64,000 nt of DNA from the IMG/VR virus record IMGVR_UViG_3300043120_000083, positions 37,027 to 101,026 of that record; one strand, written 5' to 3'. The DNA is from a virus. Lineage: Duplodnaviria; Caudoviricetes. Positions 1-64,000 of the stretch are shown in pieces; positions within the stretch are counted from its first letter, which is position 1, and each line of letters starts with the position of its first letter. The notes below the pieces were generated by a model. That model had not been told where the DNA came from. It searched no databases and saw only the letters and a program-made list of their open reading frames with translations. A program made the position numbers and the translations under genes.

Positions 1-1728
1 GCATGTAAGAAAAGGATTTTAAAATCATTCATTAACAAACATCCAGAAGTAATCCATGATTTGCAATTAGTTTTAGGTCAACCAAAAGCAAAGTCAATAC
101 ATGCCTGTGCAATGATTATCTTCCCTAAAGAAAAATCAATGTATCATTGGGTTCCGGTAAGAGAGCAAGACGGTATGATTGTAAGCGAATGGGAAGGGGG
201 AGAGTTAGATTCAGCAGGATTCTTAAAGCAGGATATTCTGGGGATTAAACAACTTGATAAATATCAAAGTATTCTTGATTCTATAAAGAAAATAGAAGGA
301 GATGAAGTAAATATTTACAAGCTTCCTCTAAATGAAAAAGAAGTCTATAAATACTTTCAAAAAGGGTGGAATGGAGATATTTTTCACTTTGGCTCTAAAG
401 GATTGACAAGTTATTGTAAAGATTTGAAACCTGAGAATATTGAAGATTTATTTGCTGCAATTTCCCTATATAGACCGGGAGCAATGGAAAACAATTTTCA
501 TAACGAATATGTATTAAGAAAGGAGGGGAAAAGAGATGTTGAATATTTAGAAGGTCTTGAAAAGATAACAAGTGAAACTCTTGGTATTATCATTTATCAA
601 GAACAAGTTATGCAAGCATGTGTACAGGTAGCTGGTTATTCGTTAGTTGAGTCTGACGACATCAGAAAAGCAATGGGGAAAAAGAAAATGTCAATTCTTG
701 GCAAACAAAAACCCAGATTTATAGGTGGATCAAAAGAAAACGGATATTCAGAAGAATACGCTGAAGAGTTATGGGAAAAACTTATTAAGTTTGCCGGGTA
801 TGGTTTTAATAAATCCCACGCAGCAGCTTATGCGGTTACAGGCTATATAGGTCAATGGCTAAAAGTACATTACCCTATCCATTTCTGGAGTACTGCTATT
901 AACTACGCAAGTGAAGATGATATCCCCAGCTACATTAGTGAGATTAATACAACAGGTATTGTAAAAATTGCTTCTCCTGACATAAACAAGTCAGATACTA
1001 AGGTAAATACTGATTTTAACACCAATACAATCTATTGGGCATTAAGCAGCATTAAACAGTGTGGAGAAACTTCTACTAACCAAATAATGAAGGAAAGAGA
1101 AGAAAATGGGGAGTATTTTAGTTTAGATGAGTTCTTGGAACGTCACTCCTTTAAAGGCAGTAAGGTAAATAAAAGGGTTATAGAAAACCTTATCTTATCC
1201 GGTGCATTTGATGAGATTGAGGATGTAAAAATGCCACAGGATAGATATACTCTAATTAATAAATTCAGGGAACGAAACAAGGTTAAAATAGACGAAGAAA
1301 AGGATTTCATAGATGAGAACTTTGTAAACGATGAATGGTGGTGGACACTTCAACAAAAGAGATTGTCAGGGATAGCATTTTTCAATTATACTGATATGTG
1401 TGATGTTCTATTAGATAGACCATACAAAGACCCGGTAGATTTTGAAGAAGAAACTTCTGTAAATGATAATGCTGGTGTTGGAGGTTACGTATTGGATGTT
1501 GAAGTTAAGAATAGTAAAAAAGGTTCTTTTGCTAAACTACTGATTGAGAATAATTACTCAATGATAAACATCCTAATTTGGCCTGAGCAGTATGAGCAGT
1601 TTGAAGAAGTTATTACAGATTGTAAGAAGTCTTTACTATTCATGACAGGAGTTGTGAAGTATGATAGCTATGGGAAAACCAATGTTCTTCAAAGCGACAG
1701 CAATTCTCAAATAAAAGTTCTCAAATAG
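1..1728 (+). CDS. dnaE: DNA polymerase III alpha subunit (family C), 5' part outside window
   Basis: Frame is open from base 1. Motifs SIHACAMII, GFLKQDILG, ALYRPG-like SLYRPG, YQEQVMQ and FAGYGFNKSHAAAY, with a C-terminal OB-fold-like region. Confidence 0.95.
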   Translation, partial: ACKKRILKSFINKHPEVIHDLQLVLGQPKAKSIHACAMIIFPKEKSMYHWVPVREQDGMIVSEWEGGELDSAGFLKQDILGIKQLDKYQSILDSIKKIEGDEVNIYKLPLNEKEVYKYFQKGWNGDIFHFGSKGLTSYCKDLKPENIEDLFAAISLYRPGAMENNFHNEYVLRKEGKRDVEYLEGLEKITSETLGIIIYQEQVMQACVQVAGYSLVESDDIRKAMGKKKMSILGKQKPRFIGGSKENGYSEEYAEELWEKLIKFAGYGFNKSHAAAYAVTGYIGQWLKVHYPIHFWSTAINYASEDDIPSYISEINTTGIVKIASPDINKSDTKVNTDFNTNTIYWALSSIKQCGETSTNQIMKEREENGEYFSLDEFLERHSFKGSKVNKRVIENLILSGAFDEIEDVKMPQDRYTLINKFRERNKVKIDEEKDFIDENFVNDEWWWTLQQKRLSGIAFFNYTDMCDVLLDRPYKDPVDFEEETSVNDNAGVGGYVLDVEVKNSKKGSFAKLLIENNYSMINILIWPEQYEQFEEVITDCKKSLLFMTGVVKYDSYGKTNVLQSDSNSQIKVLK

Positions 1729-1739
1729 TTTTGCAAATA

Positions 1740-1760
1740 CATATAAAAGTAATTAATTTG
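1740..1760 (+). promoter_or_regulatory. Putative promoter: CATATAAAAG-N3-TTAATTTG
   Basis: Same motif and spacing recur at 11198, 16488, 26970, 31571 and 39052. The 3' part resembles the Bacteroidota -7 element TAnnTTTG. Confidence 0.6.
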
Positions 1761-1780
1761 TAGCACTTAAAAATCAAAAC

Positions 1781-2293
1781 ATGAATCTAATTATTCACTT
1801 AGGAGACAATCCAGTCTCCCTAAAATTCAGAGAATTTGAAGAAGAAGTAGATGTTGACACACTAACATCTATTAATTACAGCAACTTATACGGCGAAGCC
1901 GTTAGTGTTTCTGCACTTCTTAATCAAATTGGCTTATTAAAGGCAGAAGCAGAGAAGACCCACTCTATTAAAAAACTTGAATTTGATATTTACGAAGCTG
2001 AGTTGAGAAGAAACATTCGTAAAGATTATTCTAAAAACAGTCTGAAACTTACAGAGAAAAACTTAGATGAAGAAGTTACTTTAGACAAGGCATGGCAGAT
2101 TAGTAAAAAATCAGTTATTTCAGCAAAAAGAGATATGGATTTTATTGATGCTCTCTATTGGTCTATTCAAAGTAAGGATAAAAAACTTTCTGTGTTAGTT
2201 AAAGGAGTTACTCCTGAAGAACTTTACAATGAATTGGTTGACGGAGTTATAAATAATATAGTTATCAAAAAAGTTAAATCACCTTTAAAATAA
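1781..2293 (+). CDS. Putative UvsY-like recombination mediator (helical protein)
   Basis: 170 aa, predicted helical, located in the replication/recombination block near SSB and RecA. Confidence 0.4.
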   Translation: MNLIIHLGDNPVSLKFREFEEEVDVDTLTSINYSNLYGEAVSVSALLNQIGLLKAEAEKTHSIKKLEFDIYEAELRRNIRKDYSKNSLKLTEKNLDEEVTLDKAWQISKKSVISAKRDMDFIDALYWSIQSKDKKLSVLVKGVTPEELYNELVDGVINNIVIKKVKSPLK

Positions 2294-2298
2294 AAACT

Positions 2299-2865
2299 AT
2301 GCAACAATTACATTTAATCGCTAAAGACAATTCAGGATTACGTCCCATTACGGATTACATCCTACTGACAAAAGAAAATGTTTATGCTTCGGATAGTCAT
2401 GTAGCAGTTATTCACAAAACAGAAAATTTGTTTGGTAAAGAATTTTCTGAAAAGATGTTGGAAACGGATAGATTTTTAATTCATGCAACACAATGGAAAA
2501 AACTTTGTAAGAACGGTATTGTTGGTTATGAATTTAATGGGGGTACAATTAAGGCAGTAGATAAAAAAGGACAAGTAGATATTGTCCCATTAATTAAAGA
2601 GGGAAATGTGGGCAATTACCCAAAAGTTGAAAGCGTTATCCCTGAAGAAGCTAATGAAAAATGTGATATGATAGGGTTAAATCCTGAATTGTTACATAAT
2701 TTACAACTCGCTATTTACCCAGAGAAACCTAAAAAGAATGAAACTTTAGGGTTGTATTTAAAGATGTCAAGAGTAAGTGATGGTCAGGCAAATGGTGCTA
2801 TCAGAGTTTATATTAATGGAAATTATAATTTTGACTTTAAGGCTGTCATTATGCCTATATATTAA
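2299..2865 (+). CDS. Short beta-sliding-clamp-like protein
   Basis: ASDSHVAV, GNYPKVESVIP, IGLNPELL and terminal AVIMP resemble DnaN motifs (ATDGHRLA, GxFPDY, IGFN, VIMP). Only 188 aa. Confidence 0.5.
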   Translation: MQQLHLIAKDNSGLRPITDYILLTKENVYASDSHVAVIHKTENLFGKEFSEKMLETDRFLIHATQWKKLCKNGIVGYEFNGGTIKAVDKKGQVDIVPLIKEGNVGNYPKVESVIPEEANEKCDMIGLNPELLHNLQLAIYPEKPKKNETLGLYLKMSRVSDGQANGAIRVYINGNYNFDFKAVIMPIY

Positions 2866-2886
2866 GAGAAAATAAAATTTAACATT

Positions 2887-3201
2887 ATGGAACTAAGGTA
2901 TAAAAATTACATTGCAGTGCCTTCAATAATGGGTGACAGGTTTGACTTTGTTATCGAACAGGAATCCCAAAAAATAGGGACAGGTACATTGCAGGAACCT
3001 AACGGAGAAAAGTATCTGAAAAAGAAAACTTTAGGGTACGATATGAGATTAGATTGGATTGTCGAACGCATAATAACAATGGAGGTTAAAAAGAATGAAG
3101 TAACTTACGATTTAGAACAGTTTCTTGAAAAGTTCAAGGAAGTTCAAGAGGACATTAAGAAAGAATTTAATATTAGTAACAAATTATTTAAAACTGAATA
3201 A
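2887..3201 (+). CDS. Hypothetical protein
   Basis: 104-aa ORF within the operon. Confidence 0.6.
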   Translation: MELRYKNYIAVPSIMGDRFDFVIEQESQKIGTGTLQEPNGEKYLKKKTLGYDMRLDWIVERIITMEVKKNEVTYDLEQFLEKFKEVQEDIKKEFNISNKLFKTE

Positions 3202-3202
3202 A

Positions 3203-4561
3203 ATGGCATTTGATAGATCAAAATACAAGAGCGTGTCTCTTAAAAAAGTTAGCGATCAAGTAAGCGAAGCCGAATCCAACAGTAAAACGAGTTTTTCAGG
3301 AGGTTCTGGTCGTACAAAGTATCATAAAATTGAAGAGGGTGATAACTGGTTTAAAATTGCTCCGGCTCATGACCCGGAAAATAGTCCGTATGTTCCCATT
3401 TCAACAGCAAATCTTGAATGTGAAGGAGATAAGTGGGAAGATGGAGAGATTGTGGGAAAAGAAGTTAGAAACCGTAAGGTATTTATTGCCACAGTTCACT
3501 CTCCTAAAGATAAGCATGGTAAGTTTATGATGACCAAAGACCCGGTTGAGACTTACCTTGAATACGTTCACAAGAAGTTGAATGATGAATATCCTGAAAA
3601 AGCAGAAAGAGAAAAGAAAATGGCTCCTTTGCGTGGATTCAGAGGTAGTGATGGTAAGTGGGTATTCGGTATTCAACCTGACCATAAAATTGCTACGTGG
3701 TCTTGGGATAACAAATGGGAAATTGGTCGTTTAGATTTGAATAAGAAGTGGTACAAAGATATGGAAAAGCTTTCCATTCGTGAAACTGCTGATGAGCCAG
3801 TACCAAGCGATATTTTTGTGGATTTGGATGAAGGGTTTCCTTTGATTCTCACTAAAACAGTAACTCAAGAAGGAAAAAGGAAGAAGACTGAATATAAAGT
3901 TGACACCGATAAGCCTAACATTCGTAAACGTGAATCAGTAGATGATTTCTTTGAGCGTGTTGCAGTGCCGGAAAAAGCATTGGAAGAGTGGCAAGAAAAG
4001 AAGTCCTTGGAAGAAATGTTGGTTGGAGTTTACAGTGAGAAAGATTTCAACATGGCTGTTGATGGGCTTGAAAGGTTTGATAAAAAGTGGGGTTTTGAGA
4101 TTTTTGAGAACACTGAGTTTCTTGACGAGATGGAAGAAATTTCAAAGATGGTTGAGAATCTTCCTAAAAAAGAAGAGAAAAAAGATGGGGATTCAGAAGA
4201 ATCAGAGTCTAAAGAAAGTAAGGAAGAAACTCCAGAGGAAGAAACACCTTCTGAAAGTAAAGTAACTCCTGTTAAAATGAAGAGGTTTATTAGAACTTTC
4301 ATTGATGAAAATTACGATGAAAGCGATTTACCGGACGGTAAGACTTCTGAAGAGATTGTGAAAGAACTAAAAGGTTCTGCTATTGAAGAATGGTACACAA
4401 TCGCTAAAGAAGGTAATGAACTTCCTTTTGAAAAAACAGAAAGTGAAGAGGAAGAAAGCGATGAAGAATCACCTGTTGAAGATTCATCTCCAGATGATGC
4501 AGTAGAAGCTGATGTTGCTTCTGAGTTAGCTAAATTACGTGCAAGACGTAAGAAAAAGTAA
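3203..4561 (+). CDS. Putative single-stranded DNA-binding protein (gp32-like) with acidic tail
   Basis: ATG at 3203 (MAFDRSKYK). Aromatic-rich core, long acidic C-terminus, replication context. Confidence 0.55.
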   Translation: MAFDRSKYKSVSLKKVSDQVSEAESNSKTSFSGGSGRTKYHKIEEGDNWFKIAPAHDPENSPYVPISTANLECEGDKWEDGEIVGKEVRNRKVFIATVHSPKDKHGKFMMTKDPVETYLEYVHKKLNDEYPEKAEREKKMAPLRGFRGSDGKWVFGIQPDHKIATWSWDNKWEIGRLDLNKKWYKDMEKLSIRETADEPVPSDIFVDLDEGFPLILTKTVTQEGKRKKTEYKVDTDKPNIRKRESVDDFFERVAVPEKALEEWQEKKSLEEMLVGVYSEKDFNMAVDGLERFDKKWGFEIFENTEFLDEMEEISKMVENLPKKEEKKDGDSEESESKESKEETPEEETPSESKVTPVKMKRFIRTFIDENYDESDLPDGKTSEEIVKELKGSAIEEWYTIAKEGNELPFEKTESEEEESDEESPVEDSSPDDAVEADVASELAKLRARRKKK

Positions 4562-4574
4562 GGTTATTTTAAAC

Positions 4575-4600
4575 AGGGTGGGGTTTAGTTACCTCACCCT
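4575..4600 (+). terminator. Stem-loop after the SSB gene
   Basis: AGGGTGGGGT / ACCTCACCCT inverted repeat. Confidence 0.45.
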
Positions 4601-4618
4601 AAATTAAATTCTTCTAAA

Positions 4619-5650
4619 ATGCCAAAACCAATAGCAATACAAATAAACGATATACATATAGACAAGGGGAATATAGAACAAGTCACTGATATATTCCATC
4701 AACTTTGTGATTTATGTATAAAAGAAAGTATCTACACAGTATTTATAGCCGGAGATATATTTGAAAGCAGAACAAGTCAAAGACTTGAAACTTTAAATGC
4801 TTTCCTAAATATATTGAACATTCTACATTCAAGTAATATTCATGCTTATCTAATACCCGGAAACCACGACAAAACAAGGTATGATGTAAAAGAATCTTTT
4901 GTGGATGCTTTTAGTTATCATCCAGCACTTACAATATTCGATGATTATGACTATGAAGATTTAGAGAAGGGGGTAAGAGTTCATTTTATGCCATTCTTTA
5001 GAGAAGATGTTTGGTTAGAGAAATTTAAACCTGACTTTCTAAAAGATGGGAAAAATATTTTAATTACTCACGTGGCAATTACTGGAAGTGTAAATAATGA
5101 TGGTTCAATAGTTGAATCTCCCCTTTCTATTAATACGTTTGAAGGTTTTGATAGAGTGTATTCAGGTCACTACCACCAAACACAAGTGATTAAGAAAAAT
5201 TTTATACATTGCCCTTCTCCCTATCAGGCTAATTTCGGAGAGGATAACAAAAAGGGGTTTACAATTATTTATGATGATTTAACCTATGAAATTAAAAAAG
5301 CAAAGTTCAAAGAATACAAAAAGGTAAAGGTAAACCTTGATGAAATAAAAAAGGCCGAATTAGACGATTTAATGAAGGAATATTCCAATTCTGATGACAA
5401 TATAAGGTTTGAAGTTTTAGGAAGCGAGAGCAAGGTTAAATCAATAAAAAAGGATAGTTTCTATGCTGTAGGTATAGATATTAAGACAAAAGTAAAAGAA
5501 GTTGAGGATTCTCTAATTTATGCAGAACAGGATGAAATAGTATCTTTTAATAAAACTTCATTAGTTGAAGAGTTTAAAGAGTGTTGCGAAGAAAATGATT
5601 GGGAATTTGAAACCGGAAACAAATATTTAGAAAGGAAATTAAATGGCTGA
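4619..5650 (+). CDS. SbcD/Mre11/gp47-like metallophosphoesterase nuclease
   Basis: DIH, GDIF, GNHD and GHYH motifs. Partner ATPase at 7410. Confidence 0.85.
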   Translation: MPKPIAIQINDIHIDKGNIEQVTDIFHQLCDLCIKESIYTVFIAGDIFESRTSQRLETLNAFLNILNILHSSNIHAYLIPGNHDKTRYDVKESFVDAFSYHPALTIFDDYDYEDLEKGVRVHFMPFFREDVWLEKFKPDFLKDGKNILITHVAITGSVNNDGSIVESPLSINTFEGFDRVYSGHYHQTQVIKKNFIHCPSPYQANFGEDNKKGFTIIYDDLTYEIKKAKFKEYKKVKVNLDEIKKAELDDLMKEYSNSDDNIRFEVLGSESKVKSIKKDSFYAVGIDIKTKVKEVEDSLIYAEQDEIVSFNKTSLVEEFKECCEENDWEFETGNKYLERKLNG

Positions 5651-6416
5651 AATAGATATTTATTGTTGCGACAATCTTGATTTGATGTCTGATATTCCAG
5701 ATAATACGATTGACTTAATTTATTGTGATATTTTATACGGAACTGGTAGAAAGTTTAAAGATTATCAAGATTTAAATCCGGATAGGAAAATAATTGAGGA
5801 GCATTACATTCAAAGAATAAAAGAAATGCACCGAATATTAAAGCCAACAGGAAGCATTTATTTGCAAATGGATACACGTATTAATCATTGGATTAGGTGT
5901 GTTCTTGATGATATTTTTGGGTATGATAATTTTAGAAATGAAATAATTTGGCATTATGAAGACACAATGCAAGGCAATAGTTCAATTAAGTTACCTAAAA
6001 AACATGACACAATTTATTTTTATTCTAAATCAAAAACTCACAGAATTAATAAAGTGAAAATACCTCTCAAAAAACCTAAAAAAAGGGGGAATTTTAATTT
6101 CACAGAAGGTAAATTAAAATCTGTAGATGGGTTTTCAATGTATAATGAGAAAAATATTGATTCTGTTTGGAATATAGGTGTTACATCTGTGATAAGTTCA
6201 AGAAGTAAGCAATTTATTGATTTTGAAACTCAAAAACCAAAAGAACTAATTGAACGAATAATTAAAGTGAGTAGTAACGAAGGTGATTTAGTTGCAGACT
6301 TTTATCTAGGTTCAGGAACAACTTCTGAAGTATGTAAAGACCTGAATCGTAATTTTATAGGGTGTGATATTAGTGAGAGAGCAGTAGAAATAAGTAAACA
6401 AAGATTAAATAAATAA
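5643..6416 (+). CDS. DNA methyltransferase (N4/N6, beta class)
   Basis: TQKPKELIERII and DFYLGSGTT motifs. Catalytic motif is an atypical DILY. Confidence 0.85.
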   Translation: MAEIDIYCCDNLDLMSDIPDNTIDLIYCDILYGTGRKFKDYQDLNPDRKIIEEHYIQRIKEMHRILKPTGSIYLQMDTRINHWIRCVLDDIFGYDNFRNEIIWHYEDTMQGNSSIKLPKKHDTIYFYSKSKTHRINKVKIPLKKPKKRGNFNFTEGKLKSVDGFSMYNEKNIDSVWNIGVTSVISSRSKQFIDFETQKPKELIERIIKVSSNEGDLVADFYLGSGTTSEVCKDLNRNFIGCDISERAVEISKQRLNK

Positions 6417-6420
6417 CTAT

Positions 6421-7407
6421 ATGGCTAATAAAGAAAGTGTAAAAATATCAGACGTAGTTGCTAACGTAAAGAAACGTTTCGGAGATGAAGCAATAGCTGG
6501 AGTGTCTAAAAACGTTGAATGGTTAAATACAGGCAGTATCGGATTAAATCAGGCCCTCGGTGGAGGTTGGGCTAAAGGCCGTATTGTTGAATTGTTTGGG
6601 TGGGAAAGTTCTGGAAAGTCAACACTTGCCCTTCACGCTTCAGCAGAATGCCAAAAGGAAGGTAAGGTTGTTGCATATATTGATATGGAACATGCACTTG
6701 ACCCTTTCTATGCTGAAGCATTAGGTGTAGATACAAGTGAAAAAAGTGGGTTGTGGTATTTAAGTCAACCAGATGATGGGGAAACAGCTTTAGAAATAGT
6801 GCGTGAATTTGCTAAAAGCGATGAAGTTGGGTTGATTGTTGTTGATTCAGTTTCTGCTTTACTTCCACGTGCAGTTATTGCTGGAGAAGCAGGAGATCAG
6901 AAAATAGGTTTGTTAGCACGGTTAATGTCACAAATGGTTCCAACTTTAATTGCCCCTGCTAAAAAATCAGGAGCAGTGATAATGTTTATTGGGCAGTTAC
7001 GTGAAAAAATAGGAATATCGTGGGGTGACCCTTCTGTCACTACAGGGGGGAATGCTTTAAAATTTTATTCATCACAAAGAGCTCAAGTAGCAAGGAGTGG
7101 TCAAGATAAAGATGGGGATGAAATTGTTGCTAATGGGACACGTGTTAAGGTCATTAAAAATAAAGTCGCTCCCCCTTTTAAGCAAACTAAATTCTTTATT
7201 GAGTTTGGGACAGGTATTGATAAATTAAGAGAGGTTATTGATGTAGCTGTTGAATTAGGCATTATTAACAAGAAAGGTGCAGGATGGATGAGTTACGGTG
7301 ATACTAAGTTAGGGCAGGGTGTTGATGCTGTTAAGATTTTATTGGAAGATAATCCTGAATTGCTTGAAGAAATACAAGAAAAAATAAATGAAGAACTAAA
7401 CAAATAG
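6421..7407 (+). CDS. recA: RecA recombinase
   Basis: GWESSGKS Walker A, DMEHALDP, IVVDSV, GGNALKFY and KNKVAPPF motifs. Confidence 0.97.
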   Translation: MANKESVKISDVVANVKKRFGDEAIAGVSKNVEWLNTGSIGLNQALGGGWAKGRIVELFGWESSGKSTLALHASAECQKEGKVVAYIDMEHALDPFYAEALGVDTSEKSGLWYLSQPDDGETALEIVREFAKSDEVGLIVVDSVSALLPRAVIAGEAGDQKIGLLARLMSQMVPTLIAPAKKSGAVIMFIGQLREKIGISWGDPSVTTGGNALKFYSSQRAQVARSGQDKDGDEIVANGTRVKVIKNKVAPPFKQTKFFIEFGTGIDKLREVIDVAVELGIINKKGAGWMSYGDTKLGQGVDAVKILLEDNPELLEEIQEKINEELNK

Positions 7408-7409
7408 TT

Positions 7410-9413
7410 ATGAAATTCGTCTCAATTAAAGCTAAAAATTTTCTTTCTTTTAAGGAATTAGAATATAACTTCAAATCTCACCCTGTGTTAATTCAGGGTG
7501 AGAACTTAACAGAACCAGAAAGTCAAAAATCTAATGGTTCTGGCAAGACTACAATACAATGCGCTATTGAATATGCTTTATTGACAACTACCTCACGTAA
7601 AGTTAGGGATGCAGAATTAGTATTTTGGGGGGAAAAAGAGGGCAGTGTAGAACTGGAAATTTATTGTGCTGTACGCAAACAATCACTAATTATTGAGCGT
7701 AAGTTGCCTGTTAAGGGTAGCAATAAACTTGAATTGTGGTTGAAAAAAGGGGAAGAAGTTACCCCTGTTAATTTTTCTACAGTAGCAGACGGTAACAAGT
7801 ATATTCTTGATTGGGTTGATTTAAGTAAGGAAGATATTCAGAACTTCTATATAGTCAACAAGGAACGTTACACTTCCTTCTTTTCTTCTCCTAACGCAAA
7901 GAAAATTGAATTAATTTCCCGGTTCTCTAATTCTTATATGATTAACGGTGTTGATAAGTTAGTACAGGAAGATGTAAAGAAGTTGGAAGAAGTAATAAGA
8001 GAAAAAGAAATAAACAAATCTGCTATTCAGGGAGTGATTGACGATTCCAAGGAAGAGATTGATAAATTAGAAAATGAAGACTTTGAAGAAGAGAAAGAAA
8101 AGAAGATTAAATATAAAAGGTTAGAAATTGTAGAAGTCGGGAATGAGATAATTGAAGGAATTGATTTACGTAAAAACCTTGAAGAAAAGAATAAAGAAGT
8201 TTCTAAAAAGTTAGAATCAACAGGAAAGGAAGTAGGTGAATTAGAAACCAAAATTAAAGAACTAAACAAGGTTTCTTTTGAAGAAGAGTATAATAAGATA
8301 GAAGAAAAAGTAAAGGTTGTTAACACAGATATTGATAAGAAAAGTAAGGAAAAAAGAACTGTGAAATCATCCATAGATGAAATTTCAGATATGATGGATG
8401 AAATAAATAAGAATATTAAAGGTGCTGTAAAATGTCCAAAATGTTCACATGAGTTCTTGGTTGGAGACCCGGAAGTTGATATTGAGGAAGAGAAAAGGGA
8501 ATTGATAGACGTTGAAAAACTTTACAATTCCACTAAAACAAAACTAACTTCTATTAATGATGTTATTGAAGAACTAAATAAGAAAGTAGATAAAATAAAT
8601 TCTGAAAAAACAGTAATATCTAAGAAAGAAGAAGAACACAACAAAAAGGTAAGGGGGTTGAAACGTCAGTTGAGAGATATTACAGAAGAGGTTGATAGTT
8701 TAAATAAACAAATATCTCAGAATAAAAACTCTATTGAAAACTCAGTTCTTCAGGAACAACACCTAAACACAAAAATTGAATCTTTAAAACAACAAATTAA
8801 GGAAATAAAAGCACAAACAGGTAATTCTGAAAGAATAAAAGAACTGAATGAGAAAATTGCAACTAAAACGCAAGAACTTGAAAAGGTTGAAAAAGCAATA
8901 AAAGAAAAAGAAACTGAGCTTTACAATACAAGTCAATGGGTATTTAATTTTAAGAAGTTTTACGGTCATTTAGCCAATAAATCACTGAAAGTTATACAAG
9001 GGTATTGTAATAAGTATTTAGGAGAAATAAACAGTGATTTACAAGTGAAATGGGAAGGTTTTAAGATGAAAGCGGACGGAACACTGTCTGAAAAGATTAC
9101 TCCTTATATTATGCGCTCTGGAGAGATGAAAGACTTCTGGTCTTTTTCAGGAGGAGAAAGGGCAAGGTTAGATTTTGCTATGATCCTCACTATTCAGGGA
9201 ATTATTAATAGTTCACATAAATATGGAGGCGTAGAATTTATAAGTTTGGATGAAGTTTTGGAAGGAATTGACGATGTAGGTTTGGGTAATCTAATGAAGT
9301 CTTTAAAGAACATGGATAAAACAATCCTTCTAACAACACATGTAACAGACAGGAATACCCCCGGAGATATATTATTAGTGAGAAAAGTAAACGGAGTATC
9401 AACATTAAATTAA
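7410..9413 (+). CDS. SbcC/Rad50/gp46-like SMC ATPase
   Basis: NGSGKT Walker A, coiled coil with CPKC zinc hook, FSGGE signature, LDE Walker B. Confidence 0.9.
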   Translation: MKFVSIKAKNFLSFKELEYNFKSHPVLIQGENLTEPESQKSNGSGKTTIQCAIEYALLTTTSRKVRDAELVFWGEKEGSVELEIYCAVRKQSLIIERKLPVKGSNKLELWLKKGEEVTPVNFSTVADGNKYILDWVDLSKEDIQNFYIVNKERYTSFFSSPNAKKIELISRFSNSYMINGVDKLVQEDVKKLEEVIREKEINKSAIQGVIDDSKEEIDKLENEDFEEEKEKKIKYKRLEIVEVGNEIIEGIDLRKNLEEKNKEVSKKLESTGKEVGELETKIKELNKVSFEEEYNKIEEKVKVVNTDIDKKSKEKRTVKSSIDEISDMMDEINKNIKGAVKCPKCSHEFLVGDPEVDIEEEKRELIDVEKLYNSTKTKLTSINDVIEELNKKVDKINSEKTVISKKEEEHNKKVRGLKRQLRDITEEVDSLNKQISQNKNSIENSVLQEQHLNTKIESLKQQIKEIKAQTGNSERIKELNEKIATKTQELEKVEKAIKEKETELYNTSQWVFNFKKFYGHLANKSLKVIQGYCNKYLGEINSDLQVKWEGFKMKADGTLSEKITPYIMRSGEMKDFWSFSGGERARLDFAMILTIQGIINSSHKYGGVEFISLDEVLEGIDDVGLGNLMKSLKNMDKTILLTTHVTDRNTPGDILLVRKVNGVSTLN

Positions 9414-9418
9414 AAGTT

Positions 9419-9652
9419 ATGGTTAAACCAGTATTGATTGTCAAGAATGACGGAAGAATGTCACATGAAGATTATGATACATTGAGAGATAAGGGTTTCT
9501 CTAAAGAATTAAAGGAAGAATACCATATTTTATTGGTAATTGATGATACAATAGAAAGTTCTTTTGAGTTTCAATGTCTTAATGTCGAAGATTCAGATAA
9601 GATAGATTTTAAGGAATTACAACAACATATTGATAACATTTTAAAGAAATGA
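9419..9652 (+). CDS. Hypothetical protein
   Basis: 77-aa ORF, tightly packed with neighbours. Confidence 0.55.
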   Translation: MVKPVLIVKNDGRMSHEDYDTLRDKGFSKELKEEYHILLVIDDTIESSFEFQCLNVEDSDKIDFKELQQHIDNILKK

Positions 9653-9655
9653 ATT

Positions 9656-9850
9656 ATGCAACATTCAGAACAAGATTTAACACGTAAGTATAAACAAGAC
9701 ACTGGTCTTGATGCTTACAGTGATGGAGAAGCCACTCCAGAATACGTCAGTTGGCTTCAGGAAGAACTATCTTCTAAATATGATAAAGAAAGCGATCTGA
9801 ATAAATCAGATGAGTTCACTAAAATTAAACGAAATGATATAATGAAATGA
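9656..9850 (+). CDS. Hypothetical protein
   Basis: 64-aa ORF, tightly packed with neighbours. Confidence 0.55.
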   Translation: MQHSEQDLTRKYKQDTGLDAYSDGEATPEYVSWLQEELSSKYDKESDLNKSDEFTKIKRNDIMK

Positions 9851-10335
9851 AAAAAGTTTTAGCAATTGACCCCGGAGACACAGAATCAGCTTATGTGTTA
9901 TGGGATGGTGAGAATATTATAGACAAAGCGAAAGAAAAGAATGATATTGTTTTAAGAAAAATATCTGAAATATTTTTTGATGTTCCTAATTTAGAAGTAG
10001 CTATTGAAATGGTTGCTTCGTATGGTATGCCAGTAGGTAAAACTGTATTTGACACATGTGTTTGGATTGGAAGGTTTATTCAAGTTTGTGACAGTTTAAG
10101 TGTAAAATACAGACAGGTTTATCGTAAAGAAATAGTTAGTCATATATGTCATTCTGCAAGAGCAAAAGATTCAAATGTTATTCAGGCATTAGTGGATAGG
10201 TTTGGAGATGTTCACGAACATGGGAAATATGGGAAAGGAACAAAGAAAAATCCGGGATTTTTTTACGGGTTCTATAAAGATGTTTGGCAATCATTTGCTG
10301 TAGGGGTTTTTTATTTTGATAATTTTGCAGAATAG
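9847..10335 (+). CDS. RuvC-like Holliday junction resolvase
   Basis: N-terminal VLAIDPG, central AIE and C-terminal DVWQSFAV fit an RNase H-fold resolvase. Confidence 0.7.
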   Translation: MKKVLAIDPGDTESAYVLWDGENIIDKAKEKNDIVLRKISEIFFDVPNLEVAIEMVASYGMPVGKTVFDTCVWIGRFIQVCDSLSVKYRQVYRKEIVSHICHSARAKDSNVIQALVDRFGDVHEHGKYGKGTKKNPGFFYGFYKDVWQSFAVGVFYFDNFAE

Positions 10336-10355
10336 TAATATAAATAAAATTTATA

Positions 10356-10520
10356 ATGGAACTAACTTATAAAGAAAAACAATATATCTGGACTCCAGAG
10401 ATGGATTATGATACTTTTATCAGGGTGAACGGGTTAGATAAGTATTACCCTCCTAATTTCAAAGCATTTGAATTTTTTGAACGTCAGTATATTTTTAACG
10501 AATTTGGGGAGGACAAATAA
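10356..10520 (+). CDS. Small hypothetical protein (54 aa, not in ORF track)
   Basis: ATG at 10356 to TAA at 10520 fills the gap between two genes. Confidence 0.45.
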   Translation: MELTYKEKQYIWTPEMDYDTFIRVNGLDKYYPPNFKAFEFFERQYIFNEFGEDK

Positions 10521-10522
10521 AT

Positions 10523-10849
10523 ATGCCAAGATTTGAATGTTTAAATGAAGAGTGTTCTGAGTATCAAAAAGAGGTGTTTTTCACTAAAATAAATTACAGG
10601 TTTGATAAAACAAAAGGTGAATTAGTAGCTTCTGAGGATTTAAAATGTAAAGAATGTGGAGTTGAATTAACTCTAAAAAAGAAAGAAGGGTATCCGCAAC
10701 TAATGAAGTTCAATTCCCTTTCCGAAGGAGAAAAAAGAAAAGTAATTCATAACCGAGCACAGACACACTTTGATAAAGTAGGGAAAGAGCAAAAGTTACA
10801 TATTAAGAAAAACGTACTTAAAAGACAGATAGAAAATGGTAATCACTAA
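10523..10849 (+). CDS. Zinc-ribbon protein
   Basis: CLNEEC and CKECG motifs. Confidence 0.55.
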   Translation: MPRFECLNEECSEYQKEVFFTKINYRFDKTKGELVASEDLKCKECGVELTLKKKEGYPQLMKFNSLSEGEKRKVIHNRAQTHFDKVGKEQKLHIKKNVLKRQIENGNH

Positions 10850-11135
10850 TTATTACAACAGGGCACGTGCAACTTCTGAGACATCACTTGTTGATATTCT
10901 CATGAAGAAAAACCATGCAGATAACAAATGGGAGTTTTATGTAGTTATTGAGTTTTCTCCTAAAAGCGATATAAATAACTATAATGAACTTCTGGGGCGA
11001 AGAATTACAAATATAATTGAAACAATGAATGATTCAGGTTTAGATGATAATATTTTCAGTCAAAAACTTGAAGATATTCCTGCTGAAAGTATTAAATTTG
11101 AGCATACAGAATGGGAGTATATAAGTGTTAAGTAG
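10836..11135 (+). CDS. Hypothetical protein
   Basis: 99-aa ORF followed by a terminator-like hairpin at ~11156-11190. Confidence 0.55.
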   Translation: MVITNYYNRARATSETSLVDILMKKNHADNKWEFYVVIEFSPKSDINNYNELLGRRITNIIETMNDSGLDDNIFSQKLEDIPAESIKFEHTEWEYISVK

Positions 11136-11197
11136 TTAAGTGTTAGTAGTTTAAGAAAGGGGTGGTTTAAATAACTACCCTTTTTGTTTTGTAAAAA

Positions 11198-11218
11198 CAT
11201 ATAAAAGTTATATGTTTG
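11198..11218 (+). promoter_or_regulatory. Putative promoter: CATATAAAAG-N3-TATGTTTG
   Basis: Exact TAnnTTTG -7 element with the recurrent upstream box and TTTTG further upstream. Confidence 0.65.
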
Positions 11219-11240
11219 CGAATGAATTAAAAATGAAACC

Positions 11241-11675
11241 ATGAAAGAAGAACTTATAACATTTGAAACGGCTAAATTAGCTAAGAGAAAAGGGTTTAAT
11301 GAAGAAAGTTTTTATTGTTACAATAGTGAAGGTGGGTTGGTAAAACCTTATGAAGAAAACGGCAGCAGTACGGATACAGAATTTAGGGTAGAATTAGATG
11401 ATTTACTTGATTACCATAATTCAAAACATAATAATACTTTTTCGGCTCTAACTCAATCTTTATTGTCTAAATGGCTACGGGATAAACACAACATCTTAAT
11501 CTCTGTTTATTCTAATGCCTCCGGGTATTTATGGGAAGCGATGAAAGCTGTTGGTGGAACAACTATGCGTTGGAGTGAATATGAGGGAGATGACGAAGAA
11601 AGTGGAACATACACTACTTACGAGAAAGCTATGGAGGATGCTTTGCAATATGCACTACAAACTATTAAGAAATAA
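11241..11675 (+). CDS. Hypothetical phage protein
   Basis: 144-aa ORF (ITFETAKLAK...TQSLLSKWLR). Confidence 0.7.
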   Translation: MKEELITFETAKLAKRKGFNEESFYCYNSEGGLVKPYEENGSSTDTEFRVELDDLLDYHNSKHNNTFSALTQSLLSKWLRDKHNILISVYSNASGYLWEAMKAVGGTTMRWSEYEGDDEESGTYTTYEKAMEDALQYALQTIKK

Positions 11676-11679
11676 ATCT

Positions 11680-13617
11680 ATGAACCAGAAAACTTTAGAA
11701 ACACTAATCACCAAAGCTAACGAGAAGTACCGGAAAGGTGAACCAATCATGTCAGACAAAGAATATGATGAAGTATTGGAAACGTTAGCATACAAATACC
11801 CTGACAGCGAATTAGTAAAGAAAGCTGTTATAGAAGAACCGGAAGAAAGCAGAAAACAACCACTCCCGGTTCCTATGTTCTCTTTAAACAAGGTTAAAAC
11901 GTTTGAAGAACTTACTAAGTGGATTAAAAGTATTGATCTTTCTAAGGAAGATGAACTTGTTTTAACCCCTAAATACGATGGTATTTCTCTTTGTGTAAAT
12001 GAAGCAATAGGTAAGTGTTGGACAAGAGGAAATGGTGTTGAAGGCCAAAAAAGCGACAAACATTATTCTTTAATAGATTCACGTATAAATTGGGATATTC
12101 CTATGGGTTATACCTTTGGTGAAGCTATCATGAAAAAAGATACCTTCAATGAGAAATATAAGGGAGATTATAAATCAGCACGTAACTACGTAGCAGGAAT
12201 TTTCAATCGTAAACAAGCTATTCCAGCAACTAAAGATGTTGATTACATAAGGTATGGAAGGGTAGATTCAACAACCGGAAGCAAATATGCACATATCCTT
12301 TCCTTAAATGAAATAAATAAGGTTAAAGTGCCTCTCCTTCTAATCAAAGTAAAAGACCTTACTGAAGAAGTTATTGAATCATTCTTTGAAGGTAATAATC
12401 AGATTTACCAAATTGATGGTGTTGTGATAGACGTTAATGACGGTAAAAAGAGAAAAGAGTTAGGAAGGGAAGAAAACAACAACCCCCGATATGCACGTGC
12501 ATATAAGAATCCAGAGTGGTCAAGCAAACATACCTCTATCGTTAAAGATGTTATTTTCAATGTGAGCAAACAAGGCAAATTAAAGCCTGTTATCTTGATT
12601 GAACCTGTAGATATTGATGGTGTAATTGTAGAAAGGGTAACAGGTTACAATGCTAAATATATTTTTGACAACAATATTGCTAAAGCAAGCGAAATAGAGT
12701 TAACCCGGTCAGGAGATGTTATCCCTAAACATCTTAAAACGTTGACTTATATTGATGTTAATGTAGAAGGATTAGCAGATAGGGCTGTTGAATGTCCGGT
12801 ATGTGGAAGTGTAACAAAATGGGATGATACATTAACTGAGATTGTTTGTACTAATATTTATTGTGAAGGCCGGATGATTAGTAAATTTGAACACTTCTTT
12901 AAAACAATAGGGGTTGAAGAGTTTGCCAGACCTTCCATTGTTCAACTATATGAAGCAGGATTTGATAGGATTGATTCAATTTTAAATATCCCAAAGGAAG
13001 AACTGTCTAATCTTGATGGTTGGGGAGAACGTAGTGCAGAGGTTCTTTTAGAGCAGTTTGAGCGTGTAATAACGCAAGGTTTACCGTTAGCTAAGGTTTT
13101 TCATGCTATGGATATTTTTAACGGCCAAATAGGGGAGAAAACGTGTCAATTGATAATTGATAATTATGACATTAGTGAAGGTATTGATTCTTTTTCTATT
13201 CCTGAGATAGTTAAAATAAAAGGTGTAGCAGAGAAAACAGCATGGGTATATAAAAGTGGAATTGAAGTCTTTTACTTTGGGATGAGTCAATCTTACTGTA
13301 ATTTCAACAGTGAATTACTGGAAGGGTTTATGTTACCTATTAAAATTTCCTATATCCAAACCCCTAAAAAAGAAGTAACTGGAGATAAATATAAAGGATG
13401 GAAAGTATGTTTTACAGGGGTGAGAGATAAAGAACTGGAAGAGTATATAAAAGAACAAGGAGGAGAAGTTGTTTCAGGTGTAAGCGGTAAAACAACTCAT
13501 CTAATTGTGAAAGATTTGGAGAAAAAAACATTGAGTTCTTCCAAGGCTAAGAAGGCAAAAAGTATGGAAATTGAGATAATTCCAATAGAAAAATTGAGGT
13601 TTCCAGATTTTGAGTAA
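11680..13617 (+). CDS. ligA: NAD-dependent DNA ligase
   Basis: KYDG adenylation motif, TRGNG, DGVV, SGDVIP, zinc finger and C-terminal BRCT. Likely start is ATG at 11680. Confidence 0.95.
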   Translation: MNQKTLETLITKANEKYRKGEPIMSDKEYDEVLETLAYKYPDSELVKKAVIEEPEESRKQPLPVPMFSLNKVKTFEELTKWIKSIDLSKEDELVLTPKYDGISLCVNEAIGKCWTRGNGVEGQKSDKHYSLIDSRINWDIPMGYTFGEAIMKKDTFNEKYKGDYKSARNYVAGIFNRKQAIPATKDVDYIRYGRVDSTTGSKYAHILSLNEINKVKVPLLLIKVKDLTEEVIESFFEGNNQIYQIDGVVIDVNDGKKRKELGREENNNPRYARAYKNPEWSSKHTSIVKDVIFNVSKQGKLKPVILIEPVDIDGVIVERVTGYNAKYIFDNNIAKASEIELTRSGDVIPKHLKTLTYIDVNVEGLADRAVECPVCGSVTKWDDTLTEIVCTNIYCEGRMISKFEHFFKTIGVEEFARPSIVQLYEAGFDRIDSILNIPKEELSNLDGWGERSAEVLLEQFERVITQGLPLAKVFHAMDIFNGQIGEKTCQLIIDNYDISEGIDSFSIPEIVKIKGVAEKTAWVYKSGIEVFYFGMSQSYCNFNSELLEGFMLPIKISYIQTPKKEVTGDKYKGWKVCFTGVRDKELEEYIKEQGGEVVSGVSGKTTHLIVKDLEKKTLSSSKAKKAKSMEIEIIPIEKLRFPDFE

Positions 13618-13638
13618 TTTTTATGGTTTTTGTTTTAG

Positions 13639-13677
13639 TGCCCTGTTTTCTAACAAGTTAGCAGGGCATTTTTATTT
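13639..13677 (+). terminator. Rho-independent terminator after the ligase gene
   Basis: TGCCCTG / CAGGGCA stem followed by a T tract. Confidence 0.7.
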
Positions 13678-13803
13678 AAAATGATTTTAAATAACAAAAT
13701 TTTTAAAGGTTCCAGGTTAAAATATTTTGTTGGTAAAAAAGAACCCATTATATTAGTGGTGTAATTAAAACAAAAACAAAGGCAAACACTAAAAATTGAA
13801 ACC

Positions 13804-14205
13804 ATGAAAGTAGTAATTGAATCATCTCTGAATCCATCTCACGAAAAGTTTAATCAAATGATGAGAGAACTTAATGAAGTAAATGAGAATGTGAATAATA
13901 TTACATATAGTAACATATTGAGTAATATTGACATTGTTAAAGATATTAACTTAACCAAAAAATTAATGTCATTATCTTACAAAGAATTATCAGGAGGAAT
14001 AAAAGCTGTTTGGAATTACCCCAATGAAAATCCAAGTAATGTCGTAATTGCTTTTGAGAATAGTGAGCCAATTGGTGTTATTACGAATACAAATGGTAAT
14101 CAAAATATATTTATTAAACCAGAATATAGAAAATTAGGAATAGGTTCAAAATTAAAGGATATTATGTATAAAATGCGACCCGCATGTCAGGGTAAATTTT
14201 TTTAG
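13804..14205 (+). CDS. GNAT-like acetyltransferase-domain protein
   Basis: IFIKPEYRKLGIGSKL resembles the acetyl-CoA-binding motif A. Confidence 0.5.
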   Translation: MKVVIESSLNPSHEKFNQMMRELNEVNENVNNITYSNILSNIDIVKDINLTKKLMSLSYKELSGGIKAVWNYPNENPSNVVIAFENSEPIGVITNTNGNQNIFIKPEYRKLGIGSKLKDIMYKMRPACQGKFF

Positions 14206-14207
14206 TT

Positions 14208-14543
14208 ATGAGTCATTTTTCAGTATCCCCCAAGCATTACCCGGCAAACTTAGTCGGATATAAGAAATACCTAAAAGATTTAGGTATTGAGTACAGGGCT
14301 AATGAATATAATCCATTTTCGATAACCTTCTCTGAATTTAAGTCTATTGATAGACGGACAGAGAAGGAGAGGTTGAAGGATGAGTCAATGAGGATCCGTA
14401 AGGCCGTCATTTACATAGGTAATCAGCTTATAGATATACAAGATAACGGAGGAAGTCAAGAATTGTATGACTCTCTTATGATTGATTATGAAGAGAGAAA
14501 GAATCAATTAAGGATAATAGATGAAGCAAGGGGAGTCTTGTAA
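14208..14543 (+). CDS. Hypothetical protein
   Basis: 111-aa ORF. Confidence 0.6.
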   Translation: MSHFSVSPKHYPANLVGYKKYLKDLGIEYRANEYNPFSITFSEFKSIDRRTEKERLKDESMRIRKAVIYIGNQLIDIQDNGGSQELYDSLMIDYEERKNQLRIIDEARGVL

Positions 14544-14615
14544 ATCTTAAAATTCGGGGATTACAGCATCCGGTTATCACACTGCAATATTGTTTAATTT
14601 ATTTTTATTTTCGTT

Positions 14616-15215
14616 ATGAACAATTTACTTTCCATATTAACAGACAATAAGCAAGTTCAAGAATTTATTGAATCATTTGATATTCACCCAACACCAGACA
14701 ATAATGGCAGATTTCATGCTCCTTGCGATGGGTTTGAATACGAAGGAAAGGTTTATGGTGCTGGAGAATTTCTCCATGAAGAAGGTTATGTTCAAAAAAT
14801 AAATTACAGGGTAAAGGTTAGATTGTCTGACGTTGAAAAGATCAAACAATTGCCTCAATTCATTAGAGCTGGTAAAAGCTGGGATCAGAAAGGAGAACAA
14901 GTTTGTTATGTGTACCTGAAAGTATCACAAAAACAAAAAGATAAGATTGATGATCTTAACAAATTGCCCAGAAAAGAATTAATTTTGAACGAAGATCGTA
15001 ATGAAAATTGCGGACAACCTTTTATTTTAAAAATAAAAAGGAAGATTAATTATAAGATAAATGTTTTAGGTTTAGAGCCGGGAATGATTGATGCAGACTT
15101 AGAGTCTCAAGGTCTTAATGTTAATTGGTCATTTGATAAGAATGGTAAAATTCAAGTCCCTATGGAAGGAAAAGAAGTTTGCTTCCGGTATAATAACGAT
15201 ATTGTGAATGTTTAA
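14616..15215 (+). CDS. Hypothetical protein
   Basis: 199-aa ORF (GRFHAPCDG...YGAGEFL). Confidence 0.65.
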   Translation: MNNLLSILTDNKQVQEFIESFDIHPTPDNNGRFHAPCDGFEYEGKVYGAGEFLHEEGYVQKINYRVKVRLSDVEKIKQLPQFIRAGKSWDQKGEQVCYVYLKVSQKQKDKIDDLNKLPRKELILNEDRNENCGQPFILKIKRKINYKINVLGLEPGMIDADLESQGLNVNWSFDKNGKIQVPMEGKEVCFRYNNDIVNV

Positions 15216-15282
15216 TTTTAATTGGGCAGAATCAATTTTAAACTTAGTAAAATAATTACAAACTACAAAAACCAAAACAACC

Positions 15283-15525
15283 ATGAAATCACTAAAAGAA
15301 ACAGCACGTCAAGCAGCAATGAGAGACATCTCTAAAGTAGAAGGTAACATAGCGAAGTACCGAAGATTTGTCGGTAAATCAGGATATAAAGCTGAAGGAT
15401 ACAATCCTGTAAAACATTACGCTGAAGGTAAAATCTTTGATCCTTCTGATGCACCCTTTGATTACAACTTCCTAACAGGGTTCTGTATTCGTGATTCTTT
15501 TTCTCCTGCTAAATTTAAATTCTAA
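15283..15525 (+). CDS. Hypothetical protein
   Basis: 80-aa ORF with an A-rich leader. Confidence 0.6.
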   Translation: MKSLKETARQAAMRDISKVEGNIAKYRRFVGKSGYKAEGYNPVKHYAEGKIFDPSDAPFDYNFLTGFCIRDSFSPAKFKF

Positions 15526-15531
15526 ATCGCT

Positions 15532-16482
15532 ATGAAACTTTTAAAAATATCAGCAATTATAGCTTCAATATTTTCAGTAATTTTTTCTCTAAGTATTGTT
15601 TTTAATCTTAAAGAGTTTGTTGCTCCCGGTGTATTTACCTTCTCTACTATATTTGTTACCCTTCTGGTTATCTTCAATGAATGGGTGAAAGTAGGAGAAC
15701 TAAGGAAACGTTATTGGGGAAAGAAATCTTCACTAACTATCATTATTATCACTTTCATTTTTTCTTTTGCAATGTCAACAACCGGGATTTACCTTTGGGT
15801 GAACCAAACACAGGAAATTGATATTGAAATTAATGATAGTTTAAGTAAGGAAAAGTTAGATATTGAAGAAAAGTACAATCAAAAACTTGATTCAATCGAC
15901 AACCTCCCTAAAGGTAGTGAATACAAAGAAGTTCTCGAACAAATAGAGTATTGGAAAGACCGTTCTCCTGCTAATTTACAAGAAAGGCAAATGATTCGTG
16001 AAAATATAGCGGATTTAGAGACGGAAAAGAATAATCTGTACAAATCCTTCATTGAATATAGATCCGGCCTTAAATCAAGGCTAAACAATCAAAAACAGGC
16101 TGAATTAAGCTATATTGAAACCCAAGCCAGAGGAGAAGTAAAGAAATTGAATAAAAATGATTTTCTCTCCACTATTTTCTTCTTGATGGTAGCCTTCACA
16201 GAGTTCGTTATCATATTCATACAATACCGAATTAGTGTCTTTTATACAGAGGAACAAAGGAATGTGATAGCAATGGTAAGAGACTTTGAATTAAGAAACC
16301 TTGATACAGTTCATATAAACAAAGTAAAGTATAGTAAACTTCACGCAATTGAAGATTTTGAAGAAATAAAACTGTTGTACAATTTATTAATAGAAGTTGG
16401 TTCTTTGGATGAGACTGGAATGATGAAAACAGGAGCCACAAATAAGATTAAGAATTACTATTCCCAGATAAATAAATTTTAA
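15532..16482 (+). CDS. Membrane protein with coiled coil
   Basis: Three N-terminal hydrophobic segments, a coiled region and a fourth transmembrane segment. Confidence 0.7.
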   Translation: MKLLKISAIIASIFSVIFSLSIVFNLKEFVAPGVFTFSTIFVTLLVIFNEWVKVGELRKRYWGKKSSLTIIIITFIFSFAMSTTGIYLWVNQTQEIDIEINDSLSKEKLDIEEKYNQKLDSIDNLPKGSEYKEVLEQIEYWKDRSPANLQERQMIRENIADLETEKNNLYKSFIEYRSGLKSRLNNQKQAELSYIETQARGEVKKLNKNDFLSTIFFLMVAFTEFVIIFIQYRISVFYTEEQRNVIAMVRDFELRNLDTVHINKVKYSKLHAIEDFEEIKLLYNLLIEVGSLDETGMMKTGATNKIKNYYSQINKF

Positions 16483-16512
16483 ATTCCCATATAAAAGATA
16501 TTAATTTGCCGT

Positions 16513-17844
16513 ATGAATTACGTTTTAAGAGATTATCAAGAAAGGGCAGTTCAGGATGGATTAAACTTCTTCCGTTCTAAAAGCAAAAAGAATGGGTATA
16601 TGGTGCTTCCTACCGCAGCAGGGAAATCAATTATCGTTGCTAATATAGCTAAACAACTGAATACCAACGTTTTAGTTTTACAACCCACCAAGGAGCTTTT
16701 ATTTCAGAACCATGAAAAATTTATTTCATACGGCTATGATGCTTCAATCTACTCAGCAAGTTTTGATAGCCGGGAAGTAGGACAAGTGACTTTTGCAACG
16801 ATAGGGAGTATCTACAAGAAACCTGAATTATTTAAAGATTTTCATTATATCATCATTGATGAGTGCCATTTAGCTTCCCCGGACGATAGCTCAATGCATA
16901 AAAAGTTTTTTAATGAATTGAAAGTTAAGGTTTTAGGGTTAAGTGCGACACCATTTAGGCTGAAAAGCTACAACTTCCCAACCCGTCACTCTAAGTTAAA
17001 CTTTCTTGACCGAATGAGGCCAAAGATTTTTAGTGAACTGGTTCATGTTACTCAGATTCAAGAAATGACAGAAAGAGGTTACTGGGCACCTCTGGGATAC
17101 ATTAGTAAGCCTTTTGACCGTTCTAAGCTTAAAGTAAATTCAACCGGAGCAAACTACACAGATGATTCTATAAAACAAGCTATGATTGAGCAGGATGTTG
17201 TTCAACAGGCTTACGAAATGGCTTTGATATTAAAGAAAGAAGGTAGGAAGAAGATTTTAATTTTCATGCCCGAAATAGCAATGGCTGAAGAGCTTGCTGA
17301 AATGTTAGGGGTTAATGCTGTAAGCAGTAAAACAAAGAAAAAGGAAAGGGAAGAGTATATTAATAATTTTAAGGCTGGAATTGATTTTGCTATTATAAAC
17401 GTTAATGTGTTGGCTGTTGGATTTGATGATCAAAGAATAGATGCAATAATAGATGGTAAACCCACTATGTCTCTGGGTATTTATTATCAGAAGTATGGGA
17501 GAGGGGTGAGGGTTGATTTATCCACTAATCCGGTTAAGCATGATTGCCTGATTGTTGATTTGGTAGGTAACTACGAAATGTTTGGCAAAATAGAAGATTT
17601 CATAATAAAAAAGAATGCAATAGGCAAATGGGCTTTGTTTTGTGGAGATAAGCAACTAACAAATACAGAACTTGTAAAGGATAAAAATGTAAACCTTGAA
17701 GATGAAATAATGGGGTTTGGTAAATATAAAGGAGAGCCTTTCAGGTTCATACCTAAAAGTTACTGGAGATTTATTCGAGACAACTTCAAAAGAAGTGCAG
17801 AAAATGAGAAGTTATTTAATTATATAGAAACTATTGAATTGTAG
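16513..17844 (+). CDS. Superfamily 2 helicase (RadD/UvsW-like)
   Basis: PTAAGKS, DECH, SATP and QKYGRG motifs, with a C-terminal FGKYKG domain. Confidence 0.9.
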   Translation: MNYVLRDYQERAVQDGLNFFRSKSKKNGYMVLPTAAGKSIIVANIAKQLNTNVLVLQPTKELLFQNHEKFISYGYDASIYSASFDSREVGQVTFATIGSIYKKPELFKDFHYIIIDECHLASPDDSSMHKKFFNELKVKVLGLSATPFRLKSYNFPTRHSKLNFLDRMRPKIFSELVHVTQIQEMTERGYWAPLGYISKPFDRSKLKVNSTGANYTDDSIKQAMIEQDVVQQAYEMALILKKEGRKKILIFMPEIAMAEELAEMLGVNAVSSKTKKKEREEYINNFKAGIDFAIINVNVLAVGFDDQRIDAIIDGKPTMSLGIYYQKYGRGVRVDLSTNPVKHDCLIVDLVGNYEMFGKIEDFIIKKNAIGKWALFCGDKQLTNTELVKDKNVNLEDEIMGFGKYKGEPFRFIPKSYWRFIRDNFKRSAENEKLFNYIETIEL

Positions 17845-18152
17845 GCAAATGAATGATATGATAAAAGAAATAGTTGAGCGTAAACTAAGTTATAATAAAA
17901 AACAATTGCAGAAATTTATAGATGTAGGTAATAAATCTGCAATTCGTGACTATGAAGTAAGGTGTCATACATTAGAGGATATACTTGAAGATGCAGACGA
18001 AGCGAATGAAGGTCAACAACCAGGCAGCAACTGCAATATTACCGCATGTTAACGTTTCGGTTTGCCCTAAATGCGGTTGTAATAAAATTACTGGAGATGG
18101 AACGAAAAGCTGGTGTCAAAATGAAGAATGTGACTTTGTGGAGGCAGACTGA
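17834..18152 (+). pseudogene. Distal cassette gene, apparently frameshifted: 72-aa ORF plus a startless 34-aa zinc-ribbon module
   Basis: Removing one T at ~18040 gives SNCNIPHV fused to VNVSVCPKCGCNK...WCQNEECDFVEAD* (18048-18152). Confidence 0.5.
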
Positions 18153-18153
18153 G

Positions 18154-18250
18154 CGTTAACGTCCCGGCTTGTATGTGCCGTGCAGGCCGCACACAGTAAA
18201 TTTTCACGGCACTAACTTAACAAGCATGGCATATTACAAGCTTGTTAGAA
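18154..18250. repeat. attC-like site A
   Basis: CGTTAAC, arm 18167-18183, 40-nt loop, arm 18224-18241, GTTAGAA. Confidence 0.85.
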
Positions 18251-18264
18251 AACGTTTTAGCGCG

Positions 18265-18549
18265 ATGGGCAATAATATGATATCAATTCACGATTTAAAG
18301 GAAAATCTTTGTAAAAAATATTATGGGAGTAATAGAAAAGTGTATAGACAATGTGACATGAATCAACTTTTGAGAATGTGGTCTGATTTAAACCATTTAA
18401 CAGAATTACATGAAAGGACTAGGCTTGTTCCTTACAACCTTGAATTTAGAAGTAAAAAAGCCATCCCTATTTACAACGCCCACTTATCAGTATTACAGAA
18501 GAAGTACCCACATATTTTAGAATTTCAACAAATGAGGCACATACAATGA
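18265..18549 (+). CDS. Cassette gene, hypothetical
   Basis: ATG at 18265, with the frame open back through site A. Confidence 0.6.
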   Translation: MGNNMISIHDLKENLCKKYYGSNRKVYRQCDMNQLLRMWSDLNHLTELHERTRLVPYNLEFRSKKAIPIYNAHLSVLQKKYPHILEFQQMRHIQ

Positions 18550-18767
18550 TTTCACAAATAGCAATTATGATTTTTGGAGCTTCAGCAATTTGGTTTGTGA
18601 GTAGAACTGAAAAATGGAAACGATGGGGCTATATATTAGGACTGTGTGGACAGCCATTTTGGATATATACAACTATACAAAATGAACAGTGGGGAATTTT
18701 AATCATGACATTGGTTTACGCTTATTCATGGGCACAAGGAATTTGGAATTATTGGATTAAAAAATAG
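18546..18767 (+). CDS. Cassette gene, small 3-TM membrane protein (loosely PnuC/PQ-loop-like)
   Basis: 73 aa, hydrophobic and Trp-rich. Confidence 0.6.
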   Translation: MISQIAIMIFGASAIWFVSRTEKWKRWGYILGLCGQPFWIYTTIQNEQWGILIMTLVYAYSWAQGIWNYWIKK

Positions 18768-18771
18768 ATAT

Positions 18772-18948
18772 ATGGAAACGATTTTTACTAAATTAAGTGG
18801 TAATACTTCTGGAAATAAATATGGAGGTTATACAGATCAAAGCATTGTAATAACTCAAATAATTGATGGAGAGCAGAAAGTTATTATCCTAAATAAAAAA
18901 GAGTTAGAAGAATTAGAAAGAGTTATAGGCGCTAAATTTAAAGCTTAG
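18772..18948 (+). CDS. Cassette gene, hypothetical (58 aa, not in ORF track)
   Basis: ATG at 18772 to TAG at 18948, ending just before site B. Confidence 0.55.
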   Translation: METIFTKLSGNTSGNKYGGYTDQSIVITQIIDGEQKVIILNKKELEELERVIGAKFKA

Positions 18949-18969
18949 ACTTGCGGGAAGGAAATGTTT

Positions 18970-19098
18970 TTCTAACGTTGAGTATATGATTTCGGTGGCG
19001 ATTGATTGCAGGACTTTTCGCATACCGACTAACTAACAAGACTGCACAGTGGTTAAATTCGACACCTTAACGCCACTGAATTATATACATTATTAGGT
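18970..19098. repeat. attC-like site B
   Basis: TTCTAAC, arm 18982-19000, 70-nt loop, arm 19071-19088, ATTAGGT (ATT in place of GTT). Confidence 0.85.
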
Positions 19099-19173
19099 GC
19101 TGTACGGTAAATAACCGATAAACTTGATTTGAAAAACTAACGTAAAAAATTAAAAAATAGGGAGGAAATTTTT

Positions 19174-19914
19174 ATGAAATATATGGGAAGTAAAAACAGA
19201 ATTGCAAAGCACATTTTACCTATAATGCTAAAATATAGAACACCTGAAATGACTTGGGTAGAACCTTTTGTTGGCGGTGCAAATATGATTGATAAGGTTG
19301 AGGGTAAAAGAATAGGTGGAGAATACAATAAGTATATTGCCGAAATGTGGAAAGCACTTGAAGCAGGATGGATTCCAAGAAGCGACTATACGAAGGACGA
19401 TTACTACAACATAAAGGCGAATATGGATAGAAACCCTGCTGAAGCGGGATATGTTGGGATTGCAGTAAGTTATTGTGGTAAGTGGTTTGGTGGATATGCT
19501 GGACTTTGCGACAATAAAAGCCGTGGGCCTGTTGACTACCAAAAACAGGCATACAACAACTTAATAAAGCAATTGCCAAATATTAAAGGTATTAAATTTA
19601 TACATAGTAGCTACCAAGACTTAGAAATACCACCAAATAGCCTTATTTATTGCGATCCTCCTTATGAAAGTACAACAAAATACAAAGACGACTTTAACCA
19701 TGCTGAATTTTGGCAATGGTGTAGAGACAAATCAAAAGAAGGACACACCGTATTTGTGAGTGAATATAATGCTCCAGATGATTTCTACTGCATTAAAAAG
19801 GTACAAACAAATACGCAACTTGGAAATGGCTGCCAGACAGGAAGCCAAAATAAGTGCGATAAACTTTTTACCCCAATGGCTGCGATAGCAGACAAAGAGC
19901 GTGGGCTTTTTTAA
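19174..19914 (+). CDS. Cassette gene, Dam/D12-class DNA adenine methyltransferase
   Basis: YMGSK, EPFVGG and YCDPPY motifs. Confidence 0.88.
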   Translation: MKYMGSKNRIAKHILPIMLKYRTPEMTWVEPFVGGANMIDKVEGKRIGGEYNKYIAEMWKALEAGWIPRSDYTKDDYYNIKANMDRNPAEAGYVGIAVSYCGKWFGGYAGLCDNKSRGPVDYQKQAYNNLIKQLPNIKGIKFIHSSYQDLEIPPNSLIYCDPPYESTTKYKDDFNHAEFWQWCRDKSKEGHTVFVSEYNAPDDFYCIKKVQTNTQLGNGCQTGSQNKCDKLFTPMAAIADKERGLF

Positions 19915-19965
19915 TTTTTGGTAATATACTACGAACCTTCATTAAGAGAACGAAGGCAGTATTGC

Positions 19966-20246
19966 ACCTAACGGTAAATGCAAGGGTATGTGCTGCCTTG
20001 AAAACTGTACAAAAGTAGATACGAGTAAATAACGATTAAATAATTAAGCGATGGCAAAAATTAATGAATTTGAGATAAGCATGGTTTGTTATAATGAAGA
20101 TAACAAATACACATTAGAAGAAATAAACGATATGCTTGTAGAATGGGCTGAAAGTAAAGATATATACTTAGGTGGCTCTGTTAAACCGTGTGCGCCGGAG
20201 GAAACTTCGGACGAGAGCGCAGCATTACCTTTGCATGGTGTTAGCC
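19966..20246. repeat. attC-like site C (large loop containing a gene start)
   Basis: ACCTAAC, arm 19978-19996, 222-nt loop, arm 20219-20236, GTTAGCC. Confidence 0.8.
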
Positions 20247-20365
20247 AACAACGTGAACTGTTATTGGCTTTTGCTAAATGGGAGTACGAAAGTGCAGAAT
20301 TTGACGACACTAACGAATACTTAGTTGACAAGTTTTTGGAAGAAAAAGCCAATAATTGTGGCTAA
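20051..20365 (+). CDS. Cassette gene starting inside the site C loop
   Basis: Codon 64 (Val) is the GTT at 20240. The stop TAA overlaps the TAAC of site D. Confidence 0.7.
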   Translation: MAKINEFEISMVCYNEDNKYTLEEINDMLVEWAESKDIYLGGSVKPCAPEETSDESAALPLHGVSQQRELLLAFAKWEYESAEFDDTNEYLVDKFLEEKANNCG

Positions 20366-20492
20366 CGTCAAACTTGTATAAAATGGCGGGGATATGTAGC
20401 ACTGACGTATCAACCCGGCATAAACCTTAAATAACAGTGCAAGCGGGCTAAAAAGTCACCACAACCCCGCTTTTTTATACAAATTGTTGTGG
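20360..20492. repeat. attC-like site D
   Basis: GGCTAAC, arm 20374-20391, 73-nt loop, arm 20465-20482, GTTGTGG. Confidence 0.85.
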
Positions 20493-20505
20493 TGCGTTTT
20501 TGTTT

Positions 20506-20763
20506 ATGTTTGACAATTGCATATCACAATTAAGGCACGATGTTCAGAAATATCAGGATATATTGAACGCTATTGAACAGGCTCAACAAAAATTACCTGA
20601 GTTTAAAGTAAAGGGCCCTGGGTCAAAGCATGAGTTTTATCTCAATTGTATTGAAGACTGGAAAAAACAAATTGAAGAATTAGAGGTCACACTTTTACCA
20701 TCTATGAAAGAATTTGAAGAAAAATATAAAAACAAACACCATTTAAAGGAATTGGGTTTTTAA
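20506..20763 (+). CDS. Cassette gene, hypothetical coiled-coil protein
   Basis: ORF fills the body between sites D and E. Confidence 0.65.
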   Translation: MFDNCISQLRHDVQKYQDILNAIEQAQQKLPEFKVKGPGSKHEFYLNCIEDWKKQIEELEVTLLPSMKEFEEKYKNKHHLKELGF

Positions 20764-20767
20764 TGCA

Positions 20768-20861
20768 CCACAACGGTACGGCAATATGATTAGTTGCCAC
20801 ACCACAGACTTTGAAATTTAGTAATAATTTGACAGGCAATTAATTATATTGCTTGTCATAA
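20768..20861. repeat. attC-like site E
   Basis: CCACAAC, arm 20781-20798, 36-nt loop, arm 20835-20852, GTCATAA (GTC in place of GTT). Confidence 0.85.
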
Positions 20862-20875
20862 ATCTGATAAAAATT

Positions 20876-21064
20876 ATGAGGAAACTAACTCAAGAACAAA
20901 AACAAATGATGGATAGAGCAATAAAGTTTGCACCAGCACGACAGATATTTATGTGGGTGTGGTGGGAGATTTTTTGCCACCGAAAAGCAGATAAACTTAT
21001 AAAATGTGTAGAAGTTGGAATGACTTGGATCGCTGCATACACAATCGCAAAAAATGTGCGATAA
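20876..21064 (+). CDS. Cassette gene (integrase-proximal), hypothetical
   Basis: ATG at 20876. Fills the body between site E and the attI-like end. Confidence 0.6.
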   Translation: MRKLTQEQKQMMDRAIKFAPARQIFMWVWWEIFCHRKADKLIKCVEVGMTWIAAYTIAKNVR

Positions 21065-21075
21065 TTTTTATTTGT

Positions 21076-21105
21076 TTATAACTATTATATATAAATATTT
21101 ACCTT
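21076..21105 (-). other. attI-like primary recombination site
   Basis: The last body ends in TTATAAC with no hairpin, followed by TATTATATATAAAT, directly upstream of the integrase. Similar sequence at 39391-39412. Confidence 0.6.
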
Positions 21106-21118
21106 TAAACATTTGATT

Positions 21119-21928
21119 ATGAATATAAAACACAAATCAACATTAGGAAAATTTGAAAAATATCTTAACCTTAAAGGATATTCTAAAAGGACTATTGATA
21201 TGTATATTCATTACACAAAAGAATATATTAATAGTTTTAATAAGCCAGCCATACATTTAACAATTAAAGATTGTCAGAATTATATAGAATCATATAAATT
21301 TTCTTCTAAATCTCAACAAAACCAAATTTATTCATCTTTAAAGGCATACTATAAAAGTGTGTTGAATATTGATCTTTCACATAAAATATTTTTAGAACGT
21401 CCCAGAAAAGAAAAACGTCTTCCACAAATAATAGAGAAAGAATACCTATTGTCCTGTATCAATAATATCAAAAATTTAAAACACAAGTCAATAATTTCTT
21501 TAGGGTTTTCGGTAGGATTAAGAGTTTCTGAGGTTTGTAATTTAAAGATTGAAGATATTGATTCAAAAAGAATGATTATTAATATAAGGCAAGCTAAAGG
21601 GAGAAAAGATAGGGTTGTGCCCTTATCTCAGAATATACTTAATCTTTTAAGGGAATATTATAAACAATACAGACCAAAAACTTATTTATTTAACGGGCAA
21701 AATTCAATCAAATATTCTCCAACTTCCTGCAATAAAATAGTAAAGAAATATATTGGGGAACAATATCATTTTCACCAATTAAGACATTCATCCTTCACCT
21801 CTCTTTTAGAATCAGGAACAGATTTAAGGATAATACAAAAACTTGCTGGTCATCAAAATTCCAAAACTACAGAACTTTATACACATGTATCAAATGAGAC
21901 TCTTTCTAAAATAAGCCTTCCTATTTAA
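21119..21928 (+). CDS. Tyrosine recombinase, integron-integrase-related
   Basis: YSKRT..Y and SQQNQ..SSL N-terminal domain, RPRKEKRLP, GLRVSE, KGRKDR, HQLRHS, IQKLAGH, TTELYTHV. Catalytic residues R-K-H-R-H-Y are intact. Confidence 0.93.
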   Translation: MNIKHKSTLGKFEKYLNLKGYSKRTIDMYIHYTKEYINSFNKPAIHLTIKDCQNYIESYKFSSKSQQNQIYSSLKAYYKSVLNIDLSHKIFLERPRKEKRLPQIIEKEYLLSCINNIKNLKHKSIISLGFSVGLRVSEVCNLKIEDIDSKRMIINIRQAKGRKDRVVPLSQNILNLLREYYKQYRPKTYLFNGQNSIKYSPTSCNKIVKKYIGEQYHFHQLRHSSFTSLLESGTDLRIIQKLAGHQNSKTTELYTHVSNETLSKISLPI

Positions 21929-22392
21929 TGCAAACAATCACTATCTATACAGACGGTTCATGTTACTATAAAACCCGACAAGGAGGTTTTGGTGTTTATA
22001 TAGTAAATACAGGTCGGGCAATACATAAAGGGTACGATAACACTACCACAGCACGAATGGAGATTAGAGGGGTGCTAACTGCAATAAAACAGATAAAAAA
22101 CACTCCCTGTAGAGTGATAATAAAATGTGATAACGAATATTGTGTAAAAACAATCCGGGAAGGTTGGATTTACAAATGGGCACATGAAGGATGGGAAGGA
22201 AGAAAAAATAGTGATTTATGGCAGGAAGTTTTGGTAGAGATAAATAAAAGACCTAACGTTGTGTTTCGTTTAGAATGGGTAAGAGGACACCAAAAAGACT
22301 TGAATGACGAAGATACTTTCTATAACAACTTAGTTGATAAACTTGCAGACTATAAACAATTCACAGAAAGAGAAATAGATTTAAAAGAATAA
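21928..22392 (+). CDS. rnhA: Ribonuclease HI
   Basis: YTDGS, TTARME, KNSDLW, WVRGH and NNLVDKLA motifs. Confidence 0.92.
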   Translation: MQTITIYTDGSCYYKTRQGGFGVYIVNTGRAIHKGYDNTTTARMEIRGVLTAIKQIKNTPCRVIIKCDNEYCVKTIREGWIYKWAHEGWEGRKNSDLWQEVLVEINKRPNVVFRLEWVRGHQKDLNDEDTFYNNLVDKLADYKQFTEREIDLKE

Positions 22393-22397
22393 AACCT

Positions 22398-23858
22398 ATG
22401 AAAGATTCAATTTACCAATCAAAGATTTATGAAATTTACGACAACACAAACAAAAACATCTTTATTAATGCCAGTGCCGGCAGCGGTAAGTCGCATATTT
22501 TAAGGCAGTTATGTAAAAGAACACCTCCGAATAAAAGAATATGTTTTTTAGCTTTCAATAAAAGTATAAAAGAGGAAGCAGAGGTAAAATTCCCTCCTAA
22601 GGTTGACATCAGTACTTCACACTCTAAAGGCTATAAGATTTTACGAGATAATATAAATATGAATGTAACCCTAAATGAGAATAAAAACTTCATCTATTGT
22701 AAAAACACATTAAGAGATAAGAAATTCCCTAACCAACGTAAAAGAAATGCCTACTTTTTTATTATTAGTGACATCATAAACTTTGTGAAGTTAAACCTTG
22801 CCCCACACACAATAGAAGGAATAAATGGAATATGCCAAAAGTTTGGTATCCCGGTAAGCCCGGAACAAATAAAAGACACAATTAAGGTATTGAAAGAAAT
22901 AGAGAGTTGGGAGAAGAACTTGAACGGGAAGAAACCAAAGTTTATTAATTATACTGATATGCTTTATCTGGCTGTCACGAAAGTTAAACCTGAGAATTTC
23001 CCTAAGTATGATGTTGTGTGCCTTGATGAAGTGCAAGATTTTAACGTTCTTCAACAAAAATTAACACTTAATCTTTTGAAGCCTAACGGTAGATTAATAG
23101 CAGTAGGAGATGAAAAACAAAATATCTATGGATTCATAGGAGCTTCATTAGATACCTTTAATTTCTTCAAGAATAGACCAAATACTGAATCATTAACTCT
23201 CCCTATGACGTACCGTTGTGGAAAGAAAATAGTTGAGTTAGCTAATACTATCTTTCCTGAAGGAACAATCCCGTTTGAAGAAAATAAAGATGGGGAAATA
23301 CGTAAAGGAGAAGTAATAGGAGCAACTGATGGGGATTTGATTATTTGCCGGAACAATAAACCTCTAATTAAAGCATGGATAAAATTAGCTGCACAAAAAC
23401 AAAAAGCGTATATCATAGGCAAAGACTTCGGATTTACTTTAAAAGGTATATTGTTCGGACTTAAACATATTACGGACATACAGGTAGTTCTATCGGACAA
23501 AATAACGGAGTTAGTTGATTTAGGTATCACCAACCCAACTTCTAATAAATCATATCAAGCATTGAAAGAAAAATGTGATATAATAGAATTACTATATGAA
23601 GAAATTGGAGACCTAAGAGAAGTAACAAAAGTAATAGACAGTATATTCCAGAAAGATGAAACAGGGAAAGGAGTAAGGATGTCAACCATACATAAAGCCA
23701 AAGGGCTGGAGGCTGAAAGATGCTTTATCCTAAATTGGGGATTGTTACCTTCAGAATATGCAACAACAGAAAGCGAACTGTATGGGGAACGTTGTCTTCA
23801 GTATGTAGCAATAACAAGAGCAAAAAGCGAATTAGTATTTACAGAAATAGATGTTTAA
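22398..23858 (+). CDS. UvrD/Rep-family superfamily 1 helicase
   Basis: ASAGSGKS, DEVQD, VGDEKQNIY, TYRC, TIHKAKGLE and YVAITRAK motifs. Confidence 0.92.
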   Translation: MKDSIYQSKIYEIYDNTNKNIFINASAGSGKSHILRQLCKRTPPNKRICFLAFNKSIKEEAEVKFPPKVDISTSHSKGYKILRDNINMNVTLNENKNFIYCKNTLRDKKFPNQRKRNAYFFIISDIINFVKLNLAPHTIEGINGICQKFGIPVSPEQIKDTIKVLKEIESWEKNLNGKKPKFINYTDMLYLAVTKVKPENFPKYDVVCLDEVQDFNVLQQKLTLNLLKPNGRLIAVGDEKQNIYGFIGASLDTFNFFKNRPNTESLTLPMTYRCGKKIVELANTIFPEGTIPFEENKDGEIRKGEVIGATDGDLIICRNNKPLIKAWIKLAAQKQKAYIIGKDFGFTLKGILFGLKHITDIQVVLSDKITELVDLGITNPTSNKSYQALKEKCDIIELLYEEIGDLREVTKVIDSIFQKDETGKGVRMSTIHKAKGLEAERCFILNWGLLPSEYATTESELYGERCLQYVAITRAKSELVFTEIDV

Positions 23859-23874
23859 TATATAAATAATAACT

Positions 23875-24174
23875 ATGAACTATTTAATTCCAATCCCTAA
23901 CGGGCAATGCCTTTCAACTAAGAGATTGAAAGAGGTTAAAAAATTTATCCCTGAGAATAACGTTCTCAGGTTACATTTAGTAAATGAGAAACTTTCTCTA
24001 AATCAGAATAAGAAATACCAACCTCAACCGTACATCGTTCAAATAACTCAAAAAGAAATGGATGAAATAAAGAAAGAGATCAATAAAAAAGCAAAGTATA
24101 ATTTGAATGAGGTTTATATCCTTGTTCAATCTCGTAATTTACCAATTGTAAAAATAGAAGTAGGAAATGAATAA
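23875..24174 (+). CDS. Hypothetical protein
   Basis: 99-aa ORF. Confidence 0.55.
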   Translation: MNYLIPIPNGQCLSTKRLKEVKKFIPENNVLRLHLVNEKLSLNQNKKYQPQPYIVQITQKEMDEIKKEINKKAKYNLNEVYILVQSRNLPIVKIEVGNE

Positions 24175-26836
24175 ATACACAAGAGAGGAAGCTGTAAAAG
24201 CAGCAACGAAGTATTTCGGTGGAGATAGTTTAGCCGGGAATGTGTGGACAGATAAATATTCTTTGAAGGATTCAGAAGGGAATATTTACGAAAAAACCCC
24301 GGATGATATGCACTGGAGGTTAGCAAGGGAGTTAGCACGTATTGAAGCTAAATACCCAAACCCCATGAGCGAAGAACAAATATTTGGGCTATTAAAAGAG
24401 TTTAGGTATTTAGTTCCTCAAGGTGGCCCGATGGCTGGTATTGGAAATAATTTTGTAACAACATCCCTCAGTAACTGTTTCGTCATCCCATCTGCAAAAG
24501 ATTCATATTCAGGGATAATGAAGACAGATCAAGAACAGGTTCAAGTTATGAGGCGAAGAGGAGGTTGCGGACATGATATTTCAACCCTTCGCCCTCATGG
24601 AACAACAGCCAATGGAGCTAAACTTAAAGGGAATACTGGTTCTACTTTGTTTATGGAACGTTTCTCTAATTCAACAAGGGAGACTGCTCAGGACTCAAGA
24701 AGGGGAGCACTTATGTTAAGTATGGATATAAAACATCCAGATGCAGAAAGATTTATTGACATGAAAGTTGACACTAATAAAGTTACCGGGGCCAATATTT
24801 CTGTAAGAATTTCTGATGATTATATGGAAAGCGTTAAGCACAAAGGAAAGTTTAAACAACAATTCCCTATTGATTCAGAAAAACCCATAATGGAAAAAGA
24901 AATAGAAAGTAAAAAATTGTGGGATAAAATAATTCATAATGCGTGGAAGTCAGCAGAACCCGGAATTTTATTTTGGGATAATATTTTAAATGAATCTCCA
25001 GCTAAAGGGTATGGGGAGGATTGGAAAGAAACATCAACTAATCCGTTAGCCAATTAAATAACGTGCGGATTTAAAACCTCTTCTTATTGACTTGGACGGT
25101 GAACACACACCTACAGGGGGCAAGTTTAAATACAGCTTGAGAGACTAAGCGAAGAGGACACGAAAGTGTATGCGATAGTCCAGCGCACAGTAAGAAAGTG
25201 TTTGATACTTACGGTGTGAGGCGGTGAGATTCCCCTTAACCCACAAGATAGCTGTAGATTACTGGCTATCAACTTGTTTTCTTATGTGAATAATCCTTTC
25301 ACTAAAGAGGCACAATTTGATTTCGGTTTGTTTAAAAAGCATGTAAAATATGCCCAAAGATTAATGGATGATATAGTTGACCTTGAGATTGAAAAGATTG
25401 ATAAAATTATTGAAAAGGTTTTAAAAGACCCAGAACCATTAGAAGTAAAACAAGTTGAATTAAACCTATGGAAAAACGTAAAAGAACGTGCATTAGAAGG
25501 CCGAAGAACCGGATTAGGAGTAACTGCTGAAGGAGATATGTTAGCAGCCTTAAACATGGTATATGGTACTGAATTAGCCACTTCATTTAGTGAAGACGTT
25601 CATAAAAATTTAGCCATTGCTGCTTATGAGTCTTCTATTGATATGGCTAAAGAAAGAGGAACGTTTAAAATATGGGATAGAGAAAAAGATTTGAATGGTG
25701 GTTCTAAGTTCATTGATCGTATTTACAAACAACTTTCTTCAGAATACCAAAGGAAATGGATTGAGACTGGACGTAGAAACATTGCTTTGTTGACCATTGC
25801 TCCAACCGGAACAACCAGCCTGATGACACAAACAACTTCAGGAATTGAGCCTGTATTTTTGCCTTTCTATAAAAGAAGAAGGAAGACAGAAGACCCTGAA
25901 AAATGTGTATTTACTGATGAAGTTGGTGATATGTGGGAAGAATACATGGTTGTTCACCCTAAATATAAAATGTGGTATGAGATAAATAGAATGGGTTTTG
26001 TAGGTATTGATAAAGTAGATATTGAAGACCTCACGGAAGAAGAGATGGAAACCATCTACAAAATGTCTCCATATTACAAAGCAACTTCTAGTGATGTTGA
26101 TTATTTAGGTAAAGTTGATATGCAGGGTAGAGTTCAAAAGTGGGTTGATCACTCTATTAGTGTCACTATCAATATGCCTAAAGAAGTTACAGAAGAAACT
26201 GTAGGTGAAGTTTACATGAAAGCATGGGAAGTTGGCTGTAAAGGGGTAACTGTTTACCGTGACGGTTCCCGGTCTGGAGTTCTTATCTCAGGTAAGGAAG
26301 AAAAGAAAGAAGGGGAAATAATTTACAACGATGCCCCTAAAAGACCCAAGAATTTGCCTGTAGATGTTTATCACAAAATGGCTTTGGGTAAAGAGTTTAC
26401 TATCCTTGTAGGTCTTTTAAAAGGAAAACCGTATGAAATATTTGCTTTTGAACAATTATCACAGTCAGAATTTCCTAAAGAGATAGAAAGGGCAGAGTTA
26501 ACCAGAGTACGTAAGAATCACTACAGGTTAACCGGATACCGTGGAGAACAAAAGTTTGTCATCGAGAATATTGTGGAAAATATGAATGATGATGAGAAGT
26601 TTCAAACCCGTGATTTTTCTCGTAGTTTAAGGCATGGAGAACATCCTAAATATATCTGTAATGATATTGATAAGAGTTCTTTTGTGAGTAGTTTTAGGAA
26701 GGTTGTAAGTCGGGTTTTGAAAAACTATCTTACTAATGAGGATGTGAAAGACAAATGTCCTGATTGTGGGGGAGAACTTAAATTTGAGAGCGGGTGCAAA
26801 CAATGCGATAATTGTGGGTGGTCAGCCTGTGGATAA
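24167..26836 (+). CDS. nrdJ: Class II (B12-dependent) ribonucleotide reductase; exons 24167-25046 and 25221-26836, ~831 aa
   Basis: SNCFV, RRGALM, spliced TNPCGEIPL, TIAPTGT, SGIEP and a C-terminal zinc ribbon. Removing the intron restores the frame. Confidence 0.92.
25047..25220 (+). ncRNA. Group I intron, 174 nt, no ORF
   Basis: P1: exon AATCCGT pairs with GCGGATT at 25065-25071, with the U-G pair. P3 CCTCTTC/GAAGAGG, P7 GACTA/TAGTC, P8 with GAAA loop, terminal G. Confidence 0.92.
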
Positions 26837-26870
26837 TTTTAATATCCCAAAAATTTAAGTAAATAAGTTT

Positions 26871-26915
26871 AAACCGTTGTAACTTGTTCTAATAAAATGG
26901 GTTGCAACGGTTTTC
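26871..26915 (+). terminator. Terminator-like hairpin after nrdJ
   Basis: AAACCGTTGTAAC / GTTGCAACGGTTT followed by T. Confidence 0.65.
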
Positions 26916-27001
26916 TTATTTAAACTCAATATAAATAACAATATTTTTCAATGTTTCGCTTTTTTCATACATATAAAGTTTATATGTTTGCCGTTACAAA
27001 T

Positions 27002-27142
27002 ATGAACATAAAACTAAAGAAAATGAAAAGGTTTAAGATTAATAAAACAGATGTTATTACCATCTTAAAATTATTAGGTGTAGCGATATTCGCTTGCTTC
27101 CTTGCAATTATGTTTGCTCAGGCAATTATTTCATCTGTATAA
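27002..27142 (+). CDS. Small membrane peptide
   Basis: Hydrophobic C-terminus, downstream of the promoter at 26970-26990. Confidence 0.45.
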   Translation: MNIKLKKMKRFKINKTDVITILKLLGVAIFACFLAIMFAQAIISSV

Positions 27143-27149
27143 GATTTAC

Positions 27150-27382
27150 GGAGGAATGGCGGAATTGGTAAACGCACCCAACGTGGAGTTGGGCGGGGGT
27201 CATAAGATAAAGTTTTATGGCAAGTAGTTGAAAAACATCTCTAATGAACCTGAGAAATTCATTATATGTTAGTAAGCTGGCTTTATGTATGATGAAAGTA
27301 AAATGTCTCTCAACATTTGCAAGTAATTTTGTAAAGTATGAAACCTAATTACCCTATGCAGGTTCGAGTCCTGCTTCCTCCT
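27150..27382 (+). ncRNA. tRNA-like RNA with a ~164-nt insertion in the variable arm
   Basis: Acceptor stem GGAGGAA/TTCCTCC, type II D-arm TGGCGGAATTGGTAAACGC, stem CCCAA-CGTGGAG-TTGGG, T-arm GCAGG-TTCGAGT-CCTGC. Confidence 0.75.
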
Positions 27383-27538
27383 CACTTGCAAAATGCAGGT
27401 ATTAATTATTCCATTCTGATGAACCCCTATTCCTTACTTCATCAGTCTTAAATTTCCGGGGTGTAAAGTATGTAGGCGACCCTCAGTAAACGGTTCTGGG
27501 GTAATTTTTATCTTAAAACTTCATTAAAAGTTAAAGTT

Positions 27539-28426
27539 ATGAAAACAAAGAAAGTAAGGCCAGTATTGGTTAAAGGTAAAAATAAAGTTCATGATATTTA
27601 TATGATTGATAATTTAGAATATCAAATAGATAAGAAAATATCAATGAACGGTATTGAACAACAACTAATTCTAATCTCATTAGAAGATGAGAAGATTGAG
27701 GTTGGAGATAAAGTTCATTTTGAAATAATGAACGGACTGATATTTGTTAAAGAAAACTCTAATATTGGTTATAATCCAGATTTCTGTAAAAAAGTAATAG
27801 CAAATCAAGACCAACTGTCACCCGAACTAATTCAACAATTAGTTGATGAGTACAACAATGGAGGTATGAAAGATTTTGAGATTGAGATGAAAGATTGGTG
27901 TGATTATGATGACGACTGTACATGGGGAGGATTAGACAATTCTGACTATAGACCAAAACTAACTAATGGCTTTGTTACAGTTGCAGAGGAAAACAATTGT
28001 ACAAAAGATATTACTAATGGTTGGGGAAATTTGTCTAAAGAACAATTAGACGCTATTCATCCTAAAAAATCTACCAGAGAACAAGCAATGGAATGGTGGA
28101 ACAATCTCTGTTGGACAGATAAGTTTTTACTGATGAAGGAGGAGTTTTCTGATAGACACCCACAATCTTTAACTGGTAGAGAAATTGAAGAGATTTGGAG
28201 ACAATGGCATGAAGATTTTGTTTCAAAAGTGATGGGGGATAATAAAAAATTAGTCGATTTTGAAATGCTTAAGTACAGTTTACCTATGTTTGAAGCTTGT
28301 GTTGATAATTGTCAGCCAGAATGGAATAAATATACAAACAATCTAAAATTATTCTTTAAAAAACTTTCAGAATCCGGCAGTTTCGCACATAAAGCTCACA
28401 AAGAATTACAACGTTTAAATAAGTAA
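27539..28426 (+). CDS. Hypothetical modular phage protein
   Basis: 295-aa ORF. Confidence 0.7.
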   Translation: MKTKKVRPVLVKGKNKVHDIYMIDNLEYQIDKKISMNGIEQQLILISLEDEKIEVGDKVHFEIMNGLIFVKENSNIGYNPDFCKKVIANQDQLSPELIQQLVDEYNNGGMKDFEIEMKDWCDYDDDCTWGGLDNSDYRPKLTNGFVTVAEENNCTKDITNGWGNLSKEQLDAIHPKKSTREQAMEWWNNLCWTDKFLLMKEEFSDRHPQSLTGREIEEIWRQWHEDFVSKVMGDNKKLVDFEMLKYSLPMFEACVDNCQPEWNKYTNNLKLFFKKLSESGSFAHKAHKELQRLNK

Positions 28427-28497
28427 ACTACACCCTAAAGCATATAAAATCACTTAATTCTTTCTATTTATATGTGAAAGAGTATAAAATAATAATT

Positions 28498-28827
28498 ATG
28501 AGTATTTTAGAGAACAAAGAATGGGAGAAAGAATTTCAATGGAATAAAGACACAAAAAGTGAAATTGAAAAGAAAATTGAAAAAACAGCAGAAGATTATG
28601 CAGACCATCAAATAGAATATAATGAAGCAGAACCTTATGATTATTCTGAAATGGTCGAAGCGGTCATCTTCGGTATTAAATCAGATGTAGCTAAAGAGTA
28701 TCATACTAAAGGTATGTATTCAGAAAGAGAAATGTTCCTAAACATGCAATATTACATGGAACACTTGGAAAGAACAGGTGAATATGTATCCCCACAAAAC
28801 TGGATTAATAATCACAAACATTTTTAG
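28498..28827 (+). CDS. Hypothetical protein
   Basis: ATG at 28498. Confidence 0.6.
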   Translation: MSILENKEWEKEFQWNKDTKSEIEKKIEKTAEDYADHQIEYNEAEPYDYSEMVEAVIFGIKSDVAKEYHTKGMYSEREMFLNMQYYMEHLERTGEYVSPQNWINNHKHF

Positions 28828-28982
28828 GTATGAAAAACAATCAAAACTTATCATCTTGGCAGCTATTCACTAAAACCTTGAAAGTAGGTTGCTTGTTAAC
28901 TTTATTAGGTATCATTCTCTTCTTCATCATTCTTGGAATAGGTGTAGCAGGGATTCAATAAAAACTATAAAAACCAAAAGAC

Positions 28983-29855
28983 ATGTTTAAAAAAGGAGAT
29001 TACATTGTATTGTTAAAGTCAGAAGAAAATAGGTATGATAATGATGAAGCATTTCCTGTCAATTATTGTTACAAACAAAGAGAAAATTCACTGTTTATTG
29101 AGCCTGAATTAGATTTAAAAGGTTCTAAGACTAACGGTTGGGTTATACACCCTTTTAATAAGTCTAAAGATAACGACTGGCGTTACGCAACCCCTAAAGA
29201 AAAAGCCCATTATGACTTAATAGGTAAACCCTTCAATGTTAATAGTTTGGTGTTACCTGAAGGTTATCCTAATTGGGGATGGAACTGGGATATAGACAGT
29301 ATAAGAATTAACCCATCTGATTTCTCTTCTTTATTTGCTACCGGATTTGCAGATACATGTAATGCCAAATCTAAAGAAGAAAAAACGATGAAAGAAAAGA
29401 AGATTATTGGATATAAATTGAAAGAACAATATGAGAAATATGAAAAAATAGTTCTTAAACTCCTAAATATCTCAGAGAATCGTAACCTTCATACAATAAA
29501 TGATGATAAGTATGATTTTAGTAATGGTTCAATAATGCATAAAGAAATAAAACAAGCCGGAGTCCTTGATCTTTGGTTTGATCCTGTATATGAAGAAAAG
29601 AAAGAATTACCTAAAATAAATGGGTATGAAGGTAATTACAGCAAAATAAACGGAACAATAGAATATGGATGTGTTCAATTTAAGATTGAAAACTTAGTTG
29701 ACCTATGGGAATGTGTTAAGGGATTCAAAGAAGATAAAGATGATACATTCACTCCTCACAACAGAACTATATATTCCTTCAAACTTAACTCAGGAGTAGA
29801 GATAACAATAGAACAACTAAACCAGATTGTTGAATATATAGACAGTAAGAAGTAA
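28983..29855 (+). CDS. Hypothetical modular phage protein
   Basis: 290-aa ORF followed by a hairpin at ~29889-29935. Confidence 0.7.
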   Translation: MFKKGDYIVLLKSEENRYDNDEAFPVNYCYKQRENSLFIEPELDLKGSKTNGWVIHPFNKSKDNDWRYATPKEKAHYDLIGKPFNVNSLVLPEGYPNWGWNWDIDSIRINPSDFSSLFATGFADTCNAKSKEEKTMKEKKIIGYKLKEQYEKYEKIVLKLLNISENRNLHTINDDKYDFSNGSIMHKEIKQAGVLDLWFDPVYEEKKELPKINGYEGNYSKINGTIEYGCVQFKIENLVDLWECVKGFKEDKDDTFTPHNRTIYSFKLNSGVEITIEQLNQIVEYIDSKK

Positions 29856-29991
29856 GGAAGATTAAACACACTCCTATTCAATTTTTACAACCCAATACAG
29901 AGTCTTAAAATTTTCATAACTTTGTATTGGGTTTTATTATTGTTAAATAAATAAAATTTATACAACACACAATCCTATAAATAGAATTTAT

Positions 29992-31197
29992 ATGAGTAAA
30001 AAGGAAGAAAAAAAGAATAGCATTCTGAGAGAAATGCCGGATGAGATAAAAGAAGCCAGTAAAGCAGTACAAGAAAAATGGCTTGAATGGAAACAGATAG
30101 ATGAAGAAAATAGAGGACATCCAGACCGCTTTTATGACATCTTAAATCCTGACGGTGAAACAGTTACACTTGATTTAATGGGCTTACGTCCTGTTATTGA
30201 GAAAATATGTATCAAAAACGGCGTTAAACGTCAGGAGATAAATAAGATAATAGAGAAACAACAGTGGTTTCACAAGCGTAAAATCCACAAAGGTAACGTC
30301 CTGAGGGAGATGAAGAAGCTTTTGTATGGTAATACAGGCAAGAGTTCCCGGAAACAAAACGTTCTTAACTTAAAGAAAGCCAACATCTTAGAACTGTTTG
30401 GTCAGTTCTTTACCACTAAGGAGGTGCACGACATCATAACTAAGAAGTGGGGATACAATGCCAGTTACAACGAATTAAAACGCTTCAGGGCTGAGAATGA
30501 AGCACTTATCACAAAGAAAAAAGCAGATTATATACTCAAGAAGGATGAGTTCCGGTTGGGTACTGACACAGGCAGGTTAGAAGAGTTGAGTGACTTGTAT
30601 TTCACTCTAAAACAGAAGTTTGAAGAGACAGAAAGGATTGAATACAGCCGGGAATTAAGAAGTCTGATAGAACAAGTACGTAAGGAAGTAAAAGGGGATG
30701 AGATAAAGCTAACAGTAGATGGTAAGATAGACGTAAACGCCTCTATACAAGCTAATAAGAATGTAATGGAAGTAGCAAGAAGGCTTCCTATACACATGAT
30801 GGTAGTAGGCTTGGTAGCAGCTAAACAGAACTTAGATCCCACTCAAATTATGGCACAACTTGCTAACAGTTACTACTCTAAACTCAACGGATTCAACGGT
30901 GTAGTAGAGCTACATAAACCACAGGAGATAGTTCATCCTTCCACTATTATCAAGAGTTACGACTGGGGGGAGATAAAGAAGATAGCCAAGGAAGAAGACA
31001 ACCGGGAAGAAGTTCGTCCACTGTCTGAGTTCATAGAATATAAAGATAAGGAGAAGCAAGACAAAGCATTTAAGCGAAAAGAAAGTGTTAAAGACCTGAT
31101 TAAGAGGTTTGAAGAAAGCCAGAAGGAGCGACACAACGAACGAAGAAAGAGCGGAGAGTACCGTCTCCACCCTAAATATAACAAAGGTAACTTATAA
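29992..31197 (+). CDS. Helical DNA-binding protein, possibly terminase-small-subunit-like
   Basis: HTH-like FTTKEVHDII. RLEELSDLY...LIEQVRKEVKG resembles DUF2280-type small terminases. Confidence 0.4.
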   Translation: MSKKEEKKNSILREMPDEIKEASKAVQEKWLEWKQIDEENRGHPDRFYDILNPDGETVTLDLMGLRPVIEKICIKNGVKRQEINKIIEKQQWFHKRKIHKGNVLREMKKLLYGNTGKSSRKQNVLNLKKANILELFGQFFTTKEVHDIITKKWGYNASYNELKRFRAENEALITKKKADYILKKDEFRLGTDTGRLEELSDLYFTLKQKFEETERIEYSRELRSLIEQVRKEVKGDEIKLTVDGKIDVNASIQANKNVMEVARRLPIHMMVVGLVAAKQNLDPTQIMAQLANSYYSKLNGFNGVVELHKPQEIVHPSTIIKSYDWGEIKKIAKEEDNREEVRPLSEFIEYKDKEKQDKAFKRKESVKDLIKRFEESQKERHNERRKSGEYRLHPKYNKGNL

Positions 31198-31331
31198 ATT
31201 GTTACTTAATTGTGAAACAGGAAGTTAGTTTGTCGAAGGTATTAAAAATCCCCGAGGGTAAAAGAAAATTTAAAAGGGGTTAGTATTAAACAGTAAGCAA
31301 ACTACCCTGTTTTACTTATAAATTAAAAGAT

Positions 31332-31553
31332 ATGACAGTTAATATATTGATTGCAAGTTTATTATTCCTTCTTTTTCTTATCTCTATTGCTTCTACATAC
31401 TTTATCACTAAATTCTATATGAAGAAGAAAGAACAGGAACGTGAAATTTACAACCTCAGCGTTTATATAAGGACGCTAAACGAACAATTGGGGTATATAC
31501 CCGAAGAAGAAAGAAAGAGGAGTTATTCCAATGATTTCACATCTTTAAATTGA
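31332..31553 (+). CDS. Small membrane-anchored protein
   Basis: N-terminal transmembrane segment. Confidence 0.55.
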   Translation: MTVNILIASLLFLLFLISIASTYFITKFYMKKKEQEREIYNLSVYIRTLNEQLGYIPEEERKRSYSNDFTSLN

Positions 31554-31640
31554 TTTATGTTTGCCAGTTACATATAAAAGTATTTAATTTGGACTTTATC
31601 TAAGAAATAAAAAGGAATTACTAACTAAAAACCAAAAATC

Positions 31641-32024
31641 ATGGAACTAATACCTAAATCAAAAGATGGAACACATACAAAAGGAGATACGGAACTCGTA
31701 GAACAAGAAAAAGAAGAGTATAAACTCGTTGGAGAGTATTCTCGAACAAGAGGCCTTGGGTTGTTCTACTATGACCCTCGAAAGAATATTGTAGCTGAAC
31801 AGGAGATTAAGTATGGGAACACAATACATCTCGTACCTAAAGATGGGGAATTAATTCCAGTGGATTATGAGCAGGAAAAGGCTACAGTTGATACTCGCTG
31901 CATCTATTTCGAATCACTCAATCTTGAGAAAGCTAAGAAGAGAGTTAAGAGATGGAAGCAGGGTAGAGTAAAAGAATTGTGTAATCTCAAGCCCCCAAAG
32001 AATGGGACTATTGAATTATTTTAA
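31641..32024 (+). CDS. Hypothetical protein
   Basis: 127 aa, downstream of the promoter motif at 31571. Confidence 0.65.
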   Translation: MELIPKSKDGTHTKGDTELVEQEKEEYKLVGEYSRTRGLGLFYYDPRKNIVAEQEIKYGNTIHLVPKDGELIPVDYEQEKATVDTRCIYFESLNLEKAKKRVKRWKQGRVKELCNLKPPKNGTIELF

Positions 32025-32046
32025 TAAATTTTAAATTCGTAAAACA

Positions 32047-33120
32047 ATGAAAATCATTTATTTAGAAGAAAAAGAAGTAAAGATGGGAGATAAAGTTTCC
32101 CTGAATGGTGCAGTTGTTACAGTCACACAACAACTGATAGATGACCTTCCTAATCTCTTTAAAGTACAGGACGAACAAGAGATTATGCCTGAATATGTGG
32201 AATGTATTAAAGAAATAGACGAAATCCGTGGTGCTGAGTTAGGAGAGATATTAAAATCTTGGTATGATCCAAACAAATCTTTTTGTTATAGGTTTGCGAG
32301 CAAACACGGTGAGAATGGTTACGATAATTTTGAATCATTCTACAGACATTTCAAACCTTCAACAAAAGAAGCATGGCTATTGCAAGAAGCTAAGAGAAGG
32401 TATCCTAAAGGGACTAAGTTTACTATCATTGATAACAAAACATTCACTTCTGATGGCAAGTTTAAATATGATGAATCATGGAGAGGCCATGGAGACGAAA
32501 GACAAACAATACAATGTACTGTGAAAGAGGAAGGCGTTTTAGATAGTTCTGTATGGGATAGTGTTTTAGGATGGGCTGAAATTGTTAAACCTCTATTTGT
32601 TACAGAAGATGGAGTAGAGATATTTGAGGGAGATGAATATTTATATATTAACGATGCTTTTGATATAAATGTTATTTGTGCGATTAAAGGATGTCAATCA
32701 GAATATGTTAAAGCAAGATTCTCAACCCGTGAAGCAGCAGAAGAATACATTGCTAAACACAAAGGGAAGACATTGGAGGATTATGAGAATATACTGTTAC
32801 AAAATTTTTCAAAGGTTGAAGTTGATGTAGTGATGGTTGATAAATCAGATATGTATCTTTGGATGAAAGAGTATGAAGAGAAGTCATATTACTCAATCGT
32901 TCTCCAGTTGATTGCAGATGATTTGAATGGAGAGAGTGAACCAAAATTGGGAAATGATGGCGTATGTGCTATTAATTTCGACTGGCGTGGTGATGGTAAG
33001 TATAATGTTGACAGTTGGGAAGCAACACATACAGGCAAAGTCTTGTTTTCGGACAGAGTTAATTGTAAAAAAGCCATTAAAATAATGGGAGATAAACTTA
33101 ATTATATTTACAAATCATAA
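32047..33120 (+). CDS. Hypothetical modular phage protein
   Basis: 357-aa ORF. Confidence 0.7.
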   Translation: MKIIYLEEKEVKMGDKVSLNGAVVTVTQQLIDDLPNLFKVQDEQEIMPEYVECIKEIDEIRGAELGEILKSWYDPNKSFCYRFASKHGENGYDNFESFYRHFKPSTKEAWLLQEAKRRYPKGTKFTIIDNKTFTSDGKFKYDESWRGHGDERQTIQCTVKEEGVLDSSVWDSVLGWAEIVKPLFVTEDGVEIFEGDEYLYINDAFDINVICAIKGCQSEYVKARFSTREAAEEYIAKHKGKTLEDYENILLQNFSKVEVDVVMVDKSDMYLWMKEYEEKSYYSIVLQLIADDLNGESEPKLGNDGVCAINFDWRGDGKYNVDSWEATHTGKVLFSDRVNCKKAIKIMGDKLNYIYKS

Positions 33121-33131
33121 AAACTAACCAC

Positions 33132-33332
33132 ATGAAACGTTTTGAAATTATTCAGCTTGTTTTATTTCTTGTTATCTTTGGTAGTTGTCTTTCTCCTATT
33201 ATCTTTTGGGTTATGAACCCGGAGTTGACAGCTATTCAAATTGCAGGAAAGTTCTGGTGGGTATTTATTGTTGTTCTTCTTTCCGGGGGTTATGCTCTTT
33301 GGTTAGAAGATAAGAACCAACCAACTTTTTAA
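33132..33332 (+). CDS. Small 2-TM membrane protein
   Basis: Hydrophobic 66-aa ORF. Confidence 0.55.
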   Translation: MKRFEIIQLVLFLVIFGSCLSPIIFWVMNPELTAIQIAGKFWWVFIVVLLSGGYALWLEDKNQPTF

Positions 33333-33568
33333 GGATTCCAGAAATTTTAGTTTATCTATTATTTCTCTTTTTATTATTTTGTAAGTTTTTATTTCCCAGA
33401 GGGTTGCTATTGATTTAGTAGTCCTCTTTTTATTTATATTGAATTAAAATAACAATATTTTTAAGGTTTCCAGATAAAAACTTGATTAAATATTTTGTTT
33501 TTCAAAAATAAACCCGTTAATTAGCGGATACAAAATCAAACACAAATACAAACTTAAAACTAAGAAAG

Positions 33569-35003
33569 ATGAAAACTATTCAAATTTTTCAATACCCATC
33601 CTGCTTAGTAAGGGAGGTTAAAAAGAATGATGACTGGAGTATTGATAGTGCGACTACTAATCCTGAACATAACCCCAAATTTTCAATTAAATATAAAGGG
33701 GAAATCATTCTGCATGTAGGGAGAGGTTTTGGAATGGGGTTTGATTCTAATGTAGGTTATCCTAATATAGATGAAAAATTTATTCCAGTAATAAAATCGC
33801 TTTTAGGTAATAAAGTAGGAGTAATTCAACAACCCTTAAAAATATGATCCTCACTAAACGTCAAATCATCCTACAATCTTACTCCGGGTTCATTTGCCCG
33901 GAGGAGATAATGGAAAGAGCCATTCGTAAACTTCTCTCTTATCCTGAAGAGGCATTTGAAGAGATGATACGTAAGCAACTAAACTGGAAATTAGAAGTTG
34001 TTAGAAAGAATCTTTATATTGTAACTGTTTAAAAATTAGAACTTATGAAAGAAAAAGAAGAAATATTATTCGAAAAGGTTTCATCATTAATGAAAGATGA
34101 AGATCAACTATTACTTGATGGTATGCATATTATTGAAGGTGAAGATGAAGATTTAACAGTTTTAAAAAACTTCAAAATATATCATTCTGATGGCTATTGT
34201 TTCGATATCTGTGAAAGAGAAATTGAAAATACAGATACTAATTACCTTGACTTTCCGTACGAGTTTTGTTTCTTTTCAGGATATGAAGGGTTTAAAAAGA
34301 TTGATGTTTTAAACGCAATCAAATTAATTAATAAGTATTTATAGTAATAATAAAACTTACAACCATGAAAGACACAAGAACAATCACTAACACTATTTTC
34401 TACGACATTGAAACAGGTGTTTACGACCAATTCCCTAAACTTAAAGAAAGGCTTGAGTATATAGCTAATAAGATGATTAAGTGCGCTTATACTCACAATG
34501 CTGAGTTAAGTGAAGGAGAGAAAAGAACTTTGAGAGAAAACGAATATATAAACTAAAACTTACACTATCATGAAACATATTTATAGGTACTACAAAAACT
34601 CTAACACTGGAGAACTGATAAAAACCCATGAAGTCACAGACACTCCAATAAAAGGGATTCCTGTTTATATGTATGACTTTAATGGTAATCCTATTGGTGA
34701 AAATGAACCTATTCCTTCTGGGTTTATTAAAATAAGCGAAAAGAAATGGAAAAGAATTAAACGTAAAAATAGTATTAAATGAAATCAATCACAGCACTCT
34801 ACTCTATGATGGCTGCTTTTTCAAGCCCCTTAGATATGTATCATGACCACAAGACAGATATTCACGGAATATCTTCTAAAACAGAAGAGGAACGTAAGAG
34901 AGAAAAGGGCATGAAAAAGTTTATTGTTGGTGGTCGTGAATATTGGGCACTCAATAAGAAGAATGCCGAAAAGAAACATCTAAAATATTTAAAATCTAAG
35001 TAA
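33569..35003 (+). other. Run of six small hypothetical genes (33569, 33844, 34045, 34365, 34570, 34779)
   Basis: Closely packed + strand ORFs of 62-99 aa behind a promoter-like region, typical of early accessory genes. Confidence 0.6.
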
Positions 35004-35269
35004 CTATGACAGATCACGAAGCAATGTTAATGAACTACCAGTCCCCGGTTATTTATTGGATGCTTGGGTGTATGGTTCTTCTTATTCTTTTTCTTATTCG
35101 TAAGGATATTAAGGTGTATTTAAGGGAATTTAAAGAAAGATATTTGTAGTTTATCTATTCATTATCAGGGTGTTTATTCACCCTTTTATTTTCTTTCTTG
35201 AAAAAATATTTTACTTTTCAAGATTTACCCTTTATCTTTGCCTCAGTTTAAATTTTAAATTAATTATTT

Positions 35270-37457
35270 ATGAAGAAAATAACCACCCTATTTTTGTTGT
35301 TTATTCTTTGCTCTTCTTCCTTTTCTAATTGGACTGGGACTACCCTTCAGGAAAGGAAAGAACAAGCGATACAAAGGAAGATAGCATACCTTTACAAGAA
35401 CTATCCACCTAATGAGACTAAGTGGATGTATGAAATAAGTCTTAGAATTAAAAATCAAAATTAGAGAGTTATGAACAATGCACTATTTTTATTAGCAGGT
35501 GTCTTATACCTTTTACTTTTCTATTTTATTCTGAAGAATACTGTTCTTCCACATTGGAAGTGGTACAGGAAATTAACCGGGGGAACTTGGTATTTATACA
35601 TTGATTCTTTTGTCTATGAGACTGAAACTGGAGTACGTACAAGAGAAGTAATGGAGTGGACAAAAGTTGCTCCTCCTAAACATTTAATCATTAAAACAGA
35701 AAACTATGAACGTTAGAGTGCATGTTAGAAATGAACTTGAATCAAGAGTGGTTCAAGAAAGAGCATTTGAGTTGGGATTTGGTTGGCGTAGGGTTTATCG
35801 AAATGTTCAGGAAACTGATAAACCCTATTTATTCTTAGAAAAACAGGATATGAGTATTACTCATGCTGACCACAACTATCACGATGAAGATTTTGAAGAA
35901 ATTTCATTCCCTACTTTTGTCACACGTTACATTGAAGAACTTCCAGAAAAATGGGCTATTGAGATCAAAGAAGAGTACATGGGTGATTTAAAAGTAGCGA
36001 TGGATAAAGACACTTTTAATGTCCTTTCTAATCTTTCTCCTAAATATGGATATTTTCACAGTCACGTTATTTGGGCAAACGGGTATTGGTCTCCTAAATT
36101 GAAGGAAGGGTTTACAGAGATCACTATTGAACAATTCAGGCATTTAGTTGTGGGAGATTCCTCTTCTTCTATTGTTTCTGGGAAATCAGAGTCTAATTTT
36201 GTTGATCTTGAACAAATAGTTGCTGACTTTGGTAAAGTAGGTGGAGGTAAATCTGTCACATATACTGTAAAAGTTTGTGACGACAATAAAATTTTCAATC
36301 AATCTTCACTCCTTTCTCTTTCCTTTAATGACCTTATTTCCCTCCAGGATTATTACATTAAAGAAATAAACGCAAATAAGGCGCATTTAAGCGTGTTAAA
36401 AACTTTATCTAAGCGTTGCCCCACTGAAGGGAATAAAACCTCTCTAAAGGAGGCTGAGACATCAAATAAGGCACTTAAAGAGGAACTGGAAGAGGTTGTG
36501 GAAGCTATAAAAGAATTTATTAACAAATTAAAGAAGTAAGTATGGAGGTAATTAATTACACTCCTGTTAATTTTGAAACACTTAAAAACAATTAATTATG
36601 TTACAATTTATTTTAGACAATTTAGAGATTATTCTTCAATTTTATTTTTTCGTGAATGCTTTTATTGCTGGGATGATGTTTCAGTATAATAAGGGTATGG
36701 AGAATGAATGGTATGAAGTTTTCTGTTATGTTTTTGCGACAACTTTATTTGGTATTTTTCTTTACATTTTCGGAAGTATTCACTCTTTCTTTTCTTCCCT
36801 TTACCGTAAACTTAATTTAAACAAGGTTTGGAACCTGTATTTCTCCTCTAATTTAAAGAAAGGGGTTCTCATTAAAGGTCAGGTTGATTACGTTAACAGG
36901 ATAGCTAAATACCACAAAAACAGCAATAGTTTGGGAGACCGGATTTATAGGTGGTATGCTAAGAGAATAAACGAGAGGTACGAAAATCAATAATATTCAA
37001 TTTAAGCCTATTCTAACCCCTTTTATTTTTTAAACAAGTAAATATACCAATCATGGATAAAAAAGCAAAAGAGACAGCAATTAGCAATCAAATATCGGCT
37101 TTAAAGGTTATATCTGATAATATCGGTTTCACTCCCGATTATTTTCATTCTCCTCAAAGTAGAAAAGAATTGGAACTGTATGTTCATCAATTTGTGGATT
37201 TTATTAGGGAAGAAAACCAAGTGGAGATAGTGACAGAATGGTTAGATACAGGAGGTTATTTTAGCAATGCTTGGGGAATTAAGGATAAATATAGGGATAG
37301 TAAAAATAAACTCATTCATTACGCTAAAATTCATTACGCTAAAAGTAATGATACCCTATCCACTTCTTTCCTTGAATCACAAATAAAAGCTATTGAAATC
37401 GTTGTAGAAAAACTCTTAGAAGAAGAAAAGGATGCAGGAACCCAAACAGGAGAGTAG
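35270..37457 (+). other. Run of hypothetical genes (35270, 35471, 35706, 36598, 37053), several membrane-associated
   Basis: Packed ORFs behind a TATCTTTG promoter element at ~35233. Confidence 0.6.
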
Positions 37458-37614
37458 CCACGGTGGTAAACGTCCCGGTGCTGGAAGAAAACCCATTGAA
37501 GACAAGAAGAAGCAAATACACATTTCACTTAGAGAATCAGAAATAGAAAAGTTAGGAGGAAAGGAGGTTGTTAAGAACCGGGTTGTGAAGATGATTAAGT
37601 TAGGGTGGCTTTAG
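37432..37614 (+). CDS. Small DNA-binding protein (GGxRxGAGRK motif)
   Basis: HGGKRPGAGRKP followed by a ribbon-helix-like segment. Confidence 0.55.
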   Translation: MQEPKQESSHGGKRPGAGRKPIEDKKKQIHISLRESEIEKLGGKEVVKNRVVKMIKLGWL

Positions 37615-37704
37615 CTGCCCTTTCTTTTTATTTTCCTTATTCAACCTAAAGAAAAGTTAATTGCACACAAAAAAGTTAACGTTATGTTTTTACGTCTTGG
37701 GGTG

Positions 37705-37866
37705 TAAAAATTACCCCCCTTTCGGAATTTATTTTAAAGTTCAATATTTAATTTACTATAAACGTAACCCCCCTTTCGATTAAAATCTACCCGACTTTCG
37801 GTATAAACGTAACCCCCCTTTCGCATAAACATAGCCCCCCTATATTACAAGAGTTATTACAAGAGT
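37705..37866 (+). repeat. Iteron-like direct repeats (22-23 bp) plus a 12-bp tandem repeat
   Basis: TATAAACGTAACCCCCCTTTCG at 37757 and 37802, variants at 37705, 37779 and 37824. TATTACAAGAGT twice at 37843-37866. Confidence 0.75.
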
Positions 37867-38106
37867 TATTATAAACAAGAATAAATAGAAAGAATTAGTT
37901 AGGAAAAAATGGCGTGCAAAATGCACGCCTAACTATTTTTAATTTTGTAATTAGAGATAAATACTTTATCTTTATACTTTCAATTTGAATATACGTTATC
38001 TCCGATACAAGGTAACATACGATAATTTTTTAAATCCCTGTTAATTGTACTGTAATATCGGAGGCAGTATATTTTAACAGGGATTTTTTATTTAACTCCG
38101 GTAATT

Positions 38107-38586
38107 ATGCAAAAGAAAGAAAAAAGGGGACGTAAAGCCGTTCCTACTATGAAAGAAAAGATTGATAAATACACTGAAGGAGGAACAAAAGACTACAACT
38201 TCCTCTATTCAATTCCCCCCATTAACCAAAAATTAATCGTTGAAAAAGGTTGGAATATAGATATAATAGATGTTGCTATTTTTCTTGACATTAAATCTAT
38301 AATTCACTACACTCAAGATAAAAAATCAAAAGGAGAACATGTTGACACGTGGGTTACTAACGATAATAGAGGTGACTGGTATTTTATTTGCGAATCTAAA
38401 ATAATAAAAGATCTTCCTTTGCTGCCTATTGCATCTGGCAATCCAATATATAGAAGAATCAAAAAACTTTGTGAATGTGGATTAATAGAGAGGAATCCAG
38501 ACAACGCTAAAACAAGACAAAAACTTCTAAGGCTTGGCCCTAATGCTTACATGTTTGAACGTACTACCTTTAAAGGTAATAATTAG
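38107..38586 (+). CDS. Winged-HTH protein resembling the N-terminus of phage replication initiators
   Basis: WYFICESKIIKDLPLL...IYRRIKKLCECGLIER. Confidence 0.55.
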   Translation: MQKKEKRGRKAVPTMKEKIDKYTEGGTKDYNFLYSIPPINQKLIVEKGWNIDIIDVAIFLDIKSIIHYTQDKKSKGEHVDTWVTNDNRGDWYFICESKIIKDLPLLPIASGNPIYRRIKKLCECGLIERNPDNAKTRQKLLRLGPNAYMFERTTFKGNN

Positions 38587-38780
38587 ATGAACTACTTATA
38601 TATTGCTTTGTCGCAATTTATAATTCTAACCTTTTTTTTAAAAAAAAGGTAGAAGTTCAATTAAGCTTTTTTTTAAAAAAAACTAAATATAGGAATTAGG
38701 GAAAATTTTGGATTTTCCCGAACATTCTTTTATTTATAGATTAGGGAGGTTTTTTTCCTAATATTAAAAATAATAATACT

Positions 38781-39026
38781 ATGAATGTAAAAAGGGAAGA
38801 AATAAAAGGTATGACATTAAATGAATTTTCCTCTAATGAAAATAAATGCACTGAAAATCTTTTAAGTGAACTTGAAAATATAATTGAAGAAAATGGAGAT
38901 TTGAGAGTAGAAAACAAAACATTGAAAAACAAAGAATTAAAAGCTAAAATAAAGGAGTATGAAAGTAACCTATATTCTAACGAAGAATCCCCGGAAGACG
39001 AAATAAATAAACCCTATTTGAATTAA
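38781..39026 (+). CDS. Hypothetical coiled-coil protein or gene remnant
   Basis: 81-aa low-complexity ORF. Confidence 0.35.
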   Translation: MNVKREEIKGMTLNEFSSNENKCTENLLSELENIIEENGDLRVENKTLKNKELKAKIKEYESNLYSNEESPEDEINKPYLN

Positions 39027-39115
39027 AACTTGACTCTCTATTTTGTATTTCAATATAAAAGACTTTAATTTGCTTGTGATAAATGAAACGTTAAAAGAAC
39101 GAATGTGGCACTTAT

Positions 39116-39246
39116 AGCTAACGGTTGCAGATATGCCCAGTTTGGGATTAAATAGTAGAAACTTTAAATAATAGACAAAATGAATAAAAATGTAGAAACT
39201 TTAAATGAAACACAGAACCCCAAACTGGGCATATCTGATGTTAGCA
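39116..39246. repeat. Orphan attC-like site F
   Basis: AGCTAAC, perfect 19-bp arms 39128-39146 / 39219-39237, GTTAGCA. Confidence 0.85.
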
Positions 39247-39389
39247 ACTGTACTTGCGGTAAAGAAAAAAGATACTGCAAAGGTTGCTTATGCAATGTAA
39301 CTGATACAATGTTTTGCTACTGTGGTGAATTTCCACTTACAAAAGAAAGCACTTATACAGATGATGACCTTGAAGCAATGAATGTATAG
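39180..39389 (+). CDS. Cys-rich cassette gene starting inside the site F loop
   Basis: Codon 21 (Val) is the GTT at 39240. CTC, CKGC and CYC motifs follow. Confidence 0.65.
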   Translation: MNKNVETLNETQNPKLGISDVSNCTCGKEKRYCKGCLCNVTDTMFCYCGEFPLTKESTYTDDDLEAMNV

Positions 39390-39487
39390 TTGCTAACTCT
39401 CATATATAAAATCAAACCTTTAGCTAATTATATCACAACAACTTACTCAAACAAATTTTAAAGATTCATTTTAAAACCAACAAACCT

Positions 39488-40150
39488 ATGGCAACACTAA
39501 AACTATCAACAGGAGAACTACTTCATGTAACGGAAGACTACGAAAAAGTAAAGAGTTTGTTTATCTTCTCTAAAGTTGGAATTATACACTTAACTCGCAA
39601 AGTAACTCTTGATAGAGGTTTAGATTTCCCTAATGAACAGGTAGAGGAACCAATCTCTATTAACAAACAGCATATAATGACAATAAGTTAGAACTCATGC
39701 CACACTACATATCTGATTCTACAAAAGAAAAGATAAGAGGGATGATATTCTATTACAAAGAGGAAATAAAAAGGCTTGAATACGAAATGAGTGTCATTCC
39801 TGCTTCTATTTCTTGGGGTGTTAAAAGTGGAAAGAAAGAAGCATACAAAGAGATAATTAAAGAACTTGAAACCTTTTTACAAGACAAAAATGAAAATCTG
39901 GACAACAATAAGAGGGGTGATAATTGAACATCAAGACAGAAAGGTTGAGATCATTTCAGTACCCAGTGCACCAAACCCGGCTTTAAATCCAGCACAAACA
40001 ACTTCAGATTCATGTGTCTGGTTTAGACAAGAAGGAGAAAAGATGTTTAAGAAGGCAGTAAGGCGTTCTAAATTAAAACTGATAAATAGCATCTCTGAAT
40101 GTAAAACAGGAGCGGAAATAGACGAATTACTAACAAAAATGGAGGGTTAA
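39488..40150 (+). other. Three small hypothetical genes (39488, 39697, 39890)
   Basis: Packed ORFs. Confidence 0.55.
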
Positions 40151-40153
40151 ACC

Positions 40154-40402
40154 ATGAAACACTATCTTGTAACAATCGCAACCGGGGAATATGAAGATAA
40201 GACAGATTACCACATCTTCACAACCCCTAATAAAGAGAAAGCGGAAGAGTGGAAGAACAAGTTCAACCGGATAAAGGAAACAGCAAAAGAATGGGTAGAA
40301 AATTACAACATCCGGGACAGAAATGTTTTACCATTCATGTATTGGGAAAGGTTGTATTACAATCCAAAAGCAAGCATAACAGAAGTAGAATTTAGAGAAT
40401 AG
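40154..40402 (+). CDS. Hypothetical protein, paralogue of 40408
   Basis: Shares MKHY, NKEKAE..NKFNRI and LPFxYWER with 40408. Confidence 0.65.
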   Translation: MKHYLVTIATGEYEDKTDYHIFTTPNKEKAEEWKNKFNRIKETAKEWVENYNIRDRNVLPFMYWERLYYNPKASITEVEFRE

Positions 40403-40407
40403 AAAGG

Positions 40408-40656
40408 ATGAAACATTACATAGTAATAGTTCACGTTGACGATGGCATCCACTTCCTATTCTCAACTTCTAATAAAGAAAAGGCTGAGAGATATAGGAAT
40501 AAGTTCAATCGTATTGCTGGCATAAATGAAGACTGGATTCAAAGTTTTGATGCAGAAACAGCTTTAGAGAAAGGAGAAAGTTTACCATTCCACTATTGGG
40601 AACGTAAGTTTGATGATATTTTGTGTAAAGTAAAGGAAGTTAAATTTTTAGGATAA
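40408..40656 (+). CDS. Hypothetical protein, paralogue of 40154
   Basis: Same shared motifs as 40154. Confidence 0.65.
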   Translation: MKHYIVIVHVDDGIHFLFSTSNKEKAERYRNKFNRIAGINEDWIQSFDAETALEKGESLPFHYWERKFDDILCKVKEVKFLG

Positions 40657-40889
40657 AGGCTATGCAGATCATTCAAGGAGACAAATCAACCCTAATAAAG
40701 TGTATCAGGGAAGATAAAAAGAGAAATAAAGATAAGTAGGTAGGGTTTCGTAGGTTCAATTTTGGTTAGGAGAGGGGATATGGTGAAACGTCACTTTTAT
40801 CCCCTTTTTATTAAAACTTGATAAATAATTTTGTTTTTCAATATAAAGTAACCAAATTAGCACCCTAAACAAATACAAAAAATAAAGAG

Positions 40890-41842
40890 ATGAAAAAGAA
40901 CAGACAAGATTTACTTCGTGAATTTAAAACAGACAGAGGTCATTCAGCAAAACCTGATGTACTTGAACAGTTTGAACCATTTGGAGAAGATATTTCTCTA
41001 AGTATCACAGAAGAGTTTGAGGAAACGTTTGAAGAGGAGGTTTATGACACAGAAAATGAAGAGTTTCTTTGTTCAGATTTAGGTATTAAAATAGCCGACA
41101 AATGGGACAAAAGAGCAGAAGAAATAAAAGAAGCATGGGATAAGGTTGAAGGTGTAAATGATATGCTTGATGATATTCCAGACATCATTGAATATATAAA
41201 ATGGTTGGAAGAAAAGTTGGAGGATAGATAATGAGTGGGGGAAGATTTGACTATCTACAATCAAGATACGAATGGGAAGATGCTTTAGAGGTTATAGAAA
41301 GCCATATAAAAGACAACCCGGACGAATATACTGAAGAGACACTAAAACGCTTTAAAATAGGCTTTGAATTAATAAAAAAGGCGCAAATATATCTCAAAAG
41401 AATAGATTACCTTCTATCTGGAGATGATGGAGAAGAAACTTTTCACGAAAGAATAAAAGAGGATCACGAAAAAGAAAACTTAAAATTAGATTAAGCCATG
41501 AAATTAAAAACAAGAATTAAAAGAGCATTAGCAGCCTTCCTAAGAGAAGAACTATTAGAATACATAGGGTATAAACACAATTCCCCATTACATTCTACTT
41601 CATCATTCGTTGTAGAAGATATTCCATTTGATACACTAACAATGGAGAAGACTATCAATCTGGCAGGAATGAATGAAGAACGGGGTCAATATATGTTGGA
41701 AGATGAAATACAAAGAGCAAAGAAAGTGTTTGCTCATCAGGTAATGGATCACATTCACGTAGATGCAAGAGAATTGTTACACCCGGAGTATAAGTATCAA
41801 AAGTTTATCACATTAAGATTAAGAGTTCAAAGGAAACAGTAA
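40890..41842 (+). other. Three hypothetical genes (40890, 41231, 41498)
   Basis: Packed ORFs behind a promoter-like motif at ~40840. Confidence 0.6.
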
Positions 41843-41843
41843 G

Positions 41844-42014
41844 ATGAACGAAGACAGTGATATGCCTTTTGGAAAGTATGCAGGAAGAAAGATGAAGGAT
41901 GTACCAACAGGGTATCTCATCTTTTTATACAACAAAGGCATAATCTCTATCAAGAACTGGAACAGGGTATATTGGTACGTGAAAGAAAAATGTTTTAAAA
42001 GAAGAAAAGGATAA
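41844..42014 (+). CDS. Small MPFGKY-motif (DUF3820-like) protein, not in ORF track
   Basis: MNEDSDMPFGKYAGRKMKDVPTGYL, 56 aa. Confidence 0.6.
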   Translation: MNEDSDMPFGKYAGRKMKDVPTGYLIFLYNKGIISIKNWNRVYWYVKEKCFKRRKG

Positions 42015-42101
42015 AAATATGCCTTAAAATTTTGTTTTTAACCTTTAAAGTTTTAATTTTAAGTAATAATTCGTACAAAATTGGTAAACAATCATATTAA
42101 C

Positions 42102-42911
42102 ATGATTCAAGATAACACAATAACAAGAGAAGACTTTGAAAAGAGCGCACGTTTGAATGACCTCGAAGTCTTTACCGAACAAGAAGTGAATGCGTGGCTT
42201 TCGGACAAGAAGAAACTAATTGAGAAGTCAGAAGTAGATGAACTTGACGAAATAGAAAAGGGAGAGTTGAACGACTTCATTATTGATAGCAAATCCCTGA
42301 ATAAGGTAGTAGTGATTGAAGCAGACCTCACTAAATCAGTTATGTTTTACCGCCCTTCTCAGGTAAAGTGGGACAAAGATGAAGAAGGCAACCTAATGAA
42401 AGCACGGAGTGGTGTATATAAGGACACTCCATATAATCGCAAAAAAGGTGTTGTGGGTATGAAGTATGGAGTTTCTAAGGAAGGGAAGAAGGGAACTGAG
42501 AAGAAAGGGAAAGATATGAAAAAACCAACCATGAATAATTTGGATTGGGGTAAAACAACAGAAGAAAGAAACAGTAACTTAGATAAGTATGAATCTTTAA
42601 AGACAGAAGATGAAAAGGTTAAATTTTTGAATGAATTAAAAGGTAAACCAGAAGCTGGAGAGAAGAAAGAGGGGAAGGAAGAGAAAGAAACTAAAGGTGG
42701 TGAAGATTCATCTAAGGAAGAGGTGAAAGAATTAAAAACATTATCTCCAGATAAACCTTTAGATTCACAATTAAAAGAATTAACTGGCGATGGGTTTGAA
42801 ATAGGAAAGTTTCACAATGAAGGAAGTAAACCAGATTCTCCACTAAGACCAACAGGCGTTTTAATTCATGATAAAACGGGCAAAAAATTTAAAGTGCCTC
42901 CTAAAAATTAA
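42102..42911 (+). CDS. Putative internal head protein with RSGVY motif
   Basis: KARSGVYKDTPYNRKKGVVGMKYG and several EK[S/G] sites, at the start of the virion module. Confidence 0.55.
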   Translation: MIQDNTITREDFEKSARLNDLEVFTEQEVNAWLSDKKKLIEKSEVDELDEIEKGELNDFIIDSKSLNKVVVIEADLTKSVMFYRPSQVKWDKDEEGNLMKARSGVYKDTPYNRKKGVVGMKYGVSKEGKKGTEKKGKDMKKPTMNNLDWGKTTEERNSNLDKYESLKTEDEKVKFLNELKGKPEAGEKKEGKEEKETKGGEDSSKEEVKELKTLSPDKPLDSQLKELTGDGFEIGKFHNEGSKPDSPLRPTGVLIHDKTGKKFKVPPKN

Positions 42912-42950
42912 ATAAAATTTCGCACAAATAATATATCACACTAATTAAAA

Positions 42951-43478
42951 ATGGCAAAAACATATAAATTTCACAATCAAGATAAATCAGTAGATATAGA
43001 CATCATTACTGATGGAATAGGTAGTTACGATAAACTATTCATTAATGACATTCAAGGAACACTTTCAGAAGCAACTAAGTTGGGACTTGACTATGTAGTA
43101 GAATCTGTTACCGAAACAGAACTAATGCAAAAGGCAATCAATACAGGACTTTATCTAACAGTTTATGACTTGGATAACGGCCCCGAAATACTAAATATTG
43201 CCGGAGCAACACTTGTAAGTCCTGAAGCCGGAGCAACAGATATTGCAGTGGCTGGAGACCTAACTTGGGAAGAAGTTTACGGAGCAGACGAATATGATGT
43301 TTACCTATGGGAAGCTTCGGGAGAAAAGCCAGCTTCACCAACTTCAGAAGGAGAAACTGGAACTACTTATTCTTACACAGGACTTACAGCAGCTACTGAA
43401 TATAGCTGGCAAATCGTAGCTAAATCAGGTGATCTTACTTCAGAAAGCGAAGTTAGAACATTTACCACAGCTGCTTAA
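42951..43478 (+). CDS. Virion protein with a C-terminal fibronectin-III-like domain
   Basis: LTWEEV, YDVYL and YTGLTAATEYSWQIVA motifs. Confidence 0.65.
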   Translation: MAKTYKFHNQDKSVDIDIITDGIGSYDKLFINDIQGTLSEATKLGLDYVVESVTETELMQKAINTGLYLTVYDLDNGPEILNIAGATLVSPEAGATDIAVAGDLTWEEVYGADEYDVYLWEASGEKPASPTSEGETGTTYSYTGLTAATEYSWQIVAKSGDLTSESEVRTFTTAA

Positions 43479-43517
43479 TTAATGGACTTTCTGATTAATC
43501 CATAATAGTTAAGTTTT

Positions 43518-43555
43518 CCTCAACAGGTCTTTAATTAGGTCTGTTGAGGTTTTTA
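43518..43555 (+). terminator. Terminator-like hairpin
   Basis: CCTCAACAG / CTGTTGAGG followed by a T tract. Confidence 0.65.
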
Positions 43556-43582
43556 CGTTTTAATATATTTGAAAAATTAAAT

Positions 43583-45781
43583 ATGTCTCAAGAAAAAGAA
43601 CAGGCTAAAGAATCAATTTTAAGTACAGAAAACCTGAATGTTCAGGATTTGTCACTTAATCAAATTGACAGTATCATAAAAGGCTTGTCTCTACATAAAG
43701 ACAATGTATTAAAGTCTTCTCTTGAAAGTACAGACGTGTCCGAAATAATTAAGGCACAAAACTACCTTGAATCAACTAAGAAACCACAAAAATCTCCAGA
43801 CTTAAAGTCACACCTTTTCGTACCTGACGAAGCAGCTTACCATACAGGAAGAGGGTATAAAGAAAATTATAGCGGAGTACCCTTTGAAGTTCTTCAGAAG
43901 ATGGGGAATATTCCCATTGTATATTCTATAATAAACACCCGGTTAGACCAAGTTAAGAACTTCCTAAAATTCTCTAACGATGAAGAGAAAGCAGGATACA
44001 CTATTGTAAGAAAGAAAGGGTTGTTTGAAGACAAAGAAAAAGAACTTACTTCAGAAGATAAAAAGAAAATAGAATACATAGTAAACTATCTTGAATACGG
44101 AGGTAGAGGTGGAAAGTGGGATGATGGAGAAGACCTTGTAGAATTTGTAAGTAAGATAGTAAAGGATTCACTAACTGTTGACCAAGCCACAGCAGAGATA
44201 ATCCGAGATAGAAAAGGGGATTTATTCAAGCACGTAGCAGTAGATGGTTCAACAATCCGTATATTGGATAGCAATGACCAAAGATTTAAAGACCAATTTA
44301 AGGGAATGGAAAGGAATGGCTACCTTCCTAAATATGCACAGGTCTGGAATCAAAATATAGTAACTAATCACATCACAGGAAGACCAGTTGTTTATTACCC
44401 TTGGGAATTGATGTATGGAGTACGTAATAAGTCCTCTAATGTAAGATTGAATGGATACGGTGTAAGCGAATTAGAAGCCGGAATAGAACTTGTAACGTGG
44501 ATTCTTTGGGGTATGCAATACAACGGTAACTTCTTTAAACAAGGAAGTCAACCTAAAGGATTTATCAAGATGAAAGAGGGGAACATGAGTAATAATGTTC
44601 TCAATGAATTTCGTCAGGCATGGAGGCAGATGATGTCGGGAGTTCACAATTGTCTTAGTGGAGATACTTTTATTATTACAAGAGAAGGAAGAAAGGAATT
44701 ACAAGAGTTTTTTGTAGAGAACAGCGAAGACAAATATACTGAAATTTGGACTGGTAAGAAGTTTGAAAAAGGTTTGGTGTATAAGTCAGGAGAAAAAGTT
44801 TTAAATAAGATAACCCTAAATAATGGAATGACTATTAAGTCATCTCCAGATCATAGATTCAAAACAGTTAATGAAGAAGGTGATATTGTTTGGAAATTGC
44901 GTTCAGATTTAAAAGAAGGTGATTTCTTGATGATAAATAAGTCTTCAGTTAGTTTATGGGAAAAGATAAAAGGTTTGTTTAAAAAGGTAAACCCTTCTAA
45001 TGAATTAAAATATTTCCATTTTGAAAAGATAGTAAAACTTGAAGAGTTTGAAGATAAAGAAGAAATGTATGACGTTCAGATTTTCGATAATGAGAATCAG
45101 TTTATAGCTAACGGAATACTTTCTCACAACTCCCATAAAATCCCGGTCTTCGAAGGGTTAGATATGGAATGGGTTGATTTGCAGAAAAATAACAGGGATA
45201 TGGAGTTCCAAAATTGGAATGAGTTCCTAATTGTAATGTTCTGTTCTATGTACAAAATAGACCCCTCTGAGCTTGGTTTCCACTTTAAGAACCAAAAAGA
45301 CATGTTCGGTCAAGATGGACAAAGAGAAAGATTAGATCACTCACAAAAGAAAGGATTAACCCCTCTATTAAGATTCTTACAGAAGTTAATCAACAAATTT
45401 ATTGTAAGTGAAATAGACGAGAAGTATGAATTTCAATTTACAGGGGTAGAGGTAGAAGACGAAGAAAGACAGGTAGAATTAGACAAGAAAAAGTCTGAAG
45501 CTGGCTTTGTAAGTCATGAGGATATGTTTGAGAAATATACAGGACGTGAATTTGATTCAGAAAAAGACACCATTCTAAACCAAGTATTCCAAACAGCACA
45601 ACAAGCTAAACAATTTGGTGGACAGGAAATGAATGATTTGGTAGATGAAGAAACCGGAGAAGGTGATGAGGGAGTTCAAAATCCATTCGATGAGTATGAA
45701 AAATCAGCCAAATCAGACCCGATTGCAGCAGAGTCAATGAAATATATAGATAACTTGTTTAAAGGGAAATTAGATAACTAA
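43583..45781 (+). CDS. Portal protein containing an intein
   Basis: GYGVSELE, NFFKQGSQPKG, RDMEF and IDPSELGF motifs typical of SPO1/Twort-like portals. Likely start is ATG at 43583. Confidence 0.88.
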   Translation: MSQEKEQAKESILSTENLNVQDLSLNQIDSIIKGLSLHKDNVLKSSLESTDVSEIIKAQNYLESTKKPQKSPDLKSHLFVPDEAAYHTGRGYKENYSGVPFEVLQKMGNIPIVYSIINTRLDQVKNFLKFSNDEEKAGYTIVRKKGLFEDKEKELTSEDKKKIEYIVNYLEYGGRGGKWDDGEDLVEFVSKIVKDSLTVDQATAEIIRDRKGDLFKHVAVDGSTIRILDSNDQRFKDQFKGMERNGYLPKYAQVWNQNIVTNHITGRPVVYYPWELMYGVRNKSSNVRLNGYGVSELEAGIELVTWILWGMQYNGNFFKQGSQPKGFIKMKEGNMSNNVLNEFRQAWRQMMSGVHNCLSGDTFIITREGRKELQEFFVENSEDKYTEIWTGKKFEKGLVYKSGEKVLNKITLNNGMTIKSSPDHRFKTVNEEGDIVWKLRSDLKEGDFLMINKSSVSLWEKIKGLFKKVNPSNELKYFHFEKIVKLEEFEDKEEMYDVQIFDNENQFIANGILSHNSHKIPVFEGLDMEWVDLQKNNRDMEFQNWNEFLIVMFCSMYKIDPSELGFHFKNQKDMFGQDGQRERLDHSQKKGLTPLLRFLQKLINKFIVSEIDEKYEFQFTGVEVEDEERQVELDKKKSEAGFVSHEDMFEKYTGREFDSEKDTILNQVFQTAQQAKQFGGQEMNDLVDEETGEGDEGVQNPFDEYEKSAKSDPIAAESMKYIDNLFKGKLDN
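44651..45130 (+). mobile_element. Mini-intein (160 aa, no endonuclease) in the portal
   Basis: Starts CLSGDT, block B SPDHRF, block F MYDVQI, ends SHN followed by Ser. Confidence 0.92.
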
Positions 45782-45782
45782 T

Positions 45783-46529
45783 ATGAAATTTGAAGAAGAG
45801 ATAAATAATTATCATAAAGAAAGAAAAGATTTTATTAAAAAATCTTTTGATTACAGTTGTGATAATTTAATAGAAAAAGCAAGAAGTGGTGTGTACAAAG
45901 ATACTCCTGAAAATAGAAAATTGGGAAGAGTTGGTATGAAGTATGGAGGAAAGAAAGAAAAGCCTACCAAAAACATAAAAAAAGAAGATCATAAAGGAGA
46001 ACCTTTATCTTATAAACTTAGTGAAGATCACGAATATTTTGTAAGATTTTCAGACCATATTGAAGAGGATTTGAAAAGAGGATGGAGTAGTTGGAATTTT
46101 GGAGGGGATGGCGTGGAAGCTGAATCTGCTTATGATTTAGGTAACGAGATTAAAGAGATTAAAGAAAATTTAGATGAAGGGGAAGAAACAGAATATAGTA
46201 TTTCTGGATTTGATATTTTGATTGATGAGAACATTAAGATAGATATTGATTATGATTCTGTCAGTATAAATAATGGGGAATATGAAATAAAAGAACTTTA
46301 CGATGGGTACTGGGTACTTGTTGATAACGTTAATTCTCCCGGCGAATTGTCATCCCATAAAGTTGATGATGATGATTTAGATGATATGGATAATTTAGGA
46401 GAGTTAGTTAACTATGTTGAAAGTAAGGAGTCTAAATTTGATGGCACAGGGGACGGGGAGTCATTTGATGCTTCAGAAGCAAGAGTTGTTTACTCTAAAG
46501 GTAATATGCATATTTTAGAAGTAGGTTAA
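45783..46529 (+). CDS. Putative internal head protein with RSGVY motif and acidic domain
   Basis: IEKARSGVYKDTPENRKLGRVGMKYG. Confidence 0.55.
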   Translation: MKFEEEINNYHKERKDFIKKSFDYSCDNLIEKARSGVYKDTPENRKLGRVGMKYGGKKEKPTKNIKKEDHKGEPLSYKLSEDHEYFVRFSDHIEEDLKRGWSSWNFGGDGVEAESAYDLGNEIKEIKENLDEGEETEYSISGFDILIDENIKIDIDYDSVSINNGEYEIKELYDGYWVLVDNVNSPGELSSHKVDDDDLDDMDNLGELVNYVESKESKFDGTGDGESFDASEARVVYSKGNMHILEVG

Positions 46530-46702
46530 TATGGTTAAAATTGATAAAAAAACAATACGTCCAGCTAAAGCGAAAGCAAAAGACCCATACCGTTATCCTA
46601 ATGTAAGTGAAGTAATAGAAAATAAATCAAAAGACGATTTTAAATTACAGATTAACAAAATGAGGGCCGATATAACGTATAAAATGACTAAATTTCTAAA
46701 GA

Positions 46703-47551
46703 ATGGTTGAATTTAAAAAGACTAATGACATCTTTACATCACGTATCAAGGTAGAGAGGAAGAAAGATTGGGAGAGTTGGGTGCTATTATTAAGTGATGT
46801 TCATTTTGATAGTAAACATTGTGATAGAAAACTTTTAAAGAAACATTTAGACGAAGCAAAAGAGAAAAACGCTCAGATATATATTTTTGGTGACTTATTT
46901 GACATGATGCAAGGACGTTATGATCCACGTGGGGATAAATCAGATTTACGTCCAGAATATCATGTAAAGGATTATTTTGATGCTTTAGTTAGGGATGCAA
47001 TTAAGTTCTTTGAACCGTATAAAGACAATATTAAGTTGGTTACTTATGGAAACCATGAATTAAGTGTTCTAAAAAGACAAGAGGTTAATGTTTTAAGGAA
47101 CTTTGCAGAAAGATTAGGTATCCAATTAGGAGATTATTCAGGGTTTGTAAGGTTATCATTAAGGGACAACTTCTCTAAAAAAGGAGGACATGTTTCAGAT
47201 TCAAGACTACTCTATTTTAATCACGGTTCAGGAGGTAATTCACCAGTTACACGTGGGGTAATAAAAACAAATAGAAGGCAAAATTACATTAGTGCAGATA
47301 TATTTGTTTCTGGGCATATACATAATGAATGGATTGTTGCTCTACCTATGGTATCTGTAACACAAAAAGGCAATATCCTTAAAAAGGAACAAACTCACAT
47401 TAGTTTAGGCACATACAAGGACGATTCATTTACTGACAGTTCGTGGGCCGACACAAAAGAATTTCCACCACCTAACATGGGGGGTTGTTGGGTTAAGTTT
47501 GAGTATGAAAATGGAGATAAAATAAAAGAAAGGTTCTTTAGAGCAAATTAA
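46703..47551 (+). CDS. Calcineurin-like metallophosphoesterase
   Basis: DVH, GDLFD, GNHE, HG and GHIH motifs. Confidence 0.85.
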   Translation: MVEFKKTNDIFTSRIKVERKKDWESWVLLLSDVHFDSKHCDRKLLKKHLDEAKEKNAQIYIFGDLFDMMQGRYDPRGDKSDLRPEYHVKDYFDALVRDAIKFFEPYKDNIKLVTYGNHELSVLKRQEVNVLRNFAERLGIQLGDYSGFVRLSLRDNFSKKGGHVSDSRLLYFNHGSGGNSPVTRGVIKTNRRQNYISADIFVSGHIHNEWIVALPMVSVTQKGNILKKEQTHISLGTYKDDSFTDSSWADTKEFPPPNMGGCWVKFEYENGDKIKERFFRAN

Positions 47552-47662
47552 ACAATGGGCAAATCTTTTAAGAAAGGTCAAAGGGAAGAGAAGAATAAAA
47601 AGAAGAGCTACGACCGAAAAGTGAGACGTAAAGTAAAGAAAGTTAATTTAGACGAAGAGTAA

Positions 47663-48598
47663 ATGTTCACAGTTGACCAAATAAGAGAAATACTTTCGAT
47701 TGTCGATTATCATCAATCTTTCCTCATTATGCAAGTTTTGGGGAAAGATTCATTAGACGACTTCGATAAATATATTTTACGTTCCAACGGTGTAGATATT
47801 GATAAAATAGAGGCAGGGGTTCCAACTTACTATCAAAGTTTGATGTGGGGAAGGTTGTCTGTTATGCTTCAAGAAAAGGATGCAAAGGATATAAAATATG
47901 ATGACTTTCTAAAGCATATTAAACAAGGTCAGTACATTCCTCTATCCAAAAGAGAACAGGCAGAATACGAAGCAGCGAAACAAAAGACATATACCCACCT
48001 AAAAGGATTAGGAACTAAGGTAAAGGGAGACGTTTCTAATATACTTTTCAATGAAGATGATAAGTTAAGAGAAGAAAGACGTAAGGCAGTAAAAGAAGAA
48101 ATAGAAAGGGGAACGCTGGAGCGTAAAAGTTTGAAGTCAATAGTAAGCGATATAGGTCATAGAACAGAAGTTTGGAACCACGATTGGGCAAGAATAATCG
48201 AAACAGAATGTAACGACATTTTTCAACAAGGACGGGAAAGTGTAATAAGAGAACAGGAGGGAGACGATGCAAGGGTATTTAAAGACACATTCCAAGGCGC
48301 ATGTCGTCATTGCATACGTTTACATTTGACTAATGGGATTGGGAGTAAACCGATAGTGTTTAAGTTATCAGAATTGTCAGCCAATGGAACAAATGTAGGA
48401 AGGAAAGTAGCCGATTGGAAGCCTGTAATTGGCTCGGTGCATCCCCACTGTAGATGCCATTTACGTAAGATACCAAAGGGTTACGAATGGGACGAAGAAA
48501 AAGGTAAATTTTCCCTAAAACAAAAAGAAATAAAAGAAAGAGTGAAGAGAACAAGAAAGATACCTATTCAAATAGGCGATGTTACTAAATATGTTTAA
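47663..48598 (+). CDS. Head morphogenesis protein (SPP1 gp7/Mu F-like)
   Basis: RIIETE, CRHC and HPHCRC motifs. Confidence 0.75.
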   Translation: MFTVDQIREILSIVDYHQSFLIMQVLGKDSLDDFDKYILRSNGVDIDKIEAGVPTYYQSLMWGRLSVMLQEKDAKDIKYDDFLKHIKQGQYIPLSKREQAEYEAAKQKTYTHLKGLGTKVKGDVSNILFNEDDKLREERRKAVKEEIERGTLERKSLKSIVSDIGHRTEVWNHDWARIIETECNDIFQQGRESVIREQEGDDARVFKDTFQGACRHCIRLHLTNGIGSKPIVFKLSELSANGTNVGRKVADWKPVIGSVHPHCRCHLRKIPKGYEWDEEKGKFSLKQKEIKERVKRTRKIPIQIGDVTKYV

Positions 48599-48816
48599 TA
48601 TTACTTTTAAAAGTGGTAAAATTTTATTATTTTTAAGTGGGCTAAATATATTTGTGTAAAATTCTTGTGATATGTGTCGTGGTAAAATATATAGTTTTAG
48701 TGCCTTTTTTGGCAGGATTGTTCTCTTTCTTGTATTCATTATATAGGTTTAGATTGGAAAAGAAAAAATTGAAATATTTAGAAGATGAAATTCGTGAAGG
48801 AACAAATATAAATGAA

Positions 48817-49047
48817 ATGATGAGTGAACAGAATGACTGGAATGAATATAAAGTCCACGTGTTAGCCTCTATTAACGAAATGAGGGAGGATTTTAAATCA
48901 TTTAAAAACGAAATGTTGCAAGAAATTTCTGATTTAAAGAAGAATATGGCAACATTAAGTATGAAAACAAGTTTTGTTGCTGGCTTTTTCGGAACACTTG
49001 GAGGTTCAATAGCCGTTCTAATTACATTATTGGTTACTAAACTATGA
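48817..49047 (+). CDS. Small coiled-coil protein with C-terminal TM segment (holin/hemolysin-like?)
   Basis: ATG at 48817, hydrophobic tail. Confidence 0.45.
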   Translation: MMSEQNDWNEYKVHVLASINEMREDFKSFKNEMLQEISDLKKNMATLSMKTSFVAGFFGTLGGSIAVLITLLVTKL

Positions 49048-49571
49048 TAAACAAGGAAGACATCAAACAAGAAGAGCAGGATATTCAAAAATCATTGAAT
49101 TATTTTATCATTCATGAACTTGAGAATACTGAATTAGGGGATGTGAATGTAAAAGGTTCAGAGGTAAAAGAAAAGCTACTGGTACATAAGGGGGCAATCA
49201 TCAACACTCTTGAGCATTGCATACGTAAGATGGGAACTATTTCAAACGAAATAGGAGAAAAACCAATGGATACCTGTCCTGAAATGCCTTCTATTTACAA
49301 GTATAGTTACAAACAGATTTACCCTAAAGATTATATTTCTGAAGGCCCACAAGAGACCTCTGATTACGGATATGAGGTAAATAAAGAAGAGGATGAACCA
49401 GTTATCTCTCCAAAAAAGCAAGAAAAAATGCGTGAATATAACCGATATACTCACGAAATGATTCAAGCTAAGGAGAATTTAGGTTTCACAAAGAAAATGA
49501 TTGACAATATCAAAGAAAATAAAGAGTATAAACTGCCTATTCGTGTAGCTAATCATTTAGGTGTAGAATAA
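49044..49571 (+). CDS. Hypothetical virion-module protein
   Basis: 175-aa ORF. Confidence 0.6.
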   Translation: MINKEDIKQEEQDIQKSLNYFIIHELENTELGDVNVKGSEVKEKLLVHKGAIINTLEHCIRKMGTISNEIGEKPMDTCPEMPSIYKYSYKQIYPKDYISEGPQETSDYGYEVNKEEDEPVISPKKQEKMREYNRYTHEMIQAKENLGFTKKMIDNIKENKEYKLPIRVANHLGVE

Positions 49572-49580
49572 ACAAATATC

Positions 49581-52193
49581 ATGATATTAAAACTGCGTAG
49601 ATTATTAGGCCTTGACAATAAGCAAGAAAAAGTAGAAAACTACTCTGAATTGCACAAATCCCTAATGGGTTTAAACGAACGTATTGACGAAATAGCAGAG
49701 GATTTCACTGTAAAAAATGAGAACTATAAACAATTACTCAAATCTAAAGGGTTAAGTGATGATATAGCTAAGTCAGTACAAGTACGGCATATTAACTTTG
49801 TGGAGTCTCACAAGAAAGAAATTCATGAAGTTCTAATGAAACGTAAAGAAATAAAAAGTAAGTGTGACAAACTATTGTCAGACCCGGAAATAAGCAAAGC
49901 AGTAAAAGAAATAGAATTTTTCGACAACCTTAAAAATAAATACAAAAACAAAGAAATAGGTTTACGAGAGTATGACCTAATATTGAAAGCAAAAACAGGT
50001 AAAACAAAATATTCAGATATTCTTGTTTACGATAAGGACGGTAAGTTATTATTAGTTCAACGTGACCAACACGATAATAACGGCAGTAAGTGGGGAGTTC
50101 CCGGAGGCCACGTAGATACAGGAGAAGAGTTTTTAGAAGCAGCACAAAGAGAATTGTTTGAAGAAACAGGTATTTGGGTAGATGAATTGGAAGAGATAGC
50201 TGTTTACGACAAAGAAGGTAAAGAGATTCACTATTTCAAGGTAGATTTAAAAGAAGAAACTCAAGTTGTAGTTCAGAACAAAGAAGGTCAAGATTACAAG
50301 TGGATAGAATATACAGAATTGGAAGATATAGAAATGCCTTTCAATATGAAGGAGAATTTGTATAAGGTTCTTGGGTTTGAGGAAAAGGAAGTAAAGATAA
50401 TTAAGGCTGTTAGTTCAGGACAGATAAGCAAGGAATTAGGGGAGGGGTTGATTGAGAAAGCGAGAAGTGGAGTGTATAAAGATACTCCAGAAAATAGGAA
50501 GAAAGGAAGAGTTGGTCAGAAGTATGGAAGTAATGTTGGAGAGAAAGGTAAAAAAGAATTGTTTGATGTAGAGACACAAAAAATGCCTGTAGGTAGAAGA
50601 GGTAGATTTATTGTGAAAACAAACACTAATCCGGCACAGACATATAAAGGAGTAAAAAATTATTTAGATAATAAAAATCAAGACTTTGATGTAAATTTTT
50701 CAAGAAGTACCTCCTCTATTTATGTGAAAACACAAGATAAAAATGGTAATGAGTATGATATAAGGATTGCTAATCATTCTAAAGCTATAGATTCTGTTGA
50801 AGAGTGGAAACCTATTGAATTTACCGATTTTAATAGTAAAAGTAATTCATTTGAAATTTCAATAGATACGTCAGCTGGGATAAGTGCTAAAAAATTAAAA
50901 GATATATTTGGTAATATTGAAAATTTACAATCACAAATATCAAAAATTGATTTGGATTTAGATCCAGAAGAATATTATTACAAAAATGATTATTCTAAAA
51001 TAAAGACACCTCTGTTAGAGAAAATAAACGGTGACGATTATGGGTTAGCATCAAATATGTTAGACACTTATATTGATGAATATAAGCGAGCTGATAAAAA
51101 ATTCAAGGAGTTTGGGAATAAAAAGAAATTAGAGAAAGAAAAGTTAGAACAAGAAGAAAATAAAAAAAAGTTTGAATTTGATTTATATGGCACAAAGTTT
51201 TCTTTTGATCCTCAATACAAAACAATAGATTTTGAAATAAACCACCTTAATAAGTTAAAAGAAAAAGAGTATAAACTTCCAAGAAGGGCTTTTAAGAGGT
51301 ATCTTGAAAGAGATTTAGGGAAACAATATAGCGAAGGACTGGTAAGCAAAGAAGAGGTACGGAATATAATCAAGAATAAAATAAAAGAAATTGAAGAAAC
51401 AGGTGAATTTAAGAAAAGTGAAGATTTATTAGAGTATTTATATATAAATGGGATTATATCTGAAGATATTCTTTTAAAATCTTTTCCTGAAGAAAAACAT
51501 TACCCCGGAGAAACAAAAGAGGAATACGGAGCCCACGAAGTTAAAGAATCACCTAAAAGAGAGAAAGAAGAAAAAGAACCCGGTGGTTATGAACATAAAC
51601 AAGCCCGTTCTAAAGAAGAGTTCAAAGAAAAAGAACATCTATGGGAAATGATTCAGGAACATGAGAGATTAATAAAAGTAATTTCTCCATTTGCTGACAG
51701 TAGCGATGCTGTAAAGGAAGAGTTGAAAATACAAAAGAAAGAACTAAAGGAATACAAAGAAAAACTGAATAAGATTGAAGATAAGGGGTTGAAAAAGGTT
51801 GAAGAAGATGAAGAGAGCATAGAAAAATCCCGTTCAGGTGTTTATTCAGACAACGCTGAAAACAGACGTTTAAAACGTGTAGGTAAAAAGTATGGAGAAT
51901 CCTCTAATCAAGAAGAAGGAAAACAGGGTAATGATAAAAAAGAAGATGATAAAGAATCCAAACCTAAACAATCAATAGAAGAATACGCTAAAAATGCGTC
52001 TCAGGAGGCATTAGAGAACGCTTCTAAAGGAAAAGATGAAGAGCTAAGGGTAGCAGCTAAAAAGGAGCTAAAACGTAGGGAAACGGAAGAAAATGAATCT
52101 GATCGTCCAGAAGAAGGTGTAAGTGGCGAAGCAGAAAAGAAGACGGGAGAAGAAAGCCCGTCTTCGGATAAGAAAGGGGAGAAAGATGAGTAA
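49581..52193 (+). CDS. Multidomain protein with a Nudix hydrolase domain and two RSGVY motifs
   Basis: Nudix box GGHVDTGEEFLEAAQRELFEETG. Motif copies at 50457 and 51825. Confidence 0.8.
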   Translation: MILKLRRLLGLDNKQEKVENYSELHKSLMGLNERIDEIAEDFTVKNENYKQLLKSKGLSDDIAKSVQVRHINFVESHKKEIHEVLMKRKEIKSKCDKLLSDPEISKAVKEIEFFDNLKNKYKNKEIGLREYDLILKAKTGKTKYSDILVYDKDGKLLLVQRDQHDNNGSKWGVPGGHVDTGEEFLEAAQRELFEETGIWVDELEEIAVYDKEGKEIHYFKVDLKEETQVVVQNKEGQDYKWIEYTELEDIEMPFNMKENLYKVLGFEEKEVKIIKAVSSGQISKELGEGLIEKARSGVYKDTPENRKKGRVGQKYGSNVGEKGKKELFDVETQKMPVGRRGRFIVKTNTNPAQTYKGVKNYLDNKNQDFDVNFSRSTSSIYVKTQDKNGNEYDIRIANHSKAIDSVEEWKPIEFTDFNSKSNSFEISIDTSAGISAKKLKDIFGNIENLQSQISKIDLDLDPEEYYYKNDYSKIKTPLLEKINGDDYGLASNMLDTYIDEYKRADKKFKEFGNKKKLEKEKLEQEENKKKFEFDLYGTKFSFDPQYKTIDFEINHLNKLKEKEYKLPRRAFKRYLERDLGKQYSEGLVSKEEVRNIIKNKIKEIEETGEFKKSEDLLEYLYINGIISEDILLKSFPEEKHYPGETKEEYGAHEVKESPKREKEEKEPGGYEHKQARSKEEFKEKEHLWEMIQEHERLIKVISPFADSSDAVKEELKIQKKELKEYKEKLNKIEDKGLKKVEEDEESIEKSRSGVYSDNAENRRLKRVGKKYGESSNQEEGKQGNDKKEDDKESKPKQSIEEYAKNASQEALENASKGKDEELRVAAKKELKRRETEENESDRPEEGVSGEAEKKTGEESPSSDKKGEKDE

Positions 52194-52449
52194 AGTTGTA
52201 AGTTTCTTAGGAGAAACAGAAGATGGCGGATTTGTAATGGATATAGAACTCCACCCTAAGCGGGTATCTTCATTTAAACCTTTTCAATTAGAAAGGTATG
52301 AGAGTGTAATAAAGTTCATTGATTCAAAATATTCTGAAATTAATAAGAAGGAAAGGTTTGAATTAATAGATTCTTTGTTGTACTCAGAGAGTAATAAAGA
52401 GAAACAGGAAGAATTTAATAAATGGGGAAAAGATGTCACAAGCAACTAA
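52186..52449 (+). CDS. Hypothetical protein
   Basis: ATG at 52186, overlapping the previous stop. Confidence 0.5.
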   Translation: MSKVVSFLGETEDGGFVMDIELHPKRVSSFKPFQLERYESVIKFIDSKYSEINKKERFELIDSLLYSESNKEKQEEFNKWGKDVTSN

Positions 52450-52607
52450 AGTTCATGTTCTGAAAGATTTTGACTTTCTAACATAACAAGAGAGAGTATT
52501 TCAACTGTTCTGTGGAAAAGATACAAACCTTGTATCAGTACATATAGATTGGGAAGATTTAACAGCACTAACTTCGTTTCAAATGACAGTTCGTGGTCAC
52601 GTAGTAG

Positions 52608-53252
52608 ATGATTATTAAAATGATAGATAGAGATAAAGTAAAAGAAAATATACGAAAAGACTTTTTCGATTTTTTCAGTTTAGGGGAGATACAATCAATC
52701 CTTTCCCTTGTAGATCACAATTATGACCTTTTAAGTAAGATATATGGTGATTTTTGGGATGATTTAAGATTTCCAGTAACTCAAACAAAACAAGGTTCAA
52801 ATTTAAAGCCAGATTTTGATGAAACAGAGATAGGTTTATTGTTTCCTCAAAATGATACGACAGAAAAAATTTATATAATATCTCAAATGCCTCACGAATG
52901 GAAATTAGAGAGCGAATTACGTCCCCATATCCATTTTATTCAAGATGAAGCTGAAGTCCCCACTTTTAAGATGGATTACAGGTGGTATAAAAACGGAGAA
53001 ACACCTCCAGAAACTTTTACAACAATAGAAACCCATAATGAGGTTGTTTTTAATTATGAAGGACAACCATTATTACAAATTTTATCATTTCCTCCCATTG
53101 ATGGAACAGGTATAGATAGAGTTAGTTCTGTTATGGATATAATTATTTACAGAGATGATAATGTAGTTGCAGGAGATGTTCTTGTAAAAGAGTTCGATAT
53201 ACATCACTTAGTAAATGCTCCGGGTAGCGTTGAAGAGTTTTCTAAATATTAA
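52608..53252 (+). CDS. Putative structural protein (beta-rich)
   Basis: WDDLRFP...MPHEW...RPHIH, in the virion module. Confidence 0.5.
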   Translation: MIIKMIDRDKVKENIRKDFFDFFSLGEIQSILSLVDHNYDLLSKIYGDFWDDLRFPVTQTKQGSNLKPDFDETEIGLLFPQNDTTEKIYIISQMPHEWKLESELRPHIHFIQDEAEVPTFKMDYRWYKNGETPPETFTTIETHNEVVFNYEGQPLLQILSFPPIDGTGIDRVSSVMDIIIYRDDNVVAGDVLVKEFDIHHLVNAPGSVEEFSKY

Positions 53253-53254
53253 AA

Positions 53255-54076
53255 ATGAAAGATAATAAATTTAATTTTTTTGTAGGGTGTGACATACCAG
53301 AGGAAGAGTTTGAGAAAGCTTCTAATTCAAAAGGGAAAGATAGGTATAAAAATATGACAATAACTGGGTTAGCATCAGATGATAGTCAAGATTCTGAAGG
53401 GCAGCAGTTATTACCTTCCGGCTATGATTTTAGTGAATTTTTATCAAGTGGGCTTATAAATCTTGAACATTTTCCGACACGAAAGGCAGATCCTTCTTCA
53501 TGGATTGGTGAACCAGTAGATGCTTATGTGAAAGGAGAACAATTTTTCATAAAAGCAAAGCTTTGGGAACATCAACAAAAAGCAAGGGATTTTTATGATA
53601 CTATCCTTGCAATGAAAAAGAGTGGTTCAAAAAGAAGAGCAGGGTTTAGTATTGAAGGTAAATCAATAGAAAAAGACCCTTGGAATAAAAACAAGATTAC
53701 TAAAGCAAAAATTAGACATTGTGCTGTAACATTTGCTCCTATAAATTCAAATAGTTGGTTAGATATAGCAAAAGGAAAACAAGAAAAAGATTATATAGAA
53801 CCAGTACCGGAAATTACAAATGAAGCATATATTATGCAATATGAGCTGGAAGATGGTTCAATTTTAACTGTAAATAAAGACCTTTCTATTAAGATAGATA
53901 GAAATGGGTTAAAAAAGACAGTAACTACCGAAAGCCACGATGCATTAACAAAAGAATCACTTGACCCTAAAGAAAAAAACTTACAGAAAGCTAAGTTTAT
54001 TATTGAGATGTCTAAGAAAGGAGTAATAGAAAAAAGTTTTTCTCAAAATATTTTACGTAAAATTTTTGTAGGTTAG
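53255..54076 (+). CDS. Prohead protease
   Basis: GLASDDSQDSEG, INLEH, GFSIEG and AVTFAPIN motifs, two genes upstream of the capsid. Confidence 0.85.
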   Translation: MKDNKFNFFVGCDIPEEEFEKASNSKGKDRYKNMTITGLASDDSQDSEGQQLLPSGYDFSEFLSSGLINLEHFPTRKADPSSWIGEPVDAYVKGEQFFIKAKLWEHQQKARDFYDTILAMKKSGSKRRAGFSIEGKSIEKDPWNKNKITKAKIRHCAVTFAPINSNSWLDIAKGKQEKDYIEPVPEITNEAYIMQYELEDGSILTVNKDLSIKIDRNGLKKTVTTESHDALTKESLDPKEKNLQKAKFIIEMSKKGVIEKSFSQNILRKIFVG

Positions 54077-54132
54077 GAATATTTATTAACTTTATATTAA
54101 AGTTCGTTTATAAACATAGACAATATTGGAAA

Positions 54133-54810
54133 ATGACAAATACTGATAAAGAAATTCTTGATATTCTAAAAGGATTTATGTCCGATGATGAAATCAAGGA
54201 TGCTATTGAAAAAGGCAATATTAAACTTGGTGCAGAAGATAGCATTGAGAAGGCTGAGAAAAAAGAAGATTCTGAAGACGAAACAGAAGTAACCGTTAAG
54301 GTTGAGAAAGAAGAGGAATCTGAAGATGATGAAGAAAAAGATACTGAGGAAAAAGAAGATAAGGTAGAAAAATCAGAAGAAACACCAAAGGAAGAAAAAA
54401 TTGAAAAATCTGATAATTCTGACTTAATTAAATCTTTTGAGGATAGATTTACTCAGGTTGATGAACTTCAAAAATCAATTTCAGGTCTTACAGAAATGCT
54501 TTCAAACATGAATGCTAAGATTGAAAAGATTGGTAATGAAGCTCCAGAACCTAAATCTGTACGTCAAGTTCAGTATTTTGAAAAAGGGGAAACTTTAAAA
54601 GATGAAGAAGACAGAACTATTCTATCAGTAGCTAAAGATAGAGAGCAAATTGGTGAAATCATGCTGAAATCAATGTCTGAAGAAAAAGATGATTTGATGA
54701 AAGGTCAAATTGAAAGTGACTTGATGAATGTTATTGGTGGAAACTCTCTACCTACTGAAAATGTTTGTAAATATTTGTACGAAAACAAAGGTATTCGTAT
54801 CGTTAAATAA
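54133..54810 (+). CDS. Acidic scaffold-like protein
   Basis: Lies between protease and capsid. Multiple EK[S/A] sites. Confidence 0.6.
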   Translation: MTNTDKEILDILKGFMSDDEIKDAIEKGNIKLGAEDSIEKAEKKEDSEDETEVTVKVEKEEESEDDEEKDTEEKEDKVEKSEETPKEEKIEKSDNSDLIKSFEDRFTQVDELQKSISGLTEMLSNMNAKIEKIGNEAPEPKSVRQVQYFEKGETLKDEEDRTILSVAKDREQIGEIMLKSMSEEKDDLMKGQIESDLMNVIGGNSLPTENVCKYLYENKGIRIVK

Positions 54811-54846
54811 TAGAATTTCGTTTTAAAAAAAGATATATTTAGAATA

Positions 54847-56358
54847 ATGACAGATTTATATAATTATAGTGGGCAAGGATTTGACCCCAAAGCGATGAAT
54901 GATAATGCTCAAGACATTGTGAAAGCAATGGAAGCCGGATTGGGAACTGGTCGTGATTACAATGACCAAATTCATAACGGCCCCGGTTTAAAAGTTGAAA
55001 GTCTTGATGCAGTAGTTAAAGTACTGGAAAATAAACTTTCTGACCTTGTATTGTGGAACGGCATTAACAAGCAAAAGATTTACAATACTGTCCATGAATA
55101 TAACCAGTTGGTTCGTTACGGACAGGATGCAGGTATTTTTAACCTTGAAGGAGAAACCCCTTCTTTCACTACTTCTGACTACCGTAGGAAGTCAATCGTA
55201 GCTAAGTTTATGGGACTTGGTGGTCAAGTTACTCATCCTTCTATGTTGGTTAAGACTGCTGATGGGAAGAACAGCTTGGCACGAGAAGTTGAAAATAAAA
55301 CTTCTCAATTGCTTCGTGAGATTGATAAGAAGTTGTCTATTGCCGACAGTTCCAAGATTGAAAGTGAATTTGATGGTATTTTCCGTCAACACCTTTTGGG
55401 GGTAAATGAAATTTATGCTCCTACTTCTGGAATGTCTCCTGAAACTCTTTTCGACAATTACTTTGGAGATGATGCTTCAGTAAGTGATGCACGTGGATAT
55501 ATCCTTAGTGATTCAATGGTTCAGGATAGTGTTGATGGTGTTGTTAACACTCGTTTCGGTGAGGTTAGCCATATTGTTTCAAACCCTGCTGTTTTCAATG
55601 ACTATGCTAAGCAATTCCAACAGTACAAGCAAGTTCTTGTAGGTGGTGTTAATGGTGTAGAAGGCGCAAACATGGGGCAATCAGTAGCAACCATTACTAC
55701 TCAGTATGGTAAAGTTACTATTGAAAACGATAAGTTCTTTGACCGTAAGGAAGCAAAAGCATGGAATGCTGGTGCCTCTAACGACAAAGCTCCTGCTGCT
55801 GTAACAATGGATAGTTCAACCCCTATTGCTGTAGCTACTGACACAAAAACTAAGTTTGGTGATAGTGCTGGTTCTTATTTCTACGCTGTGGCAGCTAAGA
55901 ACCGTTACGGTGAAGCTCCCATGCAAATTGTTAGTACTTCTGCACAGGCAGTAGCAACTACTGAAAGTGTTGATTTGAAATTTACTGCAACCGCCGGAGC
56001 ATACGCTGCTGAATCATTCGTGATTTATCGTACTGAAGCTGACGTTGCTAATTATCAAACTGCTAAGTTTTACCCAATCTTTGAAGTTTCTGCTTCAGAA
56101 TTGGCAGCCGGATTTGATGGTGGTGCAGCTGGTTTGGTTCGTGACCGTAACCGTATTCTTCCTAACACTTACAGAGCACTTGTTTATTACAAGTCTCCTG
56201 ATATTATGGAATATCTTCAGTTTGCTCCTACAATGAGAATGGACTTTGCCCAGACAAGCCCAGCATTGAGGTTCGCAGTTCTGAATTATGGTACTCCTGT
56301 TCTTTATCAGCCCGGTAAGATTGGTATCATTTACAATATTGGTAAAAAGACTGCATAG
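54847..56358 (+). CDS. Major capsid protein
   Basis: DIVKAMEAG, LKVESLD, TVHEYNQ and EFDGI resemble SPO1/Twort-type capsid proteins. Position and following terminator agree. Confidence 0.9.
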   Translation: MTDLYNYSGQGFDPKAMNDNAQDIVKAMEAGLGTGRDYNDQIHNGPGLKVESLDAVVKVLENKLSDLVLWNGINKQKIYNTVHEYNQLVRYGQDAGIFNLEGETPSFTTSDYRRKSIVAKFMGLGGQVTHPSMLVKTADGKNSLAREVENKTSQLLREIDKKLSIADSSKIESEFDGIFRQHLLGVNEIYAPTSGMSPETLFDNYFGDDASVSDARGYILSDSMVQDSVDGVVNTRFGEVSHIVSNPAVFNDYAKQFQQYKQVLVGGVNGVEGANMGQSVATITTQYGKVTIENDKFFDRKEAKAWNAGASNDKAPAAVTMDSSTPIAVATDTKTKFGDSAGSYFYAVAAKNRYGEAPMQIVSTSAQAVATTESVDLKFTATAGAYAAESFVIYRTEADVANYQTAKFYPIFEVSASELAAGFDGGAAGLVRDRNRILPNTYRALVYYKSPDIMEYLQFAPTMRMDFAQTSPALRFAVLNYGTPVLYQPGKIGIIYNIGKKTA

Positions 56359-56385
56359 TAATAGTGTTTCATAGGTTTGGTTTTT

Positions 56386-56419
56386 AGGGGGAGGGAGATT
56401 ATTCCCCTCCCCTTTTTTA
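56386..56419 (+). terminator. Rho-independent terminator after the capsid gene
   Basis: GGGGAGGG / CCCTCCCC followed by a T tract. Confidence 0.8.
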
Positions 56420-56442
56420 TATTAACGCAATAAATATTTATT

Positions 56443-57009
56443 ATGATTTTAGAAACAACAAAAAAGCAATTTAGCGGACATAAAGTTCGGTTCGGATCAA
56501 AAGAATATACTTTTGATAATAAGGGTAAATTGAATATTGAAGATGAAAAGGAAGCAAAGGAATTGGTAGCCAAATATGACCATCTTTTTGAAGAAGGTAA
56601 ACTTCCTATTACAGATGAAAAGGGTAAAGAATTAGACCCTGCTGACGAAGAAACCCTAAACCATCTTAATGAGCAATTGAAACTTCAAAAACAAAAGGTA
56701 GAAGATAGAGATAAGAAGATTGAAAAGTTGAAATTAGAGGTTCAGGATTGGAAAAATAAAGTTGATGAACTTCTAAATGGAGAAAAAGTAGTTGAAATAG
56801 AAACCCCTGAAAAAGTAACAGAGGAAGGCGAAGAAACTACTGAAGAAGAAGACTTGGAAGATACAAATTCAGAAGATTTGAAAGCAACCCTTGAAGAAAA
56901 ATCATTTGATGATTTGAAAGCTATCTATAAAGAATCAGGGAAAAGCCTTCAAGGTATCAAAACAAAAGAGCAAATTATCAATAAGTTGTTAGAACTCGAT
57001 AAAGAGTAA
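56443..57009 (+). CDS. Hypothetical virion-module protein with a small C-terminal helical domain
   Basis: Coiled coil and KSFDDLKAI...KTKEQII. Confidence 0.55.
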   Translation: MILETTKKQFSGHKVRFGSKEYTFDNKGKLNIEDEKEAKELVAKYDHLFEEGKLPITDEKGKELDPADEETLNHLNEQLKLQKQKVEDRDKKIEKLKLEVQDWKNKVDELLNGEKVVEIETPEKVTEEGEETTEEEDLEDTNSEDLKATLEEKSFDDLKAIYKESGKSLQGIKTKEQIINKLLELDKE

Positions 57010-57012
57010 TAG

Positions 57013-57813
57013 ATGCCTCAAATTACTTTCATAAGTAAATACCGTAAAAATACAGGCATTGTTATGTCAGCAATGGAAATGGATGCTATGTATTTTTACG
57101 GTTTAGATTTTAAGTCAAAGGACGGTACTGTACTTTCTAATGAAGTAAAAAGAACATATATTCTTGCAGGGCAATCAGAAATAGAAAAGTTTTTGAATAT
57201 AAAAATGTCCCTTCAATTATATGAAGAAACTGTTTCTTATCACAGAGACGATTATTACCGTCAATTCCCTATATTTAAGACCACCTATCAGGTAAATGAA
57301 CCATTAGCCCTAATAGGTATGTTAAGGAAGTTAGAACAGGTTATTTACCCCAGAGAATGGCTTTATTCTTCTGACAATAGTGAAGGGTTATTTAATAGGA
57401 GAATTTCAATTGTACCTAACGGAGGAACAACTTCAGTAGAAACTTCCGGGGATGTTATTTTAACTGGAATGACCTCACAGATAGGATTGCAACGTTACAG
57501 AAACATTCCTGACTATTGGAGGGCACAATATGTAACTGGGTTTAGTAAGGATAATTTACCGGAAGATATAATTAATGTAGTGGGTAAATTTAGCACGTTA
57601 GGTATCCTGAACGTGTGGGGAGATATTGTGTTAGGTGCAGGAATAGCATCAATGAGTTTAGGTATAGATTCTTTAAGTCAGTCAATATCAACAACTTCGT
57701 CAGCGGAGAACGCTGCTCTATCAGCAAGGATAAAACAATATGAAAAAGAAATAAAAGAGACATTGAAAAGATTAAAGGGTTATTATAAGGGCTTTAATTT
57801 TACTGTACTTTAA
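57013..57813 (+). CDS. Head-tail adaptor/neck protein
   Basis: Position, plus YVTGF and GAGIASMSLGID motifs. Confidence 0.65.
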   Translation: MPQITFISKYRKNTGIVMSAMEMDAMYFYGLDFKSKDGTVLSNEVKRTYILAGQSEIEKFLNIKMSLQLYEETVSYHRDDYYRQFPIFKTTYQVNEPLALIGMLRKLEQVIYPREWLYSSDNSEGLFNRRISIVPNGGTTSVETSGDVILTGMTSQIGLQRYRNIPDYWRAQYVTGFSKDNLPEDIINVVGKFSTLGILNVWGDIVLGAGIASMSLGIDSLSQSISTTSSAENAALSARIKQYEKEIKETLKRLKGYYKGFNFTVL

Positions 57814-57816
57814 TAT

Positions 57817-58611
57817 ATGGCATTAGAAGGACAAAATATAAGAACAGCTACGCCAGCTAATTTGATAGGGCAGCCGGAAGTAGAATTTCGTAGGGATGAT
57901 TTCAATGCCTTAATTACCACTAAGGGGTATAACTGTATTATCGAAAAGGCTGTAAGATGTCCATGTGAAGGAGAAGGAGAGAGTGCCTTACCTTCTTGTC
58001 AGAATTGTTTTGGTACAGGGTGGGTATTTATTAATCCAATAAAGACAGACGCAATTGCTTCAGGGATTAACCTTTCTAATCAATATAAAGATTGGTCTTT
58101 AGAGCTTTCTGGTACAATATCTTTAACGGTAAGGGATGATGATAAAGAATCTCTATCTTTCTATGATAAGGTTTCTTTTGCAGACAAATACAGTCGTTAT
58201 TCAGAAGTGTTAAGTGTTAGAGATACAGGAACAGAGGTATTTGTTTTCACCACATATAAGGTAAAAGAGGTTTATGAAATATTTGTATTTGATGGGAGTG
58301 AACAAAAACTAAGAAGATTGAATAGTGACGAATATTCAATTAGCGAAAATAATCCGTATGTTATCAACCTTCTAATAACAAATTACCCGACCGATTACAA
58401 TAAGGTTGTTTCAATAAGATATAAGCACGAAATACAATACCATGTTATTGATTTACCTCACGAATTAAGGGGATCAACAATTGTAAATAAAGAAGGACAA
58501 AGGAAAGATATTATTTTACCTATGAATGCAGTTGCACGTAGGGTTCATTTAATTGTAGGAGCAAAGCCCAACTATGATGGAACAGGGTGGAAAGATAATA
58601 GTTATTTGTAA
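57817..58611 (+). CDS. Neck/head-closure protein
   Basis: CPC...CQNCFGTG motif and position. Confidence 0.6.
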   Translation: MALEGQNIRTATPANLIGQPEVEFRRDDFNALITTKGYNCIIEKAVRCPCEGEGESALPSCQNCFGTGWVFINPIKTDAIASGINLSNQYKDWSLELSGTISLTVRDDDKESLSFYDKVSFADKYSRYSEVLSVRDTGTEVFVFTTYKVKEVYEIFVFDGSEQKLRRLNSDEYSISENNPYVINLLITNYPTDYNKVVSIRYKHEIQYHVIDLPHELRGSTIVNKEGQRKDIILPMNAVARRVHLIVGAKPNYDGTGWKDNSYL

Positions 58612-59372
58612 TGTTTGGTATATCTGTAGATTTAACACCAGCAATTGAGGAATTTAATATTCTTGCCGAAGAAGTTTCAGCATTAACACCCCGGATATTG
58701 GACAGGGTTATTGATTCCTATATGACAGAATGGGAAGATAATATCAATCAAAGTTTAGGTTCTACACGTAATGAGTATAAACGTTCAATGTATGTAGAGC
58801 GTATTGATGAAAAGAATGCAATTATAGGATTAACTCCTCGTGAGAGTAGTTTAGCTTTAATGTTAGAAGATGGTGCAACTTCTTTTGATATTAAAGAAGG
58901 TATGGAGAAATCAAGTAAGAAAAAATATACTGAAGATGGGGGTTGGTATATTACAGTTCCTTTTCGTCATGCTACTTCTGAAGCATTAGCAGAATCAACA
59001 TTCTTTCAAAGCAAAATGCCAAAAAGTGTAGAAAGAGTAGTTCAAAGTAAAACAATGGAAGGAGGAAGAACGCAAGGGGTAAAAATAGATGAACTTCCTG
59101 CTGAATATCAGAAATTAAGAAGTAACCCAACAACAGGCTATCAACACAAATCGCCTATTTATGAAGGGTTAACAAGATTGAATATGCCTTCTTCGGAGAA
59201 AGAAAAAAGAAGTGGGTATTTCACTTTCAGAAGGATTAGTAGTAAAAGTGACCCGGATAGTTGGGTTCATCCCGGATTCAAAGCATTAAAATTAATGGAG
59301 AAAACACTTCAACAAATAAATGCTGAACAGATAGTTGATGAAGAAGTAAACAATTTCTTACTAAACAGATAA
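58611..59372 (+). CDS. Neck/tail-completion protein
   Basis: WYITVPFRH and TFRRISSKSDPDSWVHPG motifs, and position. Confidence 0.6.
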   Translation: MFGISVDLTPAIEEFNILAEEVSALTPRILDRVIDSYMTEWEDNINQSLGSTRNEYKRSMYVERIDEKNAIIGLTPRESSLALMLEDGATSFDIKEGMEKSSKKKYTEDGGWYITVPFRHATSEALAESTFFQSKMPKSVERVVQSKTMEGGRTQGVKIDELPAEYQKLRSNPTTGYQHKSPIYEGLTRLNMPSSEKEKRSGYFTFRRISSKSDPDSWVHPGFKALKLMEKTLQQINAEQIVDEEVNNFLLNR

Positions 59373-59374
59373 AA

Positions 59375-60031
59375 ATGGCATTAGTACCAATTATATACAT
59401 GAAAACAGTTATTGAAAGTCTAATAAATTTTGTCGGGACAGATATAGCTGATAATATTGCAAATGGAACGGAAAATCAATCTTTTTTATATAAAGTGTGG
59501 AATAACATAACTGATGACAAATTCGACTTTTATTCAGAGGCTAAAGGTATATTTAGCCGTAGTAAGTATAGCCCAAACAAATTGAATGTAAGTCTTCAGT
59601 ACAATAAAAATCTTAATGCAATTCCTAATATATGGTTACGTGAACCAGCAAGGAGAAGTGGTAATTACAATAGCATAGGAAGTGTAGGAGAAGGGGAGAT
59701 AATAGGGGGCGAGTTTCAACCGGAATATAGAGATACAAAGGCTTCTACTTATGAATTGGTAGTTAGTTCAAATAACACTCTTTCAACTATACTGGTTTGT
59801 GAAACTTTATATCAGGTGATGTTAGGAGCACATGATACACTTTCAGATATATTCCCACAATTTAATTTCAGTATGAAAGAATTGATGGCAAATAATGAAA
59901 TAACTCCAGTCCCTGTAATTATGAAATCAATAGAAATTTCAACTCAAATGGAGGTTGTAGCTCCTTCTATAATGAGAGAACAAATCGTTAATGCAATTAA
60001 TTTTACACAAGAAGTTTATGGAAACAACTGA
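59375..60031 (+). CDS. Putative tail terminator
   Basis: Position before the sheath gene. Confidence 0.45.
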   Translation: MALVPIIYMKTVIESLINFVGTDIADNIANGTENQSFLYKVWNNITDDKFDFYSEAKGIFSRSKYSPNKLNVSLQYNKNLNAIPNIWLREPARRSGNYNSIGSVGEGEIIGGEFQPEYRDTKASTYELVVSSNNTLSTILVCETLYQVMLGAHDTLSDIFPQFNFSMKELMANNEITPVPVIMKSIEISTQMEVVAPSIMREQIVNAINFTQEVYGNN

Positions 60032-60194
60032 TAAAGAAGCAAAGAAGCCTTCAAATAAAAACGTTTTTCAGATATGTAACGAACTCAGATTAGTAGGCGT
60101 TGTACGTCAACATGTTTTGAAAAAATTTAAAAATGATTCCATGTCTAAAACGGACTGGAAGAAACTTTTTAAAAAAGAAAGAATTGATTTTTAA
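60018..60194 (+). CDS. Small hypothetical protein
   Basis: ATG at 60018. Confidence 0.45.
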   Translation: METTDKEAKKPSNKNVFQICNELRLVGVVRQHVLKKFKNDSMSKTDWKKLFKKERIDF

Positions 60195-60257
60195 ATGTGC
60201 TTTAATTTTATTAATTTTAAAGGAACAAATTTCGTTAGAATAAAGGAATTTTAAAAA

Positions 60258-61913
60258 ATGGCGACTGAATTTATATTTGATAATAAAAGAGTAAAGTTAC
60301 CCGGAGCGTATTCAACAATAGTTTCCGGTGAACGTAATACTCCATTAGAACTTGACTACGGTAAAGTTCTTGTAATAGATACAGGTAATTTAGGTGCAAC
60401 TTGGGGCGGTGGAGCTGGAATTGATGGAGAACTTGATTCTGGTCAAGATGCTATCTACAAGTTTGATAACGTAGATGATTACCGTTCTTTCCTTAAAGGT
60501 GGAATGTTTTGGAAAATGGCAGACGCATTTTTCCGTCCTGATCCTGAAGCTGCTGCACTTGGTGCTTCTTCTGTAACTCATGTTAGAGCTGCAACAACCG
60601 CAGCAGCAACAATGACTTTTACAGCAGTTGGAGGGGGTACTAATGGTGGAACTTTTACTATAAAAGTTAGAGACGAAGGTCTTATTGGTAATGGTGAAGA
60701 AACCACAGGAGGAAATCTTAAAAAGGGATATGCTTTCACTATTGAAACAGGTGTGATTGATACAGCTAAATGGATCTTTAAAATCTGGCGTGGCACTTTC
60801 AAAGGGTTGCATACGGATGGACTTCCTTATGATGAAGTTAATGAAGAAGATGCAGAACCCCTATTGGTTGCACAATCACCTGAATTTGATAATATTCAAA
60901 CACTTATTGATTGGGCAAATGAAAATAGAAGTTTCGGGGCAATGTTTAGTCTTGATTCTACTTCTACAGCAACAGGGGATGGCTCTGTTGATTCAACAGA
61001 CGTTGGAGCAATAACAGGTTATGAACTTGCAACAGGAGGTACTGAGACTTATTCTACTACTAATCTTACCGCTGCACTTCAAGATTTAGCAGAAGAGAAT
61101 TTTAGTTTTGTAGTTACAGATCAATACGGAGTAGATGGTTATGATGCTACTGAAAATGGTGCTGTTTTGGCACATATTTTGAATGATGCCAAATTCAAAT
61201 CAAATATGTTCGTAGGTGGTGGAGATAATGAAGATGAATTTGATGGAGCGGACGGTTCATTAGAAATGGGTGCTTATTTCGATAGCCCTTATGTAACAGT
61301 GGTTCACGGAGCAGTTGGTGAAGCAAGTCAGGCAGTAAGTGAAGGATTCAGGTATTGGCCTTCTATCTACACAGCATCAAAAGTTGTGGGTAGAACAGCC
61401 GGAAAAGAACCTCAAGTGCCAATTACTAATAAAACAGTAGGTGTAGATAAGTTGGTTCATAACCTCTCTAAGATTGAGAAGGAGCGTGCTCTTGACGCAG
61501 GAGTATTAGTCCTGTATAACAATAAGTCTTTAAATAGGTTTACAATTCTTCAAGGAGTTAACACTCTCCAAAATAATAAAGTTTTGTTTACAAATACAGG
61601 TAAATCTCACTCTATTCAGTTTATGAGGGTTGTTGAGCAGATTAACAAAGAATTGATTGTTAATTCTGAAATTGATTTGTTGTCAGACGAGAATGGTGTA
61701 AATGTAGGAACTTTATCTCCCGGCATTTTGAAGAATTGGACAGAAAGTTACCTTCAAAGCAGAACGGTTTCTGAACTTGCTGATAATTTGCTTTTAGATT
61801 TCAGAAATGTTACCGTAACGCAACAAGAAGATGCTTACAATGTAACTTATGCTGTTGTTGTTAATAACGAAATAAACAAGATTTTCTTCACAGGATTTCT
61901 GTTTAGATCATAA
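60258..61913 (+). CDS. Tail sheath protein
   Basis: KLPGAYS N-terminus, ILQGVNT, 551 aa, precedes the tube gene. Confidence 0.88.
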   Translation: MATEFIFDNKRVKLPGAYSTIVSGERNTPLELDYGKVLVIDTGNLGATWGGGAGIDGELDSGQDAIYKFDNVDDYRSFLKGGMFWKMADAFFRPDPEAAALGASSVTHVRAATTAAATMTFTAVGGGTNGGTFTIKVRDEGLIGNGEETTGGNLKKGYAFTIETGVIDTAKWIFKIWRGTFKGLHTDGLPYDEVNEEDAEPLLVAQSPEFDNIQTLIDWANENRSFGAMFSLDSTSTATGDGSVDSTDVGAITGYELATGGTETYSTTNLTAALQDLAEENFSFVVTDQYGVDGYDATENGAVLAHILNDAKFKSNMFVGGGDNEDEFDGADGSLEMGAYFDSPYVTVVHGAVGEASQAVSEGFRYWPSIYTASKVVGRTAGKEPQVPITNKTVGVDKLVHNLSKIEKERALDAGVLVLYNNKSLNRFTILQGVNTLQNNKVLFTNTGKSHSIQFMRVVEQINKELIVNSEIDLLSDENGVNVGTLSPGILKNWTESYLQSRTVSELADNLLLDFRNVTVTQQEDAYNVTYAVVVNNEINKIFFTGFLFRS

Positions 61914-61926
61914 AATATAAATATAA

Positions 61927-62409
61927 ATGGCTAATACAGTATTAACAAGCCCAAAGGCTTATATTACAATAAATAATAAACCTGCTGGATATATACGTTC
62001 ATTAACATGTAATGAGAATATACAAAGGGCAGAGGTAAAAGGGTTGGGGAATCTCGTAAATCAAGAGGTTCCCGCAGTCGGACACTCAGGAACATTTAGT
62101 TGTGATTTTTTCTTTATAGACTTTAAACAACCTTATATTAAGGAAATGTTGAATAGAACCGGAGGCGTTCAAGCATTTATTGACACTTTGGTCATGGGAG
62201 AATTTTCTTTCTCTATTGTAGTATATAAGAAAACAGCAACGATTGACCCTGCAACTAAATTAGCAACATCTTCTAATAAAACCGGAGAGACCCTAATTAA
62301 GATTGATAAATGTTTTATAGACAGCCAAAACTTCCAGATTTCTGAAGGTGGAGTTGCTTCCTATAACACATCAGGTAGATTCCTGCAACCAACATCATTA
62401 AATCCGTAA
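61927..62409 (+). CDS. Tail tube protein
   Basis: 160 aa, beta-rich, directly after the sheath gene. Confidence 0.8.
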   Translation: MANTVLTSPKAYITINNKPAGYIRSLTCNENIQRAEVKGLGNLVNQEVPAVGHSGTFSCDFFFIDFKQPYIKEMLNRTGGVQAFIDTLVMGEFSFSIVVYKKTATIDPATKLATSSNKTGETLIKIDKCFIDSQNFQISEGGVASYNTSGRFLQPTSLNP

Positions 62410-62423
62410 TAAATTAAATAAAC

Positions 62424-62765
62424 ATGATTGAGACACTAAATTTTAAAGTTAAGGGTAAAGAATATCCTGTTCAGGTTCCCACAGTAGGGCAGTACTATGA
62501 TATTGAAGCATCAAAACAGGTATTAGGTAAGGGGTTTTACAATTCCATTATTCAATCTAATATGCAAACTGCTTCACATGCTGCTGATATGATAGATATT
62601 GAAGCATTTATGTCTATTTTGGTTCCTGAATTAATGAAGGATTTAAAGTGTAAGAATTTTAAAGAACTTGGGGTTGAAGATTATCTTGAATTAAAAGATG
62701 CTTATGAAGAACAATTTATTCCTTGGTGGGAAAATGTTTTAAAATTGTTCAACCCTAAGAAATAA
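62424..62765 (+). CDS. Tail assembly chaperone
   Basis: Position between tube and tape measure. Confidence 0.6.
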   Translation: MIETLNFKVKGKEYPVQVPTVGQYYDIEASKQVLGKGFYNSIIQSNMQTASHAADMIDIEAFMSILVPELMKDLKCKNFKELGVEDYLELKDAYEEQFIPWWENVLKLFNPKK

Positions 62766-62773
62766 TTTTAAAT

Positions 62774-63064
62774 ATGGACGAAAAAAGTGTCCGTGATAAG
62801 ATTATAGAGTGGAATTTGAATTTCCCTATTGACCGTTGGTGGCGTAAAAAGCACGGTGTTGCATTTAACTCATCTGCTCATAGGGAAATTTCTTTTTTAG
62901 ACCAGTTATTTGAATTTGAAGAAGATAAACTTTTCGATGAACTTCAGGGAGACAATGAATATAAACCTAACGTGGGAGATTGGATAGAAGTTGGTGATGT
63001 TACAGATGAACAATTCATTGAACAGGCTCGTGATGAAATGAATGATTTTCCTGATTTAGAATAA
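62774..63064 (+). CDS. Second tail assembly chaperone-like protein
   Basis: Position, plus WWRKKHGVAFNS motif. Confidence 0.5.
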   Translation: MDEKSVRDKIIEWNLNFPIDRWWRKKHGVAFNSSAHREISFLDQLFEFEEDKLFDELQGDNEYKPNVGDWIEVGDVTDEQFIEQARDEMNDFPDLE

Positions 63065-63067
63065 AAC

Positions 63068-64000
63068 ATGGCACAAGATAAAAGGATAGGTGTTTCAGTA
63101 GATGATAGTGGAGTTAGTAGATTAAGACAATCTGCAAATGATTTAGCACGTGATATGATTCGTTCGTCACGTGCTTACTCTACTTCTTCTAAGGAGGTTT
63201 TAAGAGATATAGAAGAGCAAATTAGGCTGATAGAAAAGCGTAATAAACTTGACGAACAGTCTCAAAGAACTTCTTTAATGCAACAGAAAACTTCTGGTGC
63301 CATTGATGCTTCTCAATATAAACAAGGATTACAACAAGTTTCATCTTCTTCACGTGAAGATAAGTTACAGGTTGAGTTGCTACGTGAATTAATAGATACC
63401 GTAAAGTCAACTGCCAAAGAAGAAATACGTTCAGACAGACAAACTGTTGAGAAAACAATACGTAGGGACAAATCTCTTGACAAATTAGGTATAAGTGGCG
63501 ATCCGGAACAGGCTTTACGTAGAACTATTCAAAGAGGTATTTTAGGTGAAGTAGGTGAAGAAGAGGTTGAGGAAAGAAGAAAATTTAAAGATTTTGGCAG
63601 GGGTGCTGGTTCTGGAGCAAATAGAGCGTTATCTACTGTTGCTGGTTCACAGAATGAATTATATATGGCAGCAGCAGCACTTGCTTTAATTCCGGTTATG
63701 GGGCAAGGGCTTTCTATGGTTGGGAATAGATTTATAAGTTCTGCTGATCAATTAGGGAAAGCAACAGGAAGTTTAGCTGGATTAAGAGGAACGTCTGTAA
63801 CAGAAGAAGCAGGAATTTACACTCCTGAATCAAGACATTTATATGCACCTATGGGGTTAAACCCAGCAGAAGCAGCACAAAAAATGGAATTTTATCAAAG
63901 ACCAGCTGCTTTAAGTCTAAGAGGGAGTGATGCTTTAAATTTAATGGCTGCTGAACGGGTATTTGGGCTTGATGCAGGAAGTTTAAGAGAATTGTCTGGT
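63068..64000 (+). CDS. Tape measure protein, 5' part (runs off window)
   Basis: ATG at 63068 (MAQDKRIGVSVD...), appears open to the window end, helical and Ala/Gly-rich. Confidence 0.7.
   Translation, partial: MAQDKRIGVSVDDSGVSRLRQSANDLARDMIRSSRAYSTSSKEVLRDIEEQIRLIEKRNKLDEQSQRTSLMQQKTSGAIDASQYKQGLQQVSSSSREDKLQVELLRELIDTVKSTAKEEIRSDRQTVEKTIRRDKSLDKLGISGDPEQALRRTIQRGILGEVGEEEVEERRKFKDFGRGAGSGANRALSTVAGSQNELYMAAAALALIPVMGQGLSMVGNRFISSADQLGKATGSLAGLRGTSVTEEAGIYTPESRHLYAPMGLNPAEAAQKMEFYQRPAALSLRGSDALNLMAAERVFGLDAGSLRELSG

Follow-up and report, generated by a model that had tools for sequence, protein, structure and literature searches.

Phages appear to run a simpler version of the bacterial integron, with a XerA-like recombinase beside an array of hairpin-headed gene cassettes

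Why does a series of hairpin sites stop immediately before a tyrosine recombinase gene in the replication operon of a phage? The locus lies in the window, the whole 64,000-nt stretch of DNA analysed here, from the genome (about 101 kb) of a lytic-type myovirus whose host is probably a member of the Bacteroidota. A sequence-only reading had taken it for the phage's own platform for capturing and reordering accessory genes. Natural turnover of cassettes at AAC and recurrence of the architecture largely support this reading, and a complete integron-like cassette platform is probably what the locus represents; that the integrase catalyses the recombination is what we infer.

Hairpin sites, cassettes and the attI-like junction

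Five hairpin sites of one shared layout were located at 18158-21082 of the window and a sixth at 39120-39242. AAC is followed by G, a spacer of 4-6 nt, an arm of 17-21 nt, a loop of 36-222 nt, the complementary arm, 0-3 nt and a 3' core, which is GTT other than at sites B and E. All lie on the + strand. Site A (18158-18246), which heads cassette 1, has AAC at 18158-18160, the spacer, arms at 18167-18183 and 18224-18241, and GTT at 18244-18246. Site B (18974-19094) has AAC at 18974-18976, arms at 18982-19000 and 19071-19088, and the core ATT at 19092-19094. In site C (19970-20242) AAC is at 19970-19972, the arms at 19978-19996 and 20219-20236 enclose a 222-nt loop, and GTT is at 20240-20242. 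The corresponding elements of site D (20364-20488) are AAC 20364-20366, arms 20371-20391 and 20465-20485 and GTT 20486-20488, and those of site E (20772-20857) are AAC 20772-20774, arms 20781-20798 and 20835-20852 and the core GTC 20855-20857. The sequence-only reading had placed the five sites within a few bases of these positions, with one layout; its view that they are unrelated in sequence does not hold in full, as the arms have a common TATG/TATA-type motif and one conserved G.T wobble.

When the whole 101-kb genome was scanned for the layout, six sites were found on the + strand, five of them within 2.7 kb, and none on the - strand. The six are well above chance, ten Markov shuffles having given 0-3 sites per strand. 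The long-range stem is present in the minimum-energy fold of the single-stranded DNA at sites A, B, D and E. The arms of site C pair on paper; their long-range stem is absent from the minimum-energy fold because of the 222-nt loop.

The crossover is on the AAC side, not the GTT side, and therefore each hairpin belongs with the gene downstream; breakpoints in relatives (see later section) are at the AAC cores. Cassette 1 (18161-18976), running from AAC to AAC, comprises hairpin A and ORFs 18265-18549, 18546-18767 (a small membrane protein, phrog_22312) and 18772-18948. Hairpin B and a Dam-like N6-adenine DNA methyltransferase (19174-19914) form cassette 2 (18977-19972). Cassette 3 (19973-20366) consists of hairpin C and ORF 20051-20365 (104 aa), which starts inside the loop of site C, has its stop codon in the following TAAC core and gave no family in a family search. 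Cassette 4 (20367-20774) carries hairpin D and ORF 20506-20763 (85 aa), and cassette 5 (20775-21082), nearest to the integrase, hairpin E and ORF 20876-21064 (62 aa). Far from the array, a solitary cassette (39120-39397) is made up of site G (AAC 39120-39122, arms 39128-39149 and 39216-39237, GTT 39240-39242) and ORF 39180-39389, and ends with AAC and then the attI-like TCTCATATATA. The putative distal border zone of the array (18001-18160) includes a unit that is bounded by GTTAAC and carries a Zn-ribbon ORF (17991-18152); relatives diverge as early as 18011 or 18039. All these units are on the + strand.

The ends of each intervening body had been described as complementary to each other, and this was confirmed. 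In a matrix of 7 right by 8 left flanks, every row had its highest score at the true neighbour, so that a site's right flank pairs best with the left flank of the site after it, and of 40320 possible assignments just one attains the observed sum. Scores across a body were 6.5-12, and those across a site 2-6. The same permutation test upholds the integron-type match of core and inverse core across cassettes. The case is weakest for the leftmost body (18048-18160) because GTTAAC is itself palindromic. Complementary cassette ends were also found at five related loci (L008, L011, L035, L097 and L100).

The array ends at an attI-like junction (21080-21118, + strand) composed of a cassette-derived AAC (21080-21082), a TAYTATATATA-type sequence and the integrase leader; the conserved AAC plus TAYTATATATA lies 36 nt upstream of the tyrosine recombinase. 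A further hairpin site, F, had been proposed here, and the sequence ending at 21082 turned out to be this junction, with no hairpin. Conservation begins exactly at the junction AAC in L006-L011 and L021-L035, and two viral contigs start at it. Its position beside the integrase gene is that of an attI at which cassettes enter, as indicated by the conserved junction, the insertion in variant X3 and the differences among the Freya phages described below.

The array and integrase recur on IMG/VR viral contigs upstream of integrases of 55-61% identity, and these arrays end at the same conserved junction. One 362-kb phage carries seven sites, of which three have the same hairpin. In the unrelated Polaribacter phage P12002L at least six sites of the same layout form an array that has no integrase, with a hairpin-headed homologue of the methyltransferase cassette (53% identity). 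In chromosomes of Flavobacteriaceae, related integrases are accompanied by arrays whose sites measure about 110 nt. In the window phage, as in L008, L029 and L035, all cassette ORFs run toward the integrase; the classical orientation, with cassettes read from a promoter at the attI/intI end, is absent from the window phage and is seen in the chromosomal relatives L097, L100, L073 and L036.

Cassette turnover and the probable folded strand

Variants were compared on assembled contigs, not raw reads, from independent metagenomes. The flank of the near-identical phages has 3 differences in 2.5 kb. In variant X7 a precise loss of 1390 nt corresponds to cassettes 2 and 3, with a 7-nt overlap, CTAACGT. 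On one variant contig cassettes 1-4 are replaced by 429 other letters, and in X3 other sequence of 3160 nt is inserted exactly at 21079-21082. Contigs of X2 and X7 cover exactly 20361/2-20775/6, that is cassette 4, and those of X2, X3 and X7 cover 20769/20849-21082 and diverge after it. All breakpoints in the metagenome variants are at AAC cores. Among cultured isolates, the Polaribacter phages Freya_1 to Freya_10 are about 100% identical apart from inserted units, which lie immediately 3' of AAC beside a 38%-identical integrase. Near-identical phages differ by whole cassettes, which suggests that phages possess an integron system of their own, simpler than the bacterial one.

Stem mismatches at 148 related sites comprised 207 G.T against 31 A.C, and this bias was unchanged for genes sense or antisense to the site. 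In the chromosomal relatives it follows the strand defined by the integrase, with the genes on the opposite strand (55 vs 13). That the G.T mismatches go with the orientation of the integrase and not with the mRNA strand argues for sites acting as folded single-stranded DNA. Among 54 related sites, covariation was seen in 6 of 7 inner stem pairs and one G.T wobble is retained in 49. The six sites of the genome are of attC type, imperfect palindromes with inverse core AAC and core GTT whose structure, not sequence, is conserved; the median site length is 124 nt. The central spacer appears asymmetric, being mostly 5-6 nt long beside AAC and 1-3 nt beside GTT, and 32 extra bases fall on the AAC-side arm and 22 on the opposite arm, these counts being from our own alignments and not from fits to the IntegronFinder model. 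G directly follows AAC in 86% of sites. The same G follows AAC on the bottom strands of canonical attC, where IntI cuts between A and C (PMC2727003).

The hairpins could also be terminators or other RNA or regulatory stem-loops, with shuffling by homologous or short-homology recombination in the manner of PeSL cassettes and the integrase unrelated to it. The sites are intergenic and on the transcribed strand, which in the window phage is also the G.T-rich one. The overlap at the junctions is short (7 nt) and usable by phage annealing enzymes. However, loops of 36-222 nt do not suit a terminator, no T-run was found 3' of the stems at the window sites, and the chromosomal G.T bias tracks the integrase-defined strand, opposite to the genes. 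Arrays always end at the conserved junction beside the integrase, and the complementary flanks within a cassette have no role in a terminator. We therefore regard this explanation as unlikely.

The recombinase and its relatives

That the array stops right before an intact tyrosine recombinase was correctly recognized in the sequence-only reading. ORF 21119-21928 (+ strand) encodes 269 aa from ATG, XerA-like/IntI-like, with PF00589 (120.9 bits) and PF13495 (45.6 bits) domains. The protein belongs to the tyrosine recombinase superfamily; its catalytic residues R, K, HxxR, H and Y, in this order, are invariant among six aligned relatives and occupy the same alignment positions as in XerA and IntI4. 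The gene has a G+C content of 0.27, below its surroundings, and its stop codon overlaps the start of rnhA.

The best match among solved structures is archaeal XerA (PDB 4a8e), with 150 bits over the full length. The IntI-specific insertion near patch III is absent: residues 191-219 of the query stand opposite 187-265 of VchIntIA (2a3v), about 50 residues being missing. The alignment to VchIntIA splits in two, and the TIGR02249 match likewise consists of two stretches. In VchIntIA the insertion contacts extrahelical bases. Scores fall below the HMM cut-offs for integron integrases (TIGR02249, 148.6 vs 265 bits; NF011946, 87 vs 435) and for XerA (NF040815, 180.6 vs 220 bits). Identity as a true IntI was rejected on the missing insertion and on these scores, and the XerA/Xer dimer resolvase class on the NF040815 score and on the context, an array of variable hairpin sites and not dif. 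The integrase tree has a supported clade with all viral-contig integrases, separate from the chromosomal clade, and array orientation types group on this tree.

The recombinase might be a conventional integrase for lysogeny or a dimer resolvase of the Xer type, and the array a separate orphan attC-like cluster on which host enzymes act, if any do. This would agree with the Xer-like protein, its archaeal XerA relative and the integrase-less array of P12002L, and the isolators of phages Freya, Danklef and Leef interpreted the integrases of these phages as hinting that they may be temperate (PMC8776804). The window phage, however, is a myovirus of 101 kb that encodes replication genes of its own, the surroundings of the integrase showed no repressor module, and the integrase stop codon overlaps the rnhA start. 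Conserved sequence starts exactly at the cassette AAC, where variants gain DNA, and the homologous integrase of Flavobacterium urumqiense lies well inside a phage-like region rather than at an edge of it. The clustering of array orientation types on the integrase tree speaks against an orphan cluster, and the explanation as a whole is quite improbable. The least probable is that a bacterial chromosomal integron fragment was passively acquired as inert cargo: related arrays in Flavobacteriaceae chromosomes, captured integron fragments published in phages (PMC9892861) and the low G+C of the integrase gene would favour it, but the cassette genes are co-oriented with the phage operon, opposite to chromosomal arrays, the integrase falls in the viral clade, and the array turns over between near-identical phages.

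Proposed mechanism and relation to known systems

In the preferred reading, that of an integron-like platform operated by the phage, a cassette is a hairpin site followed by one or more genes and ending in xTAAC. The XerA-like recombinase, co-transcribed with the replication genes, would bind + strand hairpins while the DNA is single-stranded in replication and would cut at AAC, the 5' foot of the hairpin. Recombination between two sites would excise a cassette, and that between a site and the attI-like junction (AAC/TAYTATATATA) would insert one beside the integrase. The geometry relative to integrase and attI is that of a classical integron viewed on the bottom strand, but the cassette genes point to the integrase and are transcribed with the phage operon, not from an attI promoter. 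The cargo, a Dam-like methyltransferase and small proteins, plausibly has host-takeover or anti-defence functions. Several points weigh against this reading: the integrase has no counterpart of the insertion that touches extrahelical bases in VchIntIA and scores under the curated cut-offs for XerA and for IntI, the spacer and the unpaired bases appear to depart from canonical attC, sites B and E have altered 3' cores, no excised circle was seen, and phage recombination enzymes joining short homologies at the conserved cores could yield similar junctions.

Classical integrons such as the Vibrio cholerae array share with the phage system imperfect-palindrome sites of comparable length (median 124 nt here) with RYYYAAC/GTTRRRY-type cores, complementary ends in each cassette, G after AAC on the folded strand, crossover at AAC, insertion beside the integrase gene and a simple tyrosine recombinase with a SAM_4 N-domain. 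In contrast to them, the phage integrase lacks the IntI-specific insertion and scores under the IntI HMM cut-off, the spacer appears asymmetric with unpaired bases mostly on the AAC-side arm, and the stem has a conserved G.T wobble. The genes run toward the integrase, the hairpin precedes the gene, whose start can lie inside the loop, and the platform is placed inside the replication operon.

Qi et al. (2023, PMC9892861) described clusters of attC without an integrase (CALINs) in virulent phages, e.g. P12002L, and took them for a route of bacterial cassettes; in their assay IntI1 recombined one of the sites predicted in P12002L. This phage has the same site layout and the methyltransferase cassette with its hairpin, whereas the window phage has its own integrase, an attI-like site and direct evidence of cassette turnover between variants. 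The novelty implied by the sequence-only reading is narrowed by these orphan clusters in lytic phages; no description of the complete system, an array with attI and integrase in a phage, was found in the literature searched.

Xer recombinases (XerA, XerC/D) provide the best structure match and have the same domain set and size. They differ in their site, as the phage system has no dif-like site but an array of sites that vary in sequence and delimit mobile genes. That Xer-type enzymes can act on folded single-stranded DNA has a precedent in XerCD on CTX phage. PeSL cassettes, promoter-stem-loop mobile cassettes of T4-type phages reportedly described by Arbiol et al. in 2010, are likewise small accessory genes of lytic myoviruses, bracketed by stem-loops and shuffled among relatives. 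Their shuffling is thought to be homologous recombination between repeated promoter/stem-loop sequences, and unlike the present system they have neither a dedicated site-specific recombinase nor AAC/GTT cores.

The usual view of integrons is that they are bacterial and that the IntI insertion, which standard detection software requires, defines them. By this criterion Flavobacteriia and their phages look, to our knowledge, almost integron-free. We lean slightly towards a wider proposal: Bacteroidota and their phages would share a large undescribed integron class, whose short XerA-like integrase would read the G.T wobble and asymmetric spacer and not extrahelical bases, and a mirror-image form in lytic phages, with genes toward the integrase, would actively swap anti-defence or host-takeover genes during infection. 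The complete, working-looking array with attI and integrase ties a simpler recombinase to cassette logic in a lytic phage. If the enzyme is active, the system would provide a mechanism by which phage genomes rapidly swap small accessory genes, a minimal model for the evolution from Xer to single-strand hairpin recombination, and a new cassette pool to mine, e.g. for methyltransferases and likely anti-defence genes.

Hairpin sites and their setting in the phage genome

The array lies in the final 64 kb of a 101-kb IMG/VR record (completeness estimate 96%), and its source run, X1, is a shale-gas metagenome. Genes are on the + strand throughout this window, and its G+C content is ~33%. Since tail sheath, portal, major head protein, SbcC-like nuclease, NAD ligase and ribonucleotide reductase are encoded, the phage is a large myovirus that brings replication genes of its own. 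The array and the integrase gene are flanked by a superfamily-2 helicase (16513-17844) and RNase HI (21928-22392), the latter followed by a UvrD-like helicase. No match to 15500-24200 was found among GenBank phages by megablast, and the relatives retrieved with the helicase (L002-L005), only 38-39% identical, were left out of the synteny comparison.

Five hairpin sites (A-E, 18158-20857, + strand), described as sharing one layout in the sequence-only reading, were located where that reading had placed them by sequence reading and a gapped hairpin scan. Each consists of AAC, G, a spacer of 4-6 nt, an arm of 17-21 nt, a loop of 36-222 nt, the complementary arm, 0-3 nt and GTT; the 3' core is ATT in B and GTC in E. 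Scanning the whole genome for this layout returned six sites on the + strand and none on the - strand, while Markov shuffles gave 0-3 per strand. An ungapped inverted-repeat search detects only site D and site G (described below), because the arms carry bulges. When folded as single-stranded DNA, as had been proposed, four of the five sites retained the long stem in the minimum-energy fold; the fifth, with its 222-nt loop, did not, and its arms pair only on paper. No Rfam family (gathering thresholds) and no ARAGORN match was found anywhere in the window, so neither a known RNA family nor a tRNA-like element accounts for the sites.

The two ends of each intervening body had also been claimed to be complementary to each other. 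A naive window-wide search for complementary 12-mer ends was too noisy, as AAC gave 168 matches and other trinucleotides gave comparable counts, and it was replaced by a site-anchored matrix test. In the matrix of 7 right and 8 left flanks, the true neighbour was the best partner in every row, and the observed total was reached by 1 of 40320 assignments, in agreement with the claim.

The sixth site of the scan, G (39120-39242, +), is 18 kb from the array and heads a solitary cassette (within 39120-39420). The cassette ORF encodes a Cys-rich protein of 69 aa, and the AAC that terminates the cassette is followed by TCTCATATATA, similar to the integrase-proximal junction. This cassette may be a secondary insertion site or the remnant of a second platform. 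A perfect 17-nt T8A8-type palindrome pair is seen at 38632-38682 in intergenic sequence, adjoining a G+C-rich short-loop hairpin (38032-38086). Similar short hairpins followed by T-runs, terminator-like in appearance, are present at 26860-26922 and 29886-29936.

At the distal border (18001-18160), a 53-aa zinc-ribbon ORF (CPKC...CQNEEC; region 17991-18160) overlaps the end of a 72-aa ORF in another frame. It fills a GTTAAC-bounded unit to the left of site A, and relatives diverge from 18011 or 18039. The hairpin upstream of 18048 that would be needed for 18048-18160 to be a regular cassette was looked for, and only weak pairings were found.

Cassette turnover in natural variants

Contigs of four independent metagenomes were compared with the window over 15500-24500, assembled contigs being the whole basis of the comparison. 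In a groundwater contig (X7), 18971 is joined directly to 20362, and the seven letters CTAACGT at the joint fit both sides. The 1390 nt deleted are exactly cassettes 2 and 3 (18977-19972 and 19973-20366; 996 + 394). The same contig departs from the window two bases past the AAC at 20772-74 and continues into another hairpin. An oil-field contig (X3) has 3 differences over 15500-18011, after which 429 other letters replace 18012-20768; 20769-21082 comes next, followed by the spacer and arm of another site where the attI junction is expected. In a second X3 contig, the match to 21079-22735, with 7 differences, is preceded by 3160 nt of other sequence. Freshwater contigs (X2) start or end at 20361, 20775, 20769 and 21082. 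Thus, cassette sets differ among phages that are near-identical in their flanks, and each breakpoint is at an AAC core. No excised circle was seen among the variant contigs. The only backward joint, from 18978 to 18001 in an X3 contig, does not fit a simple cassette circle.

Similar variation is found among cultured phages. The Polaribacter phages Freya_1 to Freya_10, ten isolates whose integrase is 38% identical to that of the window, are mutually ~100% identical except for 0-4.9 kb of DNA inserted directly 3' of an AAC just upstream of the integrase. Freya_10 differs from Freya_9 by one additional 304-nt unit, and Freya_6 from Freya_5 by one additional 441-nt unit. In the paper describing these phages, the integrase is remarked on only as a hint of possible lysogeny (PMC8776804). 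The Danklef phages probably have the same polymorphism. The lengths of Danklef_1-Danklef_5 (MT732458-62) are 47186-48177, and the integrase position moves with length.

The integrase and its relatives

The intact tyrosine recombinase reported beside the array was recovered as an ORF at 21119-21928 (+) with PF13495 and PF00589 domains and all catalytic residues. Its best curated model is the XerA-type NF040815 (181 bits, below the cut-off of 220). The second best, the integron-integrase model TIGR02249, is matched in two stretches (149 bits, below the cut-off of 265). Against solved structures, the protein aligns end to end with archaeal XerA and in two pieces with VchIntIA, ~50 residues corresponding to the IntI-specific insertion being missing. 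From these model scores and alignments, the enzyme is an IntI-like or Xer-like integrase outside IntI. The region of its gene (21001-22000) has a G+C of 0.27 and negative GC skew, compared with 0.33-0.37 and positive skew elsewhere, which suggests acquisition from a different genome.

IMG/VR contigs carry integrases 55-61% identical to that of the window. In each of these relatives, similarity to the window starts exactly at a TAAC upstream of the integrase, with TAYTATATATA coming next (the attI-like junction, 21080-21118 in the window), and in two contigs this TAAC forms the first bases. Relatives with upstream DNA always carry sites of this layout there, and the complementary flanks again form a chain; on one 362-kb phage contig there are seven sites, three of which have an identical hairpin. 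A cultured isolate, Flavobacterium urumqiense (L102, 1-20804), encodes an integrase of 55% identity that is preceded by the same junction and flanked by a primase-helicase with small ORFs on one side and a head-protease module on the other. This region is probably a prophage carrying the platform internally.

A scan of species-representative genomes returned 80 loci, mostly in Bacteroidota, many of them with arrays of ~110-nt sites adjoining the integrase. In chromosomal arrays, such as those of Gelatiniphilus marinus and Flavobacterium difficile, genes run away from the junction nearest the integrase, which is the classical integron orientation; in the window and viral-type loci, cassette genes point toward the integrase. 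These orientation types cluster strongly on a quick integrase tree, where one supported clade (SH-aLRT 95) unites the window, all viral-contig integrases and the sense-gene arrays; a chromosomal clade of 58 rows is separate from it. In Flagellimonas, Arenibacter, Maribacter and Croceitalea (Flavobacteriaceae; L042-L046, L054-L059), integrases are identical over the aligned match region across species and genera, and several of these loci have arrays upstream. They have the appearance of a mobile form of the platform that has been spreading recently.

Strand choice, gene polarity and cargo

In 148 related sites, stem mismatches were G.T in 207 cases and A.C in 31, with the G nearly always in the AAC-side arm. 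The same bias held for genes antisense to the strand of the site (55 vs 13), for sense genes (32 vs 4) and in the window (8 vs 1). With the same bias in both orientations, the favoured strand is set by integrase and attI, and not by mRNA; the bias argues for a folded DNA strand. Covariation was seen in six of seven inner stem pairs, and 49 of 54 sites retain one particular G.T wobble. RNAalifold, applied to a MAFFT alignment in which the outer stem is out of register, yields the seven inner pairs only.

The substrate of IntI at canonical attC is the bottom strand, which it cuts between the A and C of AAC, and a G usually comes next (PMC2727003). G directly follows AAC in 86% of the related sites (median length 124 nt). 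The + strand of the window is therefore the counterpart of the bottom strand in classical integrons. Seen in this way, array, attI and integrase are arranged classically, and the cargo genes alone are reversed. With the crossover at AAC, every hairpin goes with the gene downstream of it, so that the ORFs at 20051 and 39180 can start in a loop and cross the arm and GTT without meeting a recombination point. Unlike canonical attC, these sites have an asymmetric central spacer and bulges mainly on the AAC-side arm, which would fit an enzyme without the IntI domain that holds extrahelical bases.

The cargo includes a Dam-like adenine methyltransferase (cassette 2) and, among the products of cassette 1, a small membrane protein; the remaining cassette ORFs belong to no family, and PHROGs and Pfam gave nothing for 7 of the 10 small ORFs. 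A methyltransferase homologue in Polaribacter phage P12002L (L101) is 53% identical, hairpin-headed and has cassette ends complementary over ~24 nt. This phage was described by Qi et al. as carrying an integrase-less attC cluster with methyltransferases, one predicted site of which is recombined by IntI1 (PMC9892861). At least six sites of the same layout are present, at least five on the minus strand (32498-40939) and a sixth on the + strand (14512-14618); they bound methyltransferase and Mom-like genes. The published 'CALIN' therefore extends beyond the two sites described for it. P12002L lacks an integrase homologue.

Integrons have been published, as have attC clusters lacking an integrase in lytic phages, and complete integrons are almost absent in Bacteroidetes according to IntegronFinder 2. 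A literature search for integron-like systems encoded by phages or found in Bacteroidota whose integrase is not IntI, with subscription journals mostly outside its reach, returned nothing relevant. In the literature searched, no account was found of arrays linked to a XerA-like integrase lacking the insertion, of a complete phage-encoded platform or of inverted gene polarity. We infer catalysis by the window's integrase, single-stranded substrates and the function of the cargo. The contribution of the window is a complete example of such a platform, together with breakpoints mapped in natural variants.

Follow-up and report, generated by a model that had tools for sequence, protein, structure and literature searches.

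A probable integron-like cassette array in a myovirus-type phage, with G·T wobble pairs that may select the folding strand

The cassette array and its recombinase

The window analysed here is a stretch of 64,000 nucleotides from a virus genome (Duplodnaviria; Caudoviricetes), positions 37,027 to 101,026 of IMG/VR record IMGVR_UViG_3300043120_000083, and all coordinates count from its first letter. Between 18.0 and 21.9 kb it carries hairpin sites interspersed with small genes, followed by an attI-like half-site and the gene of a Xer-like tyrosine recombinase (Table 1). In this myovirus-type phage the region is probably a cassette array similar to an integron, with a + strand that folds and wobble pairs that select both the strand and the orientation of insertion.

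Most cassette ORFs received no function from PHROG or Pfam. Among the ORFs of cassette A, only 18546-18767 matches a PHROG, that of a membrane protein. The methyltransferase gene shares 67-79% nucleotide identity with methylases of phages that have unrelated hosts, Polaribacter phage P12002L included, and a DNA search of a phage collection matched the methylase gene only. The loop of site C is 222 nt long and contains the start of the ORF at 20051-20365, and the sites of P12002L also have long loops that contain coding sequence; the flanks of site C agree with the family consensus ATTnnnnCTAAC/GG...TGTTAG. Site E can be aligned with family members. Sites A and E score 45.5 and 73.6 bits with covariance model R1, of whose training set both are members; the solitary site F is an independent R1 match (50.9 bits), with a near-perfect stem that has zero G·T pairs and one A·C close to the loop.

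Table 1. Features of the cassette array and of the solitary site F (slashes mark the boundary after AAC)
Feature	Positions	Strand	Cores and arms	Mismatches and bulges	Remarks
Site 0 (distal)	18046-18162	+	GTTAAC cores at both ends; arms 18048-18066 and 18143-18160	T·G, G·T, T·G; T bulge at 18055	"body-end pairing" of the earlier note
Site A	18158-18247	+	AAC 18158-18160; arms 18167-18183 and 18224-18241; GTT 18245-18247	2 G·T; T bulge at 18235	
Cassette A body	18265-18948	+			Three small ORFs: 18265-18549, 18546-18767, 18772-18948
Site B	18974-19093	+	AAC 18974-18976; arms 18982-19000 and 19071-19088; degenerate 3′ core ATT	2 G·T; T bulge at 18990	
D12-class N6-adenine DNA methyltransferase	19174-19914	+			Cassette gene; Pfam PF02086
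Site C	19969-20244	+	AAC 19969-19971; arms 19978-19996 and 20219-20236; GTT 20242-20244	2 G·T; T bulge at 19989	
Site D	20363-20488	+	AAC 20363-20365; arms 20371-20391 and 20465-20485; GTT 20486-20488	1 G·T, 1 T·T, 1 C·A	
Cassette D ORF	20500-20763	+			87 aa; no function assigned (Pfam, PHROG)
Site E	20771-20857	+	AAC 20771-20773; arms 20781-20798 and 20835-20852; degenerate 3′ core GTC	2 G·T, 5 bp apart	
Cassette E ORF	20876-21064	+			62-71 aa; no function assigned; cassette closest to recombinase
attI-like half-site	21071-21092	+	TTTATAAC/TATTATATAT		No hairpin; 30 nt before recombinase start
Xer-like tyrosine recombinase	21113-21928	+			271 aa; Pfam Phage_int_SAM_4, Phage_integrase
Site F (solitary)	39108-39254	+	AGCTAAC/GGTTG; arms 39128-39149 and 39216-39237; then GTTAGC		Outside array

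The recombinase scores 180.6 bits against the NCBIfam XerA profile NF040815 (cutoff 220) and 148.6 bits, in two stretches, against the IntI profile TIGR02249 (cutoff 265). Its closest solved structure is XerA (4a8e, 1e-42), and the IntI4 structure 2a3v is matched in two stretches (residues 15-191 listed). The fold family is compatible with a Xer-type enzyme, with neither profile score reaching its cutoff. By these profile and structure matches the 271-aa protein is not an IntI-clade integrase with the extra I2 segment, the insertion by which IntI recognises folded attC; the usual substrate of Xer-type enzymes is duplex DNA. Relatives of the recombinase number at least 286 in viruses and at least 506 in bacteria. 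Most of the loci analysed have arrays of five or more hairpin sites with cargo genes upstream of the recombinase gene, not the single duplex dif-type site without cargo cassettes of a Xer/dif system.

Wobble pairs and folding energies in the window

The sites were rebuilt on the + strand in the order AAC, spacer, arm, arm, spacer, GTT, and the arms were aligned under a strand-symmetric scheme with one penalty for both G·T and A·C. Looser scoring ran the stems too far and a tightened scoring was used for the final counts; a stricter finder that needs intact AAC and GTT detected only A and D in the window. Across the six array hairpins (18048-20852) the + strand has 12 G·T-type mismatches and 1 of A·C type (two-sided binomial p about 0.003), against a ratio of roughly 53:47 expected from the base composition of that strand. 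An earlier note on this DNA had described the mismatches as mostly G-T on the + strand, with two in each of A, B, C and E, three in the distal pairing and one bulged T in each of A, B and C, and the rebuilt arms agree with it on every one of these points; for site D its G-T and T-T recur, together with a C·A that it had left unmentioned.

Folding energies were calculated with the arms enforced and with DNA parameters (ViennaRNA), under which G·T pairs are treated only approximately. The strand comparison that the earlier note had suggested came out for the + strand at five of the seven window sites, namely site 0 (by 3.9 kcal/mol), A (3.6), B (4.4), C (8.8) and E (2.4), but not at D, where the - strand is favoured by 2.0 kcal/mol, or at F, which has no strand advantage. 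The enforced arms of site C are also its free minimum-energy fold. In free minimum-energy folds the strand difference is smaller at A, D and E, and A and E become nearly equal, because the - strand finds alternative folds. Free folding of whole intergenic stretches was tried and set aside, as its differences were small, inconsistent and swamped by long flanks and alternative folds. With RNA parameters the + strand advantages are larger still.

A family of sites with fixed wobble positions

The wider family, in which the bias is much more pronounced, was represented by 250 non-redundant, AAC/GTT-anchored hairpins upstream of related recombinases, from about 85 viral loci. These sites contain 360 G·T-type and 59 A·C-type mismatches which, sorted by arm polarity, are 327 with G in the 5′ arm and T in the 3′ arm, 33 T·G, 20 A·C and 39 C·A. 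The 250 sites form one sequence family and are not independent, for which a test at the level of 94 sequence clusters (G·T favoured in 60, A·C in 7) corrects only in part. The + strand is the more stable in 87-89% of the sites, by a mean of 2.4-2.6 kcal/mol.

It is extremely unlikely that this excess arose without selection on the sites, from strand-asymmetric mutation or base composition in a genome whose genes all lie on one strand. The + strand is indeed richer in G (0.20) than in C (0.13), and generic control hairpins downstream of the recombinase favour it by 0.9 kcal/mol, yet composition predicts only about 53:47, control hairpins from the same loci give G·T-type to A·C-type counts of 17 to 19 and 315 to 304, the wobbles keep to specific positions and favour one polarity (327 against 33), and the bacterial sites described below are biased on the strand antisense to their genes.

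The position of the wobbles is fixed. The T lies at -15 from GTT in 157 cases, at -12 in 63 and at -10 in 57, and consecutive wobbles are 5 or 3 nt apart. The consensus of the 250 sites, (A or C)TAAC/G..., stem, ...T-GTTA(T or G), has the architecture of attC, with inverse cores (RYYYAAC ... GTTRRRY), an imperfect hairpin, an unpaired spacer and a variable loop, here of 11 to 222 nt. Conserved extrahelical bases in the 3′ arm of the recombined strand were not found among the 250 sites; the conserved irregularity of the family is instead the fixed G·T wobbles. The bulged T to which the earlier note had drawn attention exists, but no more than about 12% of sites have it, predominantly in the 5′ arm (30 of 72 bulges), and with such a minority of sites any role of extrahelical bases is at most hypothetical.

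Covariation supports the helix of the + strand. In an alignment of 26 sites, compensatory changes occur at 18 of 20 stem pairs, the observed covariation values were reached in 0 of 500 shuffles, and the share of cells that pair is 90.6% for the + strand but 77.5% for the - strand. Independent covariance-model matches all lie in the sense of the recombinase and upstream of it, and model rows on the - strand are only weaker echoes of + matches at identical coordinates.

This covariation also bears on whether the sites are recognised without any folding, as duplex, dif- or lox-like imperfect inverted repeats whose G-versus-A arm differences mark left and right half-sites. Such recognition would suit a Xer-like recombinase without the I2 insertion and arm differences at fixed positions with fixed polarity. 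It is unlikely nonetheless, given that arm sequences which are diverse between sites remain complementary through compensatory change, that loops as variable as those of this family would hardly be tolerated by a duplex synapse, and that wobble-type mismatches prevail at the non-fixed stem positions also, one alignment column reading G·U 12, A-U 8, G-C 5, C-G 1 and never A·C. This bias is also on record for classical attC, whose recombination substrate is a folded strand.

Cassette boundaries and the half-site

Cassettes common to several loci and metagenomes break exactly at the AAC of the + strand, the metagenome comparison covering those parts of the array that had matching contigs. A contig from another metagenome matches 18027-18160 exactly and diverges directly after C18160; metagenome contig X5 matches 18158-18978, from one AAC to the next; and further contigs match 20361-20775, the site D cassette, beginning at 20363. 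Contigs X2 and X5 match from 20769/20772 up to 21082, the position within the half-site at which metagenome matches end. One and the same cassette end leads into the attI half-site in one phage; a second phage has a hairpin there.

The half-site AAC/TATTATATAT abuts the gene of the 271-aa recombinase, and its consensus ATTnnnnATAAC/TATTATATAT is kept in about 60 related loci, variable to the left of AAC and conserved to the right. On sequence evidence the region has discrete, presumably mobile units bounded at the core and an attI-like site adjoining the integrase gene, as in integrons. Together the AAC breakpoints and the half-site assign the + strand to the role of the classical attC bottom strand, in line with the earlier note, which had predicted that equivalence. 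The crossover can be placed only within the shared TAAC(G). A crossover at G/TT, considered on account of a spacer variant GTCT linked to the upstream cassette, was rejected when the same end proved to have four different continuations.

Gene orientation

In integrons the cassette genes point away from attI and lie opposite to the strand that folds. Phage arrays do not have this arrangement, their ORFs lying on the folded strand in 233 of 241 units, whereas Bacteroidota relatives of the system have it in 25 of 31 units.

The phage orientation raises the alternative, also mentioned in the earlier note, that the hairpins are selected as mRNA structures (terminators, processing sites or devices of start-codon presentation) in which G·U is merely tolerated. 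All phage genes and nearly all cassette ORFs are indeed encoded by the wobble strand, the start codon of the following ORF is within many of the loops, and RNA parameters enlarge the + strand advantage. The bacterial relatives make this explanation very unlikely: 52 sites on Bacteroidota chromosomes have the same polarity (104 G·T-type against 17 A·C-type), and with the bacterial genes mostly on the opposite strand, the hairpins would have C·A mismatches in the mRNA. The ORF of phage cassette L032 is reversed, but its site has kept its polarity as well as two G·T pairs, and AAC/GTT cores, AAC breakpoints and a recombinase-linked half-site have no rationale in RNA. Rfam covariance models gave no match at gathering score in the whole window and one chance-level match in 17800-21200. 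A secondary RNA role in phages may exist.

Proposed mechanism and its implications

The + strand is thus supported as the putative folded and recombined strand, equivalent to the bottom strand of attC, because the G·T excess and greater stability of the 250 sites are absent from control hairpins, because covariation favours the + helix, because shared cassettes are bounded by + strand AAC, and because covariance-model matches share the polarity of the recombinase and an upstream position. The same lines of evidence bear out the proposal of the earlier note that the + strand is the folded substrate.

The start of a cassette on the + strand would read 5′-...ATAA/C-G, about 4 unpaired nucleotides, a stem of 17-22 bp, a variable loop, the return stem and T-GTTA...-3′. 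Once extruded or exposed as single-stranded DNA, this strand would fold into a hairpin, which the Xer-like recombinase presumably cuts at AA/C within TAAC, and the cut strand would be exchanged with the half-site before the recombinase gene, a reaction equivalent to that of classical integrons viewed from the attC bottom strand. The fixed-position wobbles, namely a G beside AAC with a T beside GTT, and a T that lies 10, 12 or 15 nt before GTT, would keep the + strand helix continuous and may be recognised by the enzyme. On the - strand the same positions would become A·C mismatches, so that only one strand would form the substrate and the orientation of cassette insertion would be fixed.

A broader proposal, which we hold tentatively and with some doubt, is that fixed-position G·T wobbles, and not extrahelical bases recognised through an I2 helix, may be the strand-selection code of a large cassette system of Bacteroidota and phages served by a plain Xer-like recombinase. 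Site-specific recombination of single strands could then have arisen independently in this system or have its ancestral form there, with a separate phage cassette pool of opposite gene orientation. If the wobble code is true, strand choice by a recombinase without the IntI insertion could be probed with simple mutations (G to A, T to C), with consequences for the question of how Xer enzymes gave rise to single-strand recombination. The folding strand, which can be identified here from sequence alone, matters in that it would decide the orientation of cassette insertion and with it whether a gene is expressed. The system is common, and its phage cargo includes methylases and many small genes without assigned function. 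It has been largely missed by integron surveys; IntegronFinder 2.0 reported almost no integrons in Bacteroidetes.

Comparison with known systems

The sites resemble classical attC in their inverse ...AAC and GTT... cores, which pair as the R box, and in their unpaired spacer, imperfect stem and variable loop, and the array resembles a classical integron in having cassettes bounded at the core and a half-site beside the recombinase gene. The likeness extends to a surplus of G:T pairs on the strand cleaved at 5′-AA/C, published for classical attC (bottom strand 1.24, top strand 0.39) and amounting to 1.44 against 0.24 per phage site, and to an extra stability of about 2 kcal/mol, the classical bottom strand being favoured by 2.12 kcal/mol (Nivina 2016, PMC5027507) and the phage strand by the mean given above; attC strand selectivity has also been analysed by Bouvier 2009 (PMC2727003). 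Unlike the classical sites, those of the phages have wobbles whose positions are fixed and whose G is mostly in the 5′ arm, a bulged base in only a minority of cases, again mostly in the 5′ arm, and an asymmetric spacer, about 5 nt against 1-2 nt. Unlike classical integrons, the phage arrays have a 271-aa Xer-like recombinase without I2 insertion, and genes on the folded strand that point toward attI.

A search of a literature library on attC G-T or wobble pairing and on integron-like systems of phages or Bacteroidota returned nothing specific beyond Nivina 2016 and Qi 2023, and found no paper describing a Xer-like recombinase together with these sites. CALINs, clusters of attC without an integrase, have been found in virulent phages, where IntI1 recombines the phage attC sites and uses bottom strands better than top strands (Qi et al. 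2023, PMC9892861). That study treated the phage sites as ordinary attC of bacterial integrons, and a cognate phage recombinase, an attI-like half-site, the reversed gene orientation and fixed wobble positions are absent from it. New features appear to be the fixed places of the wobbles, an enzyme other than IntI and the reversed orientation. In P12002L, one of the CALIN phages of Qi et al., exactly this site family flanks a methylase 79% identical in DNA to that of the window, and the phage has no homologue of the recombinase.

A further parallel is offered by CTXphi and other IMEX elements, which integrate at dif via XerC/XerD as folded single-stranded phage DNA. In these elements a Xer-type tyrosine recombinase acts on a hairpin that a particular strand forms in imitation of a duplex site; a single pair of strands is exchanged, and replication resolves the product. 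The phage array would resemble them in its Xer-like recombinase and in a predicted single-strand hairpin. IMEX, however, uses a host enzyme and a single chromosomal target for a whole phage genome, whereas the phage array has an enzyme encoded by the element itself and many gene cassettes.

Mismatch bias at the hairpin sites

The hairpin sites of the array upstream of the recombinase gene (sites 0 and A to E) were modelled on the + strand as an AAC core, a spacer, two arms, a second spacer and the inverse core GTT. The arms were aligned by a dynamic programme with an equal penalty for G·T and A·C, so site detection is unable to favour either strand. Summed over these sites there are 12 wobble-type mismatches and one of A·C type, where composition predicts about 53:47. 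The predominance of G-T mismatches on the + strand that an earlier note had claimed is thus reproduced, as are its two G-T pairs each in A, B, C and E, its bulged T in A, B and C, and its three G-T pairs in the body-end pairing (site 0); at site D the G·T and T·T that it described were recovered, together with a C·A that it had left unmentioned.

Features of the array and its surroundings (positions in the window; mismatches in the re-aligned arms)
Feature	Position	Strand	Mismatches	Bulge
SbcC-like nuclease subunit	7410-9413			
Helicase gene, array-flanking	16513-17844			
Site 0		+	T·G, G·T, T·G	bulged T
Site A		+	2 G·T	bulged T
Site B		+	2 G·T	bulged T
Site C		+	2 G·T	bulged T
Site D		+	1 G·T, 1 T·T, 1 C·A	none
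Site E		+	2 G·T	none
Methylase cassette gene	19174-19914			
Tyrosine recombinase, 271 aa, array-flanking	21113-21928			
Ribonucleotide reductase large subunit, first ORF	24167-25057			
Ribonucleotide reductase large subunit, second ORF	25364-26836			
Site F (solitary)	39108-39254			

Relatives of the recombinase in IMG/VR number at least 286 (54-67% identity), and the same strand-symmetric finder was applied to all 84 viral loci retrieved. Among 250 non-redundant hairpins upstream of the recombinase, with AAC at most 12 nt 5′ and GTT at most 12 nt 3′, the + strand mismatches are 327 G·T (G in the 5′ arm, T in the 3′ arm), 33 T·G, 20 A·C and 39 C·A; single-linkage clustering into 94 groups leaves G·T favoured in 60 and A·C in 7. 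The contig that holds the window has a skewed base composition (A 0.38, C 0.13, G 0.20, T 0.29), and such a skew, or one in mutation, might be thought to generate the bias. However, hairpins elsewhere in the same loci are near 1:1 for G·T- versus A·C-type mismatches, both when anchored by AAC and GTT (17 vs 19) and when unanchored (315 vs 304). We conclude that the wobble bias is genuine and particular to these sites, and that neither composition nor mutation skew explains it.

Folding energies, which the earlier note had proposed comparing between strands, gave a divided answer in the window. With DNA parameters and the arms' Watson-Crick pairs enforced, the + strand is favoured by 2.4-8.8 kcal/mol at sites 0, A, B, C and E. 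D and F slightly favour the - strand, and without constraints A, D and E fold almost equally well on either strand, so the energetic argument from the window alone is only moderate. Across the family, 87-89% of sites are more stable on the + strand, with a mean gain of 2.4-2.6 kcal/mol; for generic hairpins on the downstream side of the recombinase the difference is 0.9 kcal/mol. Site F, at a distance of 18 kb from the array, has an almost perfect stem without wobble and apparently an ORF start in its loop; it could be a single cassette that inserted away from the array.

Fixed wobble positions and covariation

In the 250 sites the wobble T precedes the G of GTT by 15, 12 or 10 nt (157, 63 and 57 cases), and neighbouring wobbles are spaced 5 or 3 nt. 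The spacer past AAC is 5 nt in 152 of the 250 and that ahead of GTT is 1-2 nt; about one-eighth of sites have a bulged T, chiefly in the 5′ arm. A consensus helix with compensatory double changes at 18 of 20 stem pairs emerged when 26 sites, among them A and E of the window, were aligned. Cells pair in 90.6% of cases on the + strand and 77.5% in the - strand reading; the former value was matched by none of 500 shuffles, and slid controls reached at most 53%. G·U predominates in four columns. In one of them, the G that follows AAC is paired in all 26 sequences with the T preceding GTT; the counts of G·U in the other three are 18, 12 and 19 of 26, and one of these wobble columns comprises 12 G·U, 8 A-U, 5 G-C, 1 C-G and no A·C. 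A covariance model trained on this alignment matched 252 times across 48 sources. Every independent match lies upstream of the recombinase gene and in recombinase sense, the few - strand rows being weaker echoes of + strand matches.

Two site subclasses stand out. A 41-nt mini-site, AAC-GTCYGATGATAAACAA-TCGTTTTAATG-TTGTTTATCAT-TT-GTT, with a perfect 11-12-bp stem and invariant loop, recurs nearly unchanged ahead of many different cassettes (L003 4412-4465 and 4828-4875; many copies in L060, L061, L082 and L029). In a subclass of about 118 nt (L024, L084, L082, L042, L053, L021, L040) the following ORF starts within the loop, and the 3′ arm and GTT core encode a recurrent peptide, (K/Q)L(N/G)I(S/P)(D/A)V, which would place the arm under both coding and pairing constraints.

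Probable crossover point and cassette layout

The near-identical arrays of viral loci L060, L061, L082 and L029 hold the same cassettes at different positions. The cassette end ...GTGTATAAC is followed in two loci by the recombinase-side half-site (an attI-like, hairpin-free sequence) and in another by a hairpin; after the end ...TTGAATATAAC comes the half-site, one of two variants of the 41-nt hairpin, or an unrelated hairpin. Further shared segments likewise begin and end at TAAC. In contigs from independent metagenomes, individual cassettes of the window sit in foreign surroundings; the matches span 18027-18160, 18158-18978, 20361-20775, 20769-21082 and 20808-21082. All five stop no more than two bases from an AAC core, and those starting at a cassette boundary also start at one. 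In the half-site consensus from about 60 loci, ATTnnnnATAAC|TATTATATAT, the left part varies and the right part is conserved. Together, the shared ends, metagenome boundaries and consensus indicate that the cassette on the + strand is C-hairpin-GTT-body-...AA, its hairpin distal to the recombinase, a layout that classical integrons share, here read on their bottom strand.

DNA or RNA folding

The earlier note's alternative was selection on RNA folding. Phage cassettes carry their ORF on the folded strand in 233 of 241 units; the folded strand is thus the mRNA strand, and phage data alone are unable to separate the two readings. At least 506 relatives of the recombinase are present in a bacterial genome collection, chiefly in Flavobacteriia and other Bacteroidota, and the covariance model found 55 sites in 35 of their loci. 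On the model strand of 52 of these sites there are 100 G·T, 4 T·G and 17 A·C plus C·A, and yet 25 of 31 inter-site units have a long ORF (165-914 aa) on the opposite strand. Similarly, a phage cassette in L032 has a reversed 149-aa ORF but keeps site polarity and two G·T pairs. These arrangements argue against the RNA alternative and indicate that the wobble strand tracks recombination polarity, not transcription; the hairpins may have a secondary RNA role in phages.

In two phage arrays, minus-strand ORFs in the cassette adjoining the half-site (L032 4435-4884, L063 4340-4822) differ in strand from all their neighbours and had no PHROG match. A second bacterial layout (L126, L130, L132, L133, L138, L141, L157, L162) has a longer recombinase-like ORF (352-388 aa) with the array downstream, opposite site polarity and genes running in the recombinase direction, and resembles 'inverted integrase' integrons.

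Genomic setting

The window belongs to a 101-kb contig whose long ORFs are all on the + strand, and PHROG matches to portal, major head protein, tail sheath, NAD ligase, SbcC-like nuclease subunit and split ribonucleotide reductase identify its source, on gene content, as a tailed phage. The helicase-recombinase interval contains, besides small ORFs and a D12 adenine methylase, long intergenic stretches that are structured. The SbcC-like protein (PHROG 77, 1e-71), a subunit of a palindrome- or hairpin-specific nuclease, is notable beside an array of long imperfect hairpins. The reductase large subunit is two ORFs about 300 nt apart that match one PHROG in succession (positions 203-477 and 549-973 of 975); a search of the window against Rfam gave no match at gathering score in the stretch between them. 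At the DNA level the methylase gene shares 67-79% identity with methylase genes from phages of Vibrio, Cellulophaga, Polaribacter, Shewanella, Enterococcus and Acinetobacter, which suggests wide spread by horizontal transfer.

Comparison with known integrons

Published values for 263 classical attC sites are 1.24 G:T pairs per site on the recombined strand versus 0.39 on the other, and a stability advantage of 2.12 kcal/mol for the bottom strand (PMC5027507). A bias of this kind is therefore an established feature of attC sites, and by analogy it supports the + strand as the bottom-strand equivalent. Phage CALINs have been published, including that of Polaribacter phage P12002L (PMC9892861), which has a related methylase surrounded by sites that belong to the window-array family and share its polarity; a search of P12002L for a recombinase homologue found none. 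IntegronFinder 2.0 reported almost no integrons in Bacteroidetes. We found no published description of a cognate Xer-like recombinase without the I2 insertion, nor of fixed polar wobbles, an asymmetric spacer and reversed phage gene orientation.

The earlier note's reading of the + strand as the folded, bottom-equivalent strand gains support from the family-wide bias, covariation, boundaries and polarity, all of them sequence evidence. We infer that the + strand would fold as a DNA hairpin and, so folded, be exchanged at AA|C. The system would differ from IntI integrons in its cognate Xer-like recombinase without I2 insertion, from classical attC sites in its asymmetric spacer and in wobbles of fixed position and polarity that take the place of the conserved extrahelical bases, and from classical integrons in the reversed orientation of its phage cassette genes.

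Follow-up and report, generated by a model that had tools for sequence, protein, structure and literature searches.

Integron attC sites have the architecture R''(..AAC)-L''-variable loop-L'-R'(GTT..), i.e., they are imperfect palindromes with unrelated stems, and the integron ORFs lie on the top strand before their attC site and are expressed from Pc. Qi et al. 2023 (PMC9892861) described clusters of attC sites "lacking an integrase" in virulent phages, among them Polaribacter phage P12002L, and demonstrated recombination of the site P12002L_attC2 by IntI1 at G|TT. For the most part, canonical attC sites do not encode protein, as an earlier reading made from the letters of this DNA (hereafter, the sequence-only reading) fairly stated, though ORF-11, ORF-18 and ORF-17 in attI1 and short ORFs inside the attC sites of class 1 integrons are known (reviewed in PMC8876359). 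ORF-11, ORF-18 and ORF-17 start inside the recombination site and cross its core, the GTTRRRY sequence giving a codon or a TAG stop; they are leader peptides of 11-18 aa which, via translational coupling, aid the expression of cassettes without an initiation region of their own. Fusions at integron cassette boundaries are also known (PMC8876359), and fused cassettes and aac(6')-Ib variants with foreign N-termini arise from attC loss or from the insertion context. In shufflons (Rci/sfx) and phage tail fibre invertases, near-identical repeated sites lie in inverted orientation, and site-specific inversion between them exchanges protein modules within a reading frame. Here we describe a phage locus that shares features with all of these systems, and in which the hairpin precedes the gene and contributes codons to it.

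The stretch analyzed (64,000 nt, hereafter the window) makes up the final 64 kb of one phage contig of 101,026 nt (GC ~33%), and the + strand carries essentially all genes, among them tailed-phage genes for the portal, major head protein, tail sheath, DNA polymerase, NAD ligase, helicases and ribonucleotide reductase. The whole 101-kb genome was scanned for AAC, a spacer and an arm, followed by the second arm, a spacer and GTT, ATT or GTC. The six best + strand matches genome-wide were exactly sites F, C, A, E, B and D (-37.8 to -25.3 kcal/mol). The window holds six sites at or below -25 kcal/mol and each of five shuffles none; the hairpins are far beyond chance. Apart from sites C and F, which are described below, they are site A (18154-18250, AAC at 18158, GTT at 18244), site B (18970-19098, AAC at 18974, ATT at 19092), site D (20360-20492, AAC at 20364, GTT at 20486) and site E (20768-20861, AAC at 20772, GTC at 20855), all on the + strand, and the arms of site E are homologous to a hairpin of Polaribacter phage P12002L. 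All six sites have the attC layout given above. Five of them lie within 2.8 kb, immediately 5' of a tyrosine recombinase gene. Over 7-14 nt, each site's right box and the left box of the site after it are reverse complements, and every cassette has complementary core sequences of this length at its two ends. The + strand folds clearly better than the - strand at sites A, B, C and E, because the mismatches there are G-T pairs. The spacers of the hairpins are asymmetric (5-6 nt vs 2-3 nt). MITE-like terminal inverted repeats were ruled out, because the stems differ among the sites and only the AAC/GTT boxes are common; intrinsic terminators were ruled out as well, because the hairpins have no T-run behind them, and so were DGR-type repeats, because the repeats are inverted rather than direct. 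An Rfam search of the array returned only a chance lncRNA match (E = 0.95), and a search of the INPHARED phage collection for close relatives returned only the methyltransferase, and nothing for the site F region.

Site C shows the arrangement most fully. Its left box, CTAAC (19968-19972, + strand), is the point where the homology with two other contigs, L021 and L022, starts, and its AAC (19970-19972) opens cassette C at the 5' side and is the predicted point of crossover (AA|C). After the spacer GGTAA comes the 19-nt left arm (19978-19996), identical in L021 and L022, which pairs with the 18-nt right arm (20219-20236) through G-T wobbles and one bulge. The terminal loop of 222 nt (19997-20218) consists of a leader of ~55 nt up to the start codon at 20051, and of the first 56 codons of the ORF; the leader is kept in three contexts, whereas the coding part of the loop is replaced. 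The right arm is translated as AALPLH(G) and is followed by the spacer GGT and the right box GTTAGCC (20240-20246), in which GTT is Val64 and AGC is Ser65, and which is complementary to GGCTAAC at 20360-20366. In the cassette body (20261-20355) the ends 20261-20275 and 20341-20355 are complementary (93%) and extend the pairing of the boxes, and the middle is variable among relatives. The CTAAC box that closes cassette C and opens site D (20362-20366) contains the stop codon TAA (20363-20365). Hence our reading agrees with the earlier claims that ORF 20051 (20051-20365, + strand, 104 aa) has about 56 codons in the 222-nt loop, and that the right arm encodes AALPLH with the GTT core as Val64. 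The ORF comprises an N-module (residues 1-47), a linker and a C-module that starts at the right arm. The N-module matches stand-alone proteins of 45-51 aa (42-57% identity), and residues ~53-104 are found behind many unrelated N-termini; the variable mid-body of the C-module keeps a protein-like pattern (W and [VI][DE]xF[LI]). An AF2 model based on the C-module alignment had a mean pLDDT of 61.8, with helices at residues 63-78 and 86-100 of the C-module and a poorly modelled N-module. Neither ORF 20051 nor ORF 39180 (see below) matched a Pfam family.

The recombinase gene (21113-21928, + strand) encodes an Xer/IntI-like protein of 271 aa with Phage_int_SAM_4 and Phage_integrase domains, and it carries the catalytic residues R, K, HxxR, H and Y. 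The best model was XerA_Arch (180.6 bits, cut-off 220), followed by the integron integrase model TIGR02249 (148.6 bits, cut-off 265), whose match falls in two stretches broken at residue 187; all Xer models score the protein below their curated cut-offs. When compared with solved structures, it aligned over its full length to XerA (4a8e) but only through residues 15-191 to IntI4 (2a3v), and its KGRKDRVVPL and HQLRHS motifs are only ~47 residues apart. Because the IntI4 alignment ends at residue 191 and that of XerA is full length, the recombinase is seen to be without the IntI-specific insertion near the I2 helix, the element that reads extrahelical bases. Between the array and the gene, the end of the last cassette (TTTATAAC) is joined to an attI-like sequence, TATTATATATA (21075-21093, + strand), with the motif AAC|TAYTATATAT. 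The sequence AACTNTNATATATA has just two copies in the window, against 0.03 expected: one closes the array (21080) and the other comes directly after cassette F (39395). Relatives of the recombinase with 39-71% identity were found in viral and metagenome contigs, and in all those with upstream DNA the start codon is preceded, at ~40-60 nt, by AAC|TAYTATATAT; to the left of this AAC the loci differ in sequence. Furthermore, six independent metagenome contigs (L002, L004, L023, L024, L027 and L035) begin 0-4 nt from it. Assemblers break contigs where the population is heterogeneous, and these contig starts suggest assembly breaks from cassette-array heterogeneity. We infer that AAC|TAYTATATAT acts as attI. 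Where upstream DNA is present, the same kind of hairpin lies 5' of the relatives on the same strand, with four hairpins in L001, two in L003, three in L039, and one each in L006, L031, L036 and L062. Among 185,579 species genomes the closest relative, from a Saprospiraceae MAG, is 41% identical and has a hairpin upstream too. The recombinase is apparently phage-specific. In another contig, a 69-aa fragment with a weak Phage_int_SAM_4 match (L019 3565-3774), at the right end of an array of six hairpins, may be a truncated recombinase.

At its left end, the array carries the palindromic box GTTAAC twice (18048 and 18156), 108 nt apart, and the first copy has no hairpin; this "cassette 0" (18048-18160) may be either a cassette or the left half of an original attI. 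DNA methyltransferases of the D12 and N6_N4 classes recur as cargo between hairpins (window 19174-19914; L016 5002-5700, which is P12002L; L012 1392-3185). Such cargo fits an anti-restriction role, as Qi et al. 2023 (PMC9892861) remarked. Elsewhere in the window, a coding repeat of 86 nt, 62-81% identical among its copies (42390-42475, 45867-45952, 50448-50533 and 51816-51901), is found in three or four neighbouring genes of the head region; it encodes a motif like ..ARSGVYKDTPENRK.GRVG.KYG and may be a targeting or processing motif shared by head-associated proteins.

Natural cassette variants indicate which unit moves. The DNA of family 2, defined by the body SCRC..IKEISKKRVKEL..YWSELQ and comprising 21 proteins, was aligned in five unrelated contexts, and the block of identity began at TAAC|G, took in the outer arm, the arm, GTTAGTTGT / GATGTTAGTTGT and the body, and closed with ACAACTAA; both flanks were unrelated. 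In contig L020 the family-2 end reads CTAA|A, and therefore the joint was placed between A and C. C-type cassettes, aligned in three contexts (the window, L021 and L022), share three blocks, namely CTAAC with the left arm and the ~55-nt leader up to the ATG, the right arm with GTTAGCC and the next 35 nt, and the final 25 nt, which close with GGCTAAC. Between these blocks, the mid-body and the coding portion of the loop are replaced, and no likeness extends beyond the two AAC boxes. A pair of near-identical hairpins in L003 is alike from ATAAC rightwards past GTTA, and not at all to the left. In addition, 6 of 24 arm pairs carry compensatory double changes when six F-type hairpins are compared. 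Because the conserved unit spans AAC to AAC and its flanks are unrelated, the hairpin and the body downstream of it form one cassette joined at AAC. The first of the two models offered by the sequence-only reading, in which crossover at the AAC side makes hairpin plus body one cassette and the site dual-coding, is thus supported by two cassette families; the attI-like junction by the recombinase, which is also at AAC, and the better folding of the + (coding) strand are further evidence for it. The phage site recombined by IntI1 can be read in the same way: P12002L_attC2 maps to L016 6549-6617, just 5' of the next gene, and since its R' box GTTAGGC is on the non-coding strand, its joint would be AA|C on the coding strand, with the primer sequences as interpreted here. 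P12002L_attC1 was not found in the 10.6-kb P12002L stretch.

Site F (39118-39246, + strand) lies apart from the array and has the best hairpin of the genome (-37.8 kcal/mol). It consists of CTAAC (39118-39122), the spacer GGTTG, two perfect arms of 19 nt each (39128-39146 and 39219-39237) around a 72-nt loop, the spacer AT, and GTTAGCA with the GTT at 39240. ORF 39180 (39180-39389, + strand, 69 aa) starts in this loop and reads the GTT as Val21, and so repeats the site C arrangement (PKLGISD-V21), as the sequence-only reading had it. The cassette ends at 39393-39408 with CTAAC followed by the attI-like TCTCATATATA. The hairpin is 95% identical to that of contig L008, and the DNA likeness to L008 (~95% identity) is confined to the segment between TAAC and GTTAG; starting with GTTAGCAAC, it is L010 and L012 that the window matches. 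Because the likeness to L008 ends at GTTAG and that to L010 and L012 takes over, ORF 39180 is recognized as a chimera in which a family-2 hairpin leader meets a family-1, Cys-rich body inside TGATGTTAG. The same leader, MNKNVET.NETQNPKLGISDVS, sits on an unrelated C-terminal body, that of family 2, in protein P0015.

The start codon in loop F is flanked by a 15-nt direct repeat, GTAGAAACTTTAAAT (39156-39170 and 39193-39207), whose first copy is kept in L008. A promoter-like repeat family, TTTG...ATATAAAAG..TTAATTTG, precedes gene blocks at 1728-1760, 11186-11218, 16476-16508, 31559-31591 and 39040-39072, and since the last copy lies directly 5' of site F, cassette F is placed between the promoter-like repeat and the next gene.

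Whether the starts in the loops are used was judged from two protein families, the 13 homologues of ORF 39180 (family 1) and the 21 of family 2. In family 1 the conserved Cys-rich core begins with VS-NCTCGKEKRYCKGC and has no Met until it is half over, and the leaders of ~20 aa vary. In family 2 the core begins with VS-CRC and has no usable internal start; the bodies are 82-100% identical and the leaders unrelated except for ..LNISDVS. The frame is open from the loop ATG in all 13 and all 21 homologues, counts that are biased by the content of protein databases, which hold open frames only, so that broken copies would escape notice. Because the conserved cores begin at Val-Ser without an internal start, initiation in the loop appears to be required, and translation from the in-loop ATG is probable on these grounds. 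The predicted junction peptides are ...SAALPLHGVSQQR and LGISDVSNCTCGK, and the predicted N-terminal peptides start with MAKINEFEISMV and MNKNVETLNE. An ORF with an in-loop ATG that reads through GTT was present in 14 of the 40 hairpins surveyed. As the N-terminal leaders show hardly any conservation, the peptides they encode may be dispensable.

The register of the cores with the genes behind them is less informative. ORFs 18265 and 20876 are indeed in register with the GTT/GTC core, both starting 21 nt after it, as had been claimed. A general rule was ruled out, since four of the six window sites (not B and D) and only one of the four sites in L001 are in register, and register alone is not significant, because GTTAG closes one of the three frames with TAG and sites B and D are out of register. 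The claim that the distal half-site would give SNCNIPH-V proved to mix two frames: ORF 17834-18052 reads ...SNCNITAC and, by codon count, stops at the TAA inside GTTAAC, and "..ILPHV" belongs to another frame. In L001 (1882-1977), the loop of the last hairpin holds the start of a 31-aa ORF, which is out of register where it passes through GTT and has its stop in TAAATG, overlapping the start of the next gene; this resembles translational coupling of the ORF-11 type.

The second model of the sequence-only reading, in which crossover at the GTT side swaps C-terminal modules in frame, would as a rule amount to classical polarity, i.e., the hairpin would belong to the upstream cassette, the + strand would cross over at G|TT, and leaders and bodies would be reassorted routinely. 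A + strand AAC...GTT with a gene upstream does resemble the textbook top strand of attC, family-2 bodies that are 100% identical bear very different leaders, and ORF 39180 joins a family-2 hairpin to a family-1 body inside TGATGTTAG, so that, from its DNA, it appears to be one natural product of this type. However, in five and in three contexts the downstream body keeps its outer arms and boxes, with the flanks diverging at both AACs, and a conserved hairpin is never found behind the family-1 body. The attI-like site and the recombinase are on the AAC side, the duplicate hairpins of L003 are alike past GTTA and not before ATAAC, and the leader differences fall in the inner loop, not at GTT. 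As a rule, classical polarity is therefore improbable. The model's expectation of one N-terminal part with different C-terminal parts was borne out once, by MNKNVET.NETQNPKLGISDVS on its two bodies with the break inside TGATGTTAG, and not by ORF 20051, whose N- and C-terminal parts do occur apart, yet with the breakpoint inside the loop and not at Val64. The breakpoints of two homologues, P0002 and P0036, were placed at the protein level only. Since the hairpin normally travels with its body, exchange at the GTT side would be an exception, and the join in ORF 39180 could come from a rare - strand crossover, which is conceivable at site F because this hairpin folds equally well on both strands, or could equally be the result of microhomology recombination. 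Loops are also swapped wholesale between cassettes with ~94% identical bodies while the arms keep pairing, and therefore the N-termini are replaced too. We know of no integron reaction that replaces loops wholesale, and neither this replacement nor hairpin F with two unrelated bodies is explained by crossover at AAC only.

Two further explanations would leave the hairpins or their ORFs without the roles proposed here. In one, the hairpins are mainly RNA elements for the control of translation or mRNA stability, and the modularity comes from ordinary homologous or illegitimate phage recombination. The wobbles on the transcribed strand are G-U-compatible, and coding-strand G-T wobbles fit an RNA hairpin equally well; the C-type start codon is in the loop behind a conserved leader of ~55 nt, a promoter-like repeat comes directly before site F, and attC stem-loops are known to modulate translation (PMC8876359). 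We consider this account unlikely, because it gives no reason for AAC/GTT boxes that are invariant although the stems are unrelated, for cassette ends that are complementary, for the close association with a tyrosine recombinase and an attI-like site, for the contig breaks at AAC, or for the recombination of the P12002L site by IntI1 (PMC9892861), but RNA and recombination roles could coexist. In the other, the ORFs are not translated from the loop starts, the open frames being by-products of a conserved site in AT-rich DNA that were taken up by gene callers. The poorly conserved leaders, the short ORFs without a Pfam match, the mediocre AF2 model (pLDDT 62) and the restriction of databases to open frames would all be accommodated by such by-products, whereas cores conserved at the protein level that start at the box without an alternative start would not. 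In a T4-like phage, a relative of family 1 is encoded as an ordinary gene without hairpin or boxes, the N-module of ORF 20051 belongs to a genuine protein family, the variable mid-body of its C-module keeps a protein-like pattern, and by our own calculation ~50 random codons at this GC stay open only ~2% of the time; the absence of loop translation is accordingly a very unlikely explanation.

When the locus is set against the described systems, the likeness to integrons is found in the unrelated stems with conserved AAC/GTT cores, in the complementary cassette ends, and in the array next to a tyrosine recombinase and an attI-like junction; with the phage attC clusters, or CALINs (PMC9892861), it shares the DNA methyltransferase cargo and the P12002L hairpin homologous to site E. 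It differs from integrons in that the recombinase is XerA-like and without the IntI-specific insertion, with the nearest relative in the 185,579 species genomes only 41% identical, and in that the genes lie on the folding strand, with the hairpin 5' of the gene, in an array that points toward the recombinase. Moreover, the loops reach 222 nt and hold start codons and coding sequence, and the spacers are asymmetric. Like ORF-11, ORF-18 and ORF-17, the phage ORFs start inside a recombination site and cross its core, but the phage loop start would initiate the cassette's own protein, with the arm and the core coding. In-frame fusion at a boundary, with different N-terminal ends, is common to the fused cassettes and to the pair of ORF 39180 and P0015, whereas the phage junction lies at an intact GTT core in a functional-looking hairpin. 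Unlike the sites of shufflons and invertases, the phage sites are unique and directly ordered, and repeat searches (17-23 kb, and across the window) did not find inverted near-identical repeats flanking alternative segments.

We conclude that 19972-20365 is probably a complete cassette of a phage-borne, integron-like system, with an attC-like hairpin at its 5' end, a short body, AAC on both sides, and dual coding. The cassette genes would lie on the folding strand, the counterpart of the integron "bottom" strand, and because of this the recombination hairpin would precede the gene rather than trail it. If the + strand is read as the bottom strand, the order of cassettes, attI and recombinase would be classical, and the cargo genes alone would be inverted with respect to the site. 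The gene would lack a start of its own in some cassette families, and initiation would take place at an ATG in the terminal loop; from there the ribosome would read across the 3' arm, then the spacer and GTT core (Val-Ser), into the body, and terminate at or just before the next CTAAC box. Because the reading frame crosses the arm and the GTT core, the same nucleotides would be under both hairpin/core and codon constraint. The variable loop would supply a hypervariable N-terminal leader or, in ORF 20051, a captured protein module of ~48 aa. The Xer/IntI-like recombinase encoded at 21113-21928 is the candidate catalyst, and it would join the folded + strand at AA|C, the predicted bond of cleavage, with the attI-like AAC|TAYTATATAT. 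It is conceivable, if on balance rather doubtful, that the loop is a dedicated, rapidly exchanged "N-terminal slot", and that the same recombinase occasionally crosses over at the GTT side and thereby fuses leaders in frame to foreign bodies. If this were true, the site would supply a start codon and a swappable leader or captured domain, and the cassettes would diversify proteins as well as gene content.

Phage attC clusters (PMC9892861), read-through of the ORF-11 type and fusions at cassette boundaries (PMC8876359) were already known. What appears to be new is the inverted polarity of gene and site, the loops with real starts and coding sequence, the dual coding of arm, core and body ends, and the linkage to an Xer-like recombinase without the insertion. 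Integrons are treated as devices that shuffle genes, with recombination sites that are non-coding spacers behind the genes, and this phage relative has the opposite polarity; it offers a natural example of DNA under two constraints at once, one from its fold as a recombination substrate and one from its reading frame. This would explain small phage proteins in which near-identical short blocks (arm, core and ends) surround unrelated segments, and it implies that cassette exchange can create chimeric proteins. The results also suggest that Xer-like recombinases of a kind missed by current integron finders may serve the "integrase-less" attC clusters of virulent phages.

Follow-up and report, generated by a model that had tools for sequence, protein, structure and literature searches.

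Site F, a small hairpin-headed unit in the genome of a virus of the Caudoviricetes, is a mobile cassette, probably inserted at a free-standing second attI-like platform; this platform lies behind a promoter-like motif, has been used repeatedly and would be served in trans by the single recombinase of the genome. The window, that is the whole stretch of 64,000 nucleotides analysed here, was taken from a 101-kb virus record of IMG/VR (IMGVR_UViG_3300043120_000083, rated 96% complete), in which it spans bases 37027-101026; positions are given in window coordinates. The window is AT-rich and its long open reading frames (ORFs) are almost all on the + strand. An Rfam search at gathering thresholds and a tRNA scan of the window were both empty, and blastn against GenBank phages returned nothing matching positions 38000-41000.

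The tyrosine recombinase gene (21113-21928, + strand), which encodes an Xer/IntI-like protein of 271 aa with the Pfam domains Phage_integrase and SAM_4, is present in a single copy in the 101-kb genome, and neither a second recombinase nor a fragment or pseudogene of one was found there, including the surroundings of F. Among NCBIfam models the best match of the protein is XerA, with 180.6 bits (cut-off 220), followed by the IntI model TIGR02249 with 148.6 (cut-off 265), and PRK15417 gives 87 against a cut-off of 435; the protein lies under the cut-offs of the curated IntI, XerC, XerD and XerA models and its alignment to the IntI model breaks off at about residue 187. The main array, composed of small ORFs and hairpin-bearing spacers, is located upstream of this gene and its attI-like end, AAC-TATT-ATATATAAAT (21080-21096, + strand), stands about 17 nt before the start of the recombinase ORF at 21113.

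Cassette F spans 275 nt (39123-39397, + strand) and is composed of a spacer, a hairpin, a GTT box, an ORF and a terminal AAC box. It is preceded by the AAC box GCTAAC (39117-39122), where homology among copies of the cassette in different contigs starts; since core sites of integrons are cut at G|TT, we infer that the corresponding crossover would take place at AA|C. The 5' hairpin arm (39128-39149), recovered both as an inverted repeat (I5) and by folding, is preceded by an unpaired GGTTG (39123-39127), and the 3' arm (39216-39237) is followed by a 2-nt spacer AT, giving asymmetric unpaired spacers of 5 and 2 nt. The arms are 22 nt long with one mismatch, and are perfect over the first 19 bp. 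Between them is a loop of 66 nt (39150-39215), kept among F-type sites with differing bodies, which contains the start of the ORF (ATG at 39180) and two copies of the 15-nt direct repeat GTAGAAACTTTAAAT. The GTT box GTTAGCAAC (39240-39248), whose first hexamer is GTTAGC (39240-39245) and which encodes Val-Ser-Asn of the ORF, is complementary, in reverse orientation and without a mismatch, to the body end GTTGCTAAC (39389-39397); taken over a longer stretch, the two ends of the body, GTTAGCAACTGTAC (39240-39253) and GTATAGTTGCTAAC (39384-39397), are complementary at 13 of 14 positions. The body is then followed by TCTC-ATATATAAAAT (39398-39412), which has no hairpin, and the terminal AAC and the attI-like end together read AAC-TCTC-ATATATAAAAT (39395-39412, + strand). 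Site F therefore displays features of the attC type, namely GCTAAC/GTTAGC outside a stem of 19-22 bp, asymmetric spacers and AAC/GTT triplets. The initial annotation had described this layout, with its perfect 19-bp arms, its complementary body ends, an end without hairpin and a position just downstream of a promoter-like motif (39052-39072); inspection of the sequence bore out all of these points.

As single-stranded DNA, the hairpin folds much more strongly than shuffled sequences (z = -6.5 for the + strand and -7.8 for the - strand). Across eight homologous sites, compensatory double changes are present at 8 of the 19 hairpin pairs, which represent few independent events because all of them come from two contigs, L019 and L020. 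The recurrent mismatches in relatives are G-T wobbles on the + strand, an arrangement compatible with mRNA structure as much as with folded DNA. The strand that folds is presumably DNA and not RNA alone, and an RNA role of the hairpin may exist alongside the DNA role.

The cargo ORF (39180-39389, + strand) starts in the loop, runs through the 3' arm and the GTT box, and encodes a small Cys-rich protein of 69 aa (RYCKGCLC...CYCGE). The protein belongs to no Pfam family and the atlas gave no lead; it has 12 database homologues, in which the Cys-rich core RYCKGC..CYCGE is conserved and the N-termini are variable, and distant homologues (L021-L027) are found without the hairpin. Residues 1-25, encoded by the hairpin, come out disordered in the AF2 model, and the part from about residue 30 to the end (pLDDT 84-90) forms a small, confident beta-rich domain. 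A fold search against the PDB with this domain returned nothing significant, only a weak likeness to small zinc-binding folds; the cargo is possibly a small zinc-binding protein.

Copies of cassette F were found in the metagenome contigs L015-L020, in unrelated flanks, by a scan with alignment of body homologues that yielded 13 loci. The whole cassette is present in L015-L018, with an identity to the window of 89.5% in L015 and 83% in L016 and L018, and the 50-nt flanks of these four copies show only the similarity of unrelated AT-rich DNA. The cassettes of L016 and L018 are identical in 276/276 columns and both their left and right flanks differ; the L018 copy sits in an array, because another hairpin follows it directly. 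L019 and L020 carry the same body as F behind a variant hairpin. The homology starts at AA|C-G and stops at GCTAAC|. In eight viral contigs a protein-pattern scan recovered the N-terminal 21-23 residues of the ORF and nothing more of it, and these are the residues encoded by loop, arm and box; therefore the hairpin module is common to cassettes with wholly different bodies. In L005 (GTTATAAAT/ATTTATAAC), in L006 (GTTAGCGGT/ACCGCTAAC) and in L012 (GTTATGCAA/TTGCATAAC) the body likewise ends in a box that can pair with the GTT box of the same cassette. In L012, moreover, the F-type hairpin cassette is part of a chain of several consecutive cassettes, which stops 40 nt before a recombinase gene whose product is 41% identical to that of the phage. 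Cassette F is absent from GTDB genomes. Judged from these comparisons of sequence, cassette F is mobile and moves as a unit whose boundaries are at the core triplet.

The use of the site by a second cassette is revealed by a sister phage, L004 (IMGVR_UViG_3300035544_000031), whose flanking blocks are 90-94% identical in DNA to the window and which has a different cassette in the interval from the promoter-like motif to the downstream gene, both shared with the window. Homology between the two phages stops at window position 39082 (BLAST), just past the promoter-like motif, and restarts at 39402, the first base of ATATATAAAAT; the genes on the right of site F are backbone genes, 94% identical in L004. 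The L004 cassette consists of AAC, a 6-nt spacer, a hairpin, GTTGTGTGC, a 241-aa N6_N4 DNA methylase and GCACACAAC|AATA-ATATATAAAAT, so that it ends flush with AAC-N4-ATATATAAAAT; here too the end of the body pairs with the GTT box of its cassette. Its hairpin of 18-22 bp, with two G-T wobbles on the + strand, is unrelated in sequence to that of the window; the long stem is predicted for the + strand only and its DNA energy is unexceptional (z = -1.4). The initial annotation had proposed to look for a relative with a different cassette at the boundaries of F; L004, with its hairpin-headed methylase cassette, is such a relative and supports the interpretation given there. Two further gene-sized insertions of L004 relative to the window have neither a hairpin nor an AAC/GTT signature, and therefore site F is not merely a generic mosaic breakpoint. 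The presence of differing cassettes on backbones 90-94% identical argues for recent turnover.

The methylase cassette of L004 is also found widely among viral contigs, where its flanks are different. From one methylase homologue to another, changes in the GTT box go together with changes in the terminal AAC box (GTTGTGTGC/GCACACAAC, GTTACCTGC/GCAGGTAAC and GTTAGCTGC/GCAGCTAAC), with the hexamers GTGTGC/GCACAC, ACCTGC/GCAGGT and AGCTGC/GCAGCT; such co-variation is the pattern that would be expected from a circularly permuted recombination site.

The comparison on which reuse of the site is based involves one syntenic relative, L004, whose contig stops short of the recombinase region. In fact, searches of viral contigs for backbone relatives with the downstream 67-aa protein, with exact DNA patterns of the right and left flanks and with the neighbouring 276-aa gene all returned L004 only, and protein alignment in metagenome contigs and GTDB genomes returned none. 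In the protein database, the identical 67-aa flank protein is present on three contigs, one of which measures 101,185 bp, and a 76% identical protein on a 34-kb Logan contig. With L004 as the sole syntenic relative compared, neither an empty site F nor an excised circle was seen. The difference between the two phages could also be the product of a homologous exchange between phages that took in the entire locus, and not of fresh site-specific events in each lineage.

The docking motif common to both cassette ends is AAC-N4-ATATATAAA. On the + strand of the 101 kb it occurs exactly twice, at 21080 and 39395, which are both cassette ends; its expected count in first-order Markov simulations is 0.065, and two copies were obtained in 0/200 of them. 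A third match, on the - strand, was rejected as a site, being inside a coding region and without a hairpin. In six viral contigs whose recombinases are 55-61% identical to that of the phage, AAC-TAYN-ATAT(A/G)T stands directly before the recombinase gene, with ATATAT in five of these six junctions, and at a recombinase 41% identical the junction is unrelated to this sequence; therefore the motif tracks the enzyme clade. The attI consensus suggested earlier is broadly sustained by the six related junctions, except for the T after AAC, which is not kept in L004. Similarly, the resemblance that had been noticed between the end of F and the end of the main array stands for the anchored AAC-N4-ATATATAAA but not for the wider sequence: the two ends agree at 22/33 positions without gaps, including ACCTTTA at equal spacing, and this is not above genome-wide chance, so that just the anchored 9-mer motif is significant.

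The initial annotation had proposed a search of the full genome for more sites of this kind, and a whole-genome scan for strong hairpin sites recovered the main array and F only. A looser scan of the whole genome for hairpins with AAC/GTT gave 77 matches against 30-60 in shuffles, mostly at chance level. The inverted repeat at 23776-23970 was rejected as a satellite, since it lies across coding sequence without the arrangement of box and motif. A motif search of a 362-kb relative (G006) with a recombinase of the same clade found no comparable satellite, its motif match being located in an ordinary upstream region; therefore satellites are not a general feature.

Among the other explanations the most serious one, which we nevertheless consider unlikely, is a one-off, off-target insertion at a fortuitous AAC/GTT, of the kind called attG, where the attI likeness would be a coincidence of AT-rich sequence in a promoter region and the L004 cassette would have arrived by homologous recombination through the conserved flanks. 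In fact, integron integrases place cassettes at numerous GWT sites in genomes, and isolated cassettes (SALINs) are a common finding (bioRxiv 10.1101/2022.09.11.507474); the chance-level similarity of the two ends over 33 nt is in agreement with such an event, as is the fact that the solitary copies in L005, L016 and L020 end in varied AT-rich sequence. Against it, two unrelated cassettes end exactly 4 nt before the same ATATATAAAAT, the anchored motif is confined on the + strand to the two cassette ends and agrees with the conserved recombinase-adjacent junction of the clade, and a probable stub of a third cassette is found on the left.

This stub lies between the leftmost AAC (39087-39089, + strand), which is common to L004 and is the probable left limit of the satellite platform, and cassette F. 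At this boundary the window reads ..ATAAATGAAAC| (..ATGAAAC) and L004 ..GAAAATAAC| (..AATAAC), and afterwards the two phages diverge. The following 33 nt, GTT...GCTAAC (39090-39122, + strand), have their best local alignment with the last codons and the terminal box of the cassette ORF of L044, which is upstream of a methylase cassette (score 28, shuffle P ~0.007). The alignment suggests that positions 39090-39122 are what is left, at the 3' end, of an earlier cassette of which most was deleted, and that F came in afterwards, on the attI side. The empty site predicted at first has to be changed, because the limit that the window and L004 have in common is the AAC at 39087-39089 and the 33 nt on the left of F are stub-like: the predicted empty site becomes ...TTTAATTTGCTTGTGATAAATGAAAC (...ATGAAAC) followed by N4-ATATATAAAAT.

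The possible older-cassette stub at 39090-39122 is also what could be expected if F were the relic of a second complete integron-like array that lost its recombinase gene and whose site is inactive, and CALINs are often read as integron remnants. This possibility, which the initial annotation had mentioned, appears improbable: the 101-kb genome contains one recombinase gene and no other fragment or pseudogene, the genes on the right of the site are backbone genes shared with L004, the cassette content differs between phages with closely similar backbones, as recent turnover would produce, and both the hairpin of F and its two boxes are intact.

The motif on the left of the platform, ATTTTGTATTTCAATATAAAAGACTTTAATTTG (39040-39072, + strand), is directly upstream of site F, is kept in L004 and belongs to a family of direct repeats (D2) with five copies. 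Its core ATATAAAAG has 13 copies on the + strand of the genome and none on the - strand, and 7 of the 13 are intergenic and have a common extended consensus. The repeated motif matches no sigma-70-like site, and F carries no terminator-like hairpin; the motif is therefore a putative promoter.

This combination of a repeated promoter-like motif and, directly after it, a stem-loop recalls the PeSL cassettes of T4-type phages, which are exchanged when similar motifs undergo homologous recombination (Arbiol et al. 2010, PMC2839356). In both cases small accessory genes with promoter and stem-loop motifs are swapped between close relatives, and for PeSLs, which flank small ORFans and form mini-circles, a circular intermediate has been proposed (PMC2839356); moreover, hairpin and loop sequence are common to cassettes with different bodies. 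It is nonetheless very unlikely that F was shuffled in this way, by recombination between copies and without a site-specific recombinase. In fact, the hairpins of the window and of L004 are unrelated and cannot pair for homologous exchange, the boundaries fall at a fixed 3-nt box and not inside homology, cassette ends complementary to their own GTT box are the signature of a circularly permuted site, and the arrays adjoin tyrosine recombinase genes. Unlike the PeSLs, which have a sigma-70-like early promoter and a terminator stem-loop, F has neither, and its loop of 66 nt contains a start codon. Finally, a hairpin acting only in the mRNA (translational control or stability), with mobility reduced to ordinary gene sharing among phages, would suit a + strand that is the sense strand, G-U wobbles with compensatory changes, and a start codon and conserved leader within the loop, and we give it hardly any weight since it leaves unexplained the exact AAC boundaries, the complementarity of each cassette to its own end, the identical cassettes in different contexts and the association with recombinase genes.

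In the reading that we prefer, that of a second platform served in trans, the + strand of the cassette would fold into a hairpin flanked by the AAC box and the GTT box. The single Xer/IntI-like recombinase would cut at AA|C and join the folded site to the double-stranded docking site, and the circular cassette would be inserted immediately to the left of C-N4-ATATATA; the junction predicted for the circle is ...GTATAGTTGCTAA joined to CGGTTGCAGATATG.... This enzyme, the only recombinase of the genome, is presumed to be the acting one and to work in trans, 18 kb from its gene. From the promoter-like motif on the left, transcription would run through the cassette, with its ORF starting inside the loop of the hairpin, and on into the downstream genes. 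More than one cassette has occupied the site, since the sister phage has a methylase cassette there and an apparent older-cassette stub is kept on the left of F. A broader version is a multi-platform integron, where, besides the array next to the recombinase gene, free-standing attI-like docking sites directly behind promoters of other transcription units would be used by one diffusible recombinase shifting stored cassettes between expression contexts and back; we hold this version only tentatively and regard it as rather doubtful.

Integron work counts the docking site as part of the integrase locus, and isolated cassettes are taken either for relics or for the result of insertion into unrelated genomic sites. 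Site F offers a clean natural example of a second docking site, one that is similar to the primary site, is located behind a promoter-like motif and has accepted at least two cassettes, one of which encodes an anti-restriction-type methylase. If the trans action is true, the cassette system is a genome-wide tool that places accessory genes into chosen transcription units, and not merely one storage array; if also the multi-platform version holds, the new expression context of a cassette could be, for example, another timing class or expression level. Moreover, a hairpin of 120 nt and a target of 18 nt form a compact pair of substrates for a recombinase, and the exact boundaries of F can be used to find such cassettes in viromes.

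Single cassettes of bacteria (SALINs) are described in the literature, and so are phage-borne attC clusters. A SALIN, like a cassette inserted at an attG site, is a lone cassette far from the integrase, expressed only near a resident promoter and excisable in principle (Loot et al., bioRxiv 10.1101/2022.09.11.507474); it is defined by one CDS and one attC with no other att site or integrase nearby, and the formal version of the definition uses IntegronFinder. F is similarly a single cassette far from any integrase gene, with a single hairpin site and the nearest recombinase 18 kb away, but an attI-like motif and a possible stub adjoin it. The AAC/GTT at F fits the central GWT of attG sites, which are double-stranded. 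The latter, however, do not resemble attI and occur at thousands of dispersed positions, whereas the F site has the attI-like motif of the clade, sharing ATATATAAA and the 4-nt spacing with the main array, and has received at least two different cassettes.

Virulent phages have been reported to carry clusters of attC sites (CALINs), among whose cassettes those for DNA methyltransferases are prominent; Polaribacter phage P12002L is one of these phages (Qi et al. 2023, PMC9892861). In the parts of that study considered here, the sites are treated as bacterial integron components carried by phages and tested with the bacterial IntI1, and integron-integrase genes are mentioned in some phages; its section on CALINs of virulent phages describes no free-standing second docking site. 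The methylase gene of P12002L and the Dam-type methylase of the main array have a DNA identity of about 79%, and consequently the published phage CALINs, as far as that part of the study describes them, may be the same kind of element.

With classical integrons the phage system shares a cassette bounded by an AAC/GTT triplet, a site that folds into an imperfect hairpin and has an outer pair of boxes and asymmetric unpaired spacing, a cassette end that pairs with its own inner box, as a circular intermediate would give, insertion beside a docking site without hairpin, and a tyrosine recombinase gene by the main array. It differs because its recombinase is short, Xer-like and under the IntI thresholds, where the integrase of a strict integron passes the curated IntI models and has an IntI-specific extra segment, and because its cassette genes face the docking site, the hairpin precedes the gene and the ORF begins within the hairpin. 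In an integron attI is located beside intI, and the promoter Pc on the attI side drives the cassettes; F departs from this layout, since the recombinase is 18 kb off and the promoter-like motif is on the side opposite to the docking motif. The cassette system of this phage is integron-like in its working and is not an integron in the strict sense.

The flank to the left of site F, the lone integron-like cassette at 39123-39397 of the window, contains a candidate cassette stub of 33 nt (39090-39122), which lies between the cassette and the boundary AAC shared with L004, the sister phage IMGVR_UViG_3300035544_000031, and which has GTT at its start and GCTAAC at its end. In L044, a contig carrying a homologue of the L004 methylase cassette, the stub finds its match at the 3' end of one cassette ORF (shuffle P about 0.007), and it is probably the remnant of an older cassette; if so, site F would be a decayed two-cassette mini-array.

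Within cassette F, the hairpin loop (39150-39215) was compared with the homologous loops of the viral contigs L005, L006 and L012, where this hairpin accompanies other bodies, and of the metagenome contigs L015, L016 and L019, which carry the F body. Conservation of the loop is unusually high across cassettes with differing bodies, with the shared sequence ATTAAATAGTAGAAACTTTAAA...AAAATG. In the window, the loop contains a direct repeat of 15 nt (GTAGAAACTTTAAAT), with copies at 39155 and 39192. The loop may serve as a leader for translation or expression that travels with the recombination site.

Cassettes with F-type hairpins are arrayed in L006-L010, which are large phage fragments (42-140 kb; completeness 26-48% for the three assessed), and a single one adjoins tRNA genes in L005, also a large phage fragment. 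A homologue of the recombinase was not found in the four records searched (L005, L007, L009 and L010); it may be located elsewhere in these genomes, or be absent. In L018, another contig with the F body, the left-hand neighbour of the F-type cassette (L018 700-1062) has the same GTT box GTTAGCCAA, the same terminal box TTGTGGCTAAC and the same VSQ..E.L..F..W motif as the cassette at 20051-20365 of the main array; thus F-type and main-array-type cassettes adjoin in another phage.

Two genes of L004, encoding 207 aa and 227 aa (L004 983-1649 and 6355-7058), are missing from the window, where the corresponding junctions fall at about 37574/37575 and at 41833-41842. The second insertion is flanked by a 10-nt direct repeat; neither gene has a hairpin or an AAC/GTT signature, indicating that another mechanism of gene gain or loss is at work in the same genomes. 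Directly upstream of site F, a segment with ORFs of 159 and 81 aa (37974-38979) is replaced in L004 (2048-2943) by a 276-aa ORF with weak, sub-threshold helix-turn-helix matches, in what looks, from the two sequences, like a module swap. Upstream of site F both phages retain the final ~45 nt of coding sequence and a promoter-like motif.

This motif consists of the core ATATAAAAG, found 13 times on the plus strand and never on the minus strand of the whole genome, followed by N2-TTAATTTG or TATATGTTTG. Copies in the window lie at 1741, 11199, 16489, 31572 and 39053; one directly precedes site F, and that at 16489 is upstream of the gene preceding the main array.

The main array also includes a Dam-type methylase gene (19174-19914), with 67-79% DNA identity to the methylase genes that phages of Vibrio, Cellulophaga, Polaribacter and Shewanella carry. 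Among these phages is Polaribacter phage P12002L, whose attC clusters are described in PMC9892861.
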